Positions 1-64,000 of a stretch of 64,000 nucleotides of DNA are shown one piece after another. The notes under the pieces were generated by a model. That model saw only the letters and a list, made by a program, of their open reading frames with translations. It was not told the origin of the DNA and made no database searches. A program made the translations under genes and the position numbers. The stretch lies in IMG/VR virus record IMGVR_UViG_3300046408_000009, positions 1-64,000 of that record; one strand, written 5' to 3'. The DNA comes from a virus (lineage: Duplodnaviria > Caudoviricetes). The stretch's first letter is position 1. Every line of letters starts with the position of its first letter.

Positions 1-604
1 GAATCGTGACCGGTGTCGAATTCAGTACTTCGACCACTTCGGTCTTGGCATCGTCATAGGGCACATCAGGGAAACCTTGATCCGGTGCACGATCAGTGTC
101 TTCGAGACTTTCGTCCGTGTAGTAACACGCGTCATCAATTTGATGTACGACGCCGTTAAAGGTCACCGGGAAATTGCTGGGGATTTCGGTCTCGTCACCG
201 CAGGAACACGTCACGGGCGATTGTGTGTTTTCCTCAAACATGGGTTCGCCAGGAAATAGAGAATCTTCGATCTCATCTTCGTCTATGAGAACAATCGGGG
301 TGAGAGAACGATTGAGTGCGAGCACGTCCGGGTGCACCGCTTCGATAGGTTGCAACCCTTCGAGACCTACGGGGACTACCACCTCAGCGGTGTGGGTGAA
401 ATCGCGATCATCGAGACCGGCACCGCCCTCACCAAAAATGAACGGACGCAGAAGTTCAACTTCTCCCACCTTGAATGGGCGACCTTGCTCAATGTTCATG
501 ATCTTGTTCTTCGACAAACCAACAAGTGCCGCGTACTTCTCACGAGATAATTTGCGCTTCGTCCGGTCGGCGTAGACAAGCCCACCCGTTATCTCAGTCG
601 TCAT
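1..604 (-). CDS. Partial protein (runs off the left edge): N-terminal XRE-type helix-turn-helix followed by a long acidic low-complexity region
   Basis: Hand translation from ATG at 604 (overlaps the helicase stop) is open to the window edge: MTTEITGGLVYADRTKRKLSREKYAALVGLSKNKIMNIEQGRP..., which has an XRE HTH pattern. Absent from the ORF track because it has no stop in the window. Confidence 0.7.
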   Translation of the reverse strand, partial: MTTEITGGLVYADRTKRKLSREKYAALVGLSKNKIMNIEQGRPFKVGEVELLRPFIFGEGGAGLDDRDFTHTAEVVVPVGLEGLQPIEAVHPDVLALNRSLTPIVLIDEDEIEDSLFPGEPMFEENTQSPVTCSCGDETEIPSNFPVTFNGVVHQIDDACYYTDESLEDTDRAPDQGFPDVPYDDAKTEVVEVLNSTPVTI

Positions 605-2492
605 TCGTCTCTCCCTCAAACGTCATTTCGCCGTCCCAAAGGGGTGTGGCGTTTATCAATGCTACCTCATTATCAAGTCTTGCAACTGCATCATACGCAC
701 AATTTGCAAGTAATATTTCACGATCTCTAGAAATTTCTTGCAAACGAGCGCACTTCATATGGAAGCGGGGAATCTGTCGCTCCTCGACGGTTCCCTGGGT
801 GACCATGTCAATGATGTTGATGGAGTCGTGAATCTGTGACCCGATCCGGTGCACCCTATTTTCTGCTTGCACATTCTCCACCATTGAGTAGGATCGTTGC
901 AGGAATACCGCCGTATCCGCGCGGGTCAGGGTGAAGTGTTCCTTGCCCGCGCCGATGGTCATGAGCATGACCCGTGCATCACCCGCCTGAAACTGGTCGA
1001 CGTAGGGCTGACGCAAATGTTGAGAAGTTTTACCGGTAACCATCCGGTAAGTGATGCCGCGCTTTTCCAATCGAATACGCGCGAGTTCAATAAGTTGTGA
1101 ACTCTGCGCAAATACCACCACCGGCTTATGTCCCAGGTCGTCAAGGATGGAATCGAGTTCGTCAAGTTTATTCGACGGTTCAGTGAGACGCACCATGTTC
1201 TCCGCGTTGATCTCTGCGCACGAAGAGGAGAACTGCAGGAGTCGAGTGTTTTGCGTAAGGTTGCTTGTTGCAAAAATCATTTGACCATCGTCAGTGACGG
1301 TGATCATGTTGTCACTCATTTGCTTATACGACTTTTTCTGCTTCGGTGTCATTTCCAGGTAGCGAACCTGGCGCACCTTCTCCGGCAGAAACTGCAGCAC
1401 CAACGACTTGGGCATCCGTCGCATTCTCGGATCGAGAATCTTGAAGAACTCTTCGCGGGTTTCCGGCTTGACCCCAACGATGTTGAGTCCCCCGTACGGT
1501 GTCCAGTCCGTCTGACAATAGCGGTCCACGTATTTAGTCTTGGTAGGGTAGTCGAGCGGGGACACTCCGTGCATGATGGGCCAGAGATCACCAGCGTCAT
1601 TGGCAATTTCAGTGCCGGTGAGCGCGAATGCAAATTCAACGGACTCACCGTGTTGTACCGCCCACACCGCACGAGTCTGTTTAGATTTTGCGTCCTTCAT
1701 TCGGTGCGCCTCGTCTGTGACGACGGTGCGGAAGGGTAGTTCGTTGAGTTCCTTCTTGACCTTCTCAGCCTCCAAGAGACTGACCGATCCGTACGGCGCG
1801 AGACGCGAGTAGTTGCGAACTGATTCCCAGCCGATGATCACCGCGACATCGAATCCTTCGTCAATGGCGTACTTCGCATCCTTGAACGCTTTCTTGCGCT
1901 GCGTCGGCGTGCCCGTGACGACGAATGTTTTGACGCGCGGGTCACCTTCGATGCACGAGTCCTTGATATGCACGGGGTGTTCCGGTGATGTGGTGTGCGC
2001 CCACGAATTAGCCCAGCCCTGCTTGGCACTCTGCGGGGACACCACACACACGGGGAAGGGGTTTCTCCCCCAGTTGGCGATTCTGCGCAGCGCACGAATC
2101 GTTTGGATGGTTTTACCCGTGCCCATGTCATCAAACAACCCGCCGCGACCACAGCGGGTTAGGAACTCCACGCCGACGTCCTGGTACGGGTAGAGGTCGG
2201 CTTCGATTTGTGTGCCTTCGGCCCACTGTGTGGCCATGCGAATCTCATTGCAGGGATTGATGCGCGTGTCAAGTTCGTGTCGCGCCCACTGTTCGAGACG
2301 ATCTCCTACTACAAGACGGTCACCGAAAATTCCGCGCAGTGCTTGGCATGACCCCCACGACAGCGGGACGCTCCACATGTTGTTGCGAATCCATTTTGAT
2401 CCGGGGACTTGTTTGACCGAATCCTTCTCACCAAAGTGAAAGGTCTCCACGATGATCAGGTTCTCGTCTACTGATGTTTCGGCACTGGGCAT
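594..2492 (-). CDS. SNF2-family (SF2) DNA helicase
   Basis: LYPYQDVG Q-motif, DDMGTGKT Walker A, VVTDEAHR Walker B, ALTGT motif III, QAENRVHRIGS motif VI. Confidence 0.92.
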   Translation of the reverse strand: MPSAETSVDENLIIVETFHFGEKDSVKQVPGSKWIRNNMWSVPLSWGSCQALRGIFGDRLVVGDRLEQWARHELDTRINPCNEIRMATQWAEGTQIEADLYPYQDVGVEFLTRCGRGGLFDDMGTGKTIQTIRALRRIANWGRNPFPVCVVSPQSAKQGWANSWAHTTSPEHPVHIKDSCIEGDPRVKTFVVTGTPTQRKKAFKDAKYAIDEGFDVAVIIGWESVRNYSRLAPYGSVSLLEAEKVKKELNELPFRTVVTDEAHRMKDAKSKQTRAVWAVQHGESVEFAFALTGTEIANDAGDLWPIMHGVSPLDYPTKTKYVDRYCQTDWTPYGGLNIVGVKPETREEFFKILDPRMRRMPKSLVLQFLPEKVRQVRYLEMTPKQKKSYKQMSDNMITVTDDGQMIFATSNLTQNTRLLQFSSSCAEINAENMVRLTEPSNKLDELDSILDDLGHKPVVVFAQSSQLIELARIRLEKRGITYRMVTGKTSQHLRQPYVDQFQAGDARVMLMTIGAGKEHFTLTRADTAVFLQRSYSMVENVQAENRVHRIGSQIHDSINIIDMVTQGTVEERQIPRFHMKCARLQEISRDREILLANCAYDAVARLDNEVALINATPLWDGEMTFEGETNDD

Positions 2493-2513
2493 CTCTCGTC
2501 TTTCGTCTGGCGT

Positions 2514-2966
2514 CTAATTATAGGGTTGAGTCACGGACCACGGCGGGGGAATCTGCAAACTGGCCATAGCCAATGTCGCGTGGCGAATTGCGTCGTTGGC
2601 GTGTCCCTTCCCTCGAATGAACCAGCCACACTTTCGTAGGTGAGCATCAGTGACGTATTTCTTGGCGTCGGCTACTGCCTGCAATTTGAACTCGAACCCA
2701 TAACAGGTTGTCACGTAGCGGGCGACCCCAATACCTTCGAGCGCCCAATGAGCGTCCTGTGAACGCTTAATGGTGGCGGCTCCTATGGTGAAACGTTCGC
2801 ACGCCACCAGTACGGGGACGTTGGCATTTTTCAAATTGTTAAGACTCGCGTTGAGCCAGTTTCCGAAATCGAAAAAATCCACTTCACTGCCGACCATTGT
2901 TTTTTCTGCAATGTCGTAGATGGCTAGCCCACACGTGCGTCCGGGGTCGATAGCGATGATGATCAT
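2514..2966 (-). CDS. RuvC-like Holliday junction resolvase
   Basis: N-terminal IIAIDPG, central ACERF, C-terminal HANDA acidic motifs of phage RuvC-like enzymes. Confidence 0.8.
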   Translation of the reverse strand: MIIIAIDPGRTCGLAIYDIAEKTMVGSEVDFFDFGNWLNASLNNLKNANVPVLVACERFTIGAATIKRSQDAHWALEGIGVARYVTTCYGFEFKLQAVADAKKYVTDAHLRKCGWFIRGKGHANDAIRHATLAMASLQIPPPWSVTQPYN

Positions 2967-2973
2967 TTACGCT

Positions 2974-3261
2974 TCAGATTCCCTCACGAATATTCGCTGC
3001 ACGTTCGTTCTGCATCAGTTCAATGCACCCGGCGTACCCCGCGATGTCAACCAGGCTGTCGCGTTGCATACCGTTCGTCGCCCGCGCGATCTTCAGTCCG
3101 ATCATGCACAGCGCGACCTGATCCGGCGTGATGTCCACACCAAGGATCGGGGACCACAGCGCGGCGATCTTGGTGAATGACTCCAGTGGTCCACCGTAGT
3201 CCTTGCGCCGATCACCATTAACGATCTTCTCCGCCTCTTGCAGAATAGATTCCTTATTCAC
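2974..3261 (-). CDS. Conserved phage protein (DUF6378-like)
   Basis: ILQEAEKIVNGDRRKDYG...IAALWS...VALCMIGLKIAR...DSLVDIAGYA pattern. Confidence 0.7.
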   Translation of the reverse strand: MNKESILQEAEKIVNGDRRKDYGGPLESFTKIAALWSPILGVDITPDQVALCMIGLKIARATNGMQRDSLVDIAGYAGCIELMQNERAANIREGI

Positions 3262-5062
3262 TTGTCCCCCTTAGATCGGACTCTTTCACATCACCCTTTG
3301 TCCCCCAACGCGTGGCGAGACTGAGTGACGCGGTGACCGGTGTAGGGGCTAGGAGAACGTGATCGTTCATGATATCCTTGACCGTGGTTGCGGCCTCAGC
3401 CGCTACGTCGAGCGGCATGTCACCAATGACTTCGTCGTGTACTAATAGCGTAAGGTAATCCCCGATGCCCGCGTTATCGAGTGCCACAGTTTTCATCTTG
3501 AGGATTGAGGCTGCCGAACCCTGCACCAAGTAATTGACCAACGCATAAATTTTGTCTTCACGGCTTAAGTAGTACGGCTGTTTCGTCAGCGGGCTGAGAA
3601 CGTACGGTCGACCCTCAGTGCGAAGACGTTCGTTGGCAATCTTCTCGACGTCACGCTTGAACCTATCCATGCCGGGGTAACGAGCCTTCAACTTAGACAT
3701 AAATGCAGAACCAGTCTCGAACGACACACCAGCCGTCTTGGAGAACTTCTCTTCACCCGCGCCATACACCCACGAGTACGAACCATTCTTCGTTAGTTGA
3801 CGCCGTCCGTCACTTCGAATGATCTCCGGGTCACTGAAAATTTCACGAGTCATGTTAAGAAAAAAGTCACCATCGTTCTCGTACGCGTCAATAAATGCAT
3901 TGATGAGTCCTTGATCCTTCGTCAAGAAACTCAAAATGCGCATTTCTATTTGGTCCCAGTCGCACATAAACAGCACGTTGTTCTCGCGGGGGATGATGCA
4001 GTTACGCACGATATTGGCGAACGCATTTGTCTCACTTCGACGTGGCAAAGTTTGGAATAGTTTCATGCTCATTCGACCAGTGATGGTCCCCTGAGCATTC
4101 ATGGATGGTCGAATGATTCCTTCTCCGTCTGCCATCTGCAGAAAGTTCTTAAGGTATGTTCCCACCACCTTTTGGGCCTGACGCTGTTGCTCCACCACTC
4201 TCGCGAGCGGGTGATCAATCCCTTCGAGCACGTCCTTGTCGAATGCGATAGCACCGCCCTTGGTCAATTTGGTGAAGTCGACGCCTTCCTTCGATAGCAC
4301 TGAGATCACGGCCTGTTTCGAACCGGGCTTCACGTTGTAGTTGGTCAGACACCACTGTTCGAGTTCCTTGATGTAGTTATCCAACTGATCCAGAGAATTT
4401 TGCGTGTACGGCACGTCGAGCCGTGACCCTCGTGCTTCAATTTTTTGCACGACCGTGGCGAACTCGCGTTCGAGGTCATACGCTTCGGGACAACGAGCGA
4501 GAATTTGAGGGTAAAGAATGTCAAAGAGTCGAGCCGTACCCACGGTATCCATGGCCGCGTAGATCGTGTACGCGGGGCACGTGTAGGGCACGGTCTCCCA
4601 AGTCCAGTTGTTTTCCGAGAACGCTTTATCGAGCATCTGCTGACCGTACGCAAAATTTGGGTCAATGAATCTGTTGCCCAGCGGTTTGAGTCCATTGGCC
4701 CGTGACGCGTCGAGCAACTTCGCCATGATCATGGTGTCGTGTACACGGCCCGGTGGCAGTACGACGTCGCAGAATTTTTCGAGTTTGGCTAAGTCAAATT
4801 TGGCGTGGTGAAAAACGTAATCACCTTGGTATCGTGCAAATATTTCTTGTACCACTCCGCCCCATCGATCCCAACGGAACGTCCAGCCCTGGTTACAGTC
4901 ACCAAACTGCACGAGACGTACGTGGTCATTGAACTCAAGTCCCGTCGTCTCCGTGTCCACCGCGAGCACCGGACGTCGTTCACCCAACCATGTCATGAAT
5001 TGCTGGCACTCATCGAGTGATTCGATGTAGTGCAGGCGCACGTCCGCGAGGGTGCTAGTCAT
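3254..5062 (-). CDS. polA: DNA polymerase, family A, with 3'-5' exonuclease
   Basis: Exo motifs DTETTG, HHAKFD, YAAMD; polymerase motif A DWDQIEMR, motif B RQLTKNGSYSWVYG, motif C VHDE. Confidence 0.97.
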   Translation of the reverse strand: MTSTLADVRLHYIESLDECQQFMTWLGERRPVLAVDTETTGLEFNDHVRLVQFGDCNQGWTFRWDRWGGVVQEIFARYQGDYVFHHAKFDLAKLEKFCDVVLPPGRVHDTMIMAKLLDASRANGLKPLGNRFIDPNFAYGQQMLDKAFSENNWTWETVPYTCPAYTIYAAMDTVGTARLFDILYPQILARCPEAYDLEREFATVVQKIEARGSRLDVPYTQNSLDQLDNYIKELEQWCLTNYNVKPGSKQAVISVLSKEGVDFTKLTKGGAIAFDKDVLEGIDHPLARVVEQQRQAQKVVGTYLKNFLQMADGEGIIRPSMNAQGTITGRMSMKLFQTLPRRSETNAFANIVRNCIIPRENNVLFMCDWDQIEMRILSFLTKDQGLINAFIDAYENDGDFFLNMTREIFSDPEIIRSDGRRQLTKNGSYSWVYGAGEEKFSKTAGVSFETGSAFMSKLKARYPGMDRFKRDVEKIANERLRTEGRPYVLSPLTKQPYYLSREDKIYALVNYLVQGSAASILKMKTVALDNAGIGDYLTLLVHDEVIGDMPLDVAAEAATTVKDIMNDHVLLAPTPVTASLSLATRWGTKGDVKESDLRGTSE

Positions 5063-5107
5063 CTTCGTCTTTCGTCATTCTGCAAATACTACACCATGAG
5101 TGTGACG

Positions 5108-5524
5108 TTACGCGATGTTCTCTACAAGAAATGCATCAGCCAGCGCCCGGTCCTGCAGAATCGCGGCTTCGAGCACGGCTCGCGCAACGTCGGTCATGTA
5201 CCGGACACCGTCGCGATCCTTCATGTGCAGAACTGAAATCACCCCTTCGGCGTTGTCGCAGATATGCGCCCATGCTCGTGGGGTCTCATCTTCCGGGGCT
5301 TGACTCGACTTTCCGGTGTGGGAGTCCTTGACCCAGTCTCCCTTTTTCACGGTCGACTGACCGACACCGGTCACAACGTATTGTCCCGCAGCGGTGAGAT
5401 AGATGTCCATCTCCGTCCATCGAGTTTTCTTCTCTTCGGCGGAACTAGCGTGACCCAGTAAGACTCCGGTGAACACGATAGAACGGCTGTGATCGGTCAC
5501 CGTGTACTTTTGTCGATCCGTCAT
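5108..5524 (-). CDS. Hypothetical phage protein
   Basis: 138-aa ORF with normal composition, co-oriented and tightly packed. Confidence 0.7.
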   Translation of the reverse strand: MTDRQKYTVTDHSRSIVFTGVLLGHASSAEEKKTRWTEMDIYLTAAGQYVVTGVGQSTVKKGDWVKDSHTGKSSQAPEDETPRAWAHICDNAEGVISVLHMKDRDGVRYMTDVARAVLEAAILQDRALADAFLVENIA

Positions 5525-5531
5525 GGCGTGA

Positions 5532-5777
5532 TCATACCAAACCGATCTGAAATTTGGTCAATCTAGTTTGCAGTTCTGTTTCAGTTTCGTAATTCGAGCC
5601 GACCCATAAGAATCCGTTGGACAGCGCGTGCAAGAACCCACGCCACTGTGCAGATTCATTTTGGCTGATTGGTATCTTGTCTGGATTGGGTTTGTTGACA
5701 TCCAAGGGACCATAGATATCCGTCAGACATGTTCCGCCAACCGGATCGAATTGGGCACACTCATCGTGTCCGCACAT
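5532..5777 (-). CDS. Hypothetical protein
   Basis: 81-aa ORF filling the gap between co-oriented genes; start uncertain. Confidence 0.5.
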   Translation of the reverse strand: MCGHDECAQFDPVGGTCLTDIYGPLDVNKPNPDKIPISQNESAQWRGFLHALSNGFLWVGSNYETETELQTRLTKFQIGLV

Positions 5778-5781
5778 GTGG

Positions 5782-6306
5782 TCAGGAGGGAATTACGGGC
5801 TGGGCGGGCTGGCCGGTGGGTGCCGCTGCGGGCGCAGCGGGTGCCACGCTAGAACCAGCGGCCAAGATTTTTCGAACGGCGTCTTCCACCATCTGAGGTG
5901 TGACACCGGTTATTGATGCGATGTGATTTTCGACGTTGGACAATTGCGTCGTAACGTCCGTCTGAAAAGCGACGAACGATTCCTTCAGGAGGGGGAAGTC
6001 GCTGCCCACCAACGTGGCTGCGTTGCTGAGGTCGGCTTTGATGCCGGGAAGCGCCGACGCCATCTCATTACCCGCTGCCGCGAGGGTGGCTTTGTTGAGT
6101 CCATTGTCGTGGAACAACTTCGCCGCGATGGAGACGGCGACGATCAGTGCGCCGACTGCGGTACGGACATCGGTCACGGCACTGGCCGCATTGTTCAGTG
6201 CGTTGGGGTTCTGCACGAGTCCCGTGATCATCGTGCCGAGACCGGAGACAATGCCGGTTGCACTTAACCTGAATGATACGGACTTGGGGCCGGTTGCTGG
6301 ATTCAT
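5782..6306 (-). CDS. Holin-like membrane protein with coiled-coil C-terminus
   Basis: Two hydrophobic segments near the N-terminus (likely start MNPATG at 6306); directly downstream of the endolysin. Confidence 0.55.
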   Translation of the reverse strand: MNPATGPKSVSFRLSATGIVSGLGTMITGLVQNPNALNNAASAVTDVRTAVGALIVAVSIAAKLFHDNGLNKATLAAAGNEMASALPGIKADLSNAATLVGSDFPLLKESFVAFQTDVTTQLSNVENHIASITGVTPQMVEDAVRKILAAGSSVAPAAPAAAPTGQPAQPVIPS

Positions 6307-6343
6307 CTCACGTCTCCTTGTTGGGTTGTGCAGATAGTACCAC

Positions 6344-6838
6344 TCAAACCAAAACGTCCGTGTGGTTGTGAACGAAGATCGGTGCACCAATGCTTTCAAT
6401 AAGGATTGACAACGGCACTATCGACGGGTCACCTTGGGTACCCATAGAGAAACAATTCGGGTCGTTGACGGTGCCGGGTTGCAGCAACATGACGACGTGT
6501 TTAGGAGTGTAACCATCGGGTTCCATACCGAAAAGAACGAAGTCACACGTGAGCGCCTTGGACCTTGTGACGATCAGATTGTTCCTCTTGGCGTGACTGA
6601 GGATCGATGCGGTGTTGCCACCGGACCAGTTCAGTCCGTTGGGGTCATTGCACTTCGCCCGGAAACAAATATCCGTGACCGTCCCTGAGCAGTCGCCAAA
6701 GTATGGCCACACCATCGTTGATTGCCAACGCCACGCCCAGCGGATTCCCTCTTCGGTGTAATTGCATCTCGCCTTGTTGTTCAAGAACTCGTGCGCAACT
6801 TTCAAGCACGCTTGTCGGGTGTCAATTGTCTTTGTCAC
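6344..6838 (-). CDS. Endolysin, NlpC/P60 (papain-like) peptidase
   Basis: Y...GDCSG catalytic Cys motif, downstream KHV His and CFSMG; follows the tail genes and precedes the holin-like gene. Confidence 0.7.
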   Translation of the reverse strand: MTKTIDTRQACLKVAHEFLNNKARCNYTEEGIRWAWRWQSTMVWPYFGDCSGTVTDICFRAKCNDPNGLNWSGGNTASILSHAKRNNLIVTRSKALTCDFVLFGMEPDGYTPKHVVMLLQPGTVNDPNCFSMGTQGDPSIVPLSILIESIGAPIFVHNHTDVLV

Positions 6839-6851
6839 TTCATCTCCTGAT

Positions 6852-7676
6852 CTACCAGTACACCAAAACGTAACCTAATGCTGATTGATATGCCGCAGTT
6901 AAGGATGTGCCGGAAGGGGTGAGGGACGAACCACCGCCGCCGCCGCCCGCATAGTTTTGAAAACCACCTCCGGCTGCACCGCCGCCGCCGCCGCCACCGT
7001 ACAATCCAGCGCCGCCACCACCGGCTTCCCCATACCCACCATTTCCACCGGACGCAGGGTTTCCCCCACTCGCAGGACCACCGCCATTAGAGCCGTTGGT
7101 AGCACCTCCACCGCCTACAGGGTACGCGGTACCACCACTCCCCGCAGTAGTTAGTGTCGCACCTTGGCCACCATCACCGCTGGGTCCTGAACCGGCTGAA
7201 CCACTCCCACCAGCGTTACCACCAGATGATGCATTGTTTGCTGAATCACCACCGCCGCCCGATGCAATTGCTATGTAGAGTCCGCTAGTCGAGTCGTAAA
7301 TAACGGCAGCACCACCGCCATTGCCTCCGGCGAAACCTGAACCAACGTTAATACCACCTACGCCACCACCTGCATTTGCAAGAATGCTTAATGTGTGTCC
7401 CGGCACTACGGTAATGGAGCCGAGTATTCTTGCACCCAGTCCAGACAAACTATATCCAGTCCCTGTAGATGAACCTCCTGCACCTCCACTCATATCAACA
7501 TTCATTTGTGTCACACCGCTAGGAACAACAAATGTGATAGGGGTGGCTAATGTATTCATTTTTGCGCCGGGAGTTCGAGTACCAACTAAATTGAACCCAT
7601 TTGCAGAACAAAAAGTTTTTCCATTTGTAACGTCAGCCGCGCTTGCCGTCCCTGGAAGAAGAATTCCGCTAGTCAT
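6852..7676 (-). CDS. Glycine-rich (polyglycine II-type) tail-associated protein
   Basis: FVVPSGVT...GGAGG, GGGGGGA runs, GGGGGSS end motif; lies in the tail fibre region. Confidence 0.75.
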   Translation of the reverse strand: MTSGILLPGTASAADVTNGKTFCSANGFNLVGTRTPGAKMNTLATPITFVVPSGVTQMNVDMSGGAGGSSTGTGYSLSGLGARILGSITVVPGHTLSILANAGGGVGGINVGSGFAGGNGGGAAVIYDSTSGLYIAIASGGGGDSANNASSGGNAGGSGSAGSGPSGDGGQGATLTTAGSGGTAYPVGGGGATNGSNGGGPASGGNPASGGNGGYGEAGGGGAGLYGGGGGGGAAGGGFQNYAGGGGGGSSLTPSGTSLTAAYQSALGYVLVYW

Positions 7677-8254
7677 TACGCAGTCTCGACTATCCCACTG
7701 GCGGTGATGTTTGAAACTGTGCTCGTCTGCACTTGCATATTGATTGCCGTTCCTGTGTGTGCAGATATCAGTGCAGATAAAGTCGATTGAGCACCGACTG
7801 GAATCAGTGATCCAGTGGGGAGAATGGAAAGTGTCTGCGCTCCATTAGCGTCAGCGAATGTCACTTGTGCCCCACCGGTAGGTGACCCCGACGCCACGTC
7901 GAAACACGCCTGCACTCGATAGAGACCGTTCACGGTCGGCGTGATCGTGGCGATTGTTTGCCATGTATTTGCAACGGTGATCGCCACATCTTGATTGGCA
8001 CTCGACGGGGGGCTAATTACCATCCACGTCGTGGTACTCAACTTGTACCGATAGAGCGCGTTTGCCGATGTGTTCCAGACAATGCGACCGTCCCAGAGAT
8101 CGGTCCCGGTGAACGCATTCATCTGCGTCGTGGTAACCACTGACACACCTGGACGCGCGTCTTCGAGTACGGCATTGGCTTGAGCCATGGCCGGGTAAAC
8201 CGTGACCGTGTCGGTCTCTTGCGGGTACTGGTACCCCTTCGCCGTGGTTGTCAT
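7676..8254 (-). CDS. Minor tail / fibre-associated protein
   Basis: Thr/Ala-rich 192 aa with GYQYP N-terminus; located in the tail module. Confidence 0.7.
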   Translation of the reverse strand: MTTTAKGYQYPQETDTVTVYPAMAQANAVLEDARPGVSVVTTTQMNAFTGTDLWDGRIVWNTSANALYRYKLSTTTWMVISPPSSANQDVAITVANTWQTIATITPTVNGLYRVQACFDVASGSPTGGAQVTFADANGAQTLSILPTGSLIPVGAQSTLSALISAHTGTAINMQVQTSTVSNITASGIVETA

Positions 8255-8257
8255 GTG

Positions 8258-8980
8258 CTACACCGGTATTTCGTTCGAGAGTGATGCCCACGTATCCGTC
8301 TGATCCGCCCAGCGCCCTGTAGTAGTTGCCGGGTAGTTCACCATTTCTCCCCACGTCAGTCCAGCCTGCACTAGAAATGACATTACTAGACCAGCGGGCT
8401 TCGCGGCGATAAGCGCAGCCAACGCAGCCATTGCGGTCGCACCACCCGCGCCACCGGGCATCTGCACCGCTTGGCACATGATGGTGAAACTGTAGGGGTC
8501 CGGGGTGCGCTCCAACACTTGCACCAATTGCGTGCCAGTGAGAAATTGTTGCAGCACACTGACCAGAGACGTCACCGTGCCACGCTTCGTTCTGGCTTGT
8601 CCTGCGATGAGCGATCTCATCTGTGCTTCGGTACTGCCTGCGGGGATTGTGACCCCCGCGAACTGTGCGAGCCACGGTAACGCAATGACGGGACACACGT
8701 TCACGTCGAGCAATTGACTCCAACCCACGTGAGTCGTGCTGTCCCTGGTGTACTGCTCAGTGACGTCGTACTGTGATCCGATGGAATCAATGAACGTGAG
8801 GAGCGGGTAGCCGTTCCCCGCGAGACCCGACGCAATGTCTGCGTCTCGCCACGGACCCATTTGGTTCCACCAGTCGAGCGTTGTCTGAGAGACGCTGCTG
8901 GGTGTGGCGAGAGGGGCGGTAGTTCCGATATATGGTTCTGGTGCGCTGTACGCTTCGGGTGCCCCATACGTAAGTGTCAT
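8258..8980 (-). CDS. Baseplate wedge / P2 gpI-like tail protein
   Basis: LPWLAQFAGV...RGT...VLERT pattern; downstream of baseplate J and the fibre gene. Confidence 0.75.
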   Translation of the reverse strand: MTLTYGAPEAYSAPEPYIGTTAPLATPSSVSQTTLDWWNQMGPWRDADIASGLAGNGYPLLTFIDSIGSQYDVTEQYTRDSTTHVGWSQLLDVNVCPVIALPWLAQFAGVTIPAGSTEAQMRSLIAGQARTKRGTVTSLVSVLQQFLTGTQLVQVLERTPDPYSFTIMCQAVQMPGGAGGATAMAALAALIAAKPAGLVMSFLVQAGLTWGEMVNYPATTTGRWADQTDTWASLSNEIPV

Positions 8981-10740
8981 TAGACCGGTTCCGCCGTAAC
9001 GGTGCCAAAGGTGGCGTTCACGAGGTCAATACGCAAGTAGTTTTGATTTTGCACGAGTATCGAGAGTGACGATGTATAGCCTGACGCCGCTGCTGCAAAA
9101 ACAGTGTTAGTCGGGGCTGAGGTGATGTTGTAGAACTGCTTAGTCAACTTCGCGGTGGCGACTCCCGTCGACGTAATCGGGATCAATAGCCATAGGTCCT
9201 GTCCCGTGGTGTTCTGGTACACACCCCCCGACGTGAGAGTGATTGTCGCTGGGTTCGCGTTGACGCCGCGACTGATACCAGACGGCGTGATGTTGAACGC
9301 ACTCTGCGAGAGAACGCCAGGGATCGTGATGTTCCCCGTCAAATACGCCAACTGGGTTGCGTAGTTGAGACTGGGAGACTGCCAACTGCCCAACAAGTAG
9401 ATGATGCCGTTGCCGTTGATGGACGTGGACGCATTGGAGACGACGAACGAAGTGTGGTTCGTCGCTGCGCCACCGTCGATCTCGCCGTTGATATTCCACT
9501 CGACGTTGATCCACTTGGAGAAGCCCTTCATGCGGAAGAGTGCGCCCGTGTTGGTTGCACCGTTGTTCGCGTTGACGATCATGCGCCAGAACACACCAAT
9601 GTGCTGGACCTGTCCCGCTCCACCAGACGTTCCCAGTCCAATCTCATCAACGATGCCGTCCTGGTTGGCGTTGAGGTCAAGGAACAACGCGTGCACGGCC
9701 CAGTACGCAAAGGAGGGGTAGCCGGTTGACTTGACGGCGAAGTCCATGTTGACGGTGTTGTTGTACAACTGGACGCCATCCATCGTGACGCGCTCGCACC
9801 AGCCGACCTGGTTGTAGAAATACATGCCGATACCCGCCGACGCACTGAAACCACCAATCGAGATATCTTGAAAGAGAACCTGACTGACGTCGCTCCACGA
9901 CAACCCGACTGCCGTGCCCGACGCACCGGAGCCGTCGATGCTGAACCCACCCCAGTAGGGCGAACCGGTGCAGAACGCTGCGGCGGCAGTGACGGTGAGG
10001 GAACTCGCCAGCGTCGAACCGGTGTAGTGAATGATGGAGACCTTGGACCCGTGCCCCCGTACCGCGTAGGGCAACGTGCCAGAGAACGATCCGGAGTTGG
10101 GTCCGACCATCGACGCCGGGTTGAGGTTCGAAAGTGTGATGGGCGCTGCGGGCAAAAGCAGGATGCCTGAACCGTTGGCAACCATTGCCGTGAGCGCGTT
10201 GGTGTACGCAGTCTGGTCGGCAGATGAACTACCCACACCTACTGCACCACCCGTGGCGTAGGTGGGGTTGGTCATATCGTAAACGCCTAGGACAGCAGAG
10301 AATCCTCCACCACCTAAAGCAGCGACAACGTTGTGCACGAATGCGGTGGTCGCAATTTTGAGTGTGCTGTCACTCGTCGTCGCAGTCGGGGCAGTCGGGG
10401 TACCGCTGAACACGGGGGATGCGAGAGGCGCGTAACTGGTGTCAACGTCACTACCGCCGCCACCCGCCGCAATCGCGGCGACGACGAACGCTGTAGTTGC
10501 AATCCTGGTGGAGTTATCACTAGTCGATGGGGTGGGTGCTGTGGGGGTACCAACAAATGCTGGTGAGTTGAGTGATGCCAGTATGGGGGCACTCGCCGTA
10601 CCGATGACTGACTCGATAGCGTGAATAGCATCATTGGCATTGGCGTGTTGACTTGCGTGGTCTAGTCCCGTAGGGTCCATCGTGACAGCATCAGTAGGGT
10701 CCGTAAAAGTGTCAATACTTGTATTGAAATTAGTTGGCAT
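8980..10740 (-). CDS. Tail fibre/tailspike with probable beta-helix (depolymerase-like) domain
   Basis: Two copies of the fibre repeat SPxFxGTPTAPTxxxxDxxxxIATTAFV, followed by a Gly/Asn/Ser-rich beta-helix-like region. Confidence 0.8.
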   Translation of the reverse strand: MPTNFNTSIDTFTDPTDAVTMDPTGLDHASQHANANDAIHAIESVIGTASAPILASLNSPAFVGTPTAPTPSTSDNSTRIATTAFVVAAIAAGGGGSDVDTSYAPLASPVFSGTPTAPTATTSDSTLKIATTAFVHNVVAALGGGGFSAVLGVYDMTNPTYATGGAVGVGSSSADQTAYTNALTAMVANGSGILLLPAAPITLSNLNPASMVGPNSGSFSGTLPYAVRGHGSKVSIIHYTGSTLASSLTVTAAAAFCTGSPYWGGFSIDGSGASGTAVGLSWSDVSQVLFQDISIGGFSASAGIGMYFYNQVGWCERVTMDGVQLYNNTVNMDFAVKSTGYPSFAYWAVHALFLDLNANQDGIVDEIGLGTSGGAGQVQHIGVFWRMIVNANNGATNTGALFRMKGFSKWINVEWNINGEIDGGAATNHTSFVVSNASTSINGNGIIYLLGSWQSPSLNYATQLAYLTGNITIPGVLSQSAFNITPSGISRGVNANPATITLTSGGVYQNTTGQDLWLLIPITSTGVATAKLTKQFYNITSAPTNTVFAAAASGYTSSLSILVQNQNYLRIDLVNATFGTVTAEPV

Positions 10741-10755
10741 ATCGAGACCCCATGA

Positions 10756-12099
10756 CTATGTCGCACTTCCCGAAATACTTCCAAAATTCGCAAGAGGAGC
10801 GACACCACTGAGAGTGACGTCGGCGGCAGAACCGTTAAGGGTGAGTGAGGCTAGGTAGTTCACTCCCGAAACCCCTTCGATGATGCCCGCGACCGAGAGG
10901 TAACGAACAACGTTGGCAGTAGGGTCCCATGTTGGTGGTGTGTTGCTACCACCGCCCCAAGTAGCCTGCGATAAGTACGTTTCAAGTGCAGCCGTGACGG
11001 AAGCGATGACGGCGGTTGAGTTTGACCCGACGTTACAGTGAATCGTAAACACGACGTTGACAGCAGTGATCGTGGGTTGGATGAACGTCACAACGAAATT
11101 GATCTCTCGCATGGCGGTAAGGTACGAGATGATCTGCGCTTGGATAGTCGAGTTGACGACAATGCCATTGACGTCAATAGCAGACACCCCCACCGTACGT
11201 TCCTGACCAGTCATCTCGGCGAGGGTGATAGTTACTCCGGTCGATGTTGAGGTCGTTGGTAGCGAAAGAGTGACCTGCGTTGGGCTGATGTACGTCAAAA
11301 TAGTAGTGCCCGCTTGTACGCCTAATCCACTTACCCCACGGCCAACGTCAGCAGTCGTAAATAGTGCAGTGGCTGAGTGAAGTGATGTATCAGTTGCAAT
11401 CACTCCATCAGTAAACGACCGTGACGAGTTGTAGCCATCGACACCCAGTGCTCGATAGACGCCAGCGATTGACGTTGCCAGGATACCGAAGTCACTGGGG
11501 ACTATCGGTCGCGGAGAAAGGAGTTGGAGATCGGCTACGAGTCGGGGCAGATACGTGGCTTCTGTTTCTGCATCGACTCCGCCCTCACTGGTCGTTGAAG
11601 CCACGCAACTGACAATGAATACGAGGGGATCAATAATGACCATACTTCCGGTAAGTCCATTCGATGCCGAGCCAGGAATTTTTGCCATCATGATGACGTT
11701 CGATATCGAGTTCGACCCCGGGGGAACTACCGTGTCGTTCAGCGTGGAGAAAACCACCAACGTTGTCCCGGTTGTTTGAAATCCGAATTGTGTCCCCGCA
11801 GGAATGTCGTACCCGGCAGTATCTTGCACCGTAATAGTGGCTTGAACTTCTGAGAGGGACGCAGAGATCGGCGGGAGATTTGCAATCGATGCACCAAAAG
11901 ATTCAAAGATCATGTCGGGCACGATGGATGCTACGTCACGCGATGTCGCCAGCATTTGTGCCAAAGCAACAATCAGCCAAACCTCCAAATTGTTGTCATT
12001 GGGAACCCATCCGGGGATGTTGTTCATTAGGTATTTTTCGGCGGCTGTTGTTAAGACGTCGGGGTCAGTCGTAGTTGGTACGCCGATATATCCGGGCAT
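10756..12099 (-). CDS. Baseplate J-like protein
   Basis: IPAGT, GGVDAETEATYLPRL, PSDF and VRYLSVAGIIEGVSGV motifs; start placed at MPGYIG. Confidence 0.9.
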   Translation of the reverse strand: MPGYIGVPTTTDPDVLTTAAEKYLMNNIPGWVPNDNNLEVWLIVALAQMLATSRDVASIVPDMIFESFGASIANLPPISASLSEVQATITVQDTAGYDIPAGTQFGFQTTGTTLVVFSTLNDTVVPPGSNSISNVIMMAKIPGSASNGLTGSMVIIDPLVFIVSCVASTTSEGGVDAETEATYLPRLVADLQLLSPRPIVPSDFGILATSIAGVYRALGVDGYNSSRSFTDGVIATDTSLHSATALFTTADVGRGVSGLGVQAGTTILTYISPTQVTLSLPTTSTSTGVTITLAEMTGQERTVGVSAIDVNGIVVNSTIQAQIISYLTAMREINFVVTFIQPTITAVNVVFTIHCNVGSNSTAVIASVTAALETYLSQATWGGGSNTPPTWDPTANVVRYLSVAGIIEGVSGVNYLASLTLNGSAADVTLSGVAPLANFGSISGSAT

Positions 12100-12101
12100 G
12101 C

Positions 12102-12425
12102 TCACGGCGTACCCCCAGTGATGTTGATGCGTATGTAGGAGATCAACTGATTGATCGTGTTGAGAGTTTGATCGAGGGATACCGCTGCTCGCGGTTCCCA
12201 ATTATTCAGTTTTGCAATAATGGCCGCAGTGTTCGTTGGCACCTGTGTGTAAATAGTTTCCGGAGTGCCATAATCAGGCAACACCATACGAGACCCCGTT
12301 GGGGTCAGTAGAAGAATTTCAACACACTGTTGCACCTCTTGATGAGTGTCCTGCTCTACGACCGAGAAAGAATTCCCGTTCAGTTGGAACGGGAATGCAA
12401 AGTGTGGAACCATCACGCTAGTCAT
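12102..12425 (-). CDS. Baseplate wedge subunit, gp25/GPW-like
   Basis: FAFPF...LLTPTGSRMVLPDYG...WEPRA motif. Confidence 0.9.
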   Translation of the reverse strand: MTSVMVPHFAFPFQLNGNSFSVVEQDTHQEVQQCVEILLLTPTGSRMVLPDYGTPETIYTQVPTNTAAIIAKLNNWEPRAAVSLDQTLNTINQLISYIRINITGGTP

Positions 12426-12781
12426 GTTGCCGACCAGCCTAATACCCACGGACGCAGTCCACCATTGGGAACTGCCACAAATACGACGAGGAGCAGATCA
12501 CCGGCAACTGGTCCATTAGTGGGTACCGGTGTGACGTGGGTGTGAGTCCCAAAGGTACTGACTGCCGTCGCGCCCGTGACCCCCGCAGCGGGCCAAGTCC
12601 ACGGTGCAGGACCCCAGATAGTTTTGTTGTTGTCATACATTGGTCTCGTAAAAAACACACCAGCCGCACTGATGTGATGAAACTGGCATTGCTCGAATCT
12701 TCCGCCAATGTTGTTGTCGTCTTCAACAGCGCGACGATTGAATACCACACGAGCCAGTGCATTATTTTCTTGTGGTCTCAT
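12422..12781 (-). CDS. Probable baseplate spike / OB-fold tip protein
   Basis: Position between hub and gp25-like gene; PVAGDLLLVVF motif. Confidence 0.6.
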   Translation of the reverse strand: MRPQENNALARVVFNRRAVEDDNNIGGRFEQCQFHHISAAGVFFTRPMYDNNKTIWGPAPWTWPAAGVTGATAVSTFGTHTHVTPVPTNGPVAGDLLLVVFVAVPNGGLRPWVLGWSAT

Positions 12782-14769
12782 CAGTACGCAATCCCCGGCA
12801 GAAGGAATGCCTCGTCAAAAAATCCGGTCGGAACCGGACCAGTCACAATGCCTATTGCTGGATCAGCAGCGTTCACCAGTTGCCCATTACCTAGTGACAC
12901 CGCCGCGTGACCATTACCGGGTGGACTGAGCGTTTGATCTTTAGTGCTCGAAAGAATGAGAACTGCACCGTACGTCTTAATTGCAGTGTCAACGGAAATT
13001 GCATATCCCGCTGACTTCGCCCACGCGTACATTGCATCCGAGTTGTGTGGCGAACCGGTGATGCCAATTGATTGCATCGCGGCCAGAACGAGGCCGCTAC
13101 AGTCAAATTGTTTCGGACCCGTAGCGCCCCAATAGTATGTGCAACCAGATGCGGCAGTTGTGTGGTTAAGACAGAAGTTAACGAATGCTGCAACCTTTGG
13201 CGTGGGGTTCTTTCCAGTTTGTGCGCCACCGGGCAATAGCGCCAAGGGGGACGTCACTGCGGACGATCCAGTGAATGGAGTGAGCGTGGGGAACGTGGTT
13301 CGATTCGCGTACGCCTGACCTGACCACCCCGACGACTCAAGGGCTGTGCCGTAGGCTGTTGGGGTAGCGCACGAATTGATCGCAGCGAGTAGTGCCGGGT
13401 TCGCTTCCAGTTGAGTGATATACGCAAGATACCCCTGCGAGACACTATCGAACACCTGAATGTTGGACCCAAACGCTTGGACCATATGTCCGCCCGTCAT
13501 GGATGATTGAGTGCCGGGGTGAGTGTTGAGGTTCCACGGGTTGTTATCGCGCAGAAAACCTACTGGTCCCAATGTGCCGGGTAACGGTGTGTTGTTCCCC
13601 GCCGACTCTGCACCAATTTGACGTTGAATATTTGCAATATTATCGGCACACGTTGGTGCGGGATACCCCGCTGACTGAAGAGCAAGGAGTAGCCCCTGTG
13701 CCCACGCCAGCGACGACATCTGTCCGGAAACTGGTGCTGACCCCGGATTGACCTGAGCCGCTGCACTAGTGGGAGGTTGAGTCTGCACTTCAGTTAAGGT
13801 GAGGTTAGGAACGTCGAGCGTGATTGTAGCGAGTGCCGACATTAAGGATCGAGAGATGTTGGTCACCAGCCAGTGTCCGTTGGCCGGTGGGATATTCGGA
13901 TTGGGCGAGAATCGCAGTGAGAGATCGTTCTGCACACCAGCGATCCCCATTTTGGGGGTAAAGGCTATGAGCGATCCGACAGGGTATGCCCACCTTGATG
14001 CATCGCAAGTGATGGTCAATGACCCCAATGGTTTGCGAATATCCCAGTTGAAGTCAATACTCAAGATTCCTTCGTCTGACTCGTCAATAGTAGCGATGGG
14101 TGGTTGGGTGTAGAGCCATTGGTCCGACACCATTACTAGAGTGTTCACACCTAGTGGGAATCTGCGCCACCCGATGGTGCCAAGGATCGTTCCTGTTGCG
14201 TCCCAGAACGTCTCTAGTTCGGTGTATGTAGTGGCATAGGGGAGAGGGAGTGCCCCACCTGTCGTAGAGTCCACATTTCCAGTGGAAAGGATTACGACAG
14301 AGGTGCCAGGTGATGGTCCACCGGGGAGTGCAACGTTGATCCAACTCTCATAAGCAACCAGTTTTTTGCAGAAATCAGTCCGAGACATAGTCTGGGCCAT
14401 AACTGCGACTGTATCCGTGTGATCCTTTAACCGTGAGCACACTGCATGCTCGAACGTCAACGTGATCTGTGGACCTTGTTTGTCAATGACGGCCATGATG
14501 AAACTCACACCATCAATTGTCATGACTGTTCGTTCGAGTCCCAGACTCGAACGTAGCAGTGCACGTTGAGGGTCTTCTACCTGCGCGATGATGGTGGACG
14601 TGCCATCGATATCAAAAGAGATCGAAAGGTTAGTAAGAGCGTCACCAATGTTTTCTGCCCAGCCCTTAGCGCCATTGACAAGAAGGTTGTCAACGGACGT
14701 TGGTAATAGTCCGGGGTGAGAAACTGGAACCCCAAGAATATTGGGTGGCGGAGTAATGAGAGATTTCAT
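12781..14769 (-). CDS. Baseplate hub with lysozyme-like and C-terminal NlpC/P60 domains
   Basis: N-terminal hub region, central AES..NNPWN lysozyme-like segment, C-terminal YYWGATGPKQFDCSGLV...GHAA NlpC/P60 motif. Confidence 0.85.
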   Translation of the reverse strand: MKSLITPPPNILGVPVSHPGLLPTSVDNLLVNGAKGWAENIGDALTNLSISFDIDGTSTIIAQVEDPQRALLRSSLGLERTVMTIDGVSFIMAVIDKQGPQITLTFEHAVCSRLKDHTDTVAVMAQTMSRTDFCKKLVAYESWINVALPGGPSPGTSVVILSTGNVDSTTGGALPLPYATTYTELETFWDATGTILGTIGWRRFPLGVNTLVMVSDQWLYTQPPIATIDESDEGILSIDFNWDIRKPLGSLTITCDASRWAYPVGSLIAFTPKMGIAGVQNDLSLRFSPNPNIPPANGHWLVTNISRSLMSALATITLDVPNLTLTEVQTQPPTSAAAQVNPGSAPVSGQMSSLAWAQGLLLALQSAGYPAPTCADNIANIQRQIGAESAGNNTPLPGTLGPVGFLRDNNPWNLNTHPGTQSSMTGGHMVQAFGSNIQVFDSVSQGYLAYITQLEANPALLAAINSCATPTAYGTALESSGWSGQAYANRTTFPTLTPFTGSSAVTSPLALLPGGAQTGKNPTPKVAAFVNFCLNHTTAASGCTYYWGATGPKQFDCSGLVLAAMQSIGITGSPHNSDAMYAWAKSAGYAISVDTAIKTYGAVLILSSTKDQTLSPPGNGHAAVSLGNGQLVNAADPAIGIVTGPVPTGFFDEAFLLPGIAY

Positions 14770-15656
14770 GGGAGAGACATCGTCCCATAACTCTGAGAGA
14801 TTATTTGCGATATGGCTTGATCCGCAGGCGACCCCGCTACCGTCACAGTTGCCCCCTTGGGCATGCGAAGAACTTGACCTATCTGAATGGATTTAGGATC
14901 ACGAATAGGTCCTGCAGCGAATGGTGGAAGTGCTGAGTTCAACACTGCAATGGATTTCCACAAATTTGCATTTCCTAATGTGGCCTTCGCAATTGTTTGA
15001 AGAGTGTCACCCTTACGAACCGTGTAGGTCCCACCAGACAGCGGCATTGTGTACGTAACTTGCGGTGTCCCATTAGAGACACCGCCTGACGTGACGACTG
15101 ACGTTGACGTTGACGTTGGAGTGTTTGACGAAGAAGCGGATACCAGTAATTGCGTAGCGGACGAGTTGGTTTTTGTCAGACTCAGTGCCGTGGGACGCCA
15201 CTCAAAAAATGTAATGTCGACTTGTGCGTAGTACCGTGAACCATCATCGTTTCGATATTCCGTGTTGAACTTTATGTCGTTGATGACGTACTTCAACCAG
15301 GTGAGCGGAACGGCGGGTCCTTCGATTTCAACCACCGCTGGTTCTACACGTTGCCCCACTAAATTTCTGGCTAGCCCCCGAAGAACTTCTAATTCAGGTT
15401 CAATGCTGGCTGACGAAACACCGTCCCCAAACATGACCGGCACGGTCAGCGTGTATCCGTCGAACCCCATGAACTCCGTCATCGATTGACGACGAGGCAA
15501 CTTGGTGAACTGCCACCCGCTGGGGGATGTGTACGTGGACACACCCTTAGCGTGCTGACACTTGAGGGTCGGGCCAGGAGGATCAATGGCCCTGATAGTT
15601 ATCGCCGTCTTAGGTCTCTTAATCGGCAGTGGACTGTGAGTTCCGTATATCAGCAT
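14766..15656 (-). CDS. LysM-domain tail tube initiator protein
   Basis: YTVRKGDTLQTIA...LWKSIAVLN...IQIGQVLRMP LysM motif; follows the tape measure gene. Confidence 0.9.
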   Translation of the reverse strand: MLIYGTHSPLPIKRPKTAITIRAIDPPGPTLKCQHAKGVSTYTSPSGWQFTKLPRRQSMTEFMGFDGYTLTVPVMFGDGVSSASIEPELEVLRGLARNLVGQRVEPAVVEIEGPAVPLTWLKYVINDIKFNTEYRNDDGSRYYAQVDITFFEWRPTALSLTKTNSSATQLLVSASSSNTPTSTSTSVVTSGGVSNGTPQVTYTMPLSGGTYTVRKGDTLQTIAKATLGNANLWKSIAVLNSALPPFAAGPIRDPKSIQIGQVLRMPKGATVTVAGSPADQAISQIISQSYGTMSLP

Positions 15657-17845
15657 TATCGTCTCGCGTAACTATTTTGCATTTCTGTGTACACCAATTC
15701 CGCCAGGACCTTACGGTCCACTACCAATTGAATCACAGTGGGCTGACCTGCACCTCCTCCATCGTTCGAGATGACTTGCGAGGGAACAGCACTGGAGTTC
15801 GCAGAACCGGGGGAGACCTTTGAGACGGCTTGTCCGATCATGGGTGCCGTCATTGCAGTTCCGGTTGCGTTGTAGATATTCTGTGGTGGGGTGATCACTT
15901 CACCACCATGGACCATCGCGAGCATAGGTGCACCCTGTGGGCCGGGGACTACACCACCCTCAGCGAAACCAAATATCTTGCCAACGAAAGAACCAGCGTG
16001 CGAAACCCAACTCATTGCATTGCCTACGAGGTGCATGCCTTCAGCGATCTTGTCAAAAATTGGTTTGAGAAAATTCCATACGGCATTAACAGTATTTTTC
16101 ATGCCGGTCCAAATTTCTCTCCAGTGCGTCCACAGCACCATGAGATATGTCACGGGGGCCATAAGAGCAAATCCAAATACGCGCAAGGTGTCGTCTATGG
16201 CGTGCCACACGGTGTCAAATATGTTTTTGATGCCTGACCAAACTTGTCTCCAGTGGAGACCAAAGAAAACGAGCACCGCCGCCAAAAGAACAAACGGCCA
16301 CTCCAAAGCCAATAGTTCAATTCCAAACGCCAGCAAGTCATAAGTTGCCACGGTTACTGTGGCAATCCAAGCAATCATTGCCGCAACGAGCACTCCACCA
16401 ATTACTGCCGCGAGCGCGATAACAATCGGTTTGTTGTTCTGCATCCATTTACCCATAGCGACCAATTTGGGGAGAAGAAATTGACCAATGTCAATTCCCA
16501 TATTGTGCAAGTCTTTTTTGAATATGGCAATTTGACCATCGAGTGATTGGGTCACCTTGGCTGCGGCCTGCTGAACCCCATTCAGTCTGGTGGCTGCGGT
16601 GTACGACTGATTATATGCAGCAACACCGGCAAGCACTGTCTTGCCCATAGCCTGCGCTGCCCCACTACCAAATAAAGAGGTCTCCGCAAGGAGTTGTTGC
16701 GACTGGTTCAAGGACGCCAACTTTGGCTGCAGAATCCCAATGGCGTTCGCCATCCCGATAAACTTGCCGTCAGGTCCCATGAACGAATTGATAGTGAGAC
16801 CAAATCTGTTGAGCATTGATGACACGTCGGGGCTACGGCTGAGGAGAGTGGTCAACGCGCCGGAGACCATGTTGATTCCGCGAGACCCCGACACCCCACC
16901 TTTGGTGGCGAGGTCCATCATTAGACCGGATGTGTCAGCCAGTGACGGCATCACTTGACCTAATCGTTGGTGCAAGTGATCCATCGTGGTAGCGAGTGCG
17001 TCAGTGGTATTTGCAGTAAGACGACTCGTGTTGTAGAGGATGTTAGAGACGGTGGCTGCTTGACCGACTCCCAGTCCGTACGCCTGCATCACGTTAGTTA
17101 ATGATTGGGTGTCAGTGCTTAGTTGTTCGCCGGTAGCCGTTGCGAGGTCCATTGCCGCGTTCATGAACATCATCGATGTACGTACGTCGAGTGCGCCCTT
17201 GTTTACCGCCGTTAGTTGTGCCGAAATAGGTTGGAATGCGCTCGCCATCTCTTGAGCGTTGTACGTGACTGAACCACTCGTATGCAGAAACGCCTGGGTG
17301 ATCTTTCCCGCTGCATCTACAGACATATTGGCAGTAGCGGCAATCTGCGTCGTAGTTTTCTCATAGCCCATAGCCATTTTTGTAGTTTCAAATCCAATGA
17401 TGGCAGCAGCGGCTGCAAACCCAGTTGTGGCTTGTTTCCCTAAATTCAAGAAATTTTTGCCAAGTGATGTGGCTGAAATTCCAAGGGTATTTAGTGACCC
17501 ATTCAATACCTTTGAATCACGTGCAATTTTCGCCTCAGATACCGCGACTTCTTCCAGTACAATATCGGCCTTTCCCATGGCAATAGTCGCGTCAATTGAC
17601 GCCATCGATGCAGCAGTCTGTAGTTCGCGCATTGCTGAAGCGGACAACAAGGATGCATCAGTCAATTTACCCATCGACACGGTTGTAGTGTCAATGCCAA
17701 CACTGGCCGCTGCGAGTTTTGCGTCGGTTTCTTCAGCAGCCGTGCCAACTGTTTTGATTGAATCGGCTACGGCGACGGTTTGAGCGGCTACCTCTTTACC
17801 ACCCACCAGCGACATTCGGATGCCAATATCGGAAACTCCTGACAT
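15656..17845 (-). CDS. Tape measure protein
   Basis: 729-aa Ala-rich helical protein with TP901-type core, hydrophobic Trp-spaced repeats and FAEGGVV motif. Confidence 0.92.
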   Translation of the reverse strand: MSGVSDIGIRMSLVGGKEVAAQTVAVADSIKTVGTAAEETDAKLAAASVGIDTTTVSMGKLTDASLLSASAMRELQTAASMASIDATIAMGKADIVLEEVAVSEAKIARDSKVLNGSLNTLGISATSLGKNFLNLGKQATTGFAAAAAIIGFETTKMAMGYEKTTTQIAATANMSVDAAGKITQAFLHTSGSVTYNAQEMASAFQPISAQLTAVNKGALDVRTSMMFMNAAMDLATATGEQLSTDTQSLTNVMQAYGLGVGQAATVSNILYNTSRLTANTTDALATTMDHLHQRLGQVMPSLADTSGLMMDLATKGGVSGSRGINMVSGALTTLLSRSPDVSSMLNRFGLTINSFMGPDGKFIGMANAIGILQPKLASLNQSQQLLAETSLFGSGAAQAMGKTVLAGVAAYNQSYTAATRLNGVQQAAAKVTQSLDGQIAIFKKDLHNMGIDIGQFLLPKLVAMGKWMQNNKPIVIALAAVIGGVLVAAMIAWIATVTVATYDLLAFGIELLALEWPFVLLAAVLVFFGLHWRQVWSGIKNIFDTVWHAIDDTLRVFGFALMAPVTYLMVLWTHWREIWTGMKNTVNAVWNFLKPIFDKIAEGMHLVGNAMSWVSHAGSFVGKIFGFAEGGVVPGPQGAPMLAMVHGGEVITPPQNIYNATGTAMTAPMIGQAVSKVSPGSANSSAVPSQVISNDGGGAGQPTVIQLVVDRKVLAELVYTEMQNSYARR

Positions 17846-17859
17846 TGGTACCCTCCTGT

Positions 17860-18629
17860 CTAGCCATTAAAGGCTTTGGCCACTCCGTTTTGAACTGCTA
17901 TCTCGAATCGTTGCATCCTCTTGTCCTCTTCTTCGACCCTAATTTTTTCCAGTCGATTAAGGGCCATCTCCATCACTATTTTTTCAGTGCCTTCGAGAGA
18001 GAGCAGACTGAGTGGGTCAATCCCATGTCGAAGTGCGACCGTTGCGGCTGTGATTGCTGACCCAAATTCCGCACGGTCCTCTATTCCCCCTCTAGGGCCT
18101 CGTTGACATCATCGGTGGTGTACCCGGACCATTTAGATACGGTGCGAGCGGTGCGCAATAGGTCGGCGTCCGTAACAAACATCCACCGGCACAGTTGACG
18201 CATCGTTGAATTCTCCGGCAGTCCGGAAGCAATCACGGCATCCCGGTCGAATCGAGTGAATGCACCATCAAGTCCAAGCCCAATCTCTTCGCCATTTTCC
18301 AAAATGGCAATGATCCGAATGCAGCCGTTGATGAGGATGTCGGCGTTGGTGTCGATCTCCGTAGCAGCCTGCTTGGACGGATCGGTCGAATCCTTGATGC
18401 GCTTCTCTTGTTCATTCACACCACGGCGCAGGATGGCGTGGGGAACTGGTCGATATTCGATTTCCAGCCGTGGTGATGACCAGCGCGGAACTGGAAGTCG
18501 CAGGACTTGTTCGTCAAGAATTTGTTGACGTCGATTGGCAAGAACTCCCAAAACTCCAGTGCTTGGAGTGGGTGGAACTGACGGCCAACCTTCCGCCACG
18601 GGTGAAACTATTGTTTCGTCTGACATCAT
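17860..18629 (-). CDS. Tail assembly chaperone, -1 frameshift product (GT-type)
   Basis: The -1 frame after GGGGGAA is open to TAG at 17860 (GIEDRAEFGSAITAA...AKAFNG*) and has no early start codon. Confidence 0.8.
18081..18629 (-). CDS. Tail assembly chaperone (G-type)
   Basis: Lies between tail tube and tape measure; ends ...GAG GGG GAA TAG. Confidence 0.85.
   Translation of the reverse strand: MMSDETIVSPVAEGWPSVPPTPSTGVLGVLANRRQQILDEQVLRLPVPRWSSPRLEIEYRPVPHAILRRGVNEQEKRIKDSTDPSKQAATEIDTNADILINGCIRIIAILENGEEIGLGLDGAFTRFDRDAVIASGLPENSTMRQLCRWMFVTDADLLRTARTVSKWSGYTTDDVNEALEGE
18084..18090 (-). other. Programmed -1 frameshift slippery heptamer GGGGGAA
   Basis: Immediately before the chaperone stop codon, the usual position in tailed phages. 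Confidence 0.8.
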
Positions 18630-18651
18630 TTCTTCTCTCTATTTTTAGGGT

Positions 18652-19089
18652 TTATGCAATTCCGATAGGACCGTTAACCACCACTGTGATCGTCCACATC
18701 TGGATGTCGGACTTAGACGAGTCGGTGTCACCGGGGGCAACTGACTTCAAAATACCGCTGTAGATCAGTGCGGGTCCGGTGGGGTTCTTATCAATGTCGA
18801 GAGGCTGACGGTGAACCCTAACCTTTTCCTTACCCGCTTGTGCGGCCATCAAACCGGTGACGAATGGCCAGTCGTTAGTGATGTCCACGGCTTTCTCAAC
18901 GGTGACCGTGCTGATGGATGCAATGCCACCCACGGCCTCCTGATCCTTCATGCCACCGGCATGGTAGATGTCGGCCACCGAGTCAACGTCACCACCCTTG
19001 AAGTTGTCCCAGACACCGTCCGGAGCAGGCGCGAGCACGCCACCAATCTCGACTGTGATTAGCCATGTATCACTGCGCATTAAAGCCAT
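18652..19089 (-). CDS. Tail tube protein
   Basis: 145 aa directly after the sheath; FKGGD...VTVEK...YSGILKSV pattern. Confidence 0.8.
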   Translation of the reverse strand: MALMRSDTWLITVEIGGVLAPAPDGVWDNFKGGDVDSVADIYHAGGMKDQEAVGGIASISTVTVEKAVDITNDWPFVTGLMAAQAGKEKVRVHRQPLDIDKNPTGPALIYSGILKSVAPGDTDSSKSDIQMWTITVVVNGPIGIA

Positions 19090-19103
19090 GGTGACCTACC
19101 CCT

Positions 19104-20570
19104 TTAGACAGTCTGAGTGACGTTGTACGATGCGACTTCGAAGAATACAGTTTCGGCATCGGGTGCCGGAACTACGCCAACTGCGACGATAAGATTCCTG
19201 CCCGCGACGGACGCTGGAGTGTTGACATCAGCCCCCGCATCAACTGAGTACGCCTGAGCGGACGTGGCACCGTACAACGCACCTATCTGGTAGTAATCCA
19301 GCAACATGCCCGACACCATGTTGGCGTAAATCTGCGCACGATGACCGTTGCCGTCGATCTGAGCGAACAGTTGCTGTTGGCCGATTAGGTACCCGTTATA
19401 CTTGATAGCCATCAACAAACGAACCGCGTTTGCCATAATCAGTACGGGGTTGTTTGCAGGATTCAATAATGTACGGAACCCGAATAGACGCTCAGTGTTG
19501 AACATGTAACGGAAGGGGTTAATGCCCGCCGCGACCAGTGCAGTTGTTTGCGCGTCGGTCCAGTCAACCTGCGTCTTGCCCAGTGCGTAACTTGCAATGC
19601 CATTGGGACCAGCCGCCGCAAGGTTGGGGTTGCTGGGATTCTGCGACCGGTCACTGGTCGCAATAAGAGCGGCTACGATTGCGGACGGTGGAACAGTTCG
19701 AGTAGTCCCCGGCACGATACCAGGGATGATTTGCCAGTCCGCAATGAACATCCCCGCGCCCAACGCACCACTAGATACGTTCGTATCCGCTTGCGCAGCC
19801 GCCGCCGCCGTTGTCAAAGTTGACTGCGATGCCGTATCCACTGCGTCGAGAAGTGCAAATCGGTTGTTGGTGAATGCGTGGTTGAGCAGCCCTGCGTACA
19901 CCGCTTCCGTGGTGTGGCCGGGGATCGCAACCTGACCCGGCCCAAGACCCCAAGGAATGAGTGCAAGCGCGGCCACGCGCAACGAATCGGTAACTGCCGA
20001 GTGGTTGTCCGCTCCACCCGTTAACGCTTGGGCCGCATGGTTGGCCGGTGCATTCGTGCCCGCCGCCACAACACGAATCAGTGTCGTGTTCAGTGACCAG
20101 TTGACCGCATCAGTCTCCGTAAAGAGGTCGGGCGACTGCAGTGTCGACCCATCAGGCAGTCCAGTGATCACGATGTTGTACGAACTGGCTGCAACACCCG
20201 ACACGATGGCCGCAGATAAACCACTGGCTGCAGCCCCAATCGAGTTGATCGTGATCGCCGGAGAAGCGCCAGAGTCATTGAACGTGACCGAGTCGAGTGT
20301 TGCGGACGCTCCTACCACGCGCATGACATAAATCTGTCCGCCGTTGGCTTCATTGAAAAAAGCGTCGCACCAGTCGTAGGCGTAACTCCACGATACGCGA
20401 GGCCCAAAGTTCATGATGAACTGATTCATCGAAGTGATCAGTACCGGCTTGTCGGTACGTCCCTGTGCCGTCACGTCGACAATGAATGCGGTGTCCGTGC
20501 TGGCCGGTGGTTGCTGGGAAGTAACTGAACCAATGGTGAGAAGATTTACACCCGGAGTGTTAGTTGGCAT
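19104..20570 (-). CDS. Tail sheath protein (contractile tail)
   Basis: TPGV N-terminus, NNRFALLD, VPPSAIVAALIA, GINPFR, LFGFRTL, VRLL, VGVVP..AE.V motifs. Confidence 0.93.
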   Translation of the reverse strand: MPTNTPGVNLLTIGSVTSQQPPASTDTAFIVDVTAQGRTDKPVLITSMNQFIMNFGPRVSWSYAYDWCDAFFNEANGGQIYVMRVVGASATLDSVTFNDSGASPAITINSIGAAASGLSAAIVSGVAASSYNIVITGLPDGSTLQSPDLFTETDAVNWSLNTTLIRVVAAGTNAPANHAAQALTGGADNHSAVTDSLRVAALALIPWGLGPGQVAIPGHTTEAVYAGLLNHAFTNNRFALLDAVDTASQSTLTTAAAAAQADTNVSSGALGAGMFIADWQIIPGIVPGTTRTVPPSAIVAALIATSDRSQNPSNPNLAAAGPNGIASYALGKTQVDWTDAQTTALVAAGINPFRYMFNTERLFGFRTLLNPANNPVLIMANAVRLLMAIKYNGYLIGQQQLFAQIDGNGHRAQIYANMVSGMLLDYYQIGALYGATSAQAYSVDAGADVNTPASVAGRNLIVAVGVVPAPDAETVFFEVASYNVTQTV

Positions 20571-20838
20571 TTCCTGCTCCTGTTAGTGGGACAGTCGGGG
20601 TCGTCGTAGTCGTTGTTGAGGTGACTGGAGTCGGCTGTTCGACTTCACCACTTTTGGTGCGAGGAGAACTAGTCGGTGTCTTGGTGAGCACTGTAAGGTG
20701 ACCGTCTAGGATCGCTTGCGCATTGACAGAATCATCGAGATCGATGTCCTCCGCCCACTCGCGAGGTCCGATGGTGATCCCATCGGGGTGAAGACTGATG
20801 GGGTGAGACGAAGTGCAGAGAACGATTCCGCGTGCCAT
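20560..20838 (-). CDS. Hypothetical virion-module protein
   Basis: 92-aa ORF overlapping its neighbours; Thr-rich tail. Confidence 0.65.
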   Translation of the reverse strand: MARGIVLCTSSHPISLHPDGITIGPREWAEDIDLDDSVNAQAILDGHLTVLTKTPTSSPRTKSGEVEQPTPVTSTTTTTTPTVPLTGAGNAN

Positions 20839-21492
20839 CTATGACTCCTGACCTGGTTGCGATGCTGTGACCGTCATTGACGGGTACTCTACCACAGGCC
20901 AACCAGTTGGCGGGTTGCCATTCGAAAGAGGCGTCAGTGGGCCACCTAATGCACTGGCGAAGTTATCGATAGTGAACGTGAACTCCAGTTCACCAATGGC
21001 CAGCGTTCGTTGATCTGCCGGTCGAATAAAGTTTCCGGTGTACTGTTCTTTGTTCCACGTCACTCCCGATGCGATACCGCCGAGTGAACTTTTTTGCAAA
21101 AGAATCTGCCGTACTGCCGCACCATAGAGGCTCGCTAATTTTCGAGTCGTCTCCGTACCCTGACTGGAAACGGCTACCCCAATGGCTACATCAAGGTCAG
21201 CCGTGTATCGACCGTTACCCTGCTTGCGAGGCTTAGACGGAACCCCCGGCACGACGATGATGCACGTAGGCAACTGCTCCTCAACAAATTCTGAGATATC
21301 GAGTGACGACGGGAATGAATTAAAGTCTGGCAATGCCTCCCACTCAATCGAAGGATTTTGTTGGTCGTGCCGTGCCATCTCCGCGAGGTAGGTGGCACTC
21401 CATGTTTGGATCGTTGTGCGCACGGCGACTAACACATCATTCGTAGTGACGTATGACCCAAAAGAAATGGCCGGGTCCTGAACAATTGTCAC
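20839..21492 (-). CDS. Tail terminator / completion protein
   Basis: Position between neck and sheath genes; LPTCIIV motif. Confidence 0.65.
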   Translation of the reverse strand: MTIVQDPAISFGSYVTTNDVLVAVRTTIQTWSATYLAEMARHDQQNPSIEWEALPDFNSFPSSLDISEFVEEQLPTCIIVVPGVPSKPRKQGNGRYTADLDVAIGVAVSSQGTETTRKLASLYGAAVRQILLQKSSLGGIASGVTWNKEQYTGNFIRPADQRTLAIGELEFTFTIDNFASALGGPLTPLSNGNPPTGWPVVEYPSMTVTASQPGQES

Positions 21493-21977
21493 AACACCAC
21501 CTCACCCTTTTTATCGATGCCACCAATTACCCATGCCTGCAAAACCTTCACCATAGCGTTCTTTGTCTTTTCGTTAAGTTCTACGGGCTTACGCATTGGC
21601 ATATTGGTAGTACCTGTTTGGTGGTATTTTCCGTACGGAATGTCGGACGAGATTTCCACAAAATCTGGACCAATTTTTTCGTGCGAGAACTCAGCACCCG
21701 GAGTGGTCAGTGAGTTCATCATGGCACCGGTTCGCTGCAGCGTCAGGTTGCTGTGTCCATTGCGTATCTTCTCATCGATGGTGGCTTGCTTATCGGGGAC
21801 CCAACCGTGTGAGGCCCACGCGCCTTCTGATTCAAATTGACTTTTCTCTGATGCGTAAAACATCACGGCTATTTCTTTGAATGCCGGAGCCGCGTCAACG
21901 GCCCGTTCAGCCACGCGTAGGAGGCTACGTGAAATAGCCTTTTCGCCAAAAACAGTGAGGTTAATTTCTAATGGCAT
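21489..21977 (-). CDS. Virion morphogenesis protein (Mu gpG-like)
   Basis: LQRTGAMMNSL...YGKYHQTGTTNMPMRK motif. Confidence 0.85.
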   Translation of the reverse strand: MPLEINLTVFGEKAISRSLLRVAERAVDAAPAFKEIAVMFYASEKSQFESEGAWASHGWVPDKQATIDEKIRNGHSNLTLQRTGAMMNSLTTPGAEFSHEKIGPDFVEISSDIPYGKYHQTGTTNMPMRKPVELNEKTKNAMVKVLQAWVIGGIDKKGEVVL

Positions 21978-22756
21978 CAGAACCTGGGGTAGACCCAGTC
22001 CATGATGACTGGAGGTCCGTTGAATGCGCCAAAGGGTGCCATCGATTCGTCAGTCGGACGTTCTCCACCGAGACTGACGATGGCGTTCTGCAAACGCTTG
22101 AGTTTATCGTCATACTGTTTCTGCAATTGAGGGTACGGGGACCGACCAGAGTTGATTTGTTCTGGGTAGTATCCGAGTTCGACGTTGAGTGCAGCCCCAA
22201 TTGCCGTGAGATTCGCTGCTTGCAAATAGAGACTTGGTGGAACACTGGCTTCGGGACCGATGGCGTCCTGCACATCGGAAGCCGCTTGGTTGATAAGTCC
22301 CATCACGGCGGAGTCCGTGGGGTTCGTGTACGAATTGAACGTACCTACTAACTGACCATTTCTAGTATTGGTTCGAGCACGCAGAATTGCACCCACGTCA
22401 TCGACACCGGGGGACCATGGATAGACCGACCCTCGAATTTCGCTGACGTTCTGTTGAATGGTCTTCGTCATCTCCGCTTGACCGACTCCCGTGGATTTCC
22501 ACGTGATTTCGATATCGCTAATGAACCCAGTGGTGTCAATCTGGAACGAGTACTGGATCAGTGTTTCGAGGGGTGTCGTTACGGTTGTTCGATAGATATA
22601 CCCAAGTCCCGGCGTGGACGCACCCGTGTACGTGAATGGCCCGTACGACGCACCATTGGCGACATACGAGAAGGTGACAACGGTAGGGTCGACTGTTGCG
22701 CCCGCCGCAGTGAAACTGACTGTGCTAGTTTCCGGCGTCCCCGCTGTGTATCCCAT
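21977..22756 (-). CDS. Head-tail adaptor with N-terminal Ig-like domain
   Basis: C-terminal DDVGAILRART...GTF...TNPT...ELGYYPEQ adaptor pattern. Confidence 0.7.
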   Translation of the reverse strand: MGYTAGTPETSTVSFTAAGATVDPTVVTFSYVANGASYGPFTYTGASTPGLGYIYRTTVTTPLETLIQYSFQIDTTGFISDIEITWKSTGVGQAEMTKTIQQNVSEIRGSVYPWSPGVDDVGAILRARTNTRNGQLVGTFNSYTNPTDSAVMGLINQAASDVQDAIGPEASVPPSLYLQAANLTAIGAALNVELGYYPEQINSGRSPYPQLQKQYDDKLKRLQNAIVSLGGERPTDESMAPFGAFNGPPVIMDWVYPRF

Positions 22757-22762
22757 GATTTT

Positions 22763-25627
22763 TTACTGTACCACGATGACTGTTGAGTGGCGGTGGACTT
22801 CGCTCGCTTGCGTGACTGGAGTGTCTACGCTCACGATTTTGGTCGACGGATACTCCACAATAATGGCGGTCGATCCGGAACTCTGAGCACCGGTCACGCT
22901 CACATTGAATACGGCGCGAGGAGATGATGAGCCGAGAACAGTTACTGACCCGTTCACGATCACGGACACGACAGAATTTGCAATGACCGATGACAACACC
23001 GTAACCACTCCGCCCGCGCTAACGGTCGTTGTCACCACGGGGGAGGCAATCCCAAAGAGTGTGAGAGTCCCCGACGTTGAGATCGATGCAATTACTGCAG
23101 ATATCGCAATAGCGAACCTCGTGTTCACGGCAGTGACGGAGACCGACGCTTGAGTGGTAGTTGACACCGCTCCCACAGATGTGATGATTCCGTTAACGGT
23201 TACCGACGCAGCGGGTGATACGAGTGCTGCACCCAAGCGGATATCGACACCCGTGACTGAGACATTCGCCGTCGATGTCACTGACACCAATCCGATTGCG
23301 GACGCAACGGCGGTCGTTGCCACGGTCACGAGTCCGGTGGGTGAAGAGACACTGAGAAAAGACGCGGTCCCCGTAGTTGATACGGATGAGATTAAAGAAG
23401 GACTGACAACGCCAAATTTTGTTAGCACCCCAGGGACGTTGATAGTCACTGCTCCACTGGAGGAGACAACACCAAAGATTGTCAGCGTCCCACTGACGGA
23501 CACTCCAGTGGTCGCGGTCACCGACGCTGATCTGAAAAGGGTGAGAACTCCGTTGACCGTCACGGACGTGAGGGATGCTGGAGATGCAACGCCGAATCGA
23601 GTAACCACGCCGTTTGTTGATACTGAGGAAACAGCAGTGACACTCGAACTGCCAAGGACCGACACCACCCCCGCGATGACGACGGAACTTGTGCCGGTGG
23701 GGGACACGGTGCCAAGTACCGTTCCCTGTGGCGATGCCGATATGGACACTTGAGCAGTGGGTGCACTGACACCAAAGATCGTGAGGATACCGTTTGTGGT
23801 GACAGACGCTGCAGCGGATACGGCTACGGACTTGAGAAGAGTAAGTGTCCCCGAAACGCTCACGGATGCCGTTGACGCTGGTGCTGCAGAACCGTTAGCC
23901 GACGCGAGTCCATTAGTGCTGATGGATGACACTGCCGTGCTCGATGCTGAACCTACCGAGACCACCGTGCCCGTCGATGAGATGGATGATATTGCAGTTA
24001 CGGATGCTGATCCGTTCGCAATAACCACTCCGCCCGCCGTCACGCTAGTCAGTGATGACGGTGCCACGACAGCGAATCGAGTGACGATCCCCGCCGCGCT
24101 CACCGCAGCATTTGCAGAGGGGGACGAAATTGCAAATATGGTGACCACACCCGGTACGCTGACTGACGTCACCGCTGCGGGACTCGCCACACCTAACAAC
24201 GTCAAGATTGCCGTGACGTTCACGTTGACGGTTGCTGCCGGGGACACTACACCCAGTCGGGTCACGATCCCGTTCGTCGTAATGTTCGTCGTGCTAGTAG
24301 GCGCAGCGGTCCCAAGGACCGACACGACGCCTGATACCGACGACGAGGCAATCGCCGCTGGAGACACCGCCCCGAATCGTGTAACGATCCCATCGGTAGA
24401 GATCGACGTCAATGCTGCCGGTGAAACAGTGCCGAGAACGCTAACAACACCTGACGTCAATACCGACGCCAGTGCCGTTGGTGCACCCGAACCGAGAATC
24501 GCGGCTGCCCCGGTTGCAGAAATTGATGCGACTGATGATGGTGCAGCAACCCCAAAGATAGTGGCAACCCCCGCAACACTTATGGAGGCTACCGATGTCG
24601 GAGAAGCGACACCCAATTGAGTGACAATCCCCGTGACCGAAATGGACGACACTGCTGTCGGTGACGAGACTCCTAATTTCGTCACGATGCCAGCCGTAGA
24701 GATAGAAGCCACCGCCGCTGGTGCACCCGCGCCCACGACCGTCACAACTCCGGAGACGACTACGGATGCCGCTGGTGTCGGTGACGCCACTCCCAACTGA
24801 GTATCAATCCCTGTTGTCGTGACCGATGATTGTGCCGTAGGAGATACGATGCCAAAAGATGTGACGACTGCGCCGACACCTACGGATGCAACTGCCGCAG
24901 GGGATGCAATACCGGTTGAGTTAATATTGAGGGGTGCACCCCACTGAGTAGTGCCCCATTCTTGTGATCCCCAACCGACGAGAGATGAGACCGGTGGCAC
25001 AGCCTGGACAATGATGCCAGTCGATGTTGATGTTCCGGCCACTGATTGCACACCGGTTGGTTGATACGACGTGCTGGCAGAAAGCGTTCCATCGAACACG
25101 GCCATGTTGCCGTTAGCGTTTACCGTGGAGTACGTGAACCCCGTGGTGGAACCCGCAGAAGCCGTGTTTGCAACTACCGTCATGCCCCAGTACGACTGAT
25201 CGTTCCCCGTGGTGGATGTGAGATTAGGGAAGGTCACCGTTGACGAAGATGCATTTGTGATCATGCCACCAGTGACAATTGACCACGACGCCGGAGTACC
25301 GCCGCTCCACACCAACTCCGTTGACCAAATCTCGTTGCTGACACCCGTGGTCCCGCTGTATGTGACCGTGATCGTTTGACTACCGATTGCCGTTACGGGA
25401 CCCGACCACGTCGTCAGGTAGTGCGCATTGCCAACGCCAGTGGACAGAACGTTTTGCGTCCAGAGTGTTACTCCACCGCCCGACACTCCGGTGACGGTGA
25501 ATGACGCGGAAGATATTTTGATTGATACGACACGCAGGTCACCAATGGTGATATTGGTGACGGCGAGGGTGGCTAGGTTCGTGCCAAAATTATTTGCAAA
25601 GGCTCCAGCGGCCTGTTGGACTGGCAT
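22763..25627 (-). CDS. Large repeat fibre protein, about 34 tandem 20-aa repeats
   Basis: Ser/Thr/Val/Ala-rich; consensus roughly (S/A)Pxa(v)xS(v/i)s(v/t)xG(v/i)(v)txxG(v)x with an exact 20-aa period. Confidence 0.85.
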   Translation of the reverse strand: MPVQQAAGAFANNFGTNLATLAVTNITIGDLRVVSIKISSASFTVTGVSGGGVTLWTQNVLSTGVGNAHYLTTWSGPVTAIGSQTITVTYSGTTGVSNEIWSTELVWSGGTPASWSIVTGGMITNASSSTVTFPNLTSTTGNDQSYWGMTVVANTASAGSTTGFTYSTVNANGNMAVFDGTLSASTSYQPTGVQSVAGTSTSTGIIVQAVPPVSSLVGWGSQEWGTTQWGAPLNINSTGIASPAAVASVGVGAVVTSFGIVSPTAQSSVTTTGIDTQLGVASPTPAASVVVSGVVTVVGAGAPAAVASISTAGIVTKLGVSSPTAVSSISVTGIVTQLGVASPTSVASISVAGVATIFGVAAPSSVASISATGAAAILGSGAPTALASVLTSGVVSVLGTVSPAALTSISTDGIVTRFGAVSPAAIASSSVSGVVSVLGTAAPTSTTNITTNGIVTRLGVVSPAATVNVNVTAILTLLGVASPAAVTSVSVPGVVTIFAISSPSANAAVSAAGIVTRFAVVAPSSLTSVTAGGVVIANGSASVTAISSISSTGTVVSVGSASSTAVSSISTNGLASANGSAAPASTASVSVSGTLTLLKSVAVSAAASVTTNGILTIFGVSAPTAQVSISASPQGTVLGTVSPTGTSSVVIAGVVSVLGSSSVTAVSSVSTNGVVTRFGVASPASLTSVTVNGVLTLFRSASVTATTGVSVSGTLTIFGVVSSSGAVTINVPGVLTKFGVVSPSLISSVSTTGTASFLSVSSPTGLVTVATTAVASAIGLVSVTSTANVSVTGVDIRLGAALVSPAASVTVNGIITSVGAVSTTTQASVSVTAVNTRFAIAISAVIASISTSGTLTLFGIASPVVTTTVSAGGVVTVLSSVIANSVVSVIVNGSVTVLGSSSPRAVFNVSVTGAQSSGSTAIIVEYPSTKIVSVDTPVTQASEVHRHSTVIVVQ

Positions 25628-25630
25628 AAC

Positions 25631-27640
25631 TTACGCCAGTCGTTCTGCAGAGCACCACGCATTCATAACCGCTGACGCACCCGGCGTAATATCAACATGC
25701 AAATACGGCTGTGCAGCGGTTGAGTTGAACGTCGCCGTGGTACCCGGAACACCGGGAAGTGAACCGAGTCCCGTCACCGAGGTGAGTTGGTTTTGATAGA
25801 AGGCTAGACAGTTCGCGGTCGCCGTTGCACCAGTGGTTAGTACATTCACAACGATTACGAGCGTGGCTTGGTCCGCTGCCGCCGTGTTCGTCCCACTCGT
25901 AAATGTGGCAATCGTGGCGTCCGCCGTTGTCCCAGCGGTACCGAACTTCACGTCGGCTTTCCACGTCGCTACTCCCGCAGCAGTCTTCGCGATACCGATC
26001 TCGAAACGAAATCGAGTGAGGGTGGAAATTTCACCAGTCGCCAATCGGAACAATGATCCCGATACAATATTTGCAGAACTCGCCGTCATGGTGGCTGCTT
26101 GCTGGGTCGCGGTGGCCGGGGTTCCGATCCCCACCTCAGTGATCGCTGCCCACGTGCCCGGTGATCCGGCAGTAGTGCACACCCAGAAGTTGCCCGACGT
26201 ATCCACCACCCAGTCGCCTAAGGCGTAGGTTCCCGTCGTTGGAGGCCCACCGGTCGTACCACCCACGTAGCGGGTCACCGTGGTGGCACCAGTTAAACCC
26301 GTGGGTTCGAAGAGGGTCGCGAGCATTGGGCCACCCTCAACGAACGGTGTGTTGTAGATCGCCCCCGTGCCCGTGCCAAAGTTGTAATCGGTCACCCACA
26401 TCTGATTGTCGGGACCTACGCAAATCCCCACGCCGTCAAAGATGGAAGCGTTTTGGTACAACGTCTGCGCGTATGTTTGAACGTCGATGGCGATCATTCC
26501 AGCACCACCGGACGCAAAGTACATAGCGACCCACATGCGACCATCCGGTCCCGGCGTTGCCCGGTTGGGAGTGGAACTCGCAGTCAGGGTGATGGTTTTG
26601 ATGATCACACCGGTTAGCGGATCGATGACGTACATGGTGTTGACGTTGTTGCCATTGGCCCATAGGTAGCCGTCAGGTCCCGTAGTGATATTGACCAGGG
26701 TGGTGCTCGACAAACCGAAGTACGTAACGTTGCCCGTGATTGGGTTGTACCGATAGAGACCACCTGGTGCACCGCTGGCAACCGCCCAAATATTGTTGTC
26801 GGACCCCACGCACAACTGACTCAGAACCGCGCCAGTAAATCCCGTGTTGATCTGTGTCGCCGCGCCCGTCGAGAGCGTGATTTTCCAGAGTCCGTTGCCT
26901 GATGTGCTGTCACAGGCGTACGCGAATCCATCGGGACCCATGCAAATGTCGTGACACACCGCACCCGCAATGGTGTACTGGGTGGGCACTCCGGCGTAAG
27001 TGACTTTCCACACACCCGCGCCCGTAGTGCCATCCGACGCCCACATGTTGCCGTCAGAACCCGCAATGAGGTTCGTGATCTGAGCACTGGTCATGGCGTA
27101 GTTCGTTACCACCCCAGCGGGTGTGACCTTGCCAACGCCAAGTCCACTGTGCGCGTCACCAAACCACAAGTTCCCGTCGCGCATGACTGAGATACAACTG
27201 GGTGCAGAACTCGCTTGGGTCGTGACCTTGGTCCACGTCGTGCCAGGGAGGGACAAACTGTTGGACGGCGGCATGACCTGCAGCAAACCAGACGGTTGAG
27301 CAATCGGTTGACGAGTCGTCTTGAAAATCTCTTCGAGAATGAGAGATCGAATACTGCCCACCGTGGGCATGACCTTGATTGTCGACCCTGAACCAAACGT
27401 ATAGGCAGTCTGCACTCCGTTATATGGCTCTACTGCACGGGCACCAAACGTCACGGTTGATCCCGACAGACTTGCCACCAGTGCGATCTCGTAGTTCGTT
27501 CCGTCAGACAACAGCACTCGATACTGACTGTTCGGAAATCCCGTGTTCGAGGTCAGTACGCAGGTTGACTGTGTGGTCGACGTGATATAGGGGGAAGCAA
27601 TGGTTGTCCCGACACCATTAACTGGTGCTTCAATAGCCAT
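25631..27640 (-). CDS. Virion fibre/adhesin with Vgb/NHL-like beta-propeller
   Basis: Repeated I(t/c)xGPDGx(l/m)W blades between a phage fibre-type N-terminus and a Thr/Ala-rich C-terminus. Confidence 0.8.
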   Translation of the reverse strand: MAIEAPVNGVGTTIASPYITSTTQSTCVLTSNTGFPNSQYRVLLSDGTNYEIALVASLSGSTVTFGARAVEPYNGVQTAYTFGSGSTIKVMPTVGSIRSLILEEIFKTTRQPIAQPSGLLQVMPPSNSLSLPGTTWTKVTTQASSAPSCISVMRDGNLWFGDAHSGLGVGKVTPAGVVTNYAMTSAQITNLIAGSDGNMWASDGTTGAGVWKVTYAGVPTQYTIAGAVCHDICMGPDGFAYACDSTSGNGLWKITLSTGAATQINTGFTGAVLSQLCVGSDNNIWAVASGAPGGLYRYNPITGNVTYFGLSSTTLVNITTGPDGYLWANGNNVNTMYVIDPLTGVIIKTITLTASSTPNRATPGPDGRMWVAMYFASGGAGMIAIDVQTYAQTLYQNASIFDGVGICVGPDNQMWVTDYNFGTGTGAIYNTPFVEGGPMLATLFEPTGLTGATTVTRYVGGTTGGPPTTGTYALGDWVVDTSGNFWVCTTAGSPGTWAAITEVGIGTPATATQQAATMTASSANIVSGSLFRLATGEISTLTRFRFEIGIAKTAAGVATWKADVKFGTAGTTADATIATFTSGTNTAAADQATLVIVVNVLTTGATATANCLAFYQNQLTSVTGLGSLPGVPGTTATFNSTAAQPYLHVDITPGASAVMNAWCSAERLA

Positions 27641-27653
27641 GGCTATACCTCAA

Positions 27654-28853
27654 TCACACCGGGACGAATGCGGCGAATTGCTCCAGTTGAAACTTGATTG
27701 GGTTGGCGGCAGTGACGTTCGAGTCATTCGGCGTCGTGCCACTCTCAGTCTGCGATTGGAACGAGTAGAACATCGGGTGCACATCCGAGTGCGGATCGTT
27801 GGGGTCGGCACTCACGAGGGGTAATGTCGCAACGCGCGTGGTGACACCCTTAACGGTGAGATCGGTGGTGATGCCGTTGAGCGTCCAGGTGTGCACCCAC
27901 AGGCCCCAGTCCGTGAGGTCTAGCCCGGACTTCTGCGCCTGAATCTGTTGGTTCGCCGCGCCCGCGTGGACCGACTCCGTATTAGATGTGGCTGTCGTGG
28001 TCTCTTCAATGTCGTCTTCCGGTGGCCACGTATCGCCCATCAGCAACTGAATCATGAACCACAGCGGGTACGTGTCCTTGCGTACGACTGACCAAAACTG
28101 CGTGCCGATGGGGTAACGCGTCTGCGTCTGGATGCCACCACCGGCCCAGTTGTTTGCACCGGGGTCATTAGCGTTGGGGTCCTGATACACCTCAATCGTC
28201 AGAACCCCGTTGATCACCTTGCAGTGTGTCGCCATGAATCGTCCGCCACCGGGGTTCGAACCGCCGTCGTACGGTGTGGTCCAGAAGGAAGTATCGAGTC
28301 CGCCCTTGAAGTCGGTGCCGTGCTTGGTGAATCCGGCGAGCGATGCGGGAATGATTAGCCCGCTCGCGTACGTCGATGGCGGAGACGTGACCGGTGGGGT
28401 AGTAACGGGCGGAGTCGTCACGGGAGGTGTTGCCACAGGAGGTGTGCCGGTCATTACGACCGTAGCGTGCAGCAGAGTGCCACCAGGTTCCGTTGCAGTC
28501 AACACGTAGGTATCACCGGGTATCAGATTGTTGAACGTGAAACTACCGACCGTTGGTTGTCCCGTCAGTACACCAGTGTCCCACGCACCGCCGCCCGACG
28601 AATCCACACCGTCGCGTCCGATCTTGGTCGGGGAGAACCCGGACCAGTTGACGAGGACTTGGTTGGTACCCACCTGGGTCGCCGTAAATGTGGTGCTAGG
28701 TGGTACTGGAGGTGTCACCACGGGGTTGATGTTCGTGGCCCAATCAGCCGGTGCATACTCAGTCGGAATTGTGAGCGAGTACACGGTGTGTCCGTTGGTG
28801 CGTGCCACTGCTGCTTGTGCGGCAGTGACGGGAACGAGTGGAGTATTCGCCAT
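27654..28853 (-). CDS. FN3-like domain plus GH16-family glycoside hydrolase domain
   Basis: FN3-like N-terminal part, PPVTT linker repeats, WPPEDDIEE (ExDxxE) motif, WGLWVHTW. Confidence 0.7.
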   Translation of the reverse strand: MANTPLVPVTAAQAAVARTNGHTVYSLTIPTEYAPADWATNINPVVTPPVPPSTTFTATQVGTNQVLVNWSGFSPTKIGRDGVDSSGGGAWDTGVLTGQPTVGSFTFNNLIPGDTYVLTATEPGGTLLHATVVMTGTPPVATPPVTTPPVTTPPVTSPPSTYASGLIIPASLAGFTKHGTDFKGGLDTSFWTTPYDGGSNPGGGRFMATHCKVINGVLTIEVYQDPNANDPGANNWAGGGIQTQTRYPIGTQFWSVVRKDTYPLWFMIQLLMGDTWPPEDDIEETTTATSNTESVHAGAANQQIQAQKSGLDLTDWGLWVHTWTLNGITTDLTVKGVTTRVATLPLVSADPNDPHSDVHPMFYSFQSQTESGTTPNDSNVTAANPIKFQLEQFAAFVPV

Positions 28854-28855
28854 GG

Positions 28856-29269
28856 TTATGCCAGCGAGTTAGTGAGACTCGCACTCGCAACGGTGAATGT
28901 GTTACCTGACGCAACCACGATTGATCCTGACGACCATGGTGCCCAGAACAGTCGCAGAGGAGTGGCTGACGTGTCCCACTCCTCCATGCCGGTCAATGTG
29001 GTCGACGGCATGTTGGTCCACGACACGGCGGCGTTCGTGGCGACTGATCCCGCCGACGCAGCGGCAAAACTCAATGATGCGCCACCGGCTGTGTAGCCAC
29101 CGGAGGTGGTCAATTCGGTTCCGGTCGCGGCGTCAGTGCCGTTGACCGTGAAGAGACGCATGTGAATTGGTCCCGTGATGGTCTTGGTACCCACCGTCGC
29201 GGTTGACGAGTTGATAGCGAGTGCGGCAAGGATCGCCGTCGCCATTGTCTGATCGATTCCACCAGCCAT
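28856..29269 (-). CDS. Conserved virion structural protein
   Basis: HMRLFT...GTEL...GGY...NAAVSW...GMEEWD...SGNTFTV pattern common in phage head-decoration blocks. Confidence 0.75.
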   Translation of the reverse strand: MAGGIDQTMATAILAALAINSSTATVGTKTITGPIHMRLFTVNGTDAATGTELTTSGGYTAGGASLSFAAASAGSVATNAAVSWTNMPSTTLTGMEEWDTSATPLRLFWAPWSSGSIVVASGNTFTVASASLTNSLA

Positions 29270-29271
29270 GA

Positions 29272-29598
29272 CTAAACCGTCCCTTCAATGATGCGAGCGC
29301 GAAGTGCGTCACCCTTAATGCCCTGAGCACAGAGTGCAGCGATCCGCGCGTGGTAATCGCCATTGGCCGCAGCGTGCCACGGTGTCGGGCAATCGAAGTG
29401 GTAGTGAATCACTCCGTCACGGTCATGGTCATGGTCGTGGAACATTTGACCATCGGTGGCCGGGTTGTTGTACCCGACGAGAACCATGTGCTTTGGCTCG
29501 TTGTCCGTCACACCACAGATTCCGCACCGGGATTCCGGTTCAGCGTCAGCCACGACTGGTGTGCTCGTAACTTCCGCGCCTGGTTCGATCACACTCAT
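29272..29598 (-). CDS. Hypothetical protein with Cys/His motifs
   Basis: CGIC...H...HFDC; 108 aa, tightly packed. Confidence 0.7.
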   Translation of the reverse strand: MSVIEPGAEVTSTPVVADAEPESRCGICGVTDNEPKHMVLVGYNNPATDGQMFHDHDHDRDGVIHYHFDCPTPWHAAANGDYHARIAALCAQGIKGDALRARIIEGTV

Positions 29599-29607
29599 GG
29601 ATGCTCC

Positions 29608-30369
29608 TTAGTTGGTGAAGCCACTGGCGGCGCGAACAGCCTTCACGACTTCCGCGCGGGGTGATCCTTCGGTGTGCACGGTCTCTGCTTCGAGAATCGC
29701 TGCGGCCTGCTCCGGGTGCGCACCAACGTAGTTGGCGACATCCTGACCGGTCCCCTGGACAAGAACGGCGTGGTCGACCGGTGGCAAACCATCCGGGTTC
29801 CCATTCGCGTCCTTGAGTCCCGTGTTGGGTTCGCCACCTTGCACACCCGCACCACCTGCAGGAGGCTCAGTGCTCGCGCCAGCCGGGTTCAGTGACGTCA
29901 CAATGATGTCGCTGTCGTCCGAGTCGCCGGATGTGTCAGTGGTGTCGTGGCCACTTACCGCACCACTACCCAGCATGATCTCGTCCGTCTTGAGTCCACC
30001 CCGTTGGATGGCCAGACGAATGTCATTGAGGTGCTGGTCCTCGTACGCACGAGCGGCCTTGACACTCGTCAAAGCACCCTCCACGCGAGGGGCCAACTCC
30101 GGACGTGTGGCAATCAGTGCTCGAACTTCCGACGCGTTGGCATTGGAAATCCAGCCAAGAATCTCTTCGTCGCTAGGAGAAGTCGGAAGGTCCTGCAAAA
30201 TGCCAGGGTGCTCCACCTCTTCGTCGGGACCGATGATTGCGAAGTGATTCTTCAACCGCTCCGCCTCATTGTCCGGAATTTCCACCACCTGATTACGGAA
30301 ACCCTGTCCGGGTGTTCCATCCTCGTGTGTCCATGCGGCAATTGCGTGTCGAATCTTGTAAAGCGCCAT
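29608..30369 (-). CDS. Hypothetical capsid-adjacent protein
   Basis: Start at MALYKIRH with a purine-rich RBS; C-terminal AAAILEAE...PRAEV motif. Confidence 0.75.
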   Translation of the reverse strand: MALYKIRHAIAAWTHEDGTPGQGFRNQVVEIPDNEAERLKNHFAIIGPDEEVEHPGILQDLPTSPSDEEILGWISNANASEVRALIATRPELAPRVEGALTSVKAARAYEDQHLNDIRLAIQRGGLKTDEIMLGSGAVSGHDTTDTSGDSDDSDIIVTSLNPAGASTEPPAGGAGVQGGEPNTGLKDANGNPDGLPPVDHAVLVQGTGQDVANYVGAHPEQAAAILEAETVHTEGSPRAEVVKAVRAASGFTN

Positions 30370-30392
30370 GTCTCTTCGTCCTTTTCTCCGGG

Positions 30393-31433
30393 CTACAGCC
30401 CAGTGATCTCCATAACAGCCCACGGATTCGTGACGAACATCACGGGACGAACCGATGACTGAGTCCACGCACGCTGGTGGTCGGGGTCATCCCACGTCTG
30501 AGTCATTAACGGCTGCTCCAAGCGCATCTCGCCAAGTTGACCAGACGCAACGGCGTACGCCGTTCCGAGAGGGACACGGTTCGACGCGTAGAGGTCGTCG
30601 TAACCGGCGTCCTCCAGCATCTGGGTGAGACCATCGCGATAAAACAGGCGCAACGAGTTCAACTGAACGGGGTTGATCAGCATGGTGTCATACTGAATGC
30701 CCAACTCAGCCTGGTCCGCCAACATCTGTGGTCGCGAGAAGTCCGCGCCAGGGGTGAGGGGCGGAGCCGTGGGGTTCGCGCCCGCAGGAATGGCAGTCTC
30801 CCAGTTGTTACCAACGTAGGTGGACATTCCGTTGTTCGCGGCGACGGCGGCATTGACTGCGGCGATGGCGCGAGTGTTCAACTTGCGAACAATCGTGTTG
30901 CCCAGTCGGACGAGTTCGTTGCGGAACGCAACGGCCTCGTTGCGGTCGCGGGCTTCGTACGAGACCCAGAACTTTCCACCGTACTTCTCGACGGATGCAA
31001 CCTTCGGCACGCGGCGAATCGAGGTGACGACCGGGAATTCCTGTCCGGGCGAGACCGGCTCGACATCACGCAACAGATAGATGTCGTTGGCCACGACCAC
31101 GTCGTAGACAACCGCACCACCAGTAACGCCACCGTTCGAGGTGAAGAGTCGATCCAGTACGAACCGTGACAAGGTCAGGTCCATCAGGAACGAAGTCACT
31201 CGCGTGGGCTGTTGGAGCATGATGTCCACCGTGATGTCCGTACCCGACATGATTGGCGAGGCCAGCGGGTGCTCGATTGGGTTGACGAGGTCCGATGCAC
31301 CCATGATGCGAGGGACTTCAAGTCCCATCGACTCATAGCGTCGGTTCCAAGTTCCAGAACGTGAACCCCTCACGAGGGTTGGAATCTCCAGTTCAGATTC
31401 GACCGTGATTCGTGGCGTGGTGTGCTTTCCCAT
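30393..31433 (-). CDS. Major capsid protein (HK97 fold inferred)
   Basis: Follows protease/scaffold and decoration genes; VEKYGGKFWVSYEARDRN...GNTIVRK and YDTMLINP motifs; start may be 31433 or 31304. Confidence 0.85.
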   Translation of the reverse strand: MGKHTTPRITVESELEIPTLVRGSRSGTWNRRYESMGLEVPRIMGASDLVNPIEHPLASPIMSGTDITVDIMLQQPTRVTSFLMDLTLSRFVLDRLFTSNGGVTGGAVVYDVVVANDIYLLRDVEPVSPGQEFPVVTSIRRVPKVASVEKYGGKFWVSYEARDRNEAVAFRNELVRLGNTIVRKLNTRAIAAVNAAVAANNGMSTYVGNNWETAIPAGANPTAPPLTPGADFSRPQMLADQAELGIQYDTMLINPVQLNSLRLFYRDGLTQMLEDAGYDDLYASNRVPLGTAYAVASGQLGEMRLEQPLMTQTWDDPDHQRAWTQSSVRPVMFVTNPWAVMEITGL

Positions 31434-31442
31434 GTTCCCTCG

Positions 31443-31832
31443 TTAGTTGTAGATAGCGATCATTGCGTCACTGCCAGGGGTCGCCGCGTTAAGGCACATA
31501 CCCGCAACGCGGTGCCCAATGGTGGTGTCCCAAGCAATTGCATTTCCTGAAGCGTCTGACATCACTTCCTGCCCTGCGGTGAGTGCACCAGCACCACACG
31601 TGACTGGGAGAATTCCGTGGCGAACAATACCGAACCACTGACCAGTCGCCACGTTGTACTCCGCAACCCCGAAAGGCTTAGCATTCGCGGGGCACGTAGC
31701 GGCCTGGAGGGTGAGGTCGGAAGCGAGGTTCCCAGAGATGGCAACGAACGTCTTGCCCACGACCGGTGCTGTCGCGGTAGCAGATACGCGATCACCCGGT
31801 TCGAAATAAGGAATCATGCTATTCAATGGCAT
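31443..31832 (-). CDS. Capsid decoration/cement protein (DUF2190-like)
   Basis: PFGVA...GILPVTCGAGALTAGQEVMSDASGNA pattern. Confidence 0.8.
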   Translation of the reverse strand: MPLNSMIPYFEPGDRVSATATAPVVGKTFVAISGNLASDLTLQAATCPANAKPFGVAEYNVATGQWFGIVRHGILPVTCGAGALTAGQEVMSDASGNAIAWDTTIGHRVAGMCLNAATPGSDAMIAIYN

Positions 31833-33361
31833 CAGTCACTCCCAACTGTGATACGGCTTGCGAAGCGACGTTGTGCCGCTCTGATCGTGGGCTTCCAGTC
31901 ATCAGGGTATGCACTGTCGACAGCGACGGTCTCCGTGCTGCCTTCGTGTCCCCGCTCCTTGATCGGTACGAGACCGGATTCGAGGGAAGCGAGCAACGTC
32001 TTCGTGCCTTCGGGGTCAGCCTTGAACAAAGCCTCGTAGTGGTCGCGGCGAGCGGGCGGAATCTTGCCAGCCTTGATTGCACCATCGAGAACGCTGGCAC
32101 GGAGTTGATTGTCACGCTCCACGACCAGTTCTCGCGATGCGGCGACACCCTGACGAAGATCATCAAGGATCGACTGATCGATCAGTGCCATTCCTTCCGG
32201 AATGGCGGGGGATACAACAACCGGCTCGACTACCGGTGCGGGAGTTTCGACTGGAACAGTCGACTCAACTGCAGGAGCGACTACCGGAGTAGTCAACTTT
32301 GCAGATAAGGCCGCGTTGATCTCATCCTCAGTTGCTTCAGGCGTAAGCCCCAGCGTCTGAAGAACTTCGGCAGATAGTTGCATATCTGTTCCCTTCTGAT
32401 TCGTTGGTGGGAGTGTAGCACTAATCGCATCCCTAACGCGGGGTCGACCGGCCATTACTGGATTACCAAATCTTTTCGCAACACTTTGGCCAGCCGCAAT
32501 GATGTCCACATATTGAATGCGAACCTCTTGCGACTCTCCAAACGTCACAGCATCGATTCCGTCTTTTGTCGATTTGAGGCTGTAAGGAATTCGGAAAAGA
32601 TGTCCCGCGTCATCGTCAACAATGAGTTCCATAGGGTCAACGCGAACTTCGCGAATCCACCACCAATAAAATTCTGGATCGGCAGACGGACCACTATAGA
32701 AAGCGTTAACCACATCATCAATTGACGCGTCAGCCATGATCGTGGGGTTGACGTTCGAGCGAGCCGCTGCGATGTAGTGAGCATCCTCTAGTCGCACAAG
32801 AACTTCAGGACCACCGGCATGCTTCGAAAGGATGTGGTCATTCTCTTCGACCGGAATCAAAATAGGTGCGTCGGTACCGTAGAGCATTTTCACATCCTCA
32901 AGACACGAGATAGCGGGGTACGCTTCGCCCAATAATGCAACGGCCTCCAAAACAAACGGCCACTCGTTACCGGAACGTAGCGTCATAGCGAAATGACCTT
33001 CAATGGACCGACGCGGGAATGCACTGGCCATGCATTCTGCGAGCCAGCGCGGAACACCCGTGAGGTCCCCCAACAATGTCTGCTTATTCTCGGATAGGTG
33101 CAAATTTTCAATGCGACCCAACGAGGGAGTGCCGTCAAAGCGAGGATCAGTATGTCCAAGTTTGACGATGGGAGTACGGACGAACGGATCGGCTTGTGAT
33201 GCAATTGCTGATTGCAAATCTTCCAGCGTAATGGTGAAGACACCAGTGGAACAAAACCAGTCTTCGCCCACCTCCATCAGTTCAATGTTGGGGACGGTGA
33301 CGAGAGCGGAAGGTGTGTCGGTTGCCACGGATGCGGCGATGCGAGCACTGGGTCTCTTCAT
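31832..33361 (-). CDS. Prohead protease plus scaffold (Mu gpI-like)
   Basis: VKLGH, RRSIEG and AVALLG..PA motifs; C-terminal LDGAIKAGKIPPARR scaffold. Confidence 0.88.
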   Translation of the reverse strand: MKRPSARIAASVATDTPSALVTVPNIELMEVGEDWFCSTGVFTITLEDLQSAIASQADPFVRTPIVKLGHTDPRFDGTPSLGRIENLHLSENKQTLLGDLTGVPRWLAECMASAFPRRSIEGHFAMTLRSGNEWPFVLEAVALLGEAYPAISCLEDVKMLYGTDAPILIPVEENDHILSKHAGGPEVLVRLEDAHYIAAARSNVNPTIMADASIDDVVNAFYSGPSADPEFYWWWIREVRVDPMELIVDDDAGHLFRIPYSLKSTKDGIDAVTFGESQEVRIQYVDIIAAGQSVAKRFGNPVMAGRPRVRDAISATLPPTNQKGTDMQLSAEVLQTLGLTPEATEDEINAALSAKLTTPVVAPAVESTVPVETPAPVVEPVVVSPAIPEGMALIDQSILDDLRQGVAASRELVVERDNQLRASVLDGAIKAGKIPPARRDHYEALFKADPEGTKTLLASLESGLVPIKERGHEGSTETVAVDSAYPDDWKPTIRAAQRRFASRITVGSD

Positions 33362-33392
33362 GATGACGGACTATAACACACGGTCAGAATAT

Positions 33393-33776
33393 TTATTGAT
33401 TCCAATTTGATGCCGCTTGGAATTCAGGTGCGGTAGCGCCAACAAATTTTCCAGCGGCAGTGTGCCGACCGGTATACACGGGAACTGGTCGCGGGGGAAT
33501 GAAAGGCTTGATCGGTGGTGGCGCGACGTCCGCCATCCACGCGTGCTTCGTTACTCCGTTCGCCGCCATCAATCCCACGTAGAACATTGGGTCGTAGTCT
33601 GCGTTGAGCCACAACTGATCGGGGGTCAGTGCCCCTTCGACGGGAACGCAACCATCCTCAATGTATGTGTTCCAATTCGAATTAACCTCGCTGCCGAAAT
33701 CCGGCACGAGTCTCTTCGCGTCGTTGATGGCAATGGCGTCGGTAGCGTCCGGATCGAAGTTCTCGTAACCGGCCAT
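33393..33776 (-). CDS. Hypothetical protein
   Basis: 127-aa ORF tightly packed in the head module. Confidence 0.7.
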   Translation of the reverse strand: MAGYENFDPDATDAIAINDAKRLVPDFGSEVNSNWNTYIEDGCVPVEGALTPDQLWLNADYDPMFYVGLMAANGVTKHAWMADVAPPPIKPFIPPRPVPVYTGRHTAAGKFVGATAPEFQAASNWNQ

Positions 33777-33779
33777 GCG

Positions 33780-34202
33780 TTACAGGTTCTGGCCAGAACC
33801 CTGGTCCGTCTGGTCGCCCTGGTATTCGAGTTCATCGAGACCATCGACTGAATAGGTGGGGGTACCCGCCGACAGCAACTTGACGACCGCCATGTCCTCG
33901 TAGTCAAAAGGAACCAACACGGTGGAACCGGCGACAGCAGGCAGAACCGGCGAGGTGGTGGCAGTCGGCGTCGACCCGTCGACCGTGTAGTTGATCGCGG
34001 ACGCACCACTCACGTTGGTGATGCGTACGGCAACGTGCACCTTCGTAAAGGTCACCGTCGCGACAGTGGCGGCGACGAGCGTCCCGTCAAACGTTTCCAC
34101 AGTGGGCGCGGGGTTAACACTCGCGTATGAACTTGGAGTGTCACTGGGAACTCCGGGGAATGTTCCAGCAGAACCACCCTGCGGAAGGTCTTGACTTGAC
34201 AT
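33780..34202 (-). CDS. Probable structural/decoration protein
   Basis: Beta-rich: VRITNVSG...YTVDGSTPT..SPVLPA. Confidence 0.7.
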   Translation of the reverse strand: MSSQDLPQGGSAGTFPGVPSDTPSSYASVNPAPTVETFDGTLVAATVATVTFTKVHVAVRITNVSGASAINYTVDGSTPTATTSPVLPAVAGSTVLVPFDYEDMAVVKLLSAGTPTYSVDGLDELEYQGDQTDQGSGQNL

Positions 34203-34254
34203 GGAATTCTCCTTGTTCGGATTCTTGTTGGCACTGTATCACATCAAATATGAA

Positions 34255-35382
34255 TCAGTTCGTTTCGTCGTCGTCGTCGCCCAGAGCATTATCGATATCG
34301 GTGTGCGCTTCATCATAGACGGCAACGATTGTCCCACGACAGCGGGGACCTCCAAGACATTCTGAATATCCACCCTGAGGGTAATCTGCTTCAGCGTCCG
34401 CGAGAGTCGCGTAATCGTGCCCGTCAATTTTTTCGCACTCCTCACACGTATTTTTGTCGAGAAGTTCTGAACTGTAGTAGGTGCCAGCCGACTGACTGAA
34501 GACAGCCATGCGTCCCTGATTCTGCGCTTGGGTGAGTGCCCCACCCAACATATCCTCCGCGTACGAGGGAGACAGTGACGAGAGGTGATCGCCAACGAGA
34601 TTCGCCACGTCCTCACCACTGAGTGCGTCGACACCGTAGCGCGTCAGTGCTTGGGTGGCCGCACTATTGGAAATACTGCGAGCCATTATCTTGCCCATTG
34701 CCGCCGACTGTCTCTGCAGAGTTCTAGTGACGTCAGAAGTATCAATGGTGGAAAGTTTCAGTCCCTGTCTTTCGGCCTCTAGTTTTGCGTCAACAACAGA
34801 ACTCTCCATCATTGCGGTCATATGCTTCAGAATCAAATCTTCTCCAGTGACCGTCGTCATGATCGCAGCGACCTGATCCGCCGATTGATTACTCACTGCA
34901 TTTTGAATTTGACCTTGCAGATCAAGAATCTGTTGTTCCTTGATGTCACCCCAGCCATTGAGTAATTTCTGAATTTCGTCTTCCCAGTGTTTTTGCAACG
35001 CTTGGAAATCAGTCTTGGCGGAAAGTTCAATCTTGGTAGGGTGACGGTGACCAACGGGCGGTGGACTACTCGTAGAAAATTGTGGGGGCGGAACTCTGCC
35101 AGCCTTAACCTTATCGTCGGGTCGTATGATTTTATCGATCACCCCGATGACTTCAAAATAATCCGATCTCGATAACAATCCTTTGGCAAAAAGTGTTTGC
35201 ACTTCCGACCACGATCCCGGTGGCCCAAATGTGTCATCGGGTTCTATTGCAGCGGTAGCCTCCGCTGTTCTTGGTGCACTCGGAACTGGTATCCACGAAC
35301 GCGCAGCCCACCGCTCACCAAGTTGCTGTACGGTGATCTTTCCCTCGTTGAGTTCTGCAACGTCGTCGGCTACTTGGGTCAT
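34255..35382 (-). CDS. Head morphogenesis protein (MuF/minor capsid-like)
   Basis: C-terminal YSSELLDKNTCEEC..IDG...CLGGPRCRG Cys motif; lies between portal and protease. Confidence 0.75.
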   Translation of the reverse strand: MTQVADDVAELNEGKITVQQLGERWAARSWIPVPSAPRTAEATAAIEPDDTFGPPGSWSEVQTLFAKGLLSRSDYFEVIGVIDKIIRPDDKVKAGRVPPPQFSTSSPPPVGHRHPTKIELSAKTDFQALQKHWEDEIQKLLNGWGDIKEQQILDLQGQIQNAVSNQSADQVAAIMTTVTGEDLILKHMTAMMESSVVDAKLEAERQGLKLSTIDTSDVTRTLQRQSAAMGKIMARSISNSAATQALTRYGVDALSGEDVANLVGDHLSSLSPSYAEDMLGGALTQAQNQGRMAVFSQSAGTYYSSELLDKNTCEECEKIDGHDYATLADAEADYPQGGYSECLGGPRCRGTIVAVYDEAHTDIDNALGDDDDETN

Positions 35383-35525
35383 GCGCTTCGATTCGCTGGA
35401 TTCAATTTCTGGGCTAGTTTTTCTGCGTACGCTGCCCGTTCCTCGTCAGTCATCTCATTGATCTTCTTGGGCGGCTTCGAAAGAAAAACCAAGGGTTGCT
35501 TGTTCGCGTCGTCGTTATCACTCAT
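35379..35525 (-). CDS. 48-aa protein coupled to the toxin-like gene (candidate antitoxin/immunity)
   Basis: MSDNDDANKQPLVFLSKPPKKINEMTDEERAAYAEKLAQKLNPANRSA; start overlaps the upstream stop (ATGAGTGA) and its stop overlaps the next start (ATGA). Confidence 0.75.
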   Translation of the reverse strand: MSDNDDANKQPLVFLSKPPKKINEMTDEERAAYAEKLAQKLNPANRSA

Positions 35526-37113
35526 CTTTTTTCACTCCAGTTCCACCTGTGTTTATAGAAGCGAACGTTGATAGGTCCGTAATGGCTATCTGGTCTCGCT
35601 CCGCACCAAGTGCTTTTGCAAATTCTAGCGCATTTTCTCCGGGTGGAATCACCTGAGTTACATCCAAATATGCAAGTCCAGTGTCATTGCCCTTGTCATC
35701 AACGGCGTGCCACCCACCCAGGTACATTCCGTCTTCTGCCAATTTATCTGCATTTGCAGACATGAACGCATCAATTTGACGACCCATGGGTGACGTGCCG
35801 TCTGGACCGATCTCGAATTGATCCGGAGTTGCCGGAATCGCGCCAGACGAATGCGGGTCCCCCACGGCTACCGCGTAGGGTCCCTTCCCACTACCGTCAC
35901 CGGTTCCCGGTGGTAAGTCGCCCGTAAACGGATCAAGGGTGAATCCTCCATCGGGATCACGAAGATCGTTGCTATGTATTGACGCCAGCGCCCCCGCCGT
36001 CGTAGTAACCGGTGCATTGGGTTTCGTGTCCGACACAATTGATCGGTCGTTGTTAACCAGAATTGCACGATCTACTTTTGGAGAGTTCTCGTCAAATGTC
36101 ACACGTGGCGGAGTACGTCCATCATCGGTCAGCGGCATATTTGCAATAATATTGAGGGGGACAAATCGACCACCGCGCTGATATCGACCAGTGGCGTTCT
36201 TAATACTCTCTTCCTTAGTGGCGTCGATAAGGATCATTGTTGTGTCGTAGTGCTCGTCGGTCACTTCCTTGATTGCATCCCAATATCTGTTGAATTGAGC
36301 ATTGCTTTTCATCGTTGAGTCAATAGCGATGTTTTTGCTCTGTGCCGCCGCCTGTTGAACAATCATGCCAGCGACGGTCGACTTCTCGTCCTGTATGAGT
36401 GTGCCCACCTCTTCGGGCGATAGCCCCAGGGCACTGTAATCGGGGATCATTCCCATGGACTGCATCACCACACCAACATCGTCGGGGTTAGCAACCACGT
36501 AACTTTTCGGATCGATACCTAACTCGGTAGCGTGTCCCGGTTGTGCATCTTGTCCCGGTCGAGCAGCACTACCGTTGAGAAACGTCGACTTCCCCGCGCC
36601 CGGTAGTCCAGCCATGATAAGTAATTTGTGGTCGGATTCGATTCCCGGTGCGTTCAGAAAAACGTCCGCAACTTTTTGCTGTTGCTCAGTTCTTTCCTTC
36701 GTGTACATCCCCACGTGACCCTCAACCATGTCGTAGACGGATCGGGTGTCGAGTTTTTCTTTCATGCCAATGTTTTGTCGAGCAACAACATCGGTCATGT
36801 GTTCTTGTAATTCTTCGGGGGTCATATTCACCAATGCCGAAGATGGTGTTGGCGCGGGTGCACTATCGCCGCCGCCATCGCCGCCGCCATCGCCGCCGCC
36901 ATCGCCGCCGCCATCGCCGCCGCCATCACTGGTCCATCGACCGTGATCATCACGAGGCTCATCATCGTTGTACTCAGCACGCATATCAAGCAGCAACACC
37001 ATTGCAGAGATCGTGGAGAAAACTGCACAGATTTCACACGCGTCATTGTGAAAGTCAGGGTGGACGCGCTCGCGCATCTCGATGATTTCTGAGGTTGACA
37101 GAAGCCTAGGCAT
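35518..37113 (-). CDS. Zeta-toxin-like P-loop kinase fused to a second C-terminal domain
   Basis: YTKERTEQQQKV...LIMAGLPGAGKST, VVANPDDV, IAIDST; N-terminal EPRDDHGRWT motif; separate ~140-aa C-terminal domain. Confidence 0.8.
   Translation of the reverse strand: MPRLLSTSEIIEMRERVHPDFHNDACEICAVFSTISAMVLLLDMRAEYNDDEPRDDHGRWTSDGGGDGGGDGGGDGGGDGGGDSAPAPTPSSALVNMTPEELQEHMTDVVARQNIGMKEKLDTRSVYDMVEGHVGMYTKERTEQQQKVADVFLNAPGIESDHKLLIMAGLPGAGKSTFLNGSAARPGQDAQPGHATELGIDPKSYVVANPDDVGVVMQSMGMIPDYSALGLSPEEVGTLIQDEKSTVAGMIVQQAAAQSKNIAIDSTMKSNAQFNRYWDAIKEVTDEHYDTTMILIDATKEESIKNATGRYQRGGRFVPLNIIANMPLTDDGRTPPRVTFDENSPKVDRAILVNNDRSIVSDTKPNAPVTTTAGALASIHSNDLRDPDGGFTLDPFTGDLPPGTGDGSGKGPYAVAVGDPHSSGAIPATPDQFEIGPDGTSPMGRQIDAFMSANADKLAEDGMYLGGWHAVDDKGNDTGLAYLDVTQVIPPGENALEFAKALGAERDQIAITDLSTFASINTGGTGVKKDE
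36865..36927. repeat. Perfect tandem repeat (ATCGCCGCCGCC)x5 encoding (GGGD)n
   Basis: Directly visible 12-bp units. Confidence 0.95.
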
Positions 37114-37115
37114 GG

Positions 37116-38561
37116 CTAACTTTGCAGAAATTCATCCCAGGCGTGTTGATTCCGTTGCCGTTCGATGTCGCTACGTGACGCAGCGGCCTTCTTTTTCTTA
37201 GAGTCAATCGGCGTCGGGGCATCAACTTCCTCTTCCGTGTCAGTACTATCCGTTACCGTAGAATCAGCGGCTGCAGGTACGGCAGGCATCGTGGCACTCG
37301 GGCCGGGAGGTGTTGGCGTGGTAGGACCGGGATCACTAATCCCCCAGCGATCCGTCAACCACGTACGCACCTCATCATCGACCACGATGCATCCGGCGTC
37401 GACCAGTGCGACAAAATCCGTTGCCGTAATGCGAGATTCCGGGTCCTCGTCCCACGTAAGCAGAGGTGCATTTTCATCGATACCAAAATTCCAGTCAATC
37501 ATGTTTTCAACAACGTGCTTATTGGTGGTGTTCTTGTACCATCCTGCAGTCGCGTCAACACCCATCTTGAAAAAGTCAACAAACGATTCGCCCAACGCGC
37601 GTGATCCAGTCTTCGTCTGGCCCAGCAAGGAGAACATTGCTAGAAATGCACGAGCCATTTGCGTGTCGTAGTAATCAATGGACGCCATGATGTCAGGAAG
37701 GTTTCCGGTTACACCTTGGATACCCAGCGTGCCACCGTTAGGTAGACCAACCCCCGCCATCCCATCGGCGCGTGTTGCACGAGCCATGGTCGCGTACTGC
37801 ATGACGGTTTCCCTCGTCGCACCAAGGGGGGCAGTTCCAACGGGGATACCCATACCGAATCGCTCGTTCTTCATAGCGTCCACGCGCAACGCACGGTCCT
37901 TCAATATCCACGGCTTGTAGCACGAGCGAAGAATCGATTGACCGGTCCAGTTCGCGCCCTCACGTCCCCAGATGTACGGAGCAAGAACGTTCGCCGGAAT
38001 CTTCGGACCCATCTGTGGTTCGCCAGGTCGCGGCCACTGTTGAATGCTTTCGAGTTCACTGTTCTGTTTGTTGAGATTGATGTTGGAGATCGATTGCGGC
38101 ATACGCGGTGCGAGTTTCGTCAACTCCCATCTTGTTGCCGATTCGTTAATCTCTCCCACCGTCTCGAAGAACATGTATCCGTAGACCAATGACAACAACG
38201 CGTGTTCAAGGTGCATGTCGTGGTTGAAACGCATGCGCTTACGAGAAGCCGGTTCATCCACGCCACGGATCGGAAGACCTAACGCAGTTGCAACAAGTTC
38301 CGTCACTTCGTCCCGTGAACCATTGGGGTCAATGACCCAACGAGACCTGCGGATAGGTAGAAACAACGCCTGCAAGAGTGAATAGATTTGCGCGTCAGTT
38401 CGCATGTGATGGTAAATTTTCAACGAGTTTGGCCACCGCAATTCTGCAACGTTCTCATTAATGTCTGCGGACCAAAGACTCCACGTGATGGGACTGGCGT
38501 TCGGGTACCCCACTTCCCTCGTCGGTCCGTCTTCCGTACCTGTTTGCATTTTGTCCGCCAT
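37116..38561 (-). CDS. Portal protein (DUF935/Mu gp29-like)
   Basis: MRTDAQI, LVYGYMFFE, ERFGMGIP, GSRALGE motifs; directly after the terminase. Confidence 0.92.
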   Translation of the reverse strand: MADKMQTGTEDGPTREVGYPNASPITWSLWSADINENVAELRWPNSLKIYHHMRTDAQIYSLLQALFLPIRRSRWVIDPNGSRDEVTELVATALGLPIRGVDEPASRKRMRFNHDMHLEHALLSLVYGYMFFETVGEINESATRWELTKLAPRMPQSISNINLNKQNSELESIQQWPRPGEPQMGPKIPANVLAPYIWGREGANWTGQSILRSCYKPWILKDRALRVDAMKNERFGMGIPVGTAPLGATRETVMQYATMARATRADGMAGVGLPNGGTLGIQGVTGNLPDIMASIDYYDTQMARAFLAMFSLLGQTKTGSRALGESFVDFFKMGVDATAGWYKNTTNKHVVENMIDWNFGIDENAPLLTWDEDPESRITATDFVALVDAGCIVVDDEVRTWLTDRWGISDPGPTTPTPPGPSATMPAVPAAADSTVTDSTDTEEEVDAPTPIDSKKKKAAASRSDIERQRNQHAWDEFLQS

Positions 38562-38580
38562 TATGGGGTCACAATACCAC

Positions 38581-40143
38581 TCACATCTGCTTCGTGAGTA
38601 AATCACCGGTAATCATGGCGTCCAAGTTCGGAGTCATCGCAGTTGGACCCTTAGTGGGGACCAGACTATAGACAGCCGCGTCACCACGGTCGGGACTGTT
38701 GAGATGACGGGCACGCATCTCGTCCTTACTCTCAACTTGTATCTGACCGTGCGAATTTATCTTGTAACGAATCGAGGTGAGTTGTGCAATCAATTCTTCA
38801 TCATCGGGATCGAGATCAAGACGACCATCTTCTCCCGTACCGCTATATCCAGCCAGCCATTCACGCATTCTCCACCACCACTCACTGCGAGCGTTGAAGA
38901 ACTTTGGTTTACCCCCCGGCAACACTTCGTCTTCGCTGCATCGCGCTGACGAGATCAGTGCATGGACTGGATACCCCTCTTCCGTCAAGATGTCAGTCAC
39001 GCCACCGCCCACCCCCGTATCGTCAATGTTTGCAATCGGGGTATTGAGGCGACCATTACCGATCATTTGGATGTGACCGGCTAGTTCAGTAACGGGACCG
39101 TACGCGATGTCCTTGACCACCCGTAAGTGCCCACCGCGACGTAGAACAATGATTGAATGGTCGGTACCGTAGCGAGCAACGTCCACCCCCATCCACGGAT
39201 CAACGTCGACCGGTGGAATCTCGCGAGCGCACGCCAGAGTCACCAGGTGCGGGTGGATGAGAGTGTTGTTGGTGACGTTTGGGAATTTTCCACGCACGCG
39301 AGACGTGAACAACGGACTGCCAATTCCCCATCGCTTGATACGGTCATTCACCCACGACGGCGTCACGAGAAGATCACGCACTTGCGATGGAATGGATTCG
39401 GTGCTGGGTTCGATACCCTCACTGATCATGATCGCTCGAACGGCGGGGTACTTATTCACCTCTTGCGCCGTGAAGTTAGGGCTGCGCAGCGCGTCAGCGT
39501 GAATGACGTTCCAACCCGACCCTGGTTGGCAAATCTTCTCGAAGTAACTACTGGGATCATCGGGGTTCCCCACCGCCACGATACGGGCGAGATCGTTAGT
39601 GGCTAGCGATTCTGCGGCATCAAAAATTCCCTGTGACACTCCGCACGCCTCGTCAACGATTACTAATACAAATCTGGCGTGAATTCCCAAGAACGACCCG
39701 GCGTCGTAGTCCGCAGGCTTACGACCGTAGGCAACGATTTCATCGGGACCCGACCCCATATCGAGTTTCCAGACACAGTCGGAAGTCAAACGTCCTCTCA
39801 ACATACCCTTGCGATGTGCACGAGCGAGTTCCTTCCAAAGAATTGTTTCGACCTGGGACCACGTCGGTGCGGTCGTCACTACGAATGCTTCGCCCGGTGG
39901 GTGGGTCTCGATCCACCACGCAGACAATCGAGACGCCGTAAAAGATTTGCCAATCGAGTTGCTGGAGTGTACAACCGTGTGCTTATTTTTCACCACACTG
40001 GCAAGGATTTCTCGTTGTTTCTCCGTGGTGTGTTCGCTCAATCGAGAGTCAATCCACCCCGCTGGGTCGTCAGCGAACGGAGATTTTGGCGGATCAAGTC
40101 GATCAGAGAAAATCGAGAGTGGATCGTACGCCTTGATATTCAT
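38581..40143 (-). CDS. terL: Terminase large subunit
   Basis: Walker A SNSIGKS, Walker B VIVDEA, GNP coupling motif, nuclease GVDVARYGTD and SPDRGDA. Confidence 0.95.
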   Translation of the reverse strand: MNIKAYDPLSIFSDRLDPPKSPFADDPAGWIDSRLSEHTTEKQREILASVVKNKHTVVHSSNSIGKSFTASRLSAWWIETHPPGEAFVVTTAPTWSQVETILWKELARAHRKGMLRGRLTSDCVWKLDMGSGPDEIVAYGRKPADYDAGSFLGIHARFVLVIVDEACGVSQGIFDAAESLATNDLARIVAVGNPDDPSSYFEKICQPGSGWNVIHADALRSPNFTAQEVNKYPAVRAIMISEGIEPSTESIPSQVRDLLVTPSWVNDRIKRWGIGSPLFTSRVRGKFPNVTNNTLIHPHLVTLACAREIPPVDVDPWMGVDVARYGTDHSIIVLRRGGHLRVVKDIAYGPVTELAGHIQMIGNGRLNTPIANIDDTGVGGGVTDILTEEGYPVHALISSARCSEDEVLPGGKPKFFNARSEWWWRMREWLAGYSGTGEDGRLDLDPDDEELIAQLTSIRYKINSHGQIQVESKDEMRARHLNSPDRGDAAVYSLVPTKGPTAMTPNLDAMITGDLLTKQM

Positions 40144-40153
40144 TGACGGAATG

Positions 40154-40729
40154 CTACCGCCTAGCCCCACACCACATTGCAAGTCGCATTGGTTCCGTTC
40201 GTACCGCGAGACGAGTACCAAGAAACCCTGCGGCTGCTTGTACCATCATGACGTGCGTGGAGCAAATAACGTGATCGCTCCATGACGCGTCGAGTTGTAG
40301 CCCAGTTGCGTCGTCAACGATGATCGCGGGATACTCGAACCACCCGTAATCTGCTCCCGACATCGCGTTATCGAACTGCGCTGCTGCTCTGCGTTGCGTA
40401 TCGTCAATGTCAAACGACACCACGGCGTACAGCCGTGCTCGATACGACTCCAGTGGTCGACGCTCGTACCCCCAAAATCCCATCTCAGAAATCATGGGTA
40501 CGATTGCGTCGCTGGTCCGGATAACACCCGCGTGCCCGCACCATGTATATCCGTCGAGTGCCGGTTCGCGAATAGTTGCAATTTTTTCCGCGTCTTCAAT
40601 CAACGTCGACGCAATGGTTCCGTGATCCACGAGGATGATGTCGGTGTCTTTCGGGTTCTCGCAGTGCTGACCTCTCTCGAAAAAACGAACCGTGAGTGGT
40701 GGAATAACAAGTTGAAAGTCTTCGTTCAT
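40154..40729 (-). CDS. Permuted papain-like amidase (YiiX/YaeF-like)
   Basis: His before Cys: DIILV...WCGHAGV...GADY...VICS. Confidence 0.7.
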   Translation of the reverse strand: MNEDFQLVIPPLTVRFFERGQHCENPKDTDIILVDHGTIASTLIEDAEKIATIREPALDGYTWCGHAGVIRTSDAIVPMISEMGFWGYERRPLESYRARLYAVVSFDIDDTQRRAAAQFDNAMSGADYGWFEYPAIIVDDATGLQLDASWSDHVICSTHVMMVQAAAGFLGTRLAVRTEPMRLAMWCGARR

Positions 40730-41019
40730 TTTTTAGTCTCAGCATGATGAAGCGCAAAGTGATGCTTTGTCGGACGCTCCATTGAGTTAACTATTGGGTG
40801 ACACTTTTTGCACAATCGGTACTTCACACCGTTCATCTCGTACTCGTGTCGACCAAATCTCCAGCATCCTTTTGAGTGACAATTTTGGTGGCGCACAATC
40901 GTAACGAGGCCCCCGACGATTGCCATCTCACCAATGTCACTCCCGAATCCGGACCAAAAATTGTACGCTCCGTTGGGAACGAGCGGCCTCACCCCAATGA
41001 AGTGAAGAAACCAATTCAC
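40726..41019 (-). CDS. Membrane protein with C-terminal Cys/His cluster
   Basis: GTG start overlapping the upstream stop; hydrophobic N-terminal half, then HQNCHSKGCWRFGRH...LCKKCHP. Confidence 0.7.
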   Translation of the reverse strand: MNWFLHFIGVRPLVPNGAYNFWSGFGSDIGEMAIVGGLVTIVRHQNCHSKGCWRFGRHEYEMNGVKYRLCKKCHPIVNSMERPTKHHFALHHAETKK

Positions 41020-41213
41020 ACTTGTGCACGTGGTAGAAGCCAGTTCAGGACGATGGCGATCCATCCACAAATCATCCAACTATCCGACCCGAATGAGAAG
41101 AGATCGTTGCCGTGAAGTGCCAATAGAGCGAGTACGAAGAGGAGTACCGCAACCCAGAGAAGAATTCGAATTCCTCTGTTCTGATGCGGTGTCGATGTTG
41201 GGACTGTCGTCAT
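41016..41213 (-). CDS. Small membrane protein (holin-like)
   Basis: Two hydrophobic segments in 65 aa. Confidence 0.65.
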   Translation of the reverse strand: MTTVPTSTPHQNRGIRILLWVAVLLFVLALLALHGNDLFSFGSDSWMICGWIAIVLNWLLPRAQV

Positions 41214-41226
41214 ATATTCCCTTTCG

Positions 41227-41721
41227 CTAATGTCCGGGCAATGTCAATACGTATATGGTAATTGGAATAGTTACGACTGCAGCAATTGCACTTATTAATG
41301 CAACGATCTGCCCCATTGACGCACGACGTTCACTCTTTGTGTCAACAGTTGCCTGTTTTGCACCAGCACCAAGATAGAACGCATTTTTGAGTTGAGTCAC
41401 ATCATCAATGATCGGCTTCAATTTCGCATCCAATGATGACTCAAGAGTGTTTTTGGTGATCTCCACGGTGGCCGCGAGCGTCTTAGCCGTTTCGATCTGG
41501 GTATCAATGGCTCGTTGCGCCGTAGCGACAATGGCAGAGAGGTTAGAGTCAATTCGCTTACTCTCCGCTCGACGGAGTTGGTGAGCAAAATGCTCGCGCA
41601 TCTTAGCCTCACGTCGAAGTGATTTCGCTAATTGCAATCGTTCACGGCGTTCTGACTCTAGTCCCGTACTAACGAGCGCGATGACGTTCGCGGTGGGGTC
41701 GACTATTTTCGTCTTAGCCAT
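41227..41721 (-). CDS. Coiled-coil protein with C-terminal membrane anchor
   Basis: Helical charged body; IVALISAIAAVVTIPITIYVL transmembrane segment. Confidence 0.75.
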   Translation of the reverse strand: MAKTKIVDPTANVIALVSTGLESERRERLQLAKSLRREAKMREHFAHQLRRAESKRIDSNLSAIVATAQRAIDTQIETAKTLAATVEITKNTLESSLDAKLKPIIDDVTQLKNAFYLGAGAKQATVDTKSERRASMGQIVALISAIAAVVTIPITIYVLTLPGH

Positions 41722-42112
41722 AGAGTGCTTTGCAATTACGCAGTTTTAGGTCCCGATTGAGTTGCGCTTCGAACAAACTAAACGCCTGACGTTGCTGAAC
41801 GGTTGGGTGCGTTGGTTCGAATTTGGAGAAGACGTAGTTCCAAAGTTGGGTTTCATCGGAACGGGTTTTATTGCCAGCCACGCACGCGGAGTACTCTGCG
41901 TGCGTCGTTACGGTGTGGAGTTCGTTCACCCCGTACCCAATGATCACCGTGAGAATGATGTCAATAAGAAAAGAAATGACCAATGCTCGAATGACCCTGG
42001 TATTGGTGCGCGTCATTTGCGCGTTGATCTTTACGACCTCGTCCAACGTGCCGATGTCGTAGTGCATATCACTGCGACGATCCGACCCGCTACGCTCCGT
42101 CTCGTCATTCAT
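41714..42112 (-). CDS. Membrane protein
   Basis: Single TM segment ALVISFLIDIILTVIIGYG; extracytoplasmic part with two Cys. Confidence 0.7.
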   Translation of the reverse strand: MNDETERSGSDRRSDMHYDIGTLDEVVKINAQMTRTNTRVIRALVISFLIDIILTVIIGYGVNELHTVTTHAEYSACVAGNKTRSDETQLWNYVFSKFEPTHPTVQQRQAFSLFEAQLNRDLKLRNCKALYG

Positions 42113-42569
42113 GCACGGACTCCGTCTCCGGAAGTGTCCCCAATGCTTTTTCGATGCGTAGGAGAGAATCACCAAAGCCGGGACCATCGCCACCGTTCCT
42201 CTGATTCTTTTTGCGGTAATCGACAAACTCGCGAGTTAGATTCTCAAGTCCACTCTTCACTGACAAAAGAACATCATGATCTTCGTAGGCAGTCTTTTCT
42301 ACCTTGCCAATACGTTCAGTGTGTGCCGCCAACGCTCCCTCATTTTCTGCACACGCGTGCTCAACGGCTTGCATTCGTTCCGGAGCCGGAAGAATTTTTG
42401 CAATAAGCCCCTTGGTGCCGGGGTCACCGGCAATGAAAAGATCGATGATCTTCTTCTGCTTTCGTTTTAGTTTCGCCTCATCCGACCACGGCTTGAATAT
42501 GATAGCGAGCGCCCCGATAAAAGCCGCGCCTACTGACCCGATTGCACCCTCCCACTGTAGACCGGCCAC
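42105..42569 (-). CDS. Membrane-anchored coiled-coil protein
   Basis: N-terminal hydrophobic helix, then a charged helical region. Confidence 0.75.
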   Translation of the reverse strand: MAGLQWEGAIGSVGAAFIGALAIIFKPWSDEAKLKRKQKKIIDLFIAGDPGTKGLIAKILPAPERMQAVEHACAENEGALAAHTERIGKVEKTAYEDHDVLLSVKSGLENLTREFVDYRKKNQRNGGDGPGFGDSLLRIEKALGTLPETESVHE

Positions 42570-42571
42570 GA

Positions 42572-43039
42572 CTAACCGATGATCAAATCAATGCCGTACG
42601 CAATCGTCCCAGTGCCAGCAACCGTGCACACCACCTGAATATCTGCGGGCAGCATGTCATTAGCCGAAAGGTTCGCTACCGCCGTGAATCCGGTACCTAC
42701 GCGCAACGGCGTAGTAGCGACTGCAGCGAGCGCGGTGCTGGTGAGGATCGGGTAGACCACTCCATCCTTATTCTTACCGTTGATTTGAACCGTTAGGGTG
42801 TCGCCACCCGTTACGGCTGTGATGTTGACGATCAGTGCCAACTGCGCCTCTAACGAGGGGTCAGTAATGATGTCCTTCGTCACCGATGTAGTGGTTCCCG
42901 GTGCAACGAATACTCCCGTCGTGGAGTATTGAACCATCTCTCCGGTGTTTGCGAGTTGTGCGGTTGCGGTGGTGCCGTTGAGCCAGGGGGGTGGCGGCTG
43001 CAGTGGGGTGTTGCCTTCGACCGGGTATATGATGCTCAT
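42572..43039 (-). CDS. Probable structural (beta-rich, decoration-like) protein
   Basis: Thr/Ala/Val-rich beta-strand pattern. Confidence 0.7.
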   Translation of the reverse strand: MSIIYPVEGNTPLQPPPPWLNGTTATAQLANTGEMVQYSTTGVFVAPGTTTSVTKDIITDPSLEAQLALIVNITAVTGGDTLTVQINGKNKDGVVYPILTSTALAAVATTPLRVGTGFTAVANLSANDMLPADIQVVCTVAGTGTIAYGIDLIIG

Positions 43040-43716
43040 CTCGTTGAGACCTCCAATTGTAGGTTCGATGTTGCAGTAATACCGGCGCGGACTTCACGAG
43101 CCATTGCTTCGGAAAGATTTCGTTTTACGTCATCAGACAACGGCATACTGCGTAGCGCACGTTCGAATGCAGTGAGGAAAATGCCACTGGTCGACTCGGC
43201 GTTTCTCACCATGCGCTCATCGATACCTGCATCAAGAGCCATCTTGCATGCACGCATATAACGATCCGTCCACACCTGTTGGAGTTCCAACAAGATGTGT
43301 GCGGACTGGTCCCAATTGTGGTCATGCCCCCAGAGACCGGGACGCTCCACCTCCACCGGGGTGCCGTCCGCTGACACGATGGTGTCAGTGTACGGTTCCT
43401 CAGGAAGTTCGCTCACCAGCAACTGAAACATTCGTGACATGGTGCCACACATCTGCACCGCTTCGAGAAGACCATCCAGGGGACTCATCTCGATATCGAG
43501 TGACCACATTAATTCGGCAACTTCTCTGCCGTTGCGCTTCATGAACGTGGCTTGTCGAGCCTTCTGACGCTCCAGTTTGGTGCAGTGAATTATGCACTTG
43601 TCCATCCCGCGAACGGCGTGCCCCTGACACGGTTTCATTAGAGGCTCGCGCGTGATGTAATCACGAACGGCTTCGTTATTTTCATCGCGTACGACGGATA
43701 ATCCAGTGCACTGCAT
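43036..43716 (-). CDS. terS: Terminase small subunit (putative)
   Basis: C..HAVRGMDKCIIH motif; helical body with CKMALDAGIDER; upstream of terL. Confidence 0.65.
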   Translation of the reverse strand: MQCTGLSVVRDENNEAVRDYITREPLMKPCQGHAVRGMDKCIIHCTKLERQKARQATFMKRNGREVAELMWSLDIEMSPLDGLLEAVQMCGTMSRMFQLLVSELPEEPYTDTIVSADGTPVEVERPGLWGHDHNWDQSAHILLELQQVWTDRYMRACKMALDAGIDERMVRNAESTSGIFLTAFERALRSMPLSDDVKRNLSEAMAREVRAGITATSNLQLEVSTR

Positions 43717-43723
43717 GAGTTGC

Positions 43724-43879
43724 TTACTTCTTTCCCTTCTTGGGGGAACCCTTCTTCGCGACGGCAGTCGGGTTCCCATCGGGCTTAGCACCTGACGGGC
43801 TGACATTCTTGCCAATGGCTTTCGTTGCCTTACCCGTGCCCTTACCGGCTTGAGTTTTGTCGGTCGTGATCTTCGCCAT
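43724..43879 (-). CDS. 51-aa Lys/Gly-rich basic microprotein
   Basis: MAKITTDKTQAGKGTGKATKAIGKNVSPSGAKPDGNPTAVAKKGSPKKGKK, translated by hand; fits the gap between the Rpf and terS genes. Confidence 0.75.
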   Translation of the reverse strand: MAKITTDKTQAGKGTGKATKAIGKNVSPSGAKPDGNPTAVAKKGSPKKGKK

Positions 43880-43913
43880 GGTGCACCCCTTCGTTGGACG
43901 CACTATACATCAA

Positions 43914-44396
43914 CTAATATCCACCAGTACAGAAACTGGTACCCGGTGCTTGATCCGGCCACCATCCATATGGCATCAGAACACCGTTCCAACGCAATCG
44001 AGTGTGGTTCACGAAGTGCGCCATAGCCCACGCTTGTTGCGCTGGTGTGGCATCAGCCATGCTCGCGGGGAACGATTTTGCTTTCCACATTGACCACAAC
44101 CCGTTCATCCAACCCAACCCGCCAGAATACGTCCACCCGCGTACGTGCCAATTGCCGCTTTCTTCGCACACGTCCACGCGGGACGCTTTTTGCATGATGG
44201 CGTCACTCACTAATGGGGGGTGAGCAACGAACCGATGATGGGTAGTTGATCTATGAAATATTTTGATGTGCGGGATCGACGCTCGCTGCGTCGACGTGTG
44301 GTGCGCGTATGTGTCGGCAGTGGCTACCGGCGCAACGCCATTGGAAATTAGTAAAAAGACAATAGGGATGAGAAGAGTTCTCTTGAGACGGATCAC
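43914..44396 (-). CDS. rpf: Secreted resuscitation-promoting factor (Rpf)-like lytic transglycosylase
   Basis: Signal peptide, His/Thr linker, then VCEESGNW...YSGGLGW..GLW...ADATPAQQ...WWP...C matching the Rpf consensus (CExGGNW, YxGGxQF, ATREEQ, WP..C). Confidence 0.8.
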   Translation of the reverse strand: MIRLKRTLLIPIVFLLISNGVAPVATADTYAHHTSTQRASIPHIKIFHRSTTHHRFVAHPPLVSDAIMQKASRVDVCEESGNWHVRGWTYSGGLGWMNGLWSMWKAKSFPASMADATPAQQAWAMAHFVNHTRLRWNGVLMPYGWWPDQAPGTSFCTGGY

Positions 44397-44445
44397 GATG
44401 CTCCGATGTTCGAGGAATGTTAAGCACTGCGGACTACGTTGTGGT

Positions 44446-46137
44446 TCATAGTTGCTTAACCTCCCTCGCCAGCGTGTCGTCTGCCTTTAGTTCCCCCCGG
44501 CCCTCAATCAGTTCGAGACCGCGTAATTTCGATAGTGAATTTGCAAATCCACTTGACGTCGGTGAGTAATTCGTCGCGGCTGCAATATCGTTCTTGTCCA
44601 TACTTTTAGGCCACACATCAACCAGTGTGCGCAAAATCGCAGACTCACATTTACCAAGTTTCCCCAACCAATGTTGAAGTAGTTCCGGCCCAGTAGCGAG
44701 GGGTTCGTAGTTTCCCTCGATAGCCAAACTGCCAGAACCAGTGATTCGCAAATCTCCACGACCTTCGATAAACCCTAATGTCCGCAATCTACTCAACGAA
44801 TTCGCGAATCCGCTTGATCGTCCACTGTACTCGGAAAGCGTGGCCACCTGTTGGCGAGATCGTCCTTGCGGGAACTGAGCCAAAACACTAAGAATCGCAC
44901 GCTCACAACGACCAAGACCGATTTCTCCGTTATCTTGAGAATCTGTTCTACTTACTTTTCTCTCAGGGGTCTCGAAAATTCGAAGAGGTTGAGATACAAC
45001 TGGCGCACGAGAATCTTCTCTCACTGTCTTAGCCGACCCACTGACGAGAATCTGTTCACGAAGTTTTTGTAATTCCTCATCTATTGACTGCAGTCCCTTT
45101 TCAATGGACGTGACCCAATCGGGGACAATCTCAATAATTTTCTCAACTGTCACAGTCTCTACCGTTGGCTTTTGCGTCTTAATTTTTTGTTCGAGTTCTA
45201 CAATTTTCTTTCGCAGTATTTTTGGGTCATCACCTTGTGCACGTTCGATTGACGCAGCCATTTGAGTTTTCAATGAGCCGAGATCAATATCTGCGAGAGT
45301 AGCCACTTTGCGTTTCTTGCCCACCTCCGGCGTTGCTCCGGAGTCGAACGTTTCGCGACGACGAAATTTATGTTTGGCAGCAATTTGCAACCACTGAGGT
45401 GACACAACCCACGCGATACCACTGGACAGTTTAGGGAGATCGTCCACGATTGTTCGGGACTCTGCGTAGTAGTCGATCCACCCCAGGATTGCTTTACGGT
45501 CATTCGCGCCTGTGGTGCGAAGTGCAAACAACGTCTGGGCTTGACTGAGTACATCCTTGTTGACGCTGGCACTGCGCTGGGAAATGATCGAACAACCAAG
45601 ACCGCGTTGTCGACCACGCTTAACGATTAACGTCCACGCGTTCACACACTTGGCTTGGTCCCCTCGAACCATCTGAGGAAGATACTCGTCCGCCTCTTCT
45701 AAGAACAGGTGTCGTGGCTGCAGACTTTTGGCGTGCAGTCGAAAAAGAGTCTGTGCAAATTCAGTGAGAAATCTCGTTTGCGATGCCTTTGATGGAAAAT
45801 CCGAGACGTCGAGAATACACGTCAGATTAAACGTATCCACCAGTTCCGCAATAAATTTCCCGCTCTCCGCTTCTAATGGAAGATCACCGTGAAGCCCTCC
45901 AAAGATGGGAATAGGAAGACCGGGTTTGCGCCCCGTAGAGTCTGACCGCATCCCCCACCAGTCACCCTTAGGGTCAACGGCCACCCAGGGTAAGCCGTTC
46001 TTATACATCTCCTCCGCCATAACCACGGCGGCATTCGACTTACCAGCACGCCCCACGGCCAGCAGTGCAAAAGTCTCCGTGACCGCCTCAAGGGGAAGGT
46101 CAAACCCTGGACCAACGTGCAGCATCGCCGCCGTCAT
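44446..46137 (-). CDS. HerA/FtsK-superfamily ATPase with two C-terminal winged-helix repeats
   Basis: AVGRAGKS Walker A, HLFLEEADE Walker B, GRQRG..IISQR..V.K.VLSQ motif; duplicated CE.AIL...SSGFANSLS.LR.L..IEGRG. Confidence 0.85.
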   Translation of the reverse strand: MTAAMLHVGPGFDLPLEAVTETFALLAVGRAGKSNAAVVMAEEMYKNGLPWVAVDPKGDWWGMRSDSTGRKPGLPIPIFGGLHGDLPLEAESGKFIAELVDTFNLTCILDVSDFPSKASQTRFLTEFAQTLFRLHAKSLQPRHLFLEEADEYLPQMVRGDQAKCVNAWTLIVKRGRQRGLGCSIISQRSASVNKDVLSQAQTLFALRTTGANDRKAILGWIDYYAESRTIVDDLPKLSSGIAWVVSPQWLQIAAKHKFRRRETFDSGATPEVGKKRKVATLADIDLGSLKTQMAASIERAQGDDPKILRKKIVELEQKIKTQKPTVETVTVEKIIEIVPDWVTSIEKGLQSIDEELQKLREQILVSGSAKTVREDSRAPVVSQPLRIFETPERKVSRTDSQDNGEIGLGRCERAILSVLAQFPQGRSRQQVATLSEYSGRSSGFANSLSRLRTLGFIEGRGDLRITGSGSLAIEGNYEPLATGPELLQHWLGKLGKCESAILRTLVDVWPKSMDKNDIAAATNYSPTSSGFANSLSKLRGLELIEGRGELKADDTLAREVKQL

Positions 46138-46331
46138 GAGTAATCCGAAATGTCGCCACCAACGTCACTGTCGTCATCTTCCTTAGCCTGGTGCACGAAA
46201 GGAAAATACATTTTTGCGGGGCAGAACGATTCCTTGTTCTGGTCCTCCCAACGATGCTTGCGAGCATTCCACTCGATCCCGTGCTCACACCAGGTGCATT
46301 CGTGGGACATGAGCAGGTCCGTGATCGTCAT
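46134..46331 (-). CDS. Small hypothetical protein (Cys/His)
   Basis: 65 aa with CTWC..H; overlaps neighbours. Confidence 0.65.
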   Translation of the reverse strand: MTITDLLMSHECTWCEHGIEWNARKHRWEDQNKESFCPAKMYFPFVHQAKEDDDSDVGGDISDYS

Positions 46332-46489
46332 GCCACCTCACGATAGTTCTGGCACCTACACCCGCGCACGGTGCAGGGCCGTGGTGAAGTTCCCTTCTGC
46401 TTGCCGTGCTTATTTTCCTTGTGAGTGCATTCGCACGTTCCGGGTCGGTAGTGCTCGTACCCATTAACCGCTGCGGAGTCAGTCGTCAT
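46328..46489 (-). CDS. 53-aa CxCxH-type Zn-binding microprotein
   Basis: MTTDSAAVNGYEHYRPGTCECTHKENKHGKQKGTSPRPCTVRGCRCQNYREVA; ATGA overlap with the next gene. Confidence 0.7.
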   Translation of the reverse strand: MTTDSAAVNGYEHYRPGTCECTHKENKHGKQKGTSPRPCTVRGCRCQNYREVA

Positions 46490-46769
46490 TGTCGTCTCCG
46501 GATGGGTACCACGCGCCGCATCTCTTGCAAATTAGTTTGAATTCATGAGCATGGTCGTCTGGTGCGACTCGAACAATTTGCACGTAGGAGATGTTGTAAA
46601 ACATTCCGTTAACGTTGACCACGTATACCGTGTTGGACGTGTCCGACTCCTCATCGAAATGAAGAGTGATGTCGTCAATGACACCGTCGACTTCCACGAA
46701 CTTCAGTGGTCCGGTGGGTGCCTTGAAAGTGATCTGGTCACCGATCTCGTAGGTGATTGCGATCTTCAC
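46479..46769 (-). CDS. Hypothetical protein
   Basis: GTG start overlapping the thyX stop (GTGA); 96 aa. Confidence 0.7.
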   Translation of the reverse strand: MKIAITYEIGDQITFKAPTGPLKFVEVDGVIDDITLHFDEESDTSNTVYVVNVNGMFYNISYVQIVRVAPDDHAHEFKLICKRCGAWYPSGDDNDD

Positions 46770-47488
46770 GGTGCCACGTATCCATTCTCCACGAATGCTG
46801 CGTGGGTAATGGGCATAAACGCTGCAAATGATTCTTCCATCACGTCCGCCACCACATTGATCTCGTGCATGGGTGAACTCGGAAATTTTGCCATGGGGTG
46901 TCTTTGGCGCAATGAAAGAAATGACATCAAACTGCGAGAATTGCACGTGGCGTACATGGTTGAGTAGGTCGACACGGGAAGACACATGCGAGCAACCTCT
47001 TTAGCAACCCCTCTATTAAGTTGCATTTGATATGCGTAGTACGCAGTCTGACACGAGTTCTTTTGTACGGCACGCATGACGTCGTGCTGTTCTTCTGTGC
47101 CGGGTTCGAAGATGTAATGACCTGGTTTGCCAGATTGCGTGAGATTACGCTCCTCGTCGGGAACGTAGAACTTCCCACGCAATTCTTTGTAGCGACCGCT
47201 CTCCTCGTTATAACTCCAACCAATACGGTGGCGATGAAACTCGCGAAACACGAAGATCGGTGCCTCCACGAAAAATGTAAATTGATTGTGCTCGAACGGA
47301 GTACCGTGTCGATTGCGCATGAGGAATTTAATCAAACCCTCGTTCGCTTCGGGTGCGGTTGCGTATCCCAGAATTTCTTCACCCTGGGTACTCACGCGAG
47401 CCGCGCTAACTACCGTTGCATCATCTGCCAGCACCCGAACCAACTGCACGTTGATCTCGCTGGAAAACTCAACTTCATTTTTCGTCAT
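46766..47488 (-). CDS. thyX: FAD-dependent thymidylate synthase ThyX
   Basis: HGTPFEH, REFHRHRIGWSYNEESGRY ThyX motif, EVARMCLP, RSLMSFLSLR. Confidence 0.97.
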   Translation of the reverse strand: MTKNEVEFSSEINVQLVRVLADDATVVSAARVSTQGEEILGYATAPEANEGLIKFLMRNRHGTPFEHNQFTFFVEAPIFVFREFHRHRIGWSYNEESGRYKELRGKFYVPDEERNLTQSGKPGHYIFEPGTEEQHDVMRAVQKNSCQTAYYAYQMQLNRGVAKEVARMCLPVSTYSTMYATCNSRSLMSFLSLRQRHPMAKFPSSPMHEINVVADVMEESFAAFMPITHAAFVENGYVAP

Positions 47489-47509
47489 TACGTCCTTTCG
47501 TCTGGGTCG

Positions 47510-47539
47510 AACCTAACACATTTGCAGAACGAACTGCAA
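47510..47539 (-). promoter_or_regulatory. Promoter TTGCAG-18-TAGGTT with TCTGCAAA in the spacer (thyX)
   Basis: Matches the recurring phage promoter pattern. Confidence 0.6.
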
Positions 47540-47544
47540 ATTAG

Positions 47545-47757
47545 TTAGCGTCGAGATGACCCAGAATGTTCGTCTCGGAACGCACGCCAATCAACACCAG
47601 CGTCATCCAACGCTTCCCGCAATTCTTCGATAAGAAATGCAGGAATCCCACGGCGTGCACTGACACCAGCATCAGCCGATTTAGAAGGAAACGCTGCTAT
47701 CTGCAATGCGATAGCAGCGATTTTCTTCAATTGCTCACGTGTCACACAATCTCCCAT
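47545..47757 (-). CDS. Hypothetical protein
   Basis: 70-aa ORF tightly packed. Confidence 0.65.
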   Translation of the reverse strand: MGDCVTREQLKKIAAIALQIAAFPSKSADAGVSARRGIPAFLIEELREALDDAGVDWRAFRDEHSGSSRR

Positions 47758-48047
47758 GGTAGCCCGTACTGCGCACGTTCCGCACGGTGTGCAGGGTTGG
47801 CAAGTCTCTGAGCCATCCGGACACGATTTTGATCAATACAACTCTGTGCAGCGGCAACAGCCTCCTCACGAGTCACATAAGCAACCATTTTGATTTGCTT
47901 CGTCCACCCATCACCGTGAATTCCCCCGGTCGAAAACTTGATGATTGGTACATAGGGGAACTTCGGGTTTCGTCCGCGTTTAGCGGCAGTCGCTACGCCA
48001 AAATCAAACCCAGCAACCACCCGTTCAATGTCTTGTGTCAGTGTCAT
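47742..48047 (-). CDS. Hypothetical protein (leaderless)
   Basis: ATG 6 nt after the TATGAT box. Confidence 0.75.
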   Translation of the reverse strand: MTLTQDIERVVAGFDFGVATAAKRGRNPKFPYVPIIKFSTGGIHGDGWTKQIKMVAYVTREEAVAAAQSCIDQNRVRMAQRLANPAHRAERAQYGLPWEIV

Positions 48048-48053
48048 ATAAAT

Positions 48054-48082
48054 ATCATAACATCCTTTTTGCAAATTTGCAA
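48054..48082 (-). promoter_or_regulatory. Promoter TTGCAA-17-TATGAT with tandem TTTGCAAA
   Basis: Exact 17-nt spacer; leaderless ATG 6 nt downstream. Confidence 0.85.
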
Positions 48083-48097
48083 ATTTCCAAACAAAAA

Positions 48098-48119
48098 TCC
48101 GGGCCATTTCTGGCCCGGA
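48098..48119 (-). terminator. Intrinsic terminator
   Basis: TCCGGGCCA-GAAA-TGGCCCGGA hairpin followed by TTTTTGTTT on the minus strand. Confidence 0.85.
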
Positions 48120-48161
48120 CTTCTGTGTCAATGGGTTTCCGCAAGCGTCTAAATACTAACC

Positions 48162-48542
48162 CTACGCCGTGGCGGGTGGCGTCTGCGTCTGTGCAGCAGC
48201 GGACGCAGCCGCGTTGGTGGTCGGTGCCTGTGGAGTCAACTTCAACTGCGTAGGTGCGCTCGCGCCCACGTCGAATGTTTCGGTGCCGCTCCACGGCGTA
48301 CCGCCTACGGTGAACTTCGCCGTCACTACAACCGCCGCGTCCAAGGGACCGTTCGCCGTCACGGTGATGCCGGAGTTGTCCGCGTTGGGGGTAGCCGTCA
48401 ACGACGCCGGGTCCGATGACGTGACGGTGAGACTGCCCGCGTCGACGGTCGGTGACGTGGCCGGGTTGCCGAATTCATCTTCGAACACGAAGAGAACATC
48501 GGAACTCTGATTGTCCTGCAAGCCAAATGGAACAGTGCTCAT
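48162..48542 (-). CDS. Ig-like beta-sandwich protein
   Basis: FEDEFGNP...LTVTSSDPA.LTATP...VVVTA pattern. Confidence 0.75.
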   Translation of the reverse strand: MSTVPFGLQDNQSSDVLFVFEDEFGNPATSPTVDAGSLTVTSSDPASLTATPNADNSGITVTANGPLDAAVVVTAKFTVGGTPWSGTETFDVGASAPTQLKLTPQAPTTNAAASAAAQTQTPPATA

Positions 48543-48553
48543 AATCTTTTCCT

Positions 48554-48715
48554 TTACTGATTAGTTGTGGGTGTTTGGGGTTCAAGAACTACTTGTGTTG
48601 CGGGTCCCGCTGGTGCTGCGACGGGGGTGACCATGAACTCAATGATGTCGTCAAGTCGATCAATAATTGTTTCGAGAAGGCTAATCTGCTTCCGTCGAAA
48701 ATCCTCTTCGTCCAT
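48554..48715 (-). CDS. 53-aa protein
   Basis: MDEEDFRRKQISLLETIIDRLDDIIEFMVTPVAAPAGPATQVVLEPQTPTTNQ, with an upstream GGAG RBS. Confidence 0.7.
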   Translation of the reverse strand: MDEEDFRRKQISLLETIIDRLDDIIEFMVTPVAAPAGPATQVVLEPQTPTTNQ

Positions 48716-48738
48716 ACGTCTCCTTCGTCCGTTCCACC

Positions 48739-49017
48739 TTAGCGTGGAATTGCAAACTGTGACAATTTTTCGAGATACGTAAATTCTTCCGGCGTCAGGT
48801 GCGTACCCGATTCCAGCCAGAATCGAGTGCCGTGAGTGGTCATCGAAACTCCCCTCGGATTACTGAGAAGTTTCTGCAAAATGTTCTCGGCCATTTGCAA
48901 ACGTTCAATCGTTTCAGCGGCCTCAACGCGATCAGCCTGTCGATTATGGGGAATCCCGTGCTGTTGTCGCAGCCGATCCACCACGATTTGAGAATCGAGT
49001 GCGCTCATTATATCCAC
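48739..49017 (-). CDS. Hypothetical protein
   Basis: 92 aa, tightly packed. Confidence 0.65.
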   Translation of the reverse strand: MDIMSALDSQIVVDRLRQQHGIPHNRQADRVEAAETIERLQMAENILQKLLSNPRGVSMTTHGTRFWLESGTHLTPEEFTYLEKLSQFAIPR

Positions 49018-49289
49018 GCCTTATGCATGAGATCATCCAACGTCATCGCATTCAGACTCTCTAATTGAACGTCGACCACGTTGGTGATCGGCGTGGCGCG
49101 TCGGTACTCCGCTCCTCGACAGACGCGGGTCATCTCCTCACGTTGCTCGTCAGTGATTTGACTGTAATTAGTGCACTCGAATATCTCCCCGCGCACTCGA
49201 ATGAACTGCGGTGGAGGCCACGACGGTGCGTGGTAAACACCCTGAATTCCGTCGACCAAAATGTGATCGTCCTGAAACAACTTACTCAT
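49008..49289 (-). CDS. Hypothetical protein
   Basis: 93 aa; upstream RBS and TTGCAA-18-TAGCAT promoter (49313-49342). Confidence 0.7.
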   Translation of the reverse strand: MSKLFQDDHILVDGIQGVYHAPSWPPPQFIRVRGEIFECTNYSQITDEQREEMTRVCRGAEYRRATPITNVVDVQLESLNAMTLDDLMHKAWI

Positions 49290-49315
49290 CTCTCATCCTC
49301 TCGTCGTGGCAGATG

Positions 49316-49492
49316 CTACAACTCTTGCATCCACTTTTGCAATTCTGTTTTCTCCGCTGAACTCCACATCACTACTCGGCGTCCGGACCACCAGCGATGG
49401 TTCTCGTGCTCACCGCTCAGGCGGCACCGAACTGCGGGACCGGGACCAGTGTTGACGTGTCGACAACGTTCTATTTCTCCCACGGACCCCAT
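49316..49492 (-). CDS. 58-aa Cys/His microprotein
   Basis: MGSVGEIERCRHVNTGPGPAVRCRLSGEHENHRWWSGRRVVMWSSAEKTELQKWMQEL, translated by hand. Confidence 0.6.
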   Translation of the reverse strand: MGSVGEIERCRHVNTGPGPAVRCRLSGEHENHRWWSGRRVVMWSSAEKTELQKWMQEL

Positions 49493-49812
49493 GTCTTTTC
49501 TCGTTGAAGTCGTGCAAAAACTTCGTCTCGACTGAACACGACGTCGAGTTTCGCGTTAAAGAATCGCTCGTACGCGTCCGCTGGCCAATCCTGTCCTAAC
49601 ACAGCGTCGTGAATGGTGCCGTTCGGATTAATGCACCACGCGTGATCAATGCGCGGACACCCCTCACCTTGGATCGATCCGTGTACCAGTTGTGTGTTCG
49701 CGTGCATTTGCACGAACAGCGCATTCTCGCGGAAACACCACCCCAGACGGGTCCTAAACGCGTCGTGTTGATCCGTAGTGCCTTCTGTCTGCACGTTCAT
49801 GAACTCAGTCAT
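49471..49812 (-). CDS. Hypothetical phage protein
   Basis: LGWCFRENA...LVHG...RIDHAWC...IHDA motif (Cys-His-Asp, possibly papain/transglutaminase-like). Confidence 0.7.
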   Translation of the reverse strand: MTEFMNVQTEGTTDQHDAFRTRLGWCFRENALFVQMHANTQLVHGSIQGEGCPRIDHAWCINPNGTIHDAVLGQDWPADAYERFFNAKLDVVFSRDEVFARLQREKTWGPWEK

Positions 49813-50086
49813 GCTTGAAATAATAGACGTGCAGAACAACGTCCCCTATCTGGACCGTGTCGAGAAATTTCCACCCGACCAAACCATCACCAACTGGTTC
49901 CCCGGTCATTAGGCACTGAAACACGAACGTCGCAGAAGACCCCTCTACTAAATCTTCGTCCTTCTGTTCAATCCACACTACAACCGAGTCCCGCTGATTT
50001 TGTGCCGACAGTACTTGCGACCCCTGCGGAACTATGAACTCAGTGGGACCTCTGACGGCTAATTGATGTTTGAAAACAACCCTCAT
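49805..50086 (-). CDS. Conserved small phage protein
   Basis: VFKHQL...PQGSQVLSAQNQ...VW...MTGE...FLDTVQ...VLHVY pattern. Confidence 0.75.
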   Translation of the reverse strand: MRVVFKHQLAVRGPTEFIVPQGSQVLSAQNQRDSVVVWIEQKDEDLVEGSSATFVFQCLMTGEPVGDGLVGWKFLDTVQIGDVVLHVYYFKHD

Positions 50087-50349
50087 CGCGACTCTCTCAA
50101 TTCCTCAAGGATCGCACGACGCTCCTGTTCGATCTTGTTGAGATCGATACCAAAAAATTCCGCGAAGAGTTCTTCGATTCGGGCATGAATCGGCGTCAAT
50201 TTCGTGTCCTCGTACTCGTCGTACTTGACCCACTCCGCAATGACGAATTCCTTTTCGTCACGAAGCCAGTCAACAAAGCGAGTGAGGGTGTCAGCCTCAC
50301 CGCTCTCAATGACAGCGTGTTGTTTATCAAGTTCTGGTGTGTTGATCAC
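50083..50349 (-). CDS. Hypothetical phage protein
   Basis: FVDWL...IEELFAEFFGIDLNKIEQERRAILEELR. Confidence 0.75.
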   Translation of the reverse strand: MINTPELDKQHAVIESGEADTLTRFVDWLRDEKEFVIAEWVKYDEYEDTKLTPIHARIEELFAEFFGIDLNKIEQERRAILEELRESR

Positions 50350-50945
50350 TTAGCGTCAACCTTTCCGTTAGCCGTCCACGTAAAGGCGTTAAAGTCCGCC
50401 TTCTCTTGCTGAAGCACCGCACTGACGAGCCGGTTCGCTTCGCTCGTCGCTTCAATCGCGTTGGCGTAGTCGAGCAAAGCACCTTCGACATCAGAACTGA
50501 GTCGCAAATGGTGGACCCCGACCGCTTCACGAATCGCACCCCAGGGTTCGTTGCGTTCCCCGGCGAGACGTTGAATTGCTCGTCCCAGTGCGTTGTTGGC
50601 GGAATCCCGGTACGCGGTCCTACCCTCGGCGATGTTCGTGTTCAGCCACTCAACGACGGCTAACTGCGTAGCATCGTCACAAGCGCGGCGAGCGACCTGT
50701 GACAGTTCACTCACGCGACGTCCGTTCTCGTCCACCACGTGCGCGTCTTGCACATAATACCGCCAGTCACTCAATCCCTGAGAGTGCGTGTACCGGCTGA
50801 CCTTCTGACTGAACCGAATAGTCTCACCGCGCCAGGTTCCGGAGAAGTACAAATACACCTCTTCGGTATCAATGGCGAACTGTCGACCAAACTTGATGTG
50901 GTGAGAATTCGATCCCTCGAACTTGATGTCCTTGACCTGAGTCAT
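50346..50945 (-). CDS. Hypothetical protein
   Basis: 199 aa; overlaps neighbours. Confidence 0.75.
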   Translation of the reverse strand: MTQVKDIKFEGSNSHHIKFGRQFAIDTEEVYLYFSGTWRGETIRFSQKVSRYTHSQGLSDWRYYVQDAHVVDENGRRVSELSQVARRACDDATQLAVVEWLNTNIAEGRTAYRDSANNALGRAIQRLAGERNEPWGAIREAVGVHHLRLSSDVEGALLDYANAIEATSEANRLVSAVLQQEKADFNAFTWTANGKVDAK

Positions 50946-51067
50946 TGTCTATCTTCCTTTTCCTGGTTGTCGGTTTCCTGCTGCACATCTTCACTAACGG
51001 GGGGAAATGCTTCTAGCCACGCACACCCCTCGTGGTCCACTTGGTGCAACTCACACCACATAATCAT
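50942..51067 (-). CDS. 41-aa microprotein
   Basis: MIMWCELHQVDHEGCAWLEAFPPVSEDVQQETDNQEKEDRQ; GAAGGA RBS; ATGA overlap with the next gene. Confidence 0.55.
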   Translation of the reverse strand: MIMWCELHQVDHEGCAWLEAFPPVSEDVQQETDNQEKEDRQ

Positions 51068-51090
51068 TTTTGATTCCTTCCTTCGCAGAG

Positions 51091-51119
51091 ATCGTACCTG
51101 ACTTTTTGCAAATTTGCAA
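51091..51119 (-). promoter_or_regulatory. Promoter TTGCAA-17-TACGAT with tandem TTTGCAAA
   Basis: Exact spacing. Confidence 0.85.
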
Positions 51120-51120
51120 A

Positions 51121-51558
51121 TTAGTGCCCGTACAACTCCTCAGCGATCTTGTTGTATTCGCGAGTCTGAACCGAATCGTTGATGATCCAGTGAAGTCCCG
51201 CGTAGCACTTTCCCCCGCCGCCGTACGCACCGCGCAAATCACAGTCTTGCTCGCACTCCACGCACCACCCCGCTGTTCCGGCGCACACCTCACAAAAGTC
51301 GGTGACCTTGAGAGACTTGCACCACGCGAGATTGTCGCTGTTCGTGCATTGGTGATGACGCTCGCAGATTACGAGATACTTACCATCATCTCCGCCCTCG
51401 TCCCATACCGTCAAGCCACCCTTGGCGTAAAGCGCACCGTTAGCGTGGACCGTGCGCGTATGAAACGCGAGTCCAGTACGGAACCCGTTAGGGCGAACAA
51501 ACTTCGCACCACAGCCCTTCACGGGGCACTTGTAACCAGGGTACCTAGAAGCGACCAT
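51121..51558 (-). CDS. Cys/His-rich zinc-finger protein
   Basis: CPVKGC...FH...VH, CERH, CEVC, CVEC motifs. Confidence 0.7.
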   Translation of the reverse strand: MVASRYPGYKCPVKGCGAKFVRPNGFRTGLAFHTRTVHANGALYAKGGLTVWDEGGDDGKYLVICERHHQCTNSDNLAWCKSLKVTDFCEVCAGTAGWCVECEQDCDLRGAYGGGGKCYAGLHWIINDSVQTREYNKIAEELYGH

Positions 51559-51793
51559 CGCGCACACCCTCCTCGTACTCGACGTCCCACTTGTGGTCCT
51601 CGATGTCGCGCTTGATGCTCGCTTCGATGGCACCCCCACTGCGGGTCTCCCACTCGTGGGTCAGGCACTTGGCTTCCCAGCGATTGTGGATGAATCCGCG
51701 AGTCCGGGGAATCAACTCGTCCTTGCCAGTCTGCCAGTCACGGCACACCGCGAACCACTTGATCCGGCACTTGGAAACTTGGGTCTCTGTCAC
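51545..51793 (-). CDS. Hypothetical protein (leaderless, GTG start)
   Basis: GTG 7 nt after the TACACT box. Confidence 0.7.
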   Translation of the reverse strand: MTETQVSKCRIKWFAVCRDWQTGKDELIPRTRGFIHNRWEAKCLTHEWETRSGGAIEASIKRDIEDHKWDVEYEEGVRDGRF

Positions 51794-51800
51794 GTAAGTA

Positions 51801-51829
51801 AGTGTAGTCGAAAATTTGCAAATTTGCAA
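51801..51829 (-). promoter_or_regulatory. Promoter TTGCAA-17-TACACT with tandem TTTGCAAA
   Basis: Exact spacing. Confidence 0.85.
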
Positions 51830-51833
51830 ATTA

Positions 51834-52019
51834 CTAGGACAACACCGCCCTTTCGTTCACGTACTTTTCGATGGCGTCAGCGGCCACCCGGAGATCGCGA
51901 GCGACCGTCATCAGGTCGGTGCGATTCCACAGGTACTTCGGATTGAGACCCACGTTCTTCAACTCACGAGCGTTGTTGATTGCCTGTGAGAGACGTCCTC
52001 GTAATTCGGTCTTGGTCAT
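51834..52019 (-). CDS. Hypothetical protein
   Basis: TGATG overlap with the upstream gene; 61 aa. Confidence 0.65.
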   Translation of the reverse strand: MTKTELRGRLSQAINNARELKNVGLNPKYLWNRTDLMTVARDLRVAADAIEKYVNERAVLS

Positions 52020-52444
52020 CAGTCCATCCTCGATCCCGCGTGAGCATTGAGACCATTCTGACGCAGCACCTCCGCGAACGCGCCGCACGCGGCTTCCTTC
52101 AATTGCATCGACTGTCCGAATTCAGCGTCACGAGATTCAGAGACGCAGTCATTACCCCACAACTGCCAACCACCGCCGTACGCGCTAGAGCCGATGCCCC
52201 CGCGACCGTACTTGCCGGGTTGTTTCTTGAGCCACGCCACGAACGCACCGCGAGCGGGCTTGATGGTGACCCACGCGAACCCGCAGGGACCGCCAGAGCA
52301 GTACCATTGTTCACCGGTTGATTCGTCACGAACGACCATCGCACGCAAGCGCGACTTCTCGTCCTCGTACGCGGCCTGAGCCGCCTTCTGCGCCGCCTGG
52401 TAAACCTCAGCGGGGCTTAATTTCTTGGTTTGGGTGTCTGTCAT
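52019..52444 (-). CDS. Hypothetical phage protein (leaderless)
   Basis: GPCGFAWVTIKPARGAFVAWLKK...GGGWQLW...QSM.LKEAAC.AFAEVL conserved-looking pattern. Confidence 0.8.
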   Translation of the reverse strand: MTDTQTKKLSPAEVYQAAQKAAQAAYEDEKSRLRAMVVRDESTGEQWYCSGGPCGFAWVTIKPARGAFVAWLKKQPGKYGRGGIGSSAYGGGWQLWGNDCVSESRDAEFGQSMQLKEAACGAFAEVLRQNGLNAHAGSRMD

Positions 52445-52451
52445 ATGAATA

Positions 52452-52516
52452 ACTATAGTGCCAAATTTGCAAATTTGCAAAATATTTTTGCAAATTTGCA
52501 AAAAATAAACTACGAT
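52452..52516. promoter_or_regulatory. Back-to-back divergent promoters with four (T)TTGCAAA boxes
   Basis: Minus: TTGCAA(52480-52475)-17-TATAGT; plus: TTGCAA(52488-52493)-17-TACGAT; both give leaderless starts. Confidence 0.9.
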
Positions 52517-52522
52517 ATTTAT

Positions 52523-52843
52523 ATGACAGAAACCATCAATAACCAATCCATTCAAACCACTGAAAGGATCACTAGTTTCACCACGGTCAGCGGTTTGACC
52601 TTCAGCATTGAGGGGAAGAAATTCGTCACCCGTAAGCCCAAGGGTTTTCGTGTCGGCTTCAGCGAAGAATTAGCCTGCAGTCACCGCGACATCTCTACCT
52701 GTGACCAATGCGCGGGCACCTACGCCAACATCATCGAAGTCTACGGTACACACTACTGGGTCCGCGACTACAGCGAGTGGTTGGAGCAGGTCCGTGAGTT
52801 CGCCCTTCTCGACGCTGAGTACGCGAATGAGGAAACCAATTAA
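52523..52843 (+). CDS. Hypothetical protein (leaderless)
   Basis: ATG 6 nt after TACGAT; CSH...CDQC motif. Confidence 0.75.
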   Translation: MTETINNQSIQTTERITSFTTVSGLTFSIEGKKFVTRKPKGFRVGFSEELACSHRDISTCDQCAGTYANIIEVYGTHYWVRDYSEWLEQVREFALLDAEYANEETN

Positions 52844-52844
52844 T

Positions 52845-52872
52845 CTGCAAATTTGCAAAAATCTGCTACAAT
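52845..52872 (+). promoter_or_regulatory. Promoter CTGCAA-16-TACAAT with TTTGCAAA in the spacer
   Basis: Leaderless ATG at 52879. Confidence 0.75.
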
Positions 52873-52878
52873 ATCCGT

Positions 52879-53076
52879 ATGAGTGAAACCAGAGAAAGGG
52901 TCCCCGTGGCCAAGACAGTGAATCAACAGATTGCCGAATTCTTAGGTGTGACCGAAGAGGTTGGCGCACGAGTTCGTGACCAGATTGATGAGTTGGGGTT
53001 GCTCGACTGGAGCGAATGCACCGACCGAGAATTTAAGGCGGCGTGCCGTGAAGCATTAGCGGACATCGCCGGATGA
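52879..53076 (+). CDS. Hypothetical protein
   Basis: 65 aa, leaderless. Confidence 0.75.
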   Translation: MSETRERVPVAKTVNQQIAEFLGVTEEVGARVRDQIDELGLLDWSECTDREFKAACREALADIAG

Positions 53077-53267
53077 AATCACTCCCTCTGGATAGAGAAC
53101 GATGCCACTACGATGTGACGGGTTACCCCATTGACTTCGAGAACCGATGTATGCGACGTGCGCGTTGGGTACTTGAATCACCTACCCACGGCAAACATGA
53201 AAATTTTGCACGCAGCACGCCAATCATGGAACGTCATGGGTGGAAGAATCGAGTTGAATTCAAGTGA
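53073..53267 (+). CDS. Hypothetical protein
   Basis: ATGA overlaps on both sides. Confidence 0.6.
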   Translation: MKSLPLDRERCHYDVTGYPIDFENRCMRRARWVLESPTHGKHENFARSTPIMERHGWKNRVEFK

Positions 53268-53890
53268 TGAAAACACTCGAACTATTCTCCGGCACTGAAT
53301 CATTCTCCAACGCCGCCCGCGAGCGCGGACACCAAACATTCACATCGGACTTCGATCCACAATTCGATAGTGACTACACCGTCGACATCATGCAACTCGA
53401 TACCGCACGTCTCCCGTTCCGACCCGATGTGTTGTGGGCGAGTCCACCATGTGAGACATTCAGCGTTGCCAGCCTTGGTCGATATTGGTGGAAGGACGAA
53501 GATGGTCTCCACCCTAGGAATGACATCGCTCGCGCGGGTATCGCCCGCGTCGAGAGAACGTTAGAGATCATCGATGAGTTACAACCAAAAGTCTGGATTA
53601 TCGAGAACCCCCGTGGGGCACTGCGCAAGATGAAATTCATGCAGGACTTTGCACGATACACCGTGACCTATTGCCAATATGGTGACGTCCGGATGAAGCC
53701 CACGGACCTGTGGTCGAATGTTGATGATCTCGTATTCAAACCGATTTGCAAAAACGGGGCACCGTGTCATATCGCTGCACCTCGCGGAAGTCAGACTGGA
53801 ACGCAGGGACCTAAAAGTTACCTTGAGAAGTCTCGTGTCCCACATCAACTGTGTGTGTGTGTGGTCCAACAATTCGAGGAAAGGATGTGA
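53264..53890 (+). CDS. Short DNA (cytosine-5)-methyltransferase-like protein
   Basis: LELFSG (I), WASPPCETFS (IV), IIENP (VI), QYG..RMKPT (VIII). Confidence 0.85.
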   Translation: MMKTLELFSGTESFSNAARERGHQTFTSDFDPQFDSDYTVDIMQLDTARLPFRPDVLWASPPCETFSVASLGRYWWKDEDGLHPRNDIARAGIARVERTLEIIDELQPKVWIIENPRGALRKMKFMQDFARYTVTYCQYGDVRMKPTDLWSNVDDLVFKPICKNGAPCHIAAPRGSQTGTQGPKSYLEKSRVPHQLCVCVVQQFEERM

Positions 53891-54078
53891 TGGACGAGTT
53901 CACTGAACGCCACCTCGCCCGCTGGATCGACGCCAGCGTGTACGAGGATGATCGGGCGCAATTCCACGCGTACGCGACCCGATGCATTAACGACGATCCG
54001 ACGTACGACTGGAACTACCCCAGCCTGTACCGATCATTTCTACTTCAACAAAAAACCAACAAGAAAGAGACCACATGA
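53890..54078 (+). CDS. Hypothetical protein
   Basis: TGATG overlap; 62 aa. Confidence 0.65.
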   Translation: MDEFTERHLARWIDASVYEDDRAQFHAYATRCINDDPTYDWNYPSLYRSFLLQQKTNKKETT

Positions 54079-54488
54079 CTGAAAGAATTGCAACGTCCAC
54101 TCGACACCGTACGGCGAGAATCATCGCCGCCGCGATTGTGATTGGCATCTTCATCGCCATCGTTTCATCCGTGAGTTCTCACGGCGGTGGAGGCCCCTAC
54201 AGCGCCCAGGTGACGAGCGTGACGCCGCTGCAGGGTCCCGGTAACTACGTGCGCGTCGACTACACCGTGACCAACGCGGGGAGTGCGTCGGGGTCACCGT
54301 CGTGCCAGATCGACATCCAACTCAACGACGTGAACGGCAACCCCATGGCCAGTGGATCGGACGCGATGTCGGGGACCAACACCGTCCCGGCCCACGGCTC
54401 GCAGGCGTTCTACGCCGATATCGTGGTGACGAATAACGACGCGTTCTACGTGACTAACCCGTCGATGGTGACTATCAGCGGGTGCTGA
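54075..54488 (+). CDS. Membrane-anchored protein with extracytoplasmic Ig-like domain
   Basis: TM segment IIAAAIVIGIFIAIVSSV, then beta-rich YTVTNAG...VPAHGSQAFY. Confidence 0.8.
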   Translation: MTERIATSTRHRTARIIAAAIVIGIFIAIVSSVSSHGGGGPYSAQVTSVTPLQGPGNYVRVDYTVTNAGSASGSPSCQIDIQLNDVNGNPMASGSDAMSGTNTVPAHGSQAFYADIVVTNNDAFYVTNPSMVTISGC

Positions 54489-54495
54489 CGGCAAA

Positions 54496-54523
54496 GAACC
54501 CCTGACCGCTGAGTCAGGGGTTC
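54496..54523. terminator. Bidirectional terminator hairpin
   Basis: GAACCCCTGAC-CGCTGA-GTCAGGGGTTC, 11-bp perfect stem between convergent units. Confidence 0.85.
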
Positions 54524-54553
54524 TCCGCCAGCGTTTAGGCATCGCCACTCCAG

Positions 54554-54656
54554 AAGCCTTCAGCGATCAATTAGGAAGAACTGCAACACCATCCAAAGGC
54601 TGATCCCAGAGTGTTCCTACACCCGTCGCAGTTGTCAATTGATCGTTTTCCGGCTT
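54554..54656 (-). ncRNA. Putative structured small RNA of unknown class
   Basis: Own promoter TTGCAT-17-TATGAT (54691-54663) with predicted +1 at 54656; nested helices of 5, 9 and 9 bp capped by two hairpins; no plausible ORF; downstream terminator. Confidence 0.75.
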
Positions 54657-54719
54657 GCAGAAATCATAGTTGATGGTTACTGCAAATGCAAATCTAACTT
54701 ACGGGATCGTCGGGTGGGT

Positions 54720-54962
54720 TCATGATCGAAACTTGTGGTCGTAGACGTTGTTGGCTGTTCCGGGGGTGTGCCAGATACTCTCTCGTACGTCATCACACCC
54801 ACGGTATGTACATTTTGCGTCCGGGTCCTCAACGGCCAGCGGTGCATTGATAATTTGCAGAATAGCGTCACGTTCATTCGCCGTCAACACATTAGAAAAT
54901 TTCGAATTCTCGATCACTGCACGAATGGCGTCGAGTTTAGAAATTTGTTCGTTGTCGTTCAT
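54720..54962 (-). CDS. Hypothetical protein
   Basis: 80 aa; ATGA overlap. Confidence 0.7.
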   Translation of the reverse strand: MNDNEQISKLDAIRAVIENSKFSNVLTANERDAILQIINAPLAVEDPDAKCTYRGCDDVRESIWHTPGTANNVYDHKFRS

Positions 54963-55234
54963 AGTGGCTTACCGCACGCTGGGCAGAAATTATACCCGTC
55001 GCTCTTCCATATTTTGTGCGATGCACTGTTTTGGTACCAACACTTCAACAGATCACGAGTCATTACGACGTCCTCAATTCGTTGCATAAACATCTGCGCA
55101 TCGTCGGGTGTTGAAAATCCTCGAACCGTTAGGGTGACGTTTGCGCAAAATCCGTCGAGACGTTCATCAACCGCGTAGGGGACAATACTTTCGTCACGCG
55201 GGTTGGCGCGTCCGAATTCGTCCCATTCCATCAT
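54959..55234 (-). CDS. Hypothetical protein with C-terminal Zn ribbon
   Basis: KCW...YNFCPACGKPL. Confidence 0.75.
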   Translation of the reverse strand: MMEWDEFGRANPRDESIVPYAVDERLDGFCANVTLTVRGFSTPDDAQMFMQRIEDVVMTRDLLKCWYQNSASHKIWKSDGYNFCPACGKPL

Positions 55235-55875
55235 GGATTCGCTTTCTTAAACTGTTGCGCGAACTTCTGGCTACAGAGACTTCGAAGATCGGCGTCGGTG
55301 TGTACAGAATCTACAAACGGCGCGAACTCTTTTATGCGATGCACCATGCTTTTATGTTCAACGGACAGTGCCGGTTTTCTCCCCGGTCGCTTCCAGAACG
55401 AATCAATTTTGTTAGGAACTTCTTCAAAGGTTTTGTATAGTTTAGGTGGTGGATTAAACACTCCCCATAGTGCCGTCTTTTTAGTCCAGGGACTTCCGTA
55501 TTCATAGGGTTGATATGTCCAATCAGGCTTCCCTAGGAAATCACGCAGACGCCCCGTGGCCGGGTTTTCGATCACCCACCAGACGGGTGACGATGCGTCG
55601 ATAATTCGTAGACACTCATTGACCAATGCCATTCCATTTTCAGGACTACGCGCCTTCCCGCCTTGACGAGCGGTGGAAAACTCTGTACAGACCGGATTGG
55701 CAATAATTCCGTGAACCTCCTGAGGAGGGCAATAGTTTTCAACTCCTATATCTTTCCCGATGCGAATGACGTGATAATCAGGATCAACTTGGTAAGGCCA
55801 CGAATCGCTGCCCGTGTCCGCGCATAGATGAAGAATTGTTTTCAATTTCGTCTTTCGTCTTTCGTCTCTGGTCAT
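55231..55875 (-). CDS. Divergent DNA cytosine methyltransferase-like protein
   Basis: TILHLCADTGS (degenerate motif I), IANPVCTEFS (IV), WVIENP (VI), YGSPWTKKTALWG (VIII). Confidence 0.75.
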   Translation of the reverse strand: MTRDERRKTKLKTILHLCADTGSDSWPYQVDPDYHVIRIGKDIGVENYCPPQEVHGIIANPVCTEFSTARQGGKARSPENGMALVNECLRIIDASSPVWWVIENPATGRLRDFLGKPDWTYQPYEYGSPWTKKTALWGVFNPPPKLYKTFEEVPNKIDSFWKRPGRKPALSVEHKSMVHRIKEFAPFVDSVHTDADLRSLCSQKFAQQFKKANP

Positions 55876-56189
55876 GGCTTCAACGTCATCACGCAATTGA
55901 TCACGTCGCCCGTGATTTTCCGGTCCTCGTGTTCGATCTCCAACGCGATGCGTGGCAGAGAACCGACCACCAAATTGTCGGCTCGCCCGCGCAACAGACT
56001 GTACGAAACATTCTCCTCGCGCACAAGTTCGATCTTCACTCGCGGCCAAACGCCGCGCCGTACCTTGTCCGCGAGTTCTCGCAGAGTGACGATTGCGCTA
56101 TCCACATCACTGTCGTTCCCCGTGAGGGGACGGGGTCCGAGTTCAGAGATGGCTAAGTAGATGTCGGTAAGGATTTCGTCTTTCGTCAT
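55872..56189 (-). CDS. Hypothetical protein (leaderless)
   Basis: ATG 6 nt after TACACT (56201-56196); TTGCAA and CTGCAAA boxes upstream. Confidence 0.75.
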   Translation of the reverse strand: MTKDEILTDIYLAISELGPRPLTGNDSDVDSAIVTLRELADKVRRGVWPRVKIELVREENVSYSLLRGRADNLVVGSLPRIALEIEHEDRKITGDVINCVMTLKP

Positions 56190-56228
56190 GGTTCGAGTGT
56201 AGCAGGTTTTTGCAGATTGCAAATACAA

Positions 56229-56273
56229 AACCCTCACCAACTTTTGAGCCAGAGGCTCAGGTCGATGAGGGTT
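56229..56273 (-). terminator. Intrinsic terminator after the HNH gene
   Basis: 13-bp outer stem AACCCTCATCGAC/GTTGGTGAGGGTT with inner TGAGCC/GGCTCA, followed by TTGTATTT. Confidence 0.7.
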
Positions 56274-56309
56274 CTGCCTTATCAGCGTAGCACCTGGGAA
56301 CTTTCGCAT

Positions 56310-56630
56310 TTACGGACGCGGTTTACGGACCCGAATCTTCTCGCCGTTACGCGGAGTGGGGACGGAATGTCCCAGCGCGATGGCCTCGATGCGCCGCGCG
56401 AGCCACGTCGAATTCTGCGCCCACTCGCGAGCGTTCTGGTGGCCCTTGCGTGAGTTGCAGGGGTAGCACGCCGCCACGAGATTATGCAGCGCCTGCGTGC
56501 CGCCGTGCTTGACCGCGAGCACGTGATCAACGGTGGACGTCTCGCGCGTGATCGATACGCCGCACCAGTAGCAGCGCCCACCGCTGAGTTGAAATATTTG
56601 CAACTTGCGAGACCGCTTCACGTAGGACAT
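56310..56630 (-). CDS. HNH endonuclease
   Basis: GRCYWCG...TVDHVL...GG...NLVAACYPCNSRKG. Confidence 0.9.
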   Translation of the reverse strand: MSYVKRSRKLQIFQLSGGRCYWCGVSITRETSTVDHVLAVKHGGTQALHNLVAACYPCNSRKGHQNAREWAQNSTWLARRIEAIALGHSVPTPRNGEKIRVRKPRP

Positions 56631-56709
56631 CGATTGAGCATATCCGGGGAGGTCCGCAGTCCCCACCGCCCATCCCCGTGAAGTGGGGACCGCAGACGCG
56701 CAGAGTGTA

Positions 56710-57954
56710 TCAGTGTTGGGGGTCCGCCGCTTGTGCAATCCGACCTTCGATAATTGGGTAGTAGTCCTCAGTGATCTCACAGCCCACCCACTCGAATCCT
56801 TCGAGGATCGCTGCCGCCGCCGTCGTGCCGGAACCCAAGAATGGATCGAGCACTTTGCCACCCGGTGGCGTCACGAGGTTGATGAGGTAGCGCATTAGTG
56901 CGAGCGGCTTGACGGTGGGGTGGTGGTTCTTGTCCTCGACTCCAGCACTTCGTTCGGACTTGCTGGCTTTAGCGCAATAGAAGAATCGAGCAGCGGAACC
57001 ATCGTCGTTGTACTCAGTACCCGTTGCTGTCATCCCCCAGCCTTTTCCATTTGCACCACTGCGCGGTTTACCTTTACGTGACGGTTTTACTGATGGGAAT
57101 GCGTTGAGCACTTCGTCGCTACCGTCGTGGATGATGTTGGCGGGCCATCGGCCCTCCGGCAGTTCATAGCGGGTGGCAGCGCCCTTACTGTAAACTCCGT
57201 TTGCGCCAATGGTTCCAACGGTGTGTGGGTTCTTTGCATAAATCGAATCATCCTTGGATTCAATCAGTACGCGTGAGGCGTCAATGTTCAGTGCCCCCGT
57301 ACCATACTCCAAAACGTTCTTCACCACCGTCCCGACGAGGGGCTTCCGAGCGACGACGATTGGTTCGTGAGCGGGCTTGAGCGCCGTACCCCAGCCTTGC
57401 CATTTTTGTGCGTCGGGTGTCGATTCGCCCTTGCGAGTGAGTTGGTTGTTTGTGTTGTTGTACCCTCCGGCACCATCTGGGTTCATGAACCCAACACCGC
57501 TCGCAGGTTTCGATGTGAACTCAACACCAGCCGACTTGTCGATGGCCTTGGATACGTCCATAGACTTCGGGAACCCCGAGCCATACAGCCACATGATCTG
57601 ATCGCGTATCTCAAACCCCGCATCCTCGATTGAACTGGCGATTCGGTGATAGGTTCGCGATCCACCAAACGCGAGCAAGTGACCACCCGGCTTCAAGACG
57701 CGCAGGGCTTCGACCCAGAGAGCGACATTATAGGCGATTCCCGAATTGTCCCAGGATTTTCCCATAAAGCCGAGTTCGTAGGGTGGATCGGTGACGATGG
57801 AATCGACACTGTTAGCGTCGAGCGTCTTTAGTAGAACGAGGCAGTCACCCCGGAGTAGTCCTACTTGCAAATGTTGGTCCGGCGGTCCCACCCAAAAATC
57901 ATCTTCGTCGTACTCGTCAACATCGATCAAAACTGCGGGTTCGTCGTTCGTCAT
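56710..57954 (-). CDS. DNA N6-adenine/N4-cytosine methyltransferase (beta class)
   Basis: VTDPPY catalytic motif before the VLDPFLGSGTT SAM-binding motif; LKPAHEPI, HPTVKP. Confidence 0.95.
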   Translation of the reverse strand: MTNDEPAVLIDVDEYDEDDFWVGPPDQHLQVGLLRGDCLVLLKTLDANSVDSIVTDPPYELGFMGKSWDNSGIAYNVALWVEALRVLKPGGHLLAFGGSRTYHRIASSIEDAGFEIRDQIMWLYGSGFPKSMDVSKAIDKSAGVEFTSKPASGVGFMNPDGAGGYNNTNNQLTRKGESTPDAQKWQGWGTALKPAHEPIVVARKPLVGTVVKNVLEYGTGALNIDASRVLIESKDDSIYAKNPHTVGTIGANGVYSKGAATRYELPEGRWPANIIHDGSDEVLNAFPSVKPSRKGKPRSGANGKGWGMTATGTEYNDDGSAARFFYCAKASKSERSAGVEDKNHHPTVKPLALMRYLINLVTPPGGKVLDPFLGSGTTAAAAILEGFEWVGCEITEDYYPIIEGRIAQAADPQH

Positions 57955-58001
57955 TGAGATGAGAGTGTATCAGATCATTTGCAAATCAGTGCGTGCAAAA
58001 A

Positions 58002-58187
58002 CTACTGCATACTCTGGTGGGATTCAATCTCTCTGGTAGCCCTCACGTACGCCGCACATCCTCGCGGATTTGCAAGAATCTTTTCTCTTAATTGCTGCGC
58101 AGTGATCTGCGCCCGAGCGTATTCATCAAGTGTTGGTTCACTCTCGCTCACCTGTCGTGAGTCGACCGGAATGTCACATGGTGCCAT
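58002..58187 (-). CDS. Small hypothetical protein
   Basis: 61 aa; ATG 7 nt after TACGAT. Confidence 0.55.
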   Translation of the reverse strand: MAPCDIPVDSRQVSESEPTLDEYARAQITAQQLREKILANPRGCAAYVRATREIESHQSMQ

Positions 58188-58200
58188 GTCGGTGATCGTA

Positions 58201-58308
58201 GCAGATTGACCGGGTGGGATTCGAACCCACGTGACCCTCGCCGTCGCTCGGACCATCACCTACGTTGGGTGTCCCTTTTTGACCAGACTCCGGGCACCGA
58301 CAACCTGC
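58201..58308 (-). ncRNA. tRNA-like RNA with extended acceptor stem and non-canonical anticodon loop
   Basis: T-arm GTGGG-TTCGAAT-CCCAC; D-arm-like CCC..TGGTC..GGG; 12-bp bulged terminal stem; long variable region; no CCA. Confidence 0.65.
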
Positions 58309-58338
58309 GTGCAGGAAACCTCCTGCAGAAAAAGTGTA

Positions 58339-58575
58339 TCAGTGCCGCGCTTCACCAAACCACTGCACCATGATGTGGTCCGCGAGCATTTGTTTGTGCG
58401 CCTTGATAGCGCGGGAACGTTTAATGGGGTGCCACCTCGACGGCAAGTTGGGAACCACGGGCCAGATTTGCATTAGGAACTGATCTTGCAGATATTGCTC
58501 AACGTTGATCATGCCGTAGTGCGCTTCGATGGTGGCGCGTTGGTTGGGGTGCACGATGATGCGGTCAGGTTCCAT
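58339..58575 (-). CDS. Hypothetical protein
   Basis: Start MEPDRII overlaps the upstream stop. Confidence 0.6.
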   Translation of the reverse strand: MEPDRIIVHPNQRATIEAHYGMINVEQYLQDQFLMQIWPVVPNLPSRWHPIKRSRAIKAHKQMLADHIMVQWFGEARH

Positions 58576-58828
58576 TGGCAATCTTTGTTCGTAGGTATTC
58601 AATTTCAATCTGGCCGGGGCTGCGGTGGCAGTAACACGAGAAGGGTCCCTCGTCGTCGGGATCGTCATTCTCTTCGCGTTCACGTTGGCCATTGCACTCG
58701 CCATCGCCCTCGTAGCCCCATTCGTGTTCTGCAAATGTGTGTCCGCACGGTTCAGGGTAAGCACCGGGCCAGACGTGCACGAACGCCAACAATTCTGGTT
58801 CCGGGTCGGGGAATGGTTCAGCCGCCAT
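58565..58828 (-). CDS. Hypothetical protein (Cys/His)
   Basis: 87 aa; PCGH..AEH...C...CYC. Confidence 0.65.
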   Translation of the reverse strand: MAAEPFPDPEPELLAFVHVWPGAYPEPCGHTFAEHEWGYEGDGECNGQREREENDDPDDEGPFSCYCHRSPGQIEIEYLRTKIANGT

Positions 58829-59088
58829 CAGTTCTCTCCTCCAAACCCAGCGATGATGTGTGTCTCTCCCTCTGGGGCCGCCAACATCGCGATGAGGTCA
58901 CGCGATAGTTCCGGGAATTCCTCGGAACAGACTCCGGCATACGTCGCTAACGCCTGACGAGCAAAAGGGTCATGGGTCACGTCAAGGACGAAATACCAGC
59001 ACCCGTCGTGTTTGGTGCCCGGTCCTTCATTGCCGTCCTTTCGCGAGACGTTGAACTTACCGCCTTGGTGCAATCCATCAGTTTTCAT
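58828..59088 (-). CDS. Conserved small phage protein
   Basis: KFNVSRKDG...GTKH..CWYFVLD..HDPFARQAL..YA pattern. Confidence 0.8.
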   Translation of the reverse strand: MKTDGLHQGGKFNVSRKDGNEGPGTKHDGCWYFVLDVTHDPFARQALATYAGVCSEEFPELSRDLIAMLAAPEGETHIIAGFGGEN

Positions 59089-59242
59089 TTTGTCCTCCCT
59101 CTGGGGCCGGGGTGAACCTCACGCAGGCACACCCCCCTACTCGACCGTCAATAACGACAGTGGCGTTGCAATCGTTCCTCTTGTGGAGATGTCCGCGATG
59201 ACCGCAATAACATATCTGCGCTCGTTTCGATGGTCGCATCAT
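59078..59242 (-). CDS. 54-aa CxCxH-type Zn-binding microprotein
   Basis: MMRPSKRAQICYCGHRGHLHKRNDCNATVVIDGRVGGCACVRFTPAPEGGQNEN; overlaps genes on both sides. Confidence 0.7.
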   Translation of the reverse strand: MMRPSKRAQICYCGHRGHLHKRNDCNATVVIDGRVGGCACVRFTPAPEGGQNEN

Positions 59243-59877
59243 TCAGCCCCCTCTGGGGCCGGGGCAATCAGAGAGCGCAGGTAGTCGAAGTCACCGGGGG
59301 CGAACTTAGTCTCGAATATGGCTGGCCCAGCCGACCAAAAACCATGTGTCTCAAACGAGTTTTCCCCTATCAATTTCAGCACCCGCTCGGCTCGTTCGGC
59401 ACTCTCTTCGGCGGCGGCGAGCGCACAGCACATCGATGAGCAATCACCCGTGCAGTCGTCGTGATTACCCGCTAAGCAAGGTTCACACGGCTTGTACGCC
59501 TTCAGCGCGTCTCTCTCGGCCTCTACTGAGGCGAGGCGGGCAAGTTCGTCAGCCGCTTCCCATGCATCCATATAGTCGGGCAAGGCCACGCTCGTGATGC
59601 CATCCGATGCCCTAAAGGGGCCGGTGTCGCGAAGCCGCTCAATCAAGGGGCGACCAAGGCGTACTGACTCCAAACGCGCCTTGAGTTCTTCGTGTCGGGT
59701 TTCATCGCGTTCGGTGGTGAGAATCATCGTCTCGTTTGGTTCCGTCCCGAAAGTGTGATCGGCACCAACGTGATTCTTGAGAGGTTGCCCGCAAGTAGCA
59801 ATTTCTTGATAAGTGCACAGTGCGGGCTTGTCGAGTCCGAGTTCCGCGAGTTCATCGCCGGTTAGGTGTTCAGTCAT
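59239..59877 (-). CDS. Hypothetical mosaic phage protein
   Basis: 212 aa with Cys clusters and a coiled coil (EAADELARL...AERDAL). Confidence 0.75.
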   Translation of the reverse strand: MTEHLTGDELAELGLDKPALCTYQEIATCGQPLKNHVGADHTFGTEPNETMILTTERDETRHEELKARLESVRLGRPLIERLRDTGPFRASDGITSVALPDYMDAWEAADELARLASVEAERDALKAYKPCEPCLAGNHDDCTGDCSSMCCALAAAEESAERAERVLKLIGENSFETHGFWSAGPAIFETKFAPGDFDYLRSLIAPAPEGAE

Positions 59878-59904
59878 TCGTTCTCCGTCTTTCGTCGTGA
59901 GGGG

Positions 59905-59933
59905 AGCCTACCAGTCGAAAACGAAATTTGCAA
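59905..59933 (-). promoter_or_regulatory. Promoter TTGCAA-17-TAGGCT
   Basis: Exact spacing; followed by the GACGAAAGACG motif and an RBS. Confidence 0.75.
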
Positions 59934-60092
59934 AAAGAAAGGGGGAAAAGTACGTCGAAAAATTTTGGGGAGGGGCCGCGAGACACCGGGGTGGTGGGAT
60001 AAAAATTTGAGACTTCTTGCACGTGGGTGCACTAAAACTCATTGTTGTCTTTGGCAGTGCAGGTGGTGTGGTGGGTGGCAGAGGGTGCCGGG

Positions 60093-60299
60093 TCAAGGGG
60101 TGGTGGTCGGTGTGAGGAGTTCGATGGTGCGATCCGCTTCACCACTACCATCCTCACCCTCGAACCTCATGCTGACCTGTGACTGGTCGTTGAACACCAC
60201 CACCACATCGTGACCTAGGACGTGCCTGATCTTGTCGACTCGAACGATGTCAGCGCGGTTCTGCAAACAAACCATCCGCAGGGTCAGAAACGTCATCAT
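60093..60299 (-). CDS. Small hypothetical protein
   Basis: 68 aa; CTGCAAATTGCAAA box upstream. Confidence 0.55.
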   Translation of the reverse strand: MMTFLTLRMVCLQNRADIVRVDKIRHVLGHDVVVVFNDQSQVSMRFEGEDGSGEADRTIELLTPTTTP

Positions 60300-60386
60300 G
60301 GTGTCTCGATTCGTCAGTGTCTTTTGCAATTTGCAGAATTAATCAAGGAGTGGTATTTTACCTCAGCCTGAAAAAGCATGCCTTGC

Positions 60387-60515
60387 CTAGTGATGGCGAT
60401 CTCGTGGCTTCACGGGCCATACGGCCAGCACCGCGCTCACCAGCAGCGCGATCACCAGGCACACGAAGGGTCCAATCACGAGCACGGCCAGCAATAACCA
60501 CATCCACCAGGGCAT
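60387..60515 (-). CDS. 42-aa membrane peptide
   Basis: MPWWMWLLLAVLVIGPFVCLVIALLVSAVLAVWPVKPRDRHH, translated by hand. Confidence 0.7.
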   Translation of the reverse strand: MPWWMWLLLAVLVIGPFVCLVIALLVSAVLAVWPVKPRDRHH

Positions 60516-60519
60516 GGTC

Positions 60520-61345
60520 GCCACCCTACAGCACAGCGCGTTGTCTACTTTCGAAAATCGGCGTTATCACCATCGAACGATTTTCGTTTTCCCTGATGAG
60601 AGGCTATGAAAACACGCATAAATCCTCATTTTCTATCAGCCCATAATATACGTTATGTAAAGTTGATGTGGAAAAAGCCAAGTTGATGAGGTTTTATGCA
60701 GAAAGTTTTTGCAGAAAAGGCTTGCCCCCCACTGATCCCAGCGACTAGGTTGTTGGTGGCGGAGAAATCGATCTGCAGGTCGAAATCCCATCACTGTGAA
60801 ACCAGTTCTGCGCGAGCAGGAAACTTCCGATCTTGCCCAGCGGTGGGTTGTCGTAGGTGGTTATACCATCGAGGCACCATCGACTGGGCATTTTCGTTTT
60901 TCGGGTCGACTCGAAAATTGCAAATCTCAGAACCGAAAATTGCAGAATTTCGGCTAAACGAAAAATTCGGTACGCGGGTGGCATGGTTGGATGGGCGGAT
61001 GGTCTCAGGGGGCTTCCTCAAAACACTTCTATTTTAAACGAATTTCCCCCTCATCAGGGATTACAGACAGTTTCCGGGGTTTGCTCCTATTGTTACTCCT
61101 AGTTTGCATTTCGTGCATGCCTACTCCCTATACCCCTTACTCACTCTCACGTTTAGTATTTAGCCTTAAATACTGTCCTAACTGTCTAAGTGTCATATAA
61201 TACCTGATAAGGAGCAACCCAACCGACTCCAAAATCGTCTACAAACTGTATTCGACTGTCCTACCCTTTTCGGTTGGTTCGCCCCCAAAAAGCGAAAATC
61301 CCGTCCGCTGACAGATGCGAACGGGACCTTCACTAACGAATCATG
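60520..61345. other. Long AT-richer non-coding region, putative replication origin / recombination region
   Basis: No credible ORF; direct repeats CGAAAATTGCA (60912, 60934), inverted repeat TCCCTGATGAG (60590/61050), AT-rich hairpin 61155-61174, strand-skewed tract. Confidence 0.5.
60636..60663 (+). other. dif: dif-like XerC/XerD recombination site
   Basis: TCAGCCCATAA-TATACG-TTATGTAAAGT in the 11-6-11 layout; right arm 1 nt from B. subtilis dif (TTATGTAAACT) and 2 nt from E. coli dif (TTATGTTAAAT). Confidence 0.75.
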
Positions 61346-61351
61346 TAGGGT

Positions 61352-61744
61352 TCAAACAGTCTCCTCTCCACTCGACGGTCGATCAATGAGCGTCAGGTAG
61401 TGAATCGAGACGTATTTTCGTTGCGTCGGTCCACGACGTAAGAACGCTTCTTCGCCGTTCAGCCCCGCCACGGTCCACCCGTTTCCAGCAGTCGTATGGT
61501 GCACGACGTCCCCGATTTTCGGGTAATACGTCACGGGGAAATTCGGCCTCTTCCCACCGGTTGCCACGCGTTGCACCGCTGGTGTCTCTTCCGAATACCC
61601 GTTGATCACTATCTCAATGGCGACGTCCATCGTGCCCGCCGAGACATCACGCGGCAGTCGGTCTCGACGCGCCCTCAGTGCCGTCACGAGCCGTTCGAGC
61701 GCGTCAGACGATACACCGGCCCAGTTGGTGTCATTGGTGCTCAT
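61352..61744 (-). CDS. Hypothetical protein with C-terminal SH3/KOW-like motif
   Basis: PKIGDVVHHTTAGNGWTV. Confidence 0.7.
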   Translation of the reverse strand: MSTNDTNWAGVSSDALERLVTALRARRDRLPRDVSAGTMDVAIEIVINGYSEETPAVQRVATGGKRPNFPVTYYPKIGDVVHHTTAGNGWTVAGLNGEEAFLRRGPTQRKYVSIHYLTLIDRPSSGEETV

Positions 61745-62043
61745 TGGAACCCTCCGCTCCATGTTTTACGTTTGGCGACTCGACGTTCTTGTGATCCGGC
61801 GTGACGTACGCAAAACGGTCCGAGCCACGATCCATCCACGTCAAGGACTGAGACGTGTCCGTGCAGGGTGCAGCCCTTGAACCACACGCAGGGTTCGAGT
61901 TCTCGCTGTTGCGCGAGCGCGTGCGTCTTGCAGAAGTACCCCACCGGCACGATCCGATTCGAGTCGATCACGACCCAATTCCCTTCCCGGCCACAGCCGT
62001 TTTGCACACAGGTCACCCGTGCGATCTCGCGAATTGTGATCAT
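61741..62043 (-). CDS. Cys/His-rich protein with internal duplication
   Basis: Two similar units: C..NGC...GYFCKTHA and C..KGC...GPFCVRHA. Confidence 0.7.
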   Translation of the reverse strand: MITIREIARVTCVQNGCGREGNWVVIDSNRIVPVGYFCKTHALAQQRELEPCVWFKGCTLHGHVSVLDVDGSWLGPFCVRHAGSQERRVAKRKTWSGGFQ

Positions 62044-62303
62044 TTCCGGCTCCCAAAAAACACGTTCGCAACCCGCAGGTACATATCCACCAGCGACCAG
62101 AAATCGGGACCAGCCTGCATCGCGAGTGGCGAATTATGGCACGAGTTCTTTACCCGATCAATAGCCTCTGCGTCGAGCACCAGATCACACTCGCGCAGTC
62201 CAGAGTGCACGTGATAGCGCACCCCGCGACCGCCGCCAGTCCGATATTCGAGGGGCTTGGCACAATTCGGGCACAGCATTGTCTGGCGTCCATAACTGCT
62301 CAC
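62040..62303 (-). CDS. Zn-ribbon protein
   Basis: CPNC...H.H...C; GTGA overlap with the upstream stop. Confidence 0.65.
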   Translation of the reverse strand: MSSYGRQTMLCPNCAKPLEYRTGGGRGVRYHVHSGLRECDLVLDAEAIDRVKNSCHNSPLAMQAGPDFWSLVDMYLRVANVFFGSRK

Positions 62304-62503
62304 GACGCCTCCTCTAGAAGGTGTAAACGCAGATAGTGTTCGCGGCGGTTGTGCCGCTCCCAATCCTTGCGAGCGAGTTCGTGCACGACCTCTCGAACGC
62401 CGACGTGCACGATCCCGCGATGCGCTGGCGTGTGCCAGTCACACGAGAACCGCGCTCGCGCACGGGGTGCGCTGGGACGCGGCGTACGGGTGTTCTTTCC
62501 CAC
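62300..62503 (-). CDS. Hypothetical protein
   Basis: AAAGGAG RBS and GTG start. Confidence 0.7.
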   Translation of the reverse strand: MGKNTRTPRPSAPRARARFSCDWHTPAHRGIVHVGVREVVHELARKDWERHNRREHYLRLHLLEEAS

Positions 62504-62531
62504 GGGATGGCTCCTTTAGTAGTGCGTACGT

Positions 62532-62560
62532 ATCTTATTGCAAAAACTGTTAATTTGCAA
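62532..62560 (-). promoter_or_regulatory. Promoter TTGCAA-17-TAAGAT with a second TTTGCAA in the spacer
   Basis: Exact spacing. Confidence 0.8.
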
Positions 62561-62630
62561 ATATCAGCACGATCACCGCGACCACGATGAGCGACAGTGC
62601 GAACAGTCCGTGCTTCTGTTCCCAGGTCAT
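62550..62630 (-). CDS. 26-aa membrane peptide
   Basis: MTWEQKHGLFALSLIVVAVIVLIFAN; ATGA overlap with the upstream stop. Confidence 0.6.
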   Translation of the reverse strand: MTWEQKHGLFALSLIVVAVIVLIFAN

Positions 62631-62782
62631 GTCAACCGAAACTGACTCAGCGGCACGTCCGGAGTATCCTCACCGCAGTAACCACAGTGGTGCCCACCCT
62701 GGTGCGTGCGGCCCGGTCGAGCACACTGGTGCGGTGCTTCGCACACCTCGCAGTACCCCCACTCTGTTTTGCATTCGCTCAT
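62627..62782 (-). CDS. 51-aa Cys/His microprotein
   Basis: MSECKTEWGYCEVCEAPHQCARPGRTHQGGHHCGYCGEDTPDVPLSQFRLT; ATGA overlaps on both sides. Confidence 0.65.
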   Translation of the reverse strand: MSECKTEWGYCEVCEAPHQCARPGRTHQGGHHCGYCGEDTPDVPLSQFRLT

Positions 62783-62943
62783 GGGAACCCGATTTCTTCC
62801 GCACTGACGTAGATGGTTTGACCGACTCCGGCGTAGGCCTTGATCATCGCGAGCGTGAGCGGATCATTGTCACTACCCAGTAAATCGAAGTCATCGATCT
62901 CGACGTTTTGAATTGTGCAGACTTGGTATATATGTTTAGCCAT
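62779..62943 (-). CDS. Small hypothetical protein
   Basis: 54 aa starting MAKHIYQV. Confidence 0.6.
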   Translation of the reverse strand: MAKHIYQVCTIQNVEIDDFDLLGSDNDPLTLAMIKAYAGVGQTIYVSAEEIGFP

Positions 62944-63146
62944 CACTTCTCCTCTATCGCGCAGATAATTGCTGCGACCAAACACAGACAGAAGGCGAGA
63001 AAACACGACGTCGCGAACGTGGCGTGGTATGCAACATCCTCGTGGTTCCACAGTTTGTGCGTCTCAATGCACGCGACCGTGGCCCAGAATTCGACCACCA
63101 TCACAGCAGCAGCGATAGTTGCGAAAACTAAAAATAAGCCCATCAT
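62943..63146 (-). CDS. Small two-TM membrane protein
   Basis: Two hydrophobic segments. Confidence 0.7.
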   Translation of the reverse strand: MMGLFLVFATIAAAVMVVEFWATVACIETHKLWNHEDVAYHATFATSCFLAFCLCLVAAIICAIEEK

Positions 63147-63334
63147 GACCAGTCCTCTTCACGCCACTGGGACTCTGGCAGCCCCAACTTTTTAGCGACT
63201 CTCTTCGCTCGACGCAACTCCGCGAGCCACTTGCGTCTCGTCCACCAACCACCTTCGAGGTGTGACTGCAGGTAGGAGTCGATGGCTATAGCAACCATGA
63301 CCCTCTCGTCTTGGCGCAATGGGGATTTGTTCAC
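63143..63334 (-). CDS. Hypothetical protein
   Basis: 63 aa; overlaps neighbours. Confidence 0.65.
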   Translation of the reverse strand: MNKSPLRQDERVMVAIAIDSYLQSHLEGGWWTRRKWLAELRRAKRVAKKLGLPESQWREEDWS

Positions 63335-63840
63335 GACAAATCTCCGGTCAGCAGGTCATTCAGGTAGTGGAGATCATCAACGGAAATAACGATCTCGTGT
63401 TGGAGAGTGATCTTCTTGAATGATTTCAGCAACTTCAACAGTCGTTCTGCACGCTCGATCCTCTGGCCCTGGGTATTCTTAATGTCGTCAATCACGGCGT
63501 CAATCAGTTCGATCTCTTGGCGTAATTGCTTGACCTCAGCCAACAGCGCCGGGACTCGCTCATCCACGCGTCCCGTGCCGTCACAGAACTCACAACCGAT
63601 CATCTCGTGCGAACCCATGTACTCGACACCGGACGGTTCCGATCCCGAACCGTGACAATTGGGGCAGTCGGTCATGTACTCGCTCGAGGAAGAATCAGCG
63701 ATGTGCATGCGCAGCACCTTGAGTCCGTCATCTCGATTAACCCACTCGCCCACGGTGATTGACGCGCCGTGTTCGTTCTCAACTTCTACGAACGGCAATG
63801 CACTGCCGGGTCCTCCCCCGAATACGATGTCAATTTGCAC
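63331..63840 (-). CDS. Hypothetical protein with DnaJ-type CxxCxGxG Zn finger and coiled coil
   Basis: CPNCHGSG...CEFCDGTG; GAAGGAG RBS with GTG start. Confidence 0.75.
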   Translation of the reverse strand: MQIDIVFGGGPGSALPFVEVENEHGASITVGEWVNRDDGLKVLRMHIADSSSSEYMTDCPNCHGSGSEPSGVEYMGSHEMIGCEFCDGTGRVDERVPALLAEVKQLRQEIELIDAVIDDIKNTQGQRIERAERLLKLLKSFKKITLQHEIVISVDDLHYLNDLLTGDLS

Positions 63841-64000
63841 CGTTGTTCTCCTTCATTTGTGTCGGACTACCATTCGCATATTTTGCAAAAATGGTTCTCA
63901 GTGATGAAAAGCAGAATGGCTAGTGTCATCGTTGAGCCGCCTTCCAACCCAGCGTCCACGCCTGCTGCGCCACACTGACGCACGCTTGGAACTGCGCGGG

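What the first reader, a model, noticed from the sequence alone, without database searches (positions are those of the whole stretch)
54496..54691. Stand-alone structured small RNA with its own promoter and terminator
Seen in sequence: on the minus strand a consensus phage promoter (TTGCAT-17-TATGAT) puts +1 at 54656 with the same 6-nt gap used by the leaderless genes, and that base is the first base of a terminal helix. The 103 nt fold by eye into AAGCC/GGCUU, then CGAUCAAUU/AAUUGAUCG (9 bp perfect), then AACUGCGAC/GUUGCAGUU (9 bp), closed by a three-way junction with GGGUGU-AGGA-ACACUC and AUCAGCC-UUU-GGAUGGU hairpins. Internal loops are GGAAAA/CUGAA and GAC/CUUCCU. The transcript runs into the bidirectional terminator at 54496-54523 and holds no credible ORF. 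I do not recognise it as tRNA, tmRNA, SRP RNA or a riboswitch. Inference: a dedicated phage ncRNA, for example a protein decoy (RNAP/6S-like or anti-defence sponge) or an SD-pairing regulator through the CUUCCU loop.
Basis: partly seen in the sequence, partly recalled or inferred. Interest (0 to 1): 0.82.

Follow-up and report, generated by a model that had tools for sequence, protein, structure and literature searches.

The report
Pseudoknotted small RNA gene in actinophage
A soil phage of actinobacteria carries a real, separately transcribed gene for a folded RNA of about 165 bases; a sister phage keeps the same fold through compensating mutations, the RNA matches no catalogued family, and its function is unknown.

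Summary
On the minus strand, a promoter of the phage's own recurrent type (TTGCAT-17-TATGAT) puts +1 at 54656. A 103-nt trunk with a three-way junction follows (54656-54554), then a strong terminator hairpin (54529-54490). No credible ORF is present.

Folding energy alone is unremarkable, about -2 sd in a genome-wide scan. The decisive evidence is a homologue I found in a 16.7-kb contig of a sister phage (PolA 81% identical). It has the same promoter layout and the same +1 on AAGCC. All 28 nested pairs are kept, five of them changed on both sides. A terminator follows.

The P4 apical loop is complementary to the 3' strand of the P2/P3 internal loop: AGGA/UCCU here, UCUCA/UGAGA in the sister. 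Four of these five pairs changed on both sides, which occurred in 0 of 2000 shuffles.

So the "CUUCCU anti-SD loop" is a pseudoknot or kissing partner, not a conserved SD-pairing site. A 13-nt single-stranded tail (CUKGAGUGGYGAU) is conserved.

There is no Rfam match, no tRNA or tmRNA call, and no further homologues. Only two members are known, no RNA-seq data exist, and the function is untested.

The parts
54663..54691 (-). Promoter: -35 TTGCAT (54691-54686) with a second TTGCAG directly after it, 17-nt spacer, -10 TATGAT (54668-54663). The 6-nt discriminator TTCTGC follows.
   Evidence: It belongs to a phage-wide motif family (15 sites against 3.8 expected). The homologue has TTGCAA-17-TACACT-6 nt-AAGCC.
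54554..54656 (-). Structured core of the RNA, nt 1-103 (nt n = 54657-n). P1 is nt 1-5/99-103, P2 is 12-21/84-93, P3 is 24-32/70-78, P4 is 33-38/43-48 and P5 lies within 53-69. It forms a three-way junction.
   Evidence: MFE -35.3, z -3.09. RNAalifold consensus on a MAFFT alignment with the homologue gives 28 pairs, 5 of them changed on both sides. The single-sequence CM hit the homologue at E about 4e-8.
54614..54618 (-). P4 apical loop AGGA(A), nt 39-43: 5' half of the covarying pseudoknot or kissing helix.
   Evidence: Pairs with nt 80-84 in both phages. Four of the five pairs changed on both sides. It is the only conserved helix among the unpaired columns, and 0 of 2000 shuffles matched it.
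54573..54577 (-). UUCCU, nt 80-84, the 3' strand of the P2/P3 internal loop.
   Evidence: The homologue has GUGAG(A) here, complementary to its own P4 loop UCUCAU.
54601..54608 (-). Conserved junction strand J4/5: UGGGAUCA here, UGGAAUAA in the homologue.
   Evidence: 6 of 8 positions identical, against about 41% identity at neutral sites.
54541..54553 (-). Conserved single-stranded 3' tail: CUGGAGUGGCGAU here, CUUGAGUGGUGAU in the homologue.
   Evidence: 11 of 13 identical. No hairpin conserved between the two copies is predicted there.
54490..54529 (-). Intrinsic terminator hairpin (17-bp arms), shared with the convergent + strand gene.
   Evidence: The homologue has its own, unrelated terminator at L013:10330-10345 followed by TTTGTTGT.
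54720..54962 (-). Upstream 80-aa ORFan, the last gene of the minus-strand operon. No terminator lies between it and the RNA promoter.
   Evidence: No homologue among 5.8 billion proteins.
54075..54488 (+). Convergent 137-aa membrane-anchored ORFan that ends 2 nt before the terminator.
   Evidence: No homologue.

Best explanation
This is a stand-alone gene for a structured non-coding RNA of about 165 nt (about 200 nt in the sister phage).

Transcription. A host sigma-A-type phage promoter starts transcription at A54656. That base is the first base of the closing helix P1, so the 5' end is buried in a helix.

Fold. The RNA folds into a trunk of three helices (P1-P2-P3) topped by a three-way junction (P4, P5). 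The P4 apical loop base-pairs with the 3' strand of the P2/P3 internal loop. A conserved 13-nt single strand and an intrinsic terminator follow.

Most likely mode of action (inferred, not shown). It acts in trans as a folded RNA, that is, a scaffold, decoy or aptamer for a protein or small ligand made among the phage's early/accessory genes. The locked core would be the recognised shape and the conserved tail an additional contact. It would not act as an anti-Shine-Dalgarno pairing RNA.

Odds. I put about 0.85 on 'real, selected, structured ncRNA gene', about 0.65 on the loop-to-internal-loop contact being intramolecular, and about 0.35-0.4 on the specific 'shape-recognised scaffold/decoy' mode.
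For: Shown:
1. The promoter belongs to a motif family that is strongly over-represented in both phages: 15 against 3.8 expected in the window and 12 against 1.3 in L013. Both RNA copies have a 17-nt spacer and 6 nt between the -10 hexamer and AAGCC.
2. A single-sequence CM found one full-length hit in a related phage contig (L009:3917-4030, which is L013:10153-10266): 37.5 bits, E about 4e-8. That phage is a true relative, with PolA 81% and SNF2 78% identical at the protein level.
3. On a structure-blind MAFFT alignment, RNAalifold gives P1-P5 with 28 pairs. My 28-pair consensus, identical except for one pair, forms a standard pair in both sequences at every position. In both versions, five pairs changed on both sides and two on one side. 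Slid controls give 25-51% pairing and 0-1 double changes.
4. The pseudoknot helix has 5 pairs, 4 changed on both sides, and is paired in both sequences. It is the only conserved helix among 61 unpaired columns. None of 2000 column shuffles reached 4 or more doubly covarying pairs.
5. Purifying selection is evident. Four-fold degenerate sites of PolA and SNF2 are only 40-42% identical. The RNA is 68% identical overall, 79% in nested pairs, 11/13 in the tail and 6/8 in J4/5.
6. G-U pairs conserved in both copies (columns 30/86 and 57/83) fit RNA on this strand.
7. No ORF is shared between the copies.
8. A terminator follows in both, with unrelated sequences.
9. There is no Rfam family at E<=10 beyond terminator-like noise, and no tRNA or tmRNA call.
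Against: - Only two sequences are known, so covariation rests on one comparison. Both consensus structures (mine and RNAalifold's) leave out the two or three distal P2 pairs of the window's MFE that the homologue does not keep in register.
- No RNA data exist, so the 5' end, the 3' end and expression itself are inferred.
- Folding energy is ordinary for this genome, and the reverse strand folds nearly as well.
- In the window, read-through from the upstream operon would also cover the element, so it could act as part of a 3' UTR.
- A 6-nt hairpin loop pairing with 5-6 nt across a 9-bp helix may be sterically strained. This leaves room for an intermolecular contact.
- Nothing tested here bears on which partner the RNA binds.
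Confidence: 0.55

Rival explanations
1. Trans-acting base-pairing sRNA. The folded core would serve only as a stabilising 5' domain. The conserved single-stranded 13-nt tail between core and terminator would be the seed that pairs with a host or phage mRNA.
For: The layout of structured 5' domain, single strand and terminator is the usual sRNA architecture. The tail is the best-conserved unpaired block: 11/13 identical against 41% at neutral sites.
Against: Duplex scans of both phage genomes with the tail and with J4/5 gave only hits within the noise, and none in homologous genes. The host is unknown, so host targets could not be tested. The conserved unpaired junction nucleotides and a covarying tertiary helix go beyond what a mere stabiliser needs.
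Confidence: 0.22
2. Self-associating RNA.
For: The contact columns are only 20% identical yet fully complementary in both phages, while the rest of the RNA is 68-79% identical. This is the pattern described for pRNA kissing sequences, which differ between phi29-family phages (PMC4201828). A fully paired 6-nt loop is typical of kissing complexes (inference from general RNA structure knowledge).
Against: Nothing tested here distinguishes an intermolecular from an intramolecular contact. The phage has a terminase-type packaging system (TerL-like gene) and PolA, so a pRNA-like packaging role is not expected. There is no match to the Phage_pRNA model.
Confidence: 0.15
3. Cis-acting element of the upstream operon, such as a 3'-UTR stabiliser or processing site, rather than an independent gene.
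For: In the window there is no terminator between the 80-aa gene (stop at 54720) and the element, so operon read-through must include it.
Against: Both copies have their own promoter with +1 exactly on the first base of P1. In the sister phage the neighbouring genes differ and the nearest upstream gene ends 316 nt away.
Confidence: 0.08
4. Self-cleaving ribozyme or ligand-binding aptamer of a new class. The architecture (helix, internal loop, helix, three-way junction, with a hairpin loop docking into the internal loop) recalls twister-sister and twister.
For: The unpaired junction and internal-loop nucleotides are conserved (G-AAAA / YUGRA; UGGRAUMA), and there is a long-range loop-to-internal-loop contact.
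Against: No hit to any ribozyme or riboswitch model in Rfam at E<=10, even in narrow scans. With two sequences, 'conserved' is weakly defined.
Confidence: 0.07
5. DNA-level element (palindromic protein-binding site or origin-like cruciform), or a small-peptide gene.
For: The trunk is an imperfect inverted repeat, and both strands fold. A 23-codon TTG frame and a 31-codon frame exist in the window copy.
Against: The conserved G-U pairs would be A-C mismatches on the other strand or in a cruciform. The pseudoknot covariation has no DNA-level rationale. Promoter and terminator give a direction. The frames are not conserved: the homologue has stops and unrelated residues. The element is single copy in the genome.
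Confidence: 0.04

Closest known systems
phi29-family packaging RNA (pRNA, Rfam RF00044)
   Same: A phage-encoded RNA of about 120 nt. The 5' and 3' ends pair in a long helix interrupted by bulges and internal loops, there is a central three-way junction, and two complementary loop sequences differ between related phages yet stay complementary (PMC4201828).
   Different: No match to the covariance model. One partner here is an internal-loop strand, not a second hairpin loop. The host phage is a 75-kb terminase- and PolA-encoding actinophage, not a phi29-like podovirus. Intermolecular pairing is unproven.
Twister-sister and twister self-cleaving ribozymes (RF02681; RF03160, RF02684, RF03154)
   Same: From my recollection of the literature, these have stems separated by an internal loop leading to a multi-helix junction, with a hairpin loop making long-range pairs to the internal loop, and they are common in phage and metagenome DNA.
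   Different: No CM hit at E<=10. The docking helix here has 5-6 freely covarying pairs. There is an extra basal helix with a conserved GA-rich internal loop. Cleavage is untested.
Immunity antisense RNAs of P1/P7 (c4) and P4 (CI), Rfam RF01695
   Same: From general knowledge: small, stable, phage-encoded structured RNAs with a closing stem and exposed loops, whose specificity sequences covary with their targets between heteroimmune phages.
   Different: No CM hit. Here the complementary partner lies inside the same RNA, and no complementary target was found in either phage genome.
ToxI / phage pseudo-ToxI antitoxin RNA (type III TA)
   Same: A pseudoknotted RNA used by a phage as a decoy against a host defence protein (PMC3594212). 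This is a precedent for the 'decoy' reading.
   Different: By my recollection, ToxI is made of 36-nt tandem repeats processed by ToxN. Here there is a single 103-nt unit in single copy. No similarity was found.

Membership tests
Any Rfam 15 family (4227 models) | Match to the family covariance model at or near its gathering score | tested here: not met
   window; homologue. Only sub-threshold matches (<=18.7 bits against gathering scores of 40-184), and they fall wholly or mainly on the terminator hairpins.
tRNA / tmRNA | Cloverleaf or tmRNA detected by ARAGORN | tested here: not met
   One search finds one tRNA-like gene at 58206-58296 and nothing at 54.5 kb. One search finds none in L013.
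phi29 pRNA (RF00044) | Covariance-model match | tested here: not met
   No hit at E<=10.
phi29 pRNA (RF00044) | Encoded by a phi29-like phage whose packaging motor uses the RNA | tested here: not met
   75-kb genome with direct terminal repeats, a TerL-like terminase about 40% identical to those of Streptomyces and Arthrobacter phages, and family-A DNA polymerase.
phi29 pRNA (RF00044) | 5'/3' helix, three-way junction and two mutually complementary loop sequences that covary | tested here: met
   This shows resemblance in design only; one partner is an internal loop.
phi29 pRNA (RF00044) | Intermolecular self-association into multimers | not testable with these tools
   Needs native gels or AUC of the transcript.
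Twister-sister / twister ribozymes | Covariance-model match and the conserved core nucleotides | tested here: not met
   No hit at E<=10.
Twister-sister / twister ribozymes | Site-specific self-cleavage | not testable with these tools
   Needs an in vitro cleavage assay.
Trans-acting base-pairing sRNA | Conserved single-stranded seed with conserved complementary target sites | tested here: inconclusive
   The seed-like tail is conserved 11/13. No conserved target was found in either phage genome. The host genome is unknown.
Stand-alone phage ncRNA gene (generic) | Own promoter, own terminator, no conserved ORF, structure kept by compensatory change | tested here: met
   Expression itself was not tested, since no RNA runs exist.

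The most novel reading that the evidence does not exclude
The fast-evolving but always self-complementary loop pair could be a specificity code for RNA-RNA assembly. On this reading the RNA forms homomeric dimers or rings by kissing between molecules. That would make it a natural self-assembling RNA outside the phi29 pRNA family, in a terminase-type tailed actinophage, and therefore with a role other than DNA packaging. Alternatively, the locked fold could be an RNA sponge for a host defence protein or signal.
Probability: 0.12. Interest if true: 0.85.

Novelty: new member of a known kind. Interest (0 to 1): 0.55.

Why it matters
Stand-alone structured RNAs of phages are a small and poorly understood class, and a 2025 review of phage-derived sRNAs (PMC12197685) mentions no actinobacteria, mycobacteria or Streptomyces at all. 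This locus gives a compact, well-delimited candidate for a new RNA family, with promoter, +1, fold, tertiary contact and terminator all defined.

Its tertiary contact evolves much faster than the rest of the molecule while staying complementary. That is a clear, cheaply testable structural prediction: mutate and compensate nt 39-43 and 80-84, and ask whether the contact is intra- or intermolecular.

If the contact is intermolecular, this would be a second kind of naturally self-assembling RNA. If the RNA is a decoy, it would add an RNA-based tool to the counter-defence repertoire of actinophages.

Its weight is limited by two things: only two members are known, both from uncultured soil phages, and the function is unknown.

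Tried and rejected
**Searches for more homologues (none found)**
- blastn against INPHARED with both copies: no match.
- Exact and degenerate RNA patterns in IMG/VR: 0 hits.
- The same degenerate pattern in JGI metagenome contigs: 0 hits.
- The same pattern in GTDB genome contigs: one hit, inside a coding region of an alphaproteobacterial MAG. The CM gives no match there, so I rejected it as chance.
- Flanking ORFans P0001 and P0002: no homologues among 5.8 billion proteins, and none in IMG/VR.
- Homologues of the neighbouring MTase-like gene lie in unrelated phages; the CM gives no hits there.
- IMG/VR relative G001, found with the 199-aa protein: no RNA hit.
- IMG/VR scans with the HerA-like 563-aa protein and with the PolA alignment: none encoded a relative. 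The 199-aa protein alignment in metagenome contigs: none.
- 90% protein clusters of ten proteins of the sister contig: nothing useful.

**Expression**
- No RNA holder is listed among public runs.
- The two other DNA runs hold identical fragments of the same phage, so they give no variants.

**Other ideas tested**
- A GATC cluster in the RNA (3 sites) is not unusual: the genome has 33 such clusters.
- Complementarity of the conserved unpaired blocks to rRNA, a lead from other findings of this scan, showed nothing beyond noise on one alphaproteobacterial rRNA operon. An actinobacterial rRNA could not be fetched, so this remains inconclusive.
- E. coli genomes blastn: no match, and uninformative for short complementarity.
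- K-turn and sarcin-ricin readings of the P1/P2 internal loop were checked by eye and do not fit.
- An SD-mimic reading of the tail is not conserved (GGCGAU here against GGUGAU in the sister).
- The 84-aa ORF starting in the tail with a GGAG SD (54548-54294) is not conserved; the frame closes after 4 codons in the sister.

Full report
**What the window is.** The window is the first 64 kb of a 75,046-bp IMG/VR virus record with direct terminal repeats. Its terminase, portal and family-A DNA polymerase are only 33-42% identical to those of cultured Streptomyces, Arthrobacter, Gordonia, Corynebacterium, Micrococcus and Microbacterium phages. It is therefore a deep-branching actinophage from soil. 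Soil-metagenome runs hold it, and a second soil run from another study holds identical fragments.

**Check of the observation.** All of the following lies on the minus strand.
- The last gene of an operon, an 80-aa ORFan, stops at 54720.
- TTGCAT (54691-54686), a 17-nt spacer, TATGAT (54668-54663) and 6 nt follow, which puts +1 at A54656.
- The regex TTGCAN-N16-18-TANNNT matches 15 times in the window against 3.8 in shuffles.
- The good matches cluster at 47.5-62.5 kb and share an extended TTTGCAAATTTGCAAA box.
- With the downstream 17-bp hairpin (54529-54490), z = -4.44.
- The convergent 137-aa gene ends at 54488, so the hairpin can terminate both directions.

The description is therefore correct. 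Energy alone does not make the case, however.
- In my scan of 9,994 windows of 105 nt over the whole genome, the core is about 2 sd below the GC-regressed mean and not among the 40 best.
- The complementary strand also folds (z = -3.59).
- Inverted repeats of 9 nt are common: 113 pairs.

**Finding a homologue.**
- The flanking ORFans have no relatives anywhere.
- blastn against INPHARED found nothing.
- A full HMMER scan with the next gene upstream (91 aa, P0003) gave a few small proteins.
- One of them lies on a 16.7-kb Logan contig (L009; whole contig L013).
- That contig is a genuine sister phage. PolA is 81%, SNF2 78% and a 150-aa protein 86% identical, and many early proteins are 40-65% identical.
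- A covariance model built from the window sequence alone hit L009:3917-4030 over its full length: 37.5 bits, E about 4e-8.
- It hit nothing else: not the rest of the own genome, not eight other loci.

**What the two copies share.**
- The sister copy sits in a 576-bp gene-free gap.
- Its promoter has the same layout: TTGCAA, a second TTGCAA, a 17-nt spacer, TACACT, 6 nt, then AAGCC.
- It belongs to the same promoter family, which occurs 12 times in L013 against 1.3 expected.
- The only terminator-like site in L013:8700-11000 lies just downstream, at 10330-10345 followed by TTTGTTGT.
- Sequence outside the promoter-RNA unit does not align.
- The gene neighbourhood differs. Relative to the sister, the window has about 5.3 kb of extra genes between the homologue of the upstream region (window about 59.99-60.97 kb) and the RNA. 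These are three DNA methyltransferase-like genes, an HNH gene, a tRNA-like gene and ORFans. The downstream genes are unrelated.
- The unit therefore behaves as a self-contained cassette.

**Secondary structure.**
- On a structure-blind MAFFT alignment (A4), RNAalifold predicts P1, P2, P3, P4 and the base of P5. That is 28 pairs, five of them changed on both sides and still paired.
- My own 28-pair version, identical except for one pair, has 100% of cells paired, five double and two single compatible changes.
- Sliding the 3' partners by 1-3 columns gives 25-51% pairing and 0-1 double changes.
- Two G-U pairs are conserved in both copies, which favours RNA on this strand over a DNA palindrome.
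- P5 is short in the window and carries a longer hairpin in the sister, a difference of 14 alignment columns.
- Honest limits: there are only two sequences. Both consensus structures leave out the two or three distal P2 pairs of the window's MFE that the sister does not keep in register; its own MFE restores two of them by bulging one base.

- In both phages, however, it is complementary to the P4 apical loop. In the window, A39-A43 (AGGAA) pairs with U80-U84 (UUCCU). In the sister, C37-U41 (CUCAU) pairs with G91-G95 (GUGAG), and by eye the helix extends to six pairs.
- In the MAFFT alignment these fall in the same columns (39-43 with 94-98). All five pairs are standard in both sequences, and four changed on both sides.
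- An exhaustive search of all 61 unpaired ungapped columns for helices of 4 or more pairs kept in both sequences finds only this one.
- In 2000 column shuffles, a kept helix of 5 or more pairs arises in 11%, but one with 4 or more doubly changed pairs never arises.
- The pairing crosses P3, so within one molecule it is a pseudoknot. It could equally be a kissing contact between molecules.
- These ten columns are 20% identical, whereas nested pairs are 79% identical. The contact's sequence therefore turns over fast while its complementarity is kept.

**Selection and coding.**
- Four-fold degenerate sites of the best-conserved genes are 40-42% identical between the two phages, against a chance level of 26%.
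- Against that, the RNA is 68% identical overall, J4/5 (UGGRAUMA) 6/8, and the 13-nt tail after P1 (CUKGAGUGGYGAU) 11/13.
- No reading frame is shared. The window's 23-codon TTG frame, its 31-codon frame and the 84-codon frame that starts in the tail all have stops or unrelated residues in the sister.

**Comparison with known families.**
- cmscan against all 4227 Rfam models finds nothing in either copy beyond sub-threshold terminator-like noise, both in 2-kb and in narrow scans.
- ARAGORN finds nothing here.
- In design, the closest thing I know is phi29 pRNA. It has a 5'/3' helix, a three-way junction, and complementary loop sequences that differ between related phages (PMC4201828).
- The model does not match, though, and this phage has a terminase and PolA. 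It is not a member.
- Twister-sister and twister ribozymes share the idea of a hairpin loop docking into an internal loop below a junction, again without any model match.
- c4/CI immunity RNAs and pseudo-ToxI (PMC3594212) are functional precedents only.
- A recent review of phage sRNAs does not mention actinobacteria, mycobacteria or Streptomyces (PMC12197685).

**How it most likely works.**
- Shown: a cassette of promoter, folded RNA, conserved single strand and terminator, under purifying selection for structure.
- Inferred: transcription by host RNA polymerase. Also inferred: a stable RNA, because its 5' end is base-paired and its 3' end is a terminator hairpin.
- The amount of conserved unpaired sequence and the locked fold suggest recognition of shape by a protein or ligand (scaffold, decoy or aptamer). 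I rate this about 0.35-0.4.
- Rivals are a base-pairing sRNA using the tail as seed (about 0.22), intermolecular self-assembly (about 0.15), a cis-acting 3'-UTR element (about 0.08), and a ribozyme or aptamer of a new class (about 0.07).
- The base-pairing rival was tested only against the two phage genomes, without result.
- The anti-SD idea is not supported.
- A test of complementarity to rRNA, prompted by other findings of this scan, gave nothing on a non-host rRNA operon.

**Verdict.**
- This is a real, uncatalogued structured ncRNA gene with a well-supported fold and a covarying tertiary contact.
- Only two members are known, from rare uncultured soil actinophages, and the function is unknown.
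- No further homologues turned up in IMG/VR, JGI metagenome contigs, GTDB genomes or INPHARED.

Noticed in passing
whole 75-kb genome (window 1-64000 and beyond): The hexamer CGATCG is completely absent, although GATC occurs 405 times and TGATCA 33 times. This looks like avoidance of a PvuI-type restriction site.
   Followed up: no
window 53264-53890 (+), 55231-56049 (-), 56310-56861 (-), 56710-57954 (-): The RNA sits in an accessory island with two C5-methylase-like genes on opposite strands, an N6/N4 methylase and an HNH endonuclease. The homologous interval of the sister contig (L013:9925-10118) is gene-free, so the island is absent there. The 272-aa ORF is probably a 214-aa gene, since its relatives are about 205 aa.
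   Followed up: partly
L013:9400-9560 (+): A family promoter (TTGCAA-17-TACGAT) sits 6 nt before an uncalled leaderless ATG. The ATG opens a hydrophobic ORF of about 37 codons in a region annotated as gene-free.
   Followed up: no
L013:9996-10150 (+): A second 'orphan' family promoter lies about 130 nt upstream of the sister's RNA promoter. It has no leaderless start. A 43-codon ATG frame with a poorly spaced SD runs across the RNA promoter into P2. There is no counterpart in the window.
   Followed up: no
L013:8797-9627 and window about 60579-60971: An 830-bp gene-free stretch in the sister phage is rich in ATTTTCGGTT-like repeats. It is partly homologous to the window's gene-poor stretch that holds the dif-like site. 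In the window, 7 of the 16 near-matches to the repeat lie at 60.58-61.52 kb, but the total count is at chance level.
   Followed up: partly
genome 72242-72406 (-), window 56177-56326 (-), 48032-48166 (-), 52426-52561 (both strands): These are the most over-stable 105-nt windows in the genome-wide fold scan, at -4 to -6 sd. 52426-52561 is the AT-rich divergent-promoter palindrome. The others were not examined and may hold further RNA elements or terminators.
   Followed up: no
window 54294-54548 (-): An 84-codon frame starts in the conserved RNA tail behind a GGAG. It runs through the terminator, antisense to the 137-aa gene. It is not conserved in the sister phage, where the frame closes after 4 codons, so it is probably spurious.
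   Followed up: yes
L008 (3.2-kb Logan contig): A third, more distant relative of this phage group. It encodes a 128-aa protein 62% identical to the N-terminal part of the 91-aa protein P0003. It carries no copy of the RNA on the fragment available.
   Followed up: partly

Follow-up and report, generated by a model that had tools for sequence, protein, structure and literature searches.

The phage genome examined here is complete (direct terminal repeats), siphovirus-like, and 75,046 bp long with 54% G+C, and nearly all of its genes are encoded on the minus strand. Positions 1 to 64,000 of its IMG/VR record (IMGVR_UViG_3300046408_000009) constitute the window, that is, the whole stretch of DNA covered by the sequence-only reading. 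The portal protein is approximately 40% identical to the portals of Corynebacterium, Gordonia, and Rhodococcus phages, and the host is likely an actinobacterium. Three soil metagenome runs, each belonging to a different study, contain the phage at 100% identity, and one of them is probably its source. No variant letters were seen, with positions 58176-58343 uncovered in the two other runs; no RNA dataset was listed among the runs containing the phage.

The gene caller of the source leaves a gap of 385 nt between a 78-aa ORF and the gene for a 414-aa DNA methyltransferase. The first part of this gap is occupied by the RNA element (58201-58338, minus strand) and the rest by an ORF of 61 aa, and the element is co-oriented with its neighbors. 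The features of the locus are as follows, in the order of transcription.

58333-58341, minus strand: promoter-like extended -10 box (TGATACACT), identified from the sequence
58311-58326, minus strand: 5′ hairpin (stem of 6 bp, loop of 4 nt), present in the minimum-energy fold as well as in the centroid fold
58297-58308, minus strand: 5′ strand of a 12-bp terminal helix, pairing with 58201-58213 with one bulged U
58273-58296, minus strand: U8-G9, class II D stem of 3 bp, and D loop of 16 nt with G18-G19, of the Ser type
58257-58271, minus strand: anticodon-like hairpin of 4 bp with the 7-nt loop CAACGUA (loop, 58261-58267)
58232-58255, minus strand: long variable arm, 24 nt in length, made up of 6 bp, a tandem G-A/A-G, a further 2 bp, and a loop of 4 nt, from the ARAGORN structure
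58214-58230, minus strand: perfect T arm of 5 bp with the canonical 7-nt T loop, identified from the sequence
58201-58213, minus strand: 3′ strand of the terminal helix with the bulged U at 58209, from the sequence and the folds
58002-58187, minus strand: downstream small gene of 61 aa with its ATG at 58187, 13 nt past the end of the helix

When the sequence was read directly, every motif that a sequence-only reading had assigned to this part of the minus strand was found in place, and the element can be folded as a class II cloverleaf with a long paired variable arm. The 5′ hairpin starts at the predicted first transcribed base, 7 nt after the box, and the cloverleaf begins two bases past the hairpin. 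The 5′ strand of the terminal helix consists of five leader bases (58304-58308) followed by the 7-base acceptor strand (58297-58303); the acceptor stem contains U1-A72, U2-A71, and the bulged U, lacks G73, and is extended to 12 bp by five leader-trailer pairs, and no CCA was found after its 3′ strand at the 58201 end. The bases that form the tRNA elbow (U8, the equivalents of A14 and G15, G18-G19, C48, and the canonical T loop) are all present. The anticodon-like hairpin is flanked by an A-A mismatch, and its loop carries ACG in the anticodon position, A33, and U37. The paired 24-nt variable arm lies inside a variable region of 26 nt (58231-58256) and is common to the cloverleaf proposed in the sequence-only reading and to the ARAGORN fold, and its inner pairs are kept in a shifted register in the minimum-energy fold.

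The proposed cloverleaf has a calculated energy of -49.3 kcal/mol, compared with -51.3 kcal/mol for the unconstrained minimum, which retains the 5′ hairpin, the long helix, and the T arm, and with -33.0 kcal/mol for the ARAGORN fold, which is thus 16 kcal/mol worse than the proposed cloverleaf. In 200,000 trials with random flank pairs from the same genome, at least 12 stacked pairs (one bulge allowed) were obtained in 0.017% (approximately 1.7 × 10^-4) and at least 7 stacked pairs in 0.9%, and the terminal 12-bp helix is regarded as a real feature on account of this rarity. The fold energy of the element is no better than that of shuffled sequence (z = -0.9); unremarkable fold z-scores are common for tRNAs and say little. 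A larger structured RNA extending across the 385-nt gap was unsupported (fold z = -0.2).

The TGA within the box at 58333-58341 is also the stop codon of the upstream 78-aa ORF. Exact copies of the box number three, all on the minus strand, and in the 75-kb genome the degenerate pattern TGnTAYAnT is found at eight minus-strand sites and one plus-strand site, with approximately 2.3 occurrences expected per strand. At five of these nine sites an ATG follows at a distance of 6-9 nt, which is the arrangement expected of leaderless or near-leaderless genes. From the copy in front of the element, a transcript start near 58326 is predicted; this copy has a weak -35 region. The earlier proposal of a TACACT box placing +1 at 58326, on the hairpin, stands as to the positions of box and hairpin, but the box was not called as a promoter in a generic sigma-70 scan.

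A search of a 1.84-billion-protein library with the downstream small gene gave 11 matches (E = 2.5 × 10^-7 to 1 × 10^-3). In nine of them the alignment begins at residues 27-30 of an 85-aa reading, directly past the ATG, and ends at residues 80-83, and the two weakest cover other short stretches of that reading. Because most matches align from just after the ATG, the 61-aa ORF is considered to be real, and the codon score was best in its frame. The ORF is a member of a small unnamed domain family (identities of 40-54%), and in five of the 11 matches this domain makes up the N-terminal part of a protein in which it is fused to an Xre-type HTH domain. A GTG-start ORF at 58259 exists as had been described. 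Its part overlapping the RNA is not conserved, relatives aligning only from just after the ATG at 58187, so that the translated and conserved GTG-start ORF that would speak against an RNA gene was not found. The terminator scan detected no terminator between the RNA and the 61-aa gene, which is likely the next cistron on the transcript of the element.

The upstream 78-aa ORF had no homologue among 5.8 billion proteins, and no informative Pfam or PHROG family was obtained for the neighboring ORFs except for methyltransferases and an HNH endonuclease. The ORF of the latter (56310-56861, minus strand; PHROG matches down to 9 × 10^-20) overlaps the 3′ end of the 414-aa methyltransferase gene and was not called by the source. 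The best homologues of the methyltransferase (67-68% identity) are located in unrelated contexts without the RNA. In two phage contigs of approximately 66-74 kb (L011 and L012, at approximately 9026-12610), which carry the closest homologues among long contigs (68%), the methyltransferase gene separates the two parts of a split terminase gene, which encode its N-terminal and C-terminal halves, an arrangement that suggests a mobile methyltransferase cassette. Neither a CCA-adding enzyme nor an RNA ligase was found in a search of the phage genome.

With ARAGORN, one tRNA-like gene was called in the whole 75,046-bp genome, namely a tRNA-Arg(ACG) of 91 nt at 58206-58296. The fold on which this call is based has a different 7-bp acceptor stem with one mismatch, A8, and a D stem of 2 bp, and its gene ends (58296 and 58206), on which ARAGORN and Infernal agree, differ from the placement in the sequence-only reading. 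The Rfam tRNA model (RF00005) gave a full-length match at 58206-58296 with 16.6 bits, below the gathering threshold of 29 (E = 0.04 for the genome), and no Rfam model reached its threshold in the window. Since the ARAGORN fold is weak and the Rfam score is sub-threshold, there is no confident standard tRNA call, as had been anticipated from the sequence, and the element is probably not a working tRNA: the T arm, D arm, and elbow bases of a tRNA are present, and the U33 and purine-37 of a decoding anticodon loop are absent. An intron-containing tRNA was considered and rejected, the intron mode of ARAGORN having given only an implausible call.

The special families fared no better. The tRNA-Sec model (RF01852) matched only the T arm (11.3 bits versus 47), as did the YrlA model (RF02553; 10.3 bits versus a threshold of 69), neither score being near its threshold. 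A tmRNA was rejected: its model matched an 18-nt stretch of the T arm alone (16.2 bits versus a threshold of 47), no tmRNA was found with ARAGORN at default settings in the window or the whole genome, and the family needs tRNA-Ala-like ends and a tag reading frame.

For the comparison with cellular tRNAs, a covariance model (R1) was built from the element alone with the structure first proposed. In five actinobacterial genomes, six of its seven matches were tRNA-Ser genes, and the seventh was no tRNA by ARAGORN. In a sample of 151 Actinomycetota genomes, 87 genomes were matched, and the best 12 loci (38-44 bits) were all tRNA-Ser genes; this tally takes in three genomes marked unpublished (G028, G092, and G098), on which no sequence or claim rests. 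Over the T arm and its flanks, 22 of 22 consecutive bases are identical to the tRNA-Ser(GCU) of an Actinomycetota genome (L170), and the D loop has the very same 8-nt core as actinobacterial tRNA-Ser(GGA) genes in two others (L173 and L175). On the basis of the R1 matches and of these two identities the scaffold is of the Ser type. Of the Ser/Leu-type D region noted earlier, the Ser half is thus upheld and the Leu half dropped; the scaffold is not of the Tyr type either. From its sequence, the body of the element appears to be that of an actinobacterial tRNA-Ser, which it resembles (class II tRNA, RF00005) in U8-G9, the 3-bp D stem, the D-loop core, A26, the long paired variable arm, and C48, in addition to the identical T arm and flanks.

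The differences from actinobacterial tRNA-Ser are located mainly at the two working ends. The anticodon stem has 4 bp, the loop has A33 and U37, and a Ser anticodon (NGA or GCU) is missing, with ACG in its place. The loop differs from every Ser loop at 4-5 of its 7 positions, and its stem is still paired. The bacterial seryl-tRNA synthetase recognizes G73 together with G1-C72 and G2-C71. All 12 aligned actinobacterial tRNA-Ser genes start with GG (G-C, G-C) and have G73, whereas the element starts with two U-A pairs, and the base after its acceptor stem is U or A depending on the register and never G73; the bulged U and the five extra pairs are further differences of the acceptor. Smaller differences are a D loop 3 nt longer and a longer variable arm. 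Judged from these sequence features, the element seems to derive from tRNA-Ser and yet falls outside that family by its anticodon, its acceptor identity, and its model score.

The occurrence of the loop CAACGUA elsewhere was examined with a scan whose pattern combined one stem pair, the 7-nt loop, a further two stem bases, and, at a distance of 8-38 nt downstream, a T loop. The three matches in IMG/VR were all due to chance, with no tRNA among them, and none of the 35 matches in GTDB species genomes was a tRNA. In JGI metagenomes, 65 matches were obtained; none was a relative of the element, and one had the loop in the anticodon position of a tRNA. This single case, a class I tRNA-Arg(ACG) at 212-285 (minus strand) of a bacterial-looking 1.4-kb metagenome contig (L099, JACCDZ011979343.1), carries exactly the loop of the element, scores 49 bits on the Rfam tRNA model, and is otherwise canonical; the loop is accordingly not unique to the phage. 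Compared with the usual Arg loop, the bases flanking the anticodon are swapped (U33 and A37 to A33 and U37). The observation that U33 and purine-37 are lacking was borne out, and a loop of this sequence is essentially absent from the cellular tRNA genes sampled. The tRNA gene of the metagenome contig has a mismatched 27-43 pair and a terminator of its own. A rhodanese-like gene is located downstream of this tRNA gene, and a short tRNA-like sequence, ending in CCA and seemingly without a T arm, closely precedes it.

Relatives of the phage identified by the portal span 64-88% identity, and the contigs of those at 73-88% end 3-9 kb upstream of the portal, short of the region of the element. The one complete relative in IMG/VR (G001; 75,028 bp, 67% portal identity) gave no tRNA match even at E ≤ 10, and no homology to 48.5-68.9 kb was detectable in it. 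This stretch (48500-64000 in the window and on to 68900 of the genome), approximately 20 kb in length, contains mostly ORFan small genes, and the structural and replication genes are collinear with those of the relative. Sequence comparison thus points to a hypervariable accessory region. The best homologue of the methyltransferase (67%) is on a contig from the same JGI sample as a relative with 81% portal identity; the contig carries the operator motif of the phage and probably comes from that relative. A non-coding stretch of 750 nt is located upstream of its methyltransferase gene and contains no tRNA-like RNA. Because the element is missing both from the complete relative and from this contig, it is considered dispensable for this phage group, and the sequences compared indicate a lineage-specific item of a fast-changing accessory region.

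Searches for homologues of the element detected none. In IMG/VR, no real match was obtained to the exact 25-mer of T arm plus acceptor, to the D-loop-to-T-loop pattern, or to the Ser-type D-loop/T-arm pattern. BLAST against GenBank phages returned T-arm matches only for the whole element and five short matches (E = 2-8) for its 5′ two-thirds, one of them on a tRNA-Leu of a haloarchaeal virus, and model R1 found nothing in approximately 790 kb of related loci. An attP core of a tRNA-integrating phage was rejected as an explanation: the phage has direct terminal repeats and no tyrosine integrase, and the element has a whole tRNA shape rather than a 3′ half.

The element may be a non-decoding mimic of tRNA-Ser that engages a host tRNA-binding factor, and this is the reading tentatively favored here from the sequence. 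It is favored because every helix and every elbow base has been preserved, whereas both working ends have been remodeled, which agrees with the earlier view that the D/T elbow is kept and the decoding features are not; the elbow and variable arm are intact, and the anticodon loop and acceptor end abnormal. Compared with tRNA-Ser, the acceptor is changed almost throughout and is still paired and prolonged, an outcome that is hard to reach by neutral decay and fits selection for shape. That the element is an expressed gene is made plausible by its position in an intergenic gap, by its co-orientation, and by a box that elsewhere in the phage precedes leaderless genes. The reading is weakened by the fact that a single sequence offers no covariation and no proof of selection, by the lack of homologues in the searches described, by the dispensability of the element in relatives, and by a fold energy no better than that of shuffled sequence, and the argument from altered ends and a kept body is biased, since the intact body is the reason why such an element is noticed. 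Family searches of the neighboring genes revealed no partner protein encoded nearby.

A possible course of events for such a mimic is as follows. Transcription would start from the box at 58333-58341, include the 5′ hairpin, yield the element as the first part of the transcript, and continue into the 61-aa gene and the methyltransferase gene. Pairing of leader with trailer is expected to impede RNase P and RNase Z, and the prolonged helix would hinder trimming by both enzymes as well as CCA addition. The untrimmed RNA could then persist as a closed tRNA-shaped module presenting its elbow and variable arm. The elbow together with a long variable arm is the surface gripped by seryl-tRNA synthetase, and the tRNA elbow is also read by RNase P and other tRNA-handling proteins. 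Given the surface presented, the likely role of the module would be to occupy or divert a host or host-defense factor recognizing tRNA-Ser-shaped RNA, and not to read codons. A more specific form of this proposal is considered decidedly doubtful. In it, a closed-ended tRNA-Ser mimic with an inert loop and a sealed acceptor would retain just the surface recognized by SerRS and by tRNA-Ser-directed toxins of Actinobacteria and, during infection, would sequester or competitively inhibit such a host factor in trans. The occurrence of the loop in a metagenomic tRNA-Arg that is unrelated would, in that case, point to a broader use of the loop, nuclease-proof or as bait.

Serine tRNAs are reported targets of several mycobacterial toxins, and phage tRNA genes are now regarded as weapons against host tRNA-cutting enzymes. 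If the mimic is real, bait instead of replacement would represent a tactic different from that of the documented working phage tRNAs with small loop changes. The whole case depends on a single sequence, that of an uncultured soil phage, and its practical value is that of a lead.

Among the alternatives, a decaying class II tRNA gene survives best, although it is somewhat unlikely: a gene from a phage or host, most like tRNA-Ser, would have been acquired in the accessory region and be drifting, and its RNA would be inert. Such a history would account for the presence of the element in this phage only and its absence from both the 67% relative and the methyltransferase contig of a closer one, for its location in a 20-kb non-homologous stretch beside a mobile-looking methyltransferase gene and an HNH endonuclease gene, and for the sub-threshold tRNA score and the unremarkable fold z-score. 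Neutral drift, however, should hit stems like loops, and 32 pairs stand with a single bulge. The acceptor, unlike that of tRNA-Ser nearly everywhere, not only still pairs but has gained five further pairs, the loop has departed from all Ser loops above a stem that has stayed paired, and compact phage genomes tend to lose dead DNA fast.

An unlikely alternative is that the element acts in cis as a tRNA-shaped leader of the downstream mRNA (61-aa gene, methyltransferase, and HNH endonuclease), either by directing RNase P and RNase Z to a cut that would set a new 5′ end or as a structured 5′ cap. Bacteria and phages are known to have tRNA-mRNA co-transcripts as well as tRNA-like cutting signals, no terminator precedes the 61-aa gene, whose start is 13 nt past the helix, and where five of the nine box copies have an ATG 6-9 nt on, a structure of approximately 140 nt follows the box here. 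A function tied to the downstream gene is nevertheless difficult to reconcile with the relatives of the 61-aa gene in two other contigs, alongside which no tRNA-like RNA was found. Moreover, a plain hairpin is enough for protection against 5′-end-dependent RNases, and the leader-trailer pairing would disfavor the very cuts that a processing signal requires.

It is still less probable that the element is an eccentric decoder, that is, a tRNA of approximately 90 nt with a CCA added by the host, charged with Arg (by C35-G36) or with Ser or Leu (by its body), reading CGU-type codons and perhaps resistant to nucleases. The ARAGORN call itself is in its favor, as is the otherwise canonical tRNA-Arg(ACG) of the metagenome contig, which has the same loop at 49 bits. 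CGU, CGC, and CGA, the set that would be read if A34 were deaminated, make up 79% of the Arg codons in 22 long genes of the phage. On the other side, A33 and U37 violate two nearly universal rules for anticodon loops, the 4-bp stem is flanked by a mismatch, the acceptor has either a bulge or a mismatch, and the Rfam score is below threshold; no Arg tRNA is known to be of class II, and insertion of Ser at Arg codons would harm the proteins of the phage itself. Nuclease-evading phage tRNAs with anticodon-loop changes, a precedent for the supposed resistance, have been described (PMC10264068). A chance resemblance, or a signal at the DNA level such as a protein-bound inverted repeat, would fit a single copy with no conservation and a fold z near zero, but it is highly improbable in view of a perfect T arm, a D arm of the Ser type, a paired variable arm, and a closing helix of 12 bp, which are jointly very unlikely to occur in the right order in an intergenic gap.

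The element belongs among the non-canonical phage tRNA-like genes. Toxins that cut tRNAs are abundant in actinobacterial hosts. Nuclease escape has been proposed or shown for phage tRNAs of cluster C1 mycobacteriophages and T5 whose anticodon loops carry substitutions (PMC10264068, PMC11464382, PMC11555353). The element is likewise a phage-encoded, tRNA-shaped RNA, and its anticodon loop is aberrant, but those tRNAs, apart from their loop substitutions relative to the host isoacceptor, are canonical, chargeable, and decoding, whereas the element fails the tRNA model and combines a remodeled acceptor with a Ser body and a non-Ser triplet.

In allo-tRNAs, the acceptor/T branch is arranged 8/4 or 9/3 and a tetraloop caps the long D stem; some of the allo-tRNAs and irregular tRNAs from soil show no activity in translation, and a regulatory function was suggested for them (Mukai et al., PMC5389517). 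These tRNAs are similar to the element in their soil origin and in the combination of a Ser-type long variable arm with a non-Ser anticodon, and differ from it in that its T stem has 5 bp and its D arm is an ordinary class II arm with a large loop. Assignment to tRNA-Sec or allo-tRNA, for which a 13- or 12-bp acceptor/T branch (8/5, 9/4, 8/4, or 9/3) is the test (PMC5389517), was rejected; against the 6-bp D stem and tetraloop of those families, the element has a 3-bp D stem, a 16-nt D loop, and a 5-bp T stem.

The suggestion of a Y-RNA-like element was not sustained, as the YrlA score rests on the T arm only and a TROVE search of the phage (E ≤ 1) found no Ro60/TROVE gene. The likeness to YrlA and other Y RNAs (RF02553) would be a tRNA-like elbow put to a non-decoding use; the free ends of YrlA are at the anticodon side, whereas those of the element close the acceptor side.

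A case from other actinophages is the 84-nt tRNA-Arg(CCU) of Kostyavirus (cluster E mycobacteriophages). In Mycobacterium phage Contagion (L006, 7976-8059), this gene has C33, U37, and a 4-bp anticodon stem with wobble pairs in the ARAGORN fold. Like the element, it is an actinophage tRNA-Arg by ARAGORN with a 4-bp anticodon stem and no U33; it differs in having no sequence similarity to the element, a class I D arm, and a normal tRNA-Gly as its neighbor. The tRNA-Arg(CCU) may also be a non-canonical tRNA-like gene, and its lack of U33 in the ARAGORN fold indicates that odd Arg calls made by ARAGORN only recur in actinophages. Since ARAGORN labels such genes tRNA-Arg, they enter annotations as ordinary tRNAs, for which the element serves as a warning. 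A separate irregular gene was observed in an array of 32 tRNAs on a 79.6-kb contig (L061, Ga0307477_10000217), where approximately 105 nt at 6521-6626 contain two anticodon-like hairpins (CCU and UCU) together with a normal acceptor, D arm, and T arm, and are called by ARAGORN as an 83-nt tRNA-Arg(UCU).

Follow-up and report, generated by a model that had tools for sequence, protein, structure and literature searches.

A dif-like XerC/XerD site on a large contractile-tailed phage genome without a recognizable recombinase

Why would a large tailed phage that encodes no recognizable recombinase carry what looks like a copy of the site at which bacteria resolve chromosome dimers? The question is raised by a 64,000-nucleotide stretch of viral DNA (the window), which comprises bases 1-64,000 of a 75,046-bp IMG/VR record rated 100% complete. 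A first-pass annotation of this DNA had described a dif-like element with an 11-6-11 layout and a near-canonical XerD arm, and had proposed that the phage either integrates at the host dif site or persists as a circular replicon resolved by host Xer.

The dif-like site and its non-coding surroundings

The element, TCAGCCCATAA-TATACG-TTATGTAAAGT, is a dif-like XerC/XerD core site on the plus strand at 60636-60663 (Table 1). Two 11-bp arms enclose a 6-bp centre and contribute an inner inverted repeat, ATAA/TTAT (...CATAA-TATACG-TTATG...). The XerD arm fits the consensus TTATGTnAAnT and is identical at 11/11 positions to the dif arms of Arthrobacter, Brachybacterium, Renibacterium and Catenulispora and to those of Acidimicrobiia MAGs. 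The sole departure of the phage site from the actinobacterial consensus is the C at position 7, which is a G in 40/40 classical actinobacterial dif sites (GCCGATAA).

We scored the site with a position weight matrix tallied from 40 distinct actinobacterial dif sites (Kono et al. 2011, PMC3025954, suppl. 2). It reaches 30.6 of a possible 45 bits, and the second-best position on either strand of the phage genome scores -2.6 bits with the same matrix. In 500 genomes simulated with a first-order Markov model, the maxima averaged 2.7 bits and the largest was 18.4 bits. As the distance between 30.6 bits and this null maximum shows, the phage element is more than a chance look-alike. The layout and arm first described from inspection are confirmed. 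Across the whole 75,046-bp record, the 28-mer is the single match at ≤3 mismatches, and no extra half-sites of either arm occur elsewhere in the 64-kb window. A Logan contig (SRR35490542), which is an independent assembly, spans the site and matches the record at 100% identity for 8.6 kb, indicating that the site is not an assembly chimera.

The site sits in the most AT-rich 100 bp (GC 0.36) of a long gap between minus-strand genes. This gap, 60516-61351, was left empty by an independent gene call on the Logan contig, contains no ORF with the GC1/GC2/GC3 pattern of the phage's real genes, and gave no match to an Rfam family over its 835 bp. The description of the gap as the only long non-coding region is thereby supported for this part of the genome. 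The inverted repeat that brackets the site folds weakly as single-stranded DNA (z = -2.4) and is possibly an accessory or regulatory element, or a product of chance. The next minus-strand gene block starts ~120 bp downstream of the site, and the protein encoded upstream of the gap (61352..61762) has no Pfam or PHROG match that would place it in a known family. A sigma-70-like promoter match overlaps the site; it is weak (9/12) and no commoner than in shuffled sequence, and we rejected it as a promoter on this ground. Cumulative GC skew has its extremes at ~33 kb and ~70 kb and gives no indication that the site marks an origin or a terminus. Since the site lies at a transcription boundary within a non-coding gap, a genome split there would break no gene.

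Table 1. Features at and around the dif-like site, in window coordinates
Feature	Position	Strand	Basis or remark
dif-like XerC/XerD core, 11-6-11 layout	60636..60663	+	sequence, PWM score, single copy
Putative XerC-binding arm TCAGCCCATAA	60636..60646	+	positions 4-11 (GCCCATAA) equal the arm of Acidimicrobiia/Actinomycetota MAG dif sites
6-bp central (strand-exchange) region TATACG	60647..60652	+	shared with the chromosomal site of metagenome contig L031
Putative XerD-binding arm TTATGTAAAGT	60653..60663	+	11/11 against known actinobacterial dif arms
Direct repeat AAGTTGATGNGG, two copies 20 bp apart	60660..60691	+	first copy overlaps the end of the XerD arm
14-nt inverted repeat bracketing the site	60616-60629 / 60686-60699	.	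13/14 complementary
835-bp non-coding region holding the site	60516..61351	.	no ORF with coding GC1/2/3 pattern
Terminator-like hairpin after the upstream gene	61315-61300	-	within the 835-bp gap
42-aa hydrophobic protein, first gene downstream of the site along transcription	60387..60515	-	coding GC pattern, Logan gene call
Last gene upstream of the gap, 130-136 aa	61352..61762	-	130 aa in the Logan gene call

The phage genome and the bacteria whose dif it resembles

Nearly all phage genes lie on the minus strand. A match to tail sheath (phrog_23, E 4e-26) and one to tail tube support the earlier designation of the phage as contractile-tailed, and further structural matches were obtained for an HK97-type capsid, a Mu-type portal and a tape measure. 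The large terminase shares <42% identity with its counterparts in Streptomyces, Arthrobacter and Microbacterium phages, and the terminase genes lie ~20 kb from the dif-like site. The replication set consists of PolA, a primase-polymerase/D5 helicase, an SNF2 helicase, a PD-(D/E)XK nuclease (exonuclease), AAA_24 and DUF669. The ends of the record are identical over 127 bp; because the ends of the nearest complete relative (G001) are equally long, this is most simply the assembler overlap (k-mer) of a circular or circularly permuted genome.

Pfam and PHROG scans of ~60 proteins returned methyltransferases, an HNH endonuclease, ThyX and a zeta-toxin domain in addition to the structural and replication proteins, and no lysogeny-related families. 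Taken as a whole, the gene set resembles a virulent phage's. The first-pass annotation had seen no integrase in the window, and this holds for the complete genome, where neither tyrosine recombinase (PF00589) nor serine recombinase (PF00239) has a match at E≤1. The same is true of ParB (PF02195) at that threshold, and a ParA-type ATPase (PF01656) is absent from the phage genome search, so that the search for an integrase or parAB came back empty throughout. No XafT/DUF3653 Xer activator was found in the phage genome and no excisionase-like gene was recognized. The repressor search gave one weak, 14-bit HTH_3 match and no S24 peptidase; most of the small genes have no family. An Rpf domain considered as a hint to the host was discarded because neither Pfam nor PHROG supported it at E≤1e-3.

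The phage is known from two identical assemblies only, the IMG/VR record and the Logan contig, and exact-protein look-ups led to one Logan contig only, identical to the window. G001 shares ~65% nucleotide identity with it in the core genes and carries no integrase and no dif-like site (best score, 0.1 bits). The two genomes have no homology over 43.8-69 kb, a ~25-kb accessory region. The 28-mer is absent from G001, but the comparison at the syntenic position is void: because G001 lacks homology across the site region, absence there neither supports nor refutes a function. IMG/VR contains no relatives of either flanking protein (212 aa and 136 aa), and the 212-aa protein has one weak match only among 5.8 billion proteins. 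A nearby methylase was tried as a route to relatives and abandoned, as its homologues belong to unrelated actinophages.

We then compared the site with bacterial dif sites. When CCCATAATNTACGTTATGTAAAGT was scanned in one genome per species (185,579 species), it matched seven genomes, all of them MAGs, six titled Actinomycetota, Acidimicrobiales or Acidimicrobiia and one an uncultured bacterium; a relaxed dif match occurs exactly once per genome in each of the five that were checked (5/5). A class sample consisted of 401 genomes of the class to which an Acidimicrobiales MAG (G006) belongs. Here CCSATAA-N6-TTATGTAAAGT is present as exactly one site in 55/401 genomes and never as two. Most of these 55 have C at position 7, and their centres are diverse.

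The family of MAG G151 comprises seven small genomes of 1.5-1.8 Mb, of which four carry CTAGCCCATAATATATGTTATGTAAAGT and a fifth (G037) a close variant. The phage site agrees with this family's dif at 25/28 bases, or at 25/26 over positions 3-28, and its centre, TATACG, is one base from the family's TATATG. A XerD model is matched in 7/7 of the genomes, with ≥2 matches in six and one match in G239; one of the two matches in G111 is interrupted by stop codons. In the three genomes of the family with both coordinates, a Xer-type gene lies ~17-19 kb from dif.

A metagenome contig, L031, carries CTCCCCCATAATATACGTTATGTAAAGT, which is identical to the phage core over 24/24 contiguous bases, including the whole crossover region, and at 24/28 bases overall. 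This site adjoins chromosomal genes for a DEAD/DUF3516 helicase, DAHP synthase, DUF1846 and a ParE toxin. L031 shows no synteny with the named MAG loci, and a search of 251 genomes of the class found no counterpart of its DUF1846 gene, which suggests that the contig probably belongs to another lineage or class. Owing to this doubt, our host assignment goes no further than a bacterium with an "Acidimicrobiia-type dif".

The phage site has the same layout, arms and style of centre as the chromosomal dif sites of Actinomycetota (PMC3025954) and of Acidimicrobiia MAGs. Chromosomal dif is found at the chromosome terminus, whereas this copy lies on a phage genome; positions 1-3 differ from the host dif and are unconserved among hosts too. 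The core alone is common to host and phage, with unrelated flanks in every comparison, which is more in keeping with a selected site or a site-specific exchange product than with capture of a host fragment. The idea that the site could help to identify the host was borne out to the level of a host group: GCCCATAA together with TTATGTAAAGT is the dif variant of Acidimicrobiia/Actinomycetota MAGs, present once per genome. Judged from these matches, the phage host is likely actinobacterial.

Possible integration at dif and competing uses of the site

The arms, the spacing and the host-identical centre make binding by host XerC/XerD the natural reading, and on the strength of its sequence the phage site is probably a real substrate of these enzymes. 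As for its use, we favor integration at the host chromosomal dif, with a probability of roughly 40%. The 28-bp element would then be a functional copy of the host chromosome-dimer-resolution site, in which a 6-bp crossover region separates the XerC arm (core GCCCATAA) from the XerD arm (TTATGTAAAGT), each part in the form typical of Acidimicrobiia-type Actinomycetota. Once the phage genome had circularized, host XerC and XerD would bind both arms, the bound XerC/XerD would pair the phage site with another dif, and strands would be exchanged at the borders of the central region. The partner would most likely be the chromosomal dif, in which case the phage site would act as an attP and the phage as an IMEX-like element, entering and leaving the host terminus region without an integrase. 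We infer binding, catalysis and partner choice alike. Integration is favored by the lineage-specific C at position 7, the host-like crossover region, the gene-free position of the site, the Xer-type genes of candidate hosts and the lack of a recombinase encoded by the phage itself. The host-like centre supports a host partner because recombination between phage copies would leave the centre unconstrained. Among characterized phage-borne dif mimics, every one is an attP (PMC12715192, PMC4246890, PMC6744903).

The IMEXs with which this phage may be compared include CTXphi, VGJphi and TLCphi of Vibrio cholerae, other inoviruses and the dif-type double jelly-roll (DJR) vibriophages (PMC12715192, PMC4246890, PMC6744903, PMC9226527). 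The likeness is an integrase-less phage genome with a dif look-alike in which XerC and XerD arms surround a 6-bp centre, and some dif-type DJR phages carry a full-length 28-bp mimic, as this phage does. Documented IMEXs are small non-tailed phages, satellites and islands, mostly of Proteobacteria, whereas the present genome is that of a 75-kb contractile-tailed phage with a probable Acidimicrobiia-type host. IMEXs also integrate, whereas no integrated copy of this phage was found.

In E. coli and V. cholerae, FtsK-activated XerCD efficiently excises an element lying between two complete dif sites, and known IMEXs dodge this excision by means of defective or mismatched sites. We found none of the escape routes of IMEXs (a folded single-stranded site, a mismatched centre, a defective XerD arm with XafT, a repressor module) and thus no device for FtsK-independent or irreversible integration: both arms are intact, the centre is host-identical, XafT is absent, and the fold has a z of only -2.4. 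A site without a defect or mismatch of the kind seen in IMEXs counts against stable integration. The lack of a recognized repressor or Xer activator and the virulent-looking gene set point in the same direction, as does the outcome of our searches for an integrated copy.

Those searches had several parts. All 71 metagenome matches have non-phage flanks and represent host dif sites, with no phage-host junction among them, and the exact 22-mer occurs in no other IMG/VR contig. A DNA search of five candidate host genomes matched the dif core and no phage DNA beside dif. Neither the 401 class genomes nor the seven closest-family genomes contain a close terminase homologue, and none of the 55 matching host genomes has a second dif-like site flanking an insert. 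No phage-host junction of the kind that the first-pass annotation had suggested looking for, and no related prophage, was thus found in metagenome contigs, in the 401 class genomes or in the seven family genomes. This lack of integrated copies is absence of evidence, as the sampling is thin. Of the original proposal, the bona fide dif-type site, the missing integrase and the pointer to the host stand, and integration at dif and an Xer-resolved replicon are candidate uses.

An alternative is that host XerCD recombines two copies of the phage site, either to monomerize or unlink circular multimers or to circularize terminally repeated DNA. The setting could be a plasmid-like carrier state, early theta replication, or injected DNA with the site in both terminal repeats. 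Such use requires no repressor or integrase, which fits their absence, and a complete dif with intact arms is what replicons use for dimer resolution, unlike the stable insertion of IMEXs. ColE1 cer, pSC101 psi and the dif of secondary chromosomes likewise place an extrachromosomal replicon under host XerCD without a recombinase of its own. However, cer and psi have ~180 bp of accessory sequence and a centre, often of 6-8 bp, that diverges from dif, whereas the phage carries an entire dif as its core; the flanking repeats are at most a hint of accessory elements, and no plasmid maintenance genes, including ParA and ParB, were found. The zeta-toxin domain protein is a faint hint of plasmid-type addiction. 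Phage P1, whose DNA can be circularized by Cre-lox, offers the precedent of a tailed phage that uses a single short tyrosine-recombinase site for circularization and dimer resolution; P1 brings its own recombinase and its own partition and replication modules, whereas this phage would rely wholly on host enzymes.

Recombination between phage copies also agrees with the assembly of the genome as a circle, although the 127-bp overlap is probably an assembler k-mer, given the same length in G001, and with the position of the site in one long gap that adjoins a group of small genes and could also house genome ends or terminal repeats. In another clade, the motif occurs in the terminase gene, near the usual start of packaging, and its centre varies freely between close relatives, as if only phage-to-phage identity mattered. 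Yet in the present phage the site is ~20 kb from the terminase genes and at neither extreme of cumulative GC skew, and its centre equals host dif centres exactly or within one base, which such use does not require. XerCD-dif recombination, moreover, normally needs FtsK at a closing septum, which is rare in lytic infection. On balance we regard recombination between phage copies as the main rival, somewhat less likely than integration at dif.

Two further explanations dispense with productive recombination. The site might bind host XerC/XerD or another protein as a decoy, titrating Xer or stalling the resolution of host chromosomes, as an operator-like element ahead of the promoter of the next gene block, or as a landing pad for small satellites that depend on Xer. 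Its location just ahead of the next minus-strand gene block, its overlap with the promoter-like match and the flanking repeats (the inverted pair around the site and the direct repeat at the XerD arm) are compatible with a binding role, but that match is no better than those in shuffles, and a decoy or operator would not call for two arms, an exact 6-bp spacing and a centre identical to the host's. We found no precedent in the literature and know of none, and we consider binding alone improbable. Equally, the site could be a functionless passenger, arising from a recently acquired fragment of a host or mobile element that contained dif, or from a chance match. Its absence from the nearest relative and its location in a fast-turnover accessory region of 25 kb without homology to G001 would suit a passenger, and with two identical assemblies only, purifying selection cannot be shown. 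Chance, however, is estimated at ~1e-4 per genome (2^-30.6 x ~150,000 positions), and 0/500 simulated genomes came near. A random fragment would seldom hold the one 28-bp dif of a several-Mb genome and would bring flanks with it, of which none are homologous; the motif class is also ~30-fold enriched in viral contigs, among the matches listed, and avoids coding sequence. A passenger is, in our judgment, a poor explanation with little chance of being correct.

Similar sites in other viral contigs and their implications

The pattern CCSATAA-N6-TTATGTMAAGT is present in at least 119 IMG/VR contigs, compared to 4 for a reversed-pattern control. The matches listed form 60 sequence clusters. Most of these sites lie between genes: open frames of ≥150 aa cover 19% of them, whereas the figure for random positions in the same loci is 70%. 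A tyrosine recombinase is present in 5/47 of the listed motif-bearing records of ≥16 kb and missing from 9/11 of those that are ≥90% complete (33-124 kb, several with terminal repeats). The orientation of the site relative to the coding strand shows no bias over 55 clusters (16 same, 23 opposite, 16 ambiguous; p = 0.34).

In one phage clade, the site is in frame inside the large-terminase ORF, where it encodes [TA]LH[NK]xxYG[RQH]. The site is located within a low-complexity insertion of 59-115 aa, and shorter homologues exist without the insertion. In an unbiased retrieval of this clade, 19/19 arm bases are kept at 81-90% protein identity, with every centre different. A prophage with a terminase split at dif was sought for this clade in 401 genomes and not found; a truncated terminase in genome G013 was dismissed as such a case, there being no dif nearby. 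If host Xer were used in the terminase clade, insertion would split, and excision rebuild, the packaging enzyme.

Judging by these motif matches, Xer sites in tailed phages look recurrent; the wide survey leaves the use of the sites unsettled. We put forward only tentatively, and with considerable doubt, the general proposition that large tailed phages whose hosts are Actinomycetota, of the Acidimicrobiia type or otherwise, routinely do without an integrase and recruit host XerC/XerD by means of a full dif copy, whether for chromosomal entry or for circularization and monomerization, with instances that would include dozens of integrase-less 33-124-kb IMG/VR genomes and the terminase clade.

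Exploitation of host Xer is textbook knowledge for filamentous phages. It has lately been extended to double jelly-roll phages. We found no report in the literature of its exploitation by tailed phages, and no cultured phage-host systems for Acidimicrobiia-type hosts turned up there. The present data suggest that what is new is a full host-type dif on a large tailed phage without its own recombinase. The enrichment of the motif in viral contigs and its terminase-embedded version suggest more than a one-off. If the proposed use is correct, exploitation of Xer would extend from small non-tailed phages to Caudoviricetes, and integration would be unprecedented among large tailed phages. The 28-mer would then serve as a marker for host prediction, here pointing to Acidimicrobiia-type hosts, and dif would be a candidate integration hotspot in MAGs. 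Integrase-less phages now scored as virulent may be temperate or episomal, and lifestyle predictions in viromics would change accordingly.

dif-type motifs across viral and metagenome contigs

We detected the actinobacterial-type dif motif CCSATAA-N6-TTATGTMAAGT in at least 119 IMG/VR viral contigs (L106–L224), versus four for the same pattern read backwards. The listed viral contigs with this motif fall into 60 sequence clusters. Among the matches listed, the sites are mostly intergenic, with open frames holding 19% of them compared to 70% of random positions, and a tyrosine recombinase is missing from nine of the 11 near-complete records, which range from 33 to 124 kb. One viral contig, L165, carries three dif-like sites in tandem.

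The dif-type matches in metagenome contigs (L025–L095) are dominated by a single sequence, CATAATTTACATTATGTAAAGT, which is common to 50 of the 71. The contigs that carry it have a GC content of about 40%, and many come from lake samples. We presume that this sequence represents the dif site of freshwater bacteria with low GC content, which we would guess to be Bacteroidota.

A dif-like site within a large-terminase gene

In another clade of tailed phages, comprising L170 and contigs L109, L110, L114, L140, L188, L197, L213, L239, and L244 (proteins P0123–P0166), a dif-like 28-mer lies inside the large-terminase gene and encodes the peptide [TA]LH[NK]xxYG[RQH]. The site falls in a low-complexity insertion of 59–115 amino acids that is missing both from 532-aa terminase homologues and from the terminase of the window phage. 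At 81–90% protein identity, the arms of these sites are fully conserved and every center is different. Insertion at dif in this clade would split the terminase gene.

Other genes and GC skew of the window phage

The 531-aa zeta-toxin domain protein could be an ejected effector or part of an addiction module. The terminase-like 563-aa gene is separate from the real terminase. For the neighboring ORF, described as a secreted Rpf in another first-stage note, nothing in Pfam or PHROG matched at E ≤ 1e-3; its sole match, with 45% identity across 102 aa, was to an ORF from viral locus L172. The methyltransferase and HNH endonuclease genes of the accessory region cluster within 5 kb.

Features of the window phage and of two other viral contigs
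Feature	Location	Strand	Remarks
531-aa protein, zeta-toxin kinase domain	window 35518-37113	-	PF06414, E 1.6e-12; between portal and head genes
Real terminase	window 38581-40221		
ORF	window 43914-44396	-	
563-aa protein	window 44446-46137	-	phrog_2666, E 5.5e-16, over residues 31-232, which are like the C-terminal (nuclease) part of a large terminase
Three DNA methyltransferase genes and one HNH endonuclease	window 53264-53890, 55231-56049, 56710-57954, 56310-56861	+, -, -, -	
Three tandem dif-like sites	L165:1047-1132		29-bp period; ATCGCCGATAAGTATTATTATGTAAAGT and two variants; 31.7-kb viral contig
dif-like 28-mer in large-terminase gene	L170:7664-7691		in frame

Across the whole phage genome (G000), the cumulative GC skew peaks near 33 kb and falls to its lowest point near 70 kb, the latter adjoining the primase gene. 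These extremes are separated by half a genome, a spacing that may arise if a circular form replicates bidirectionally.
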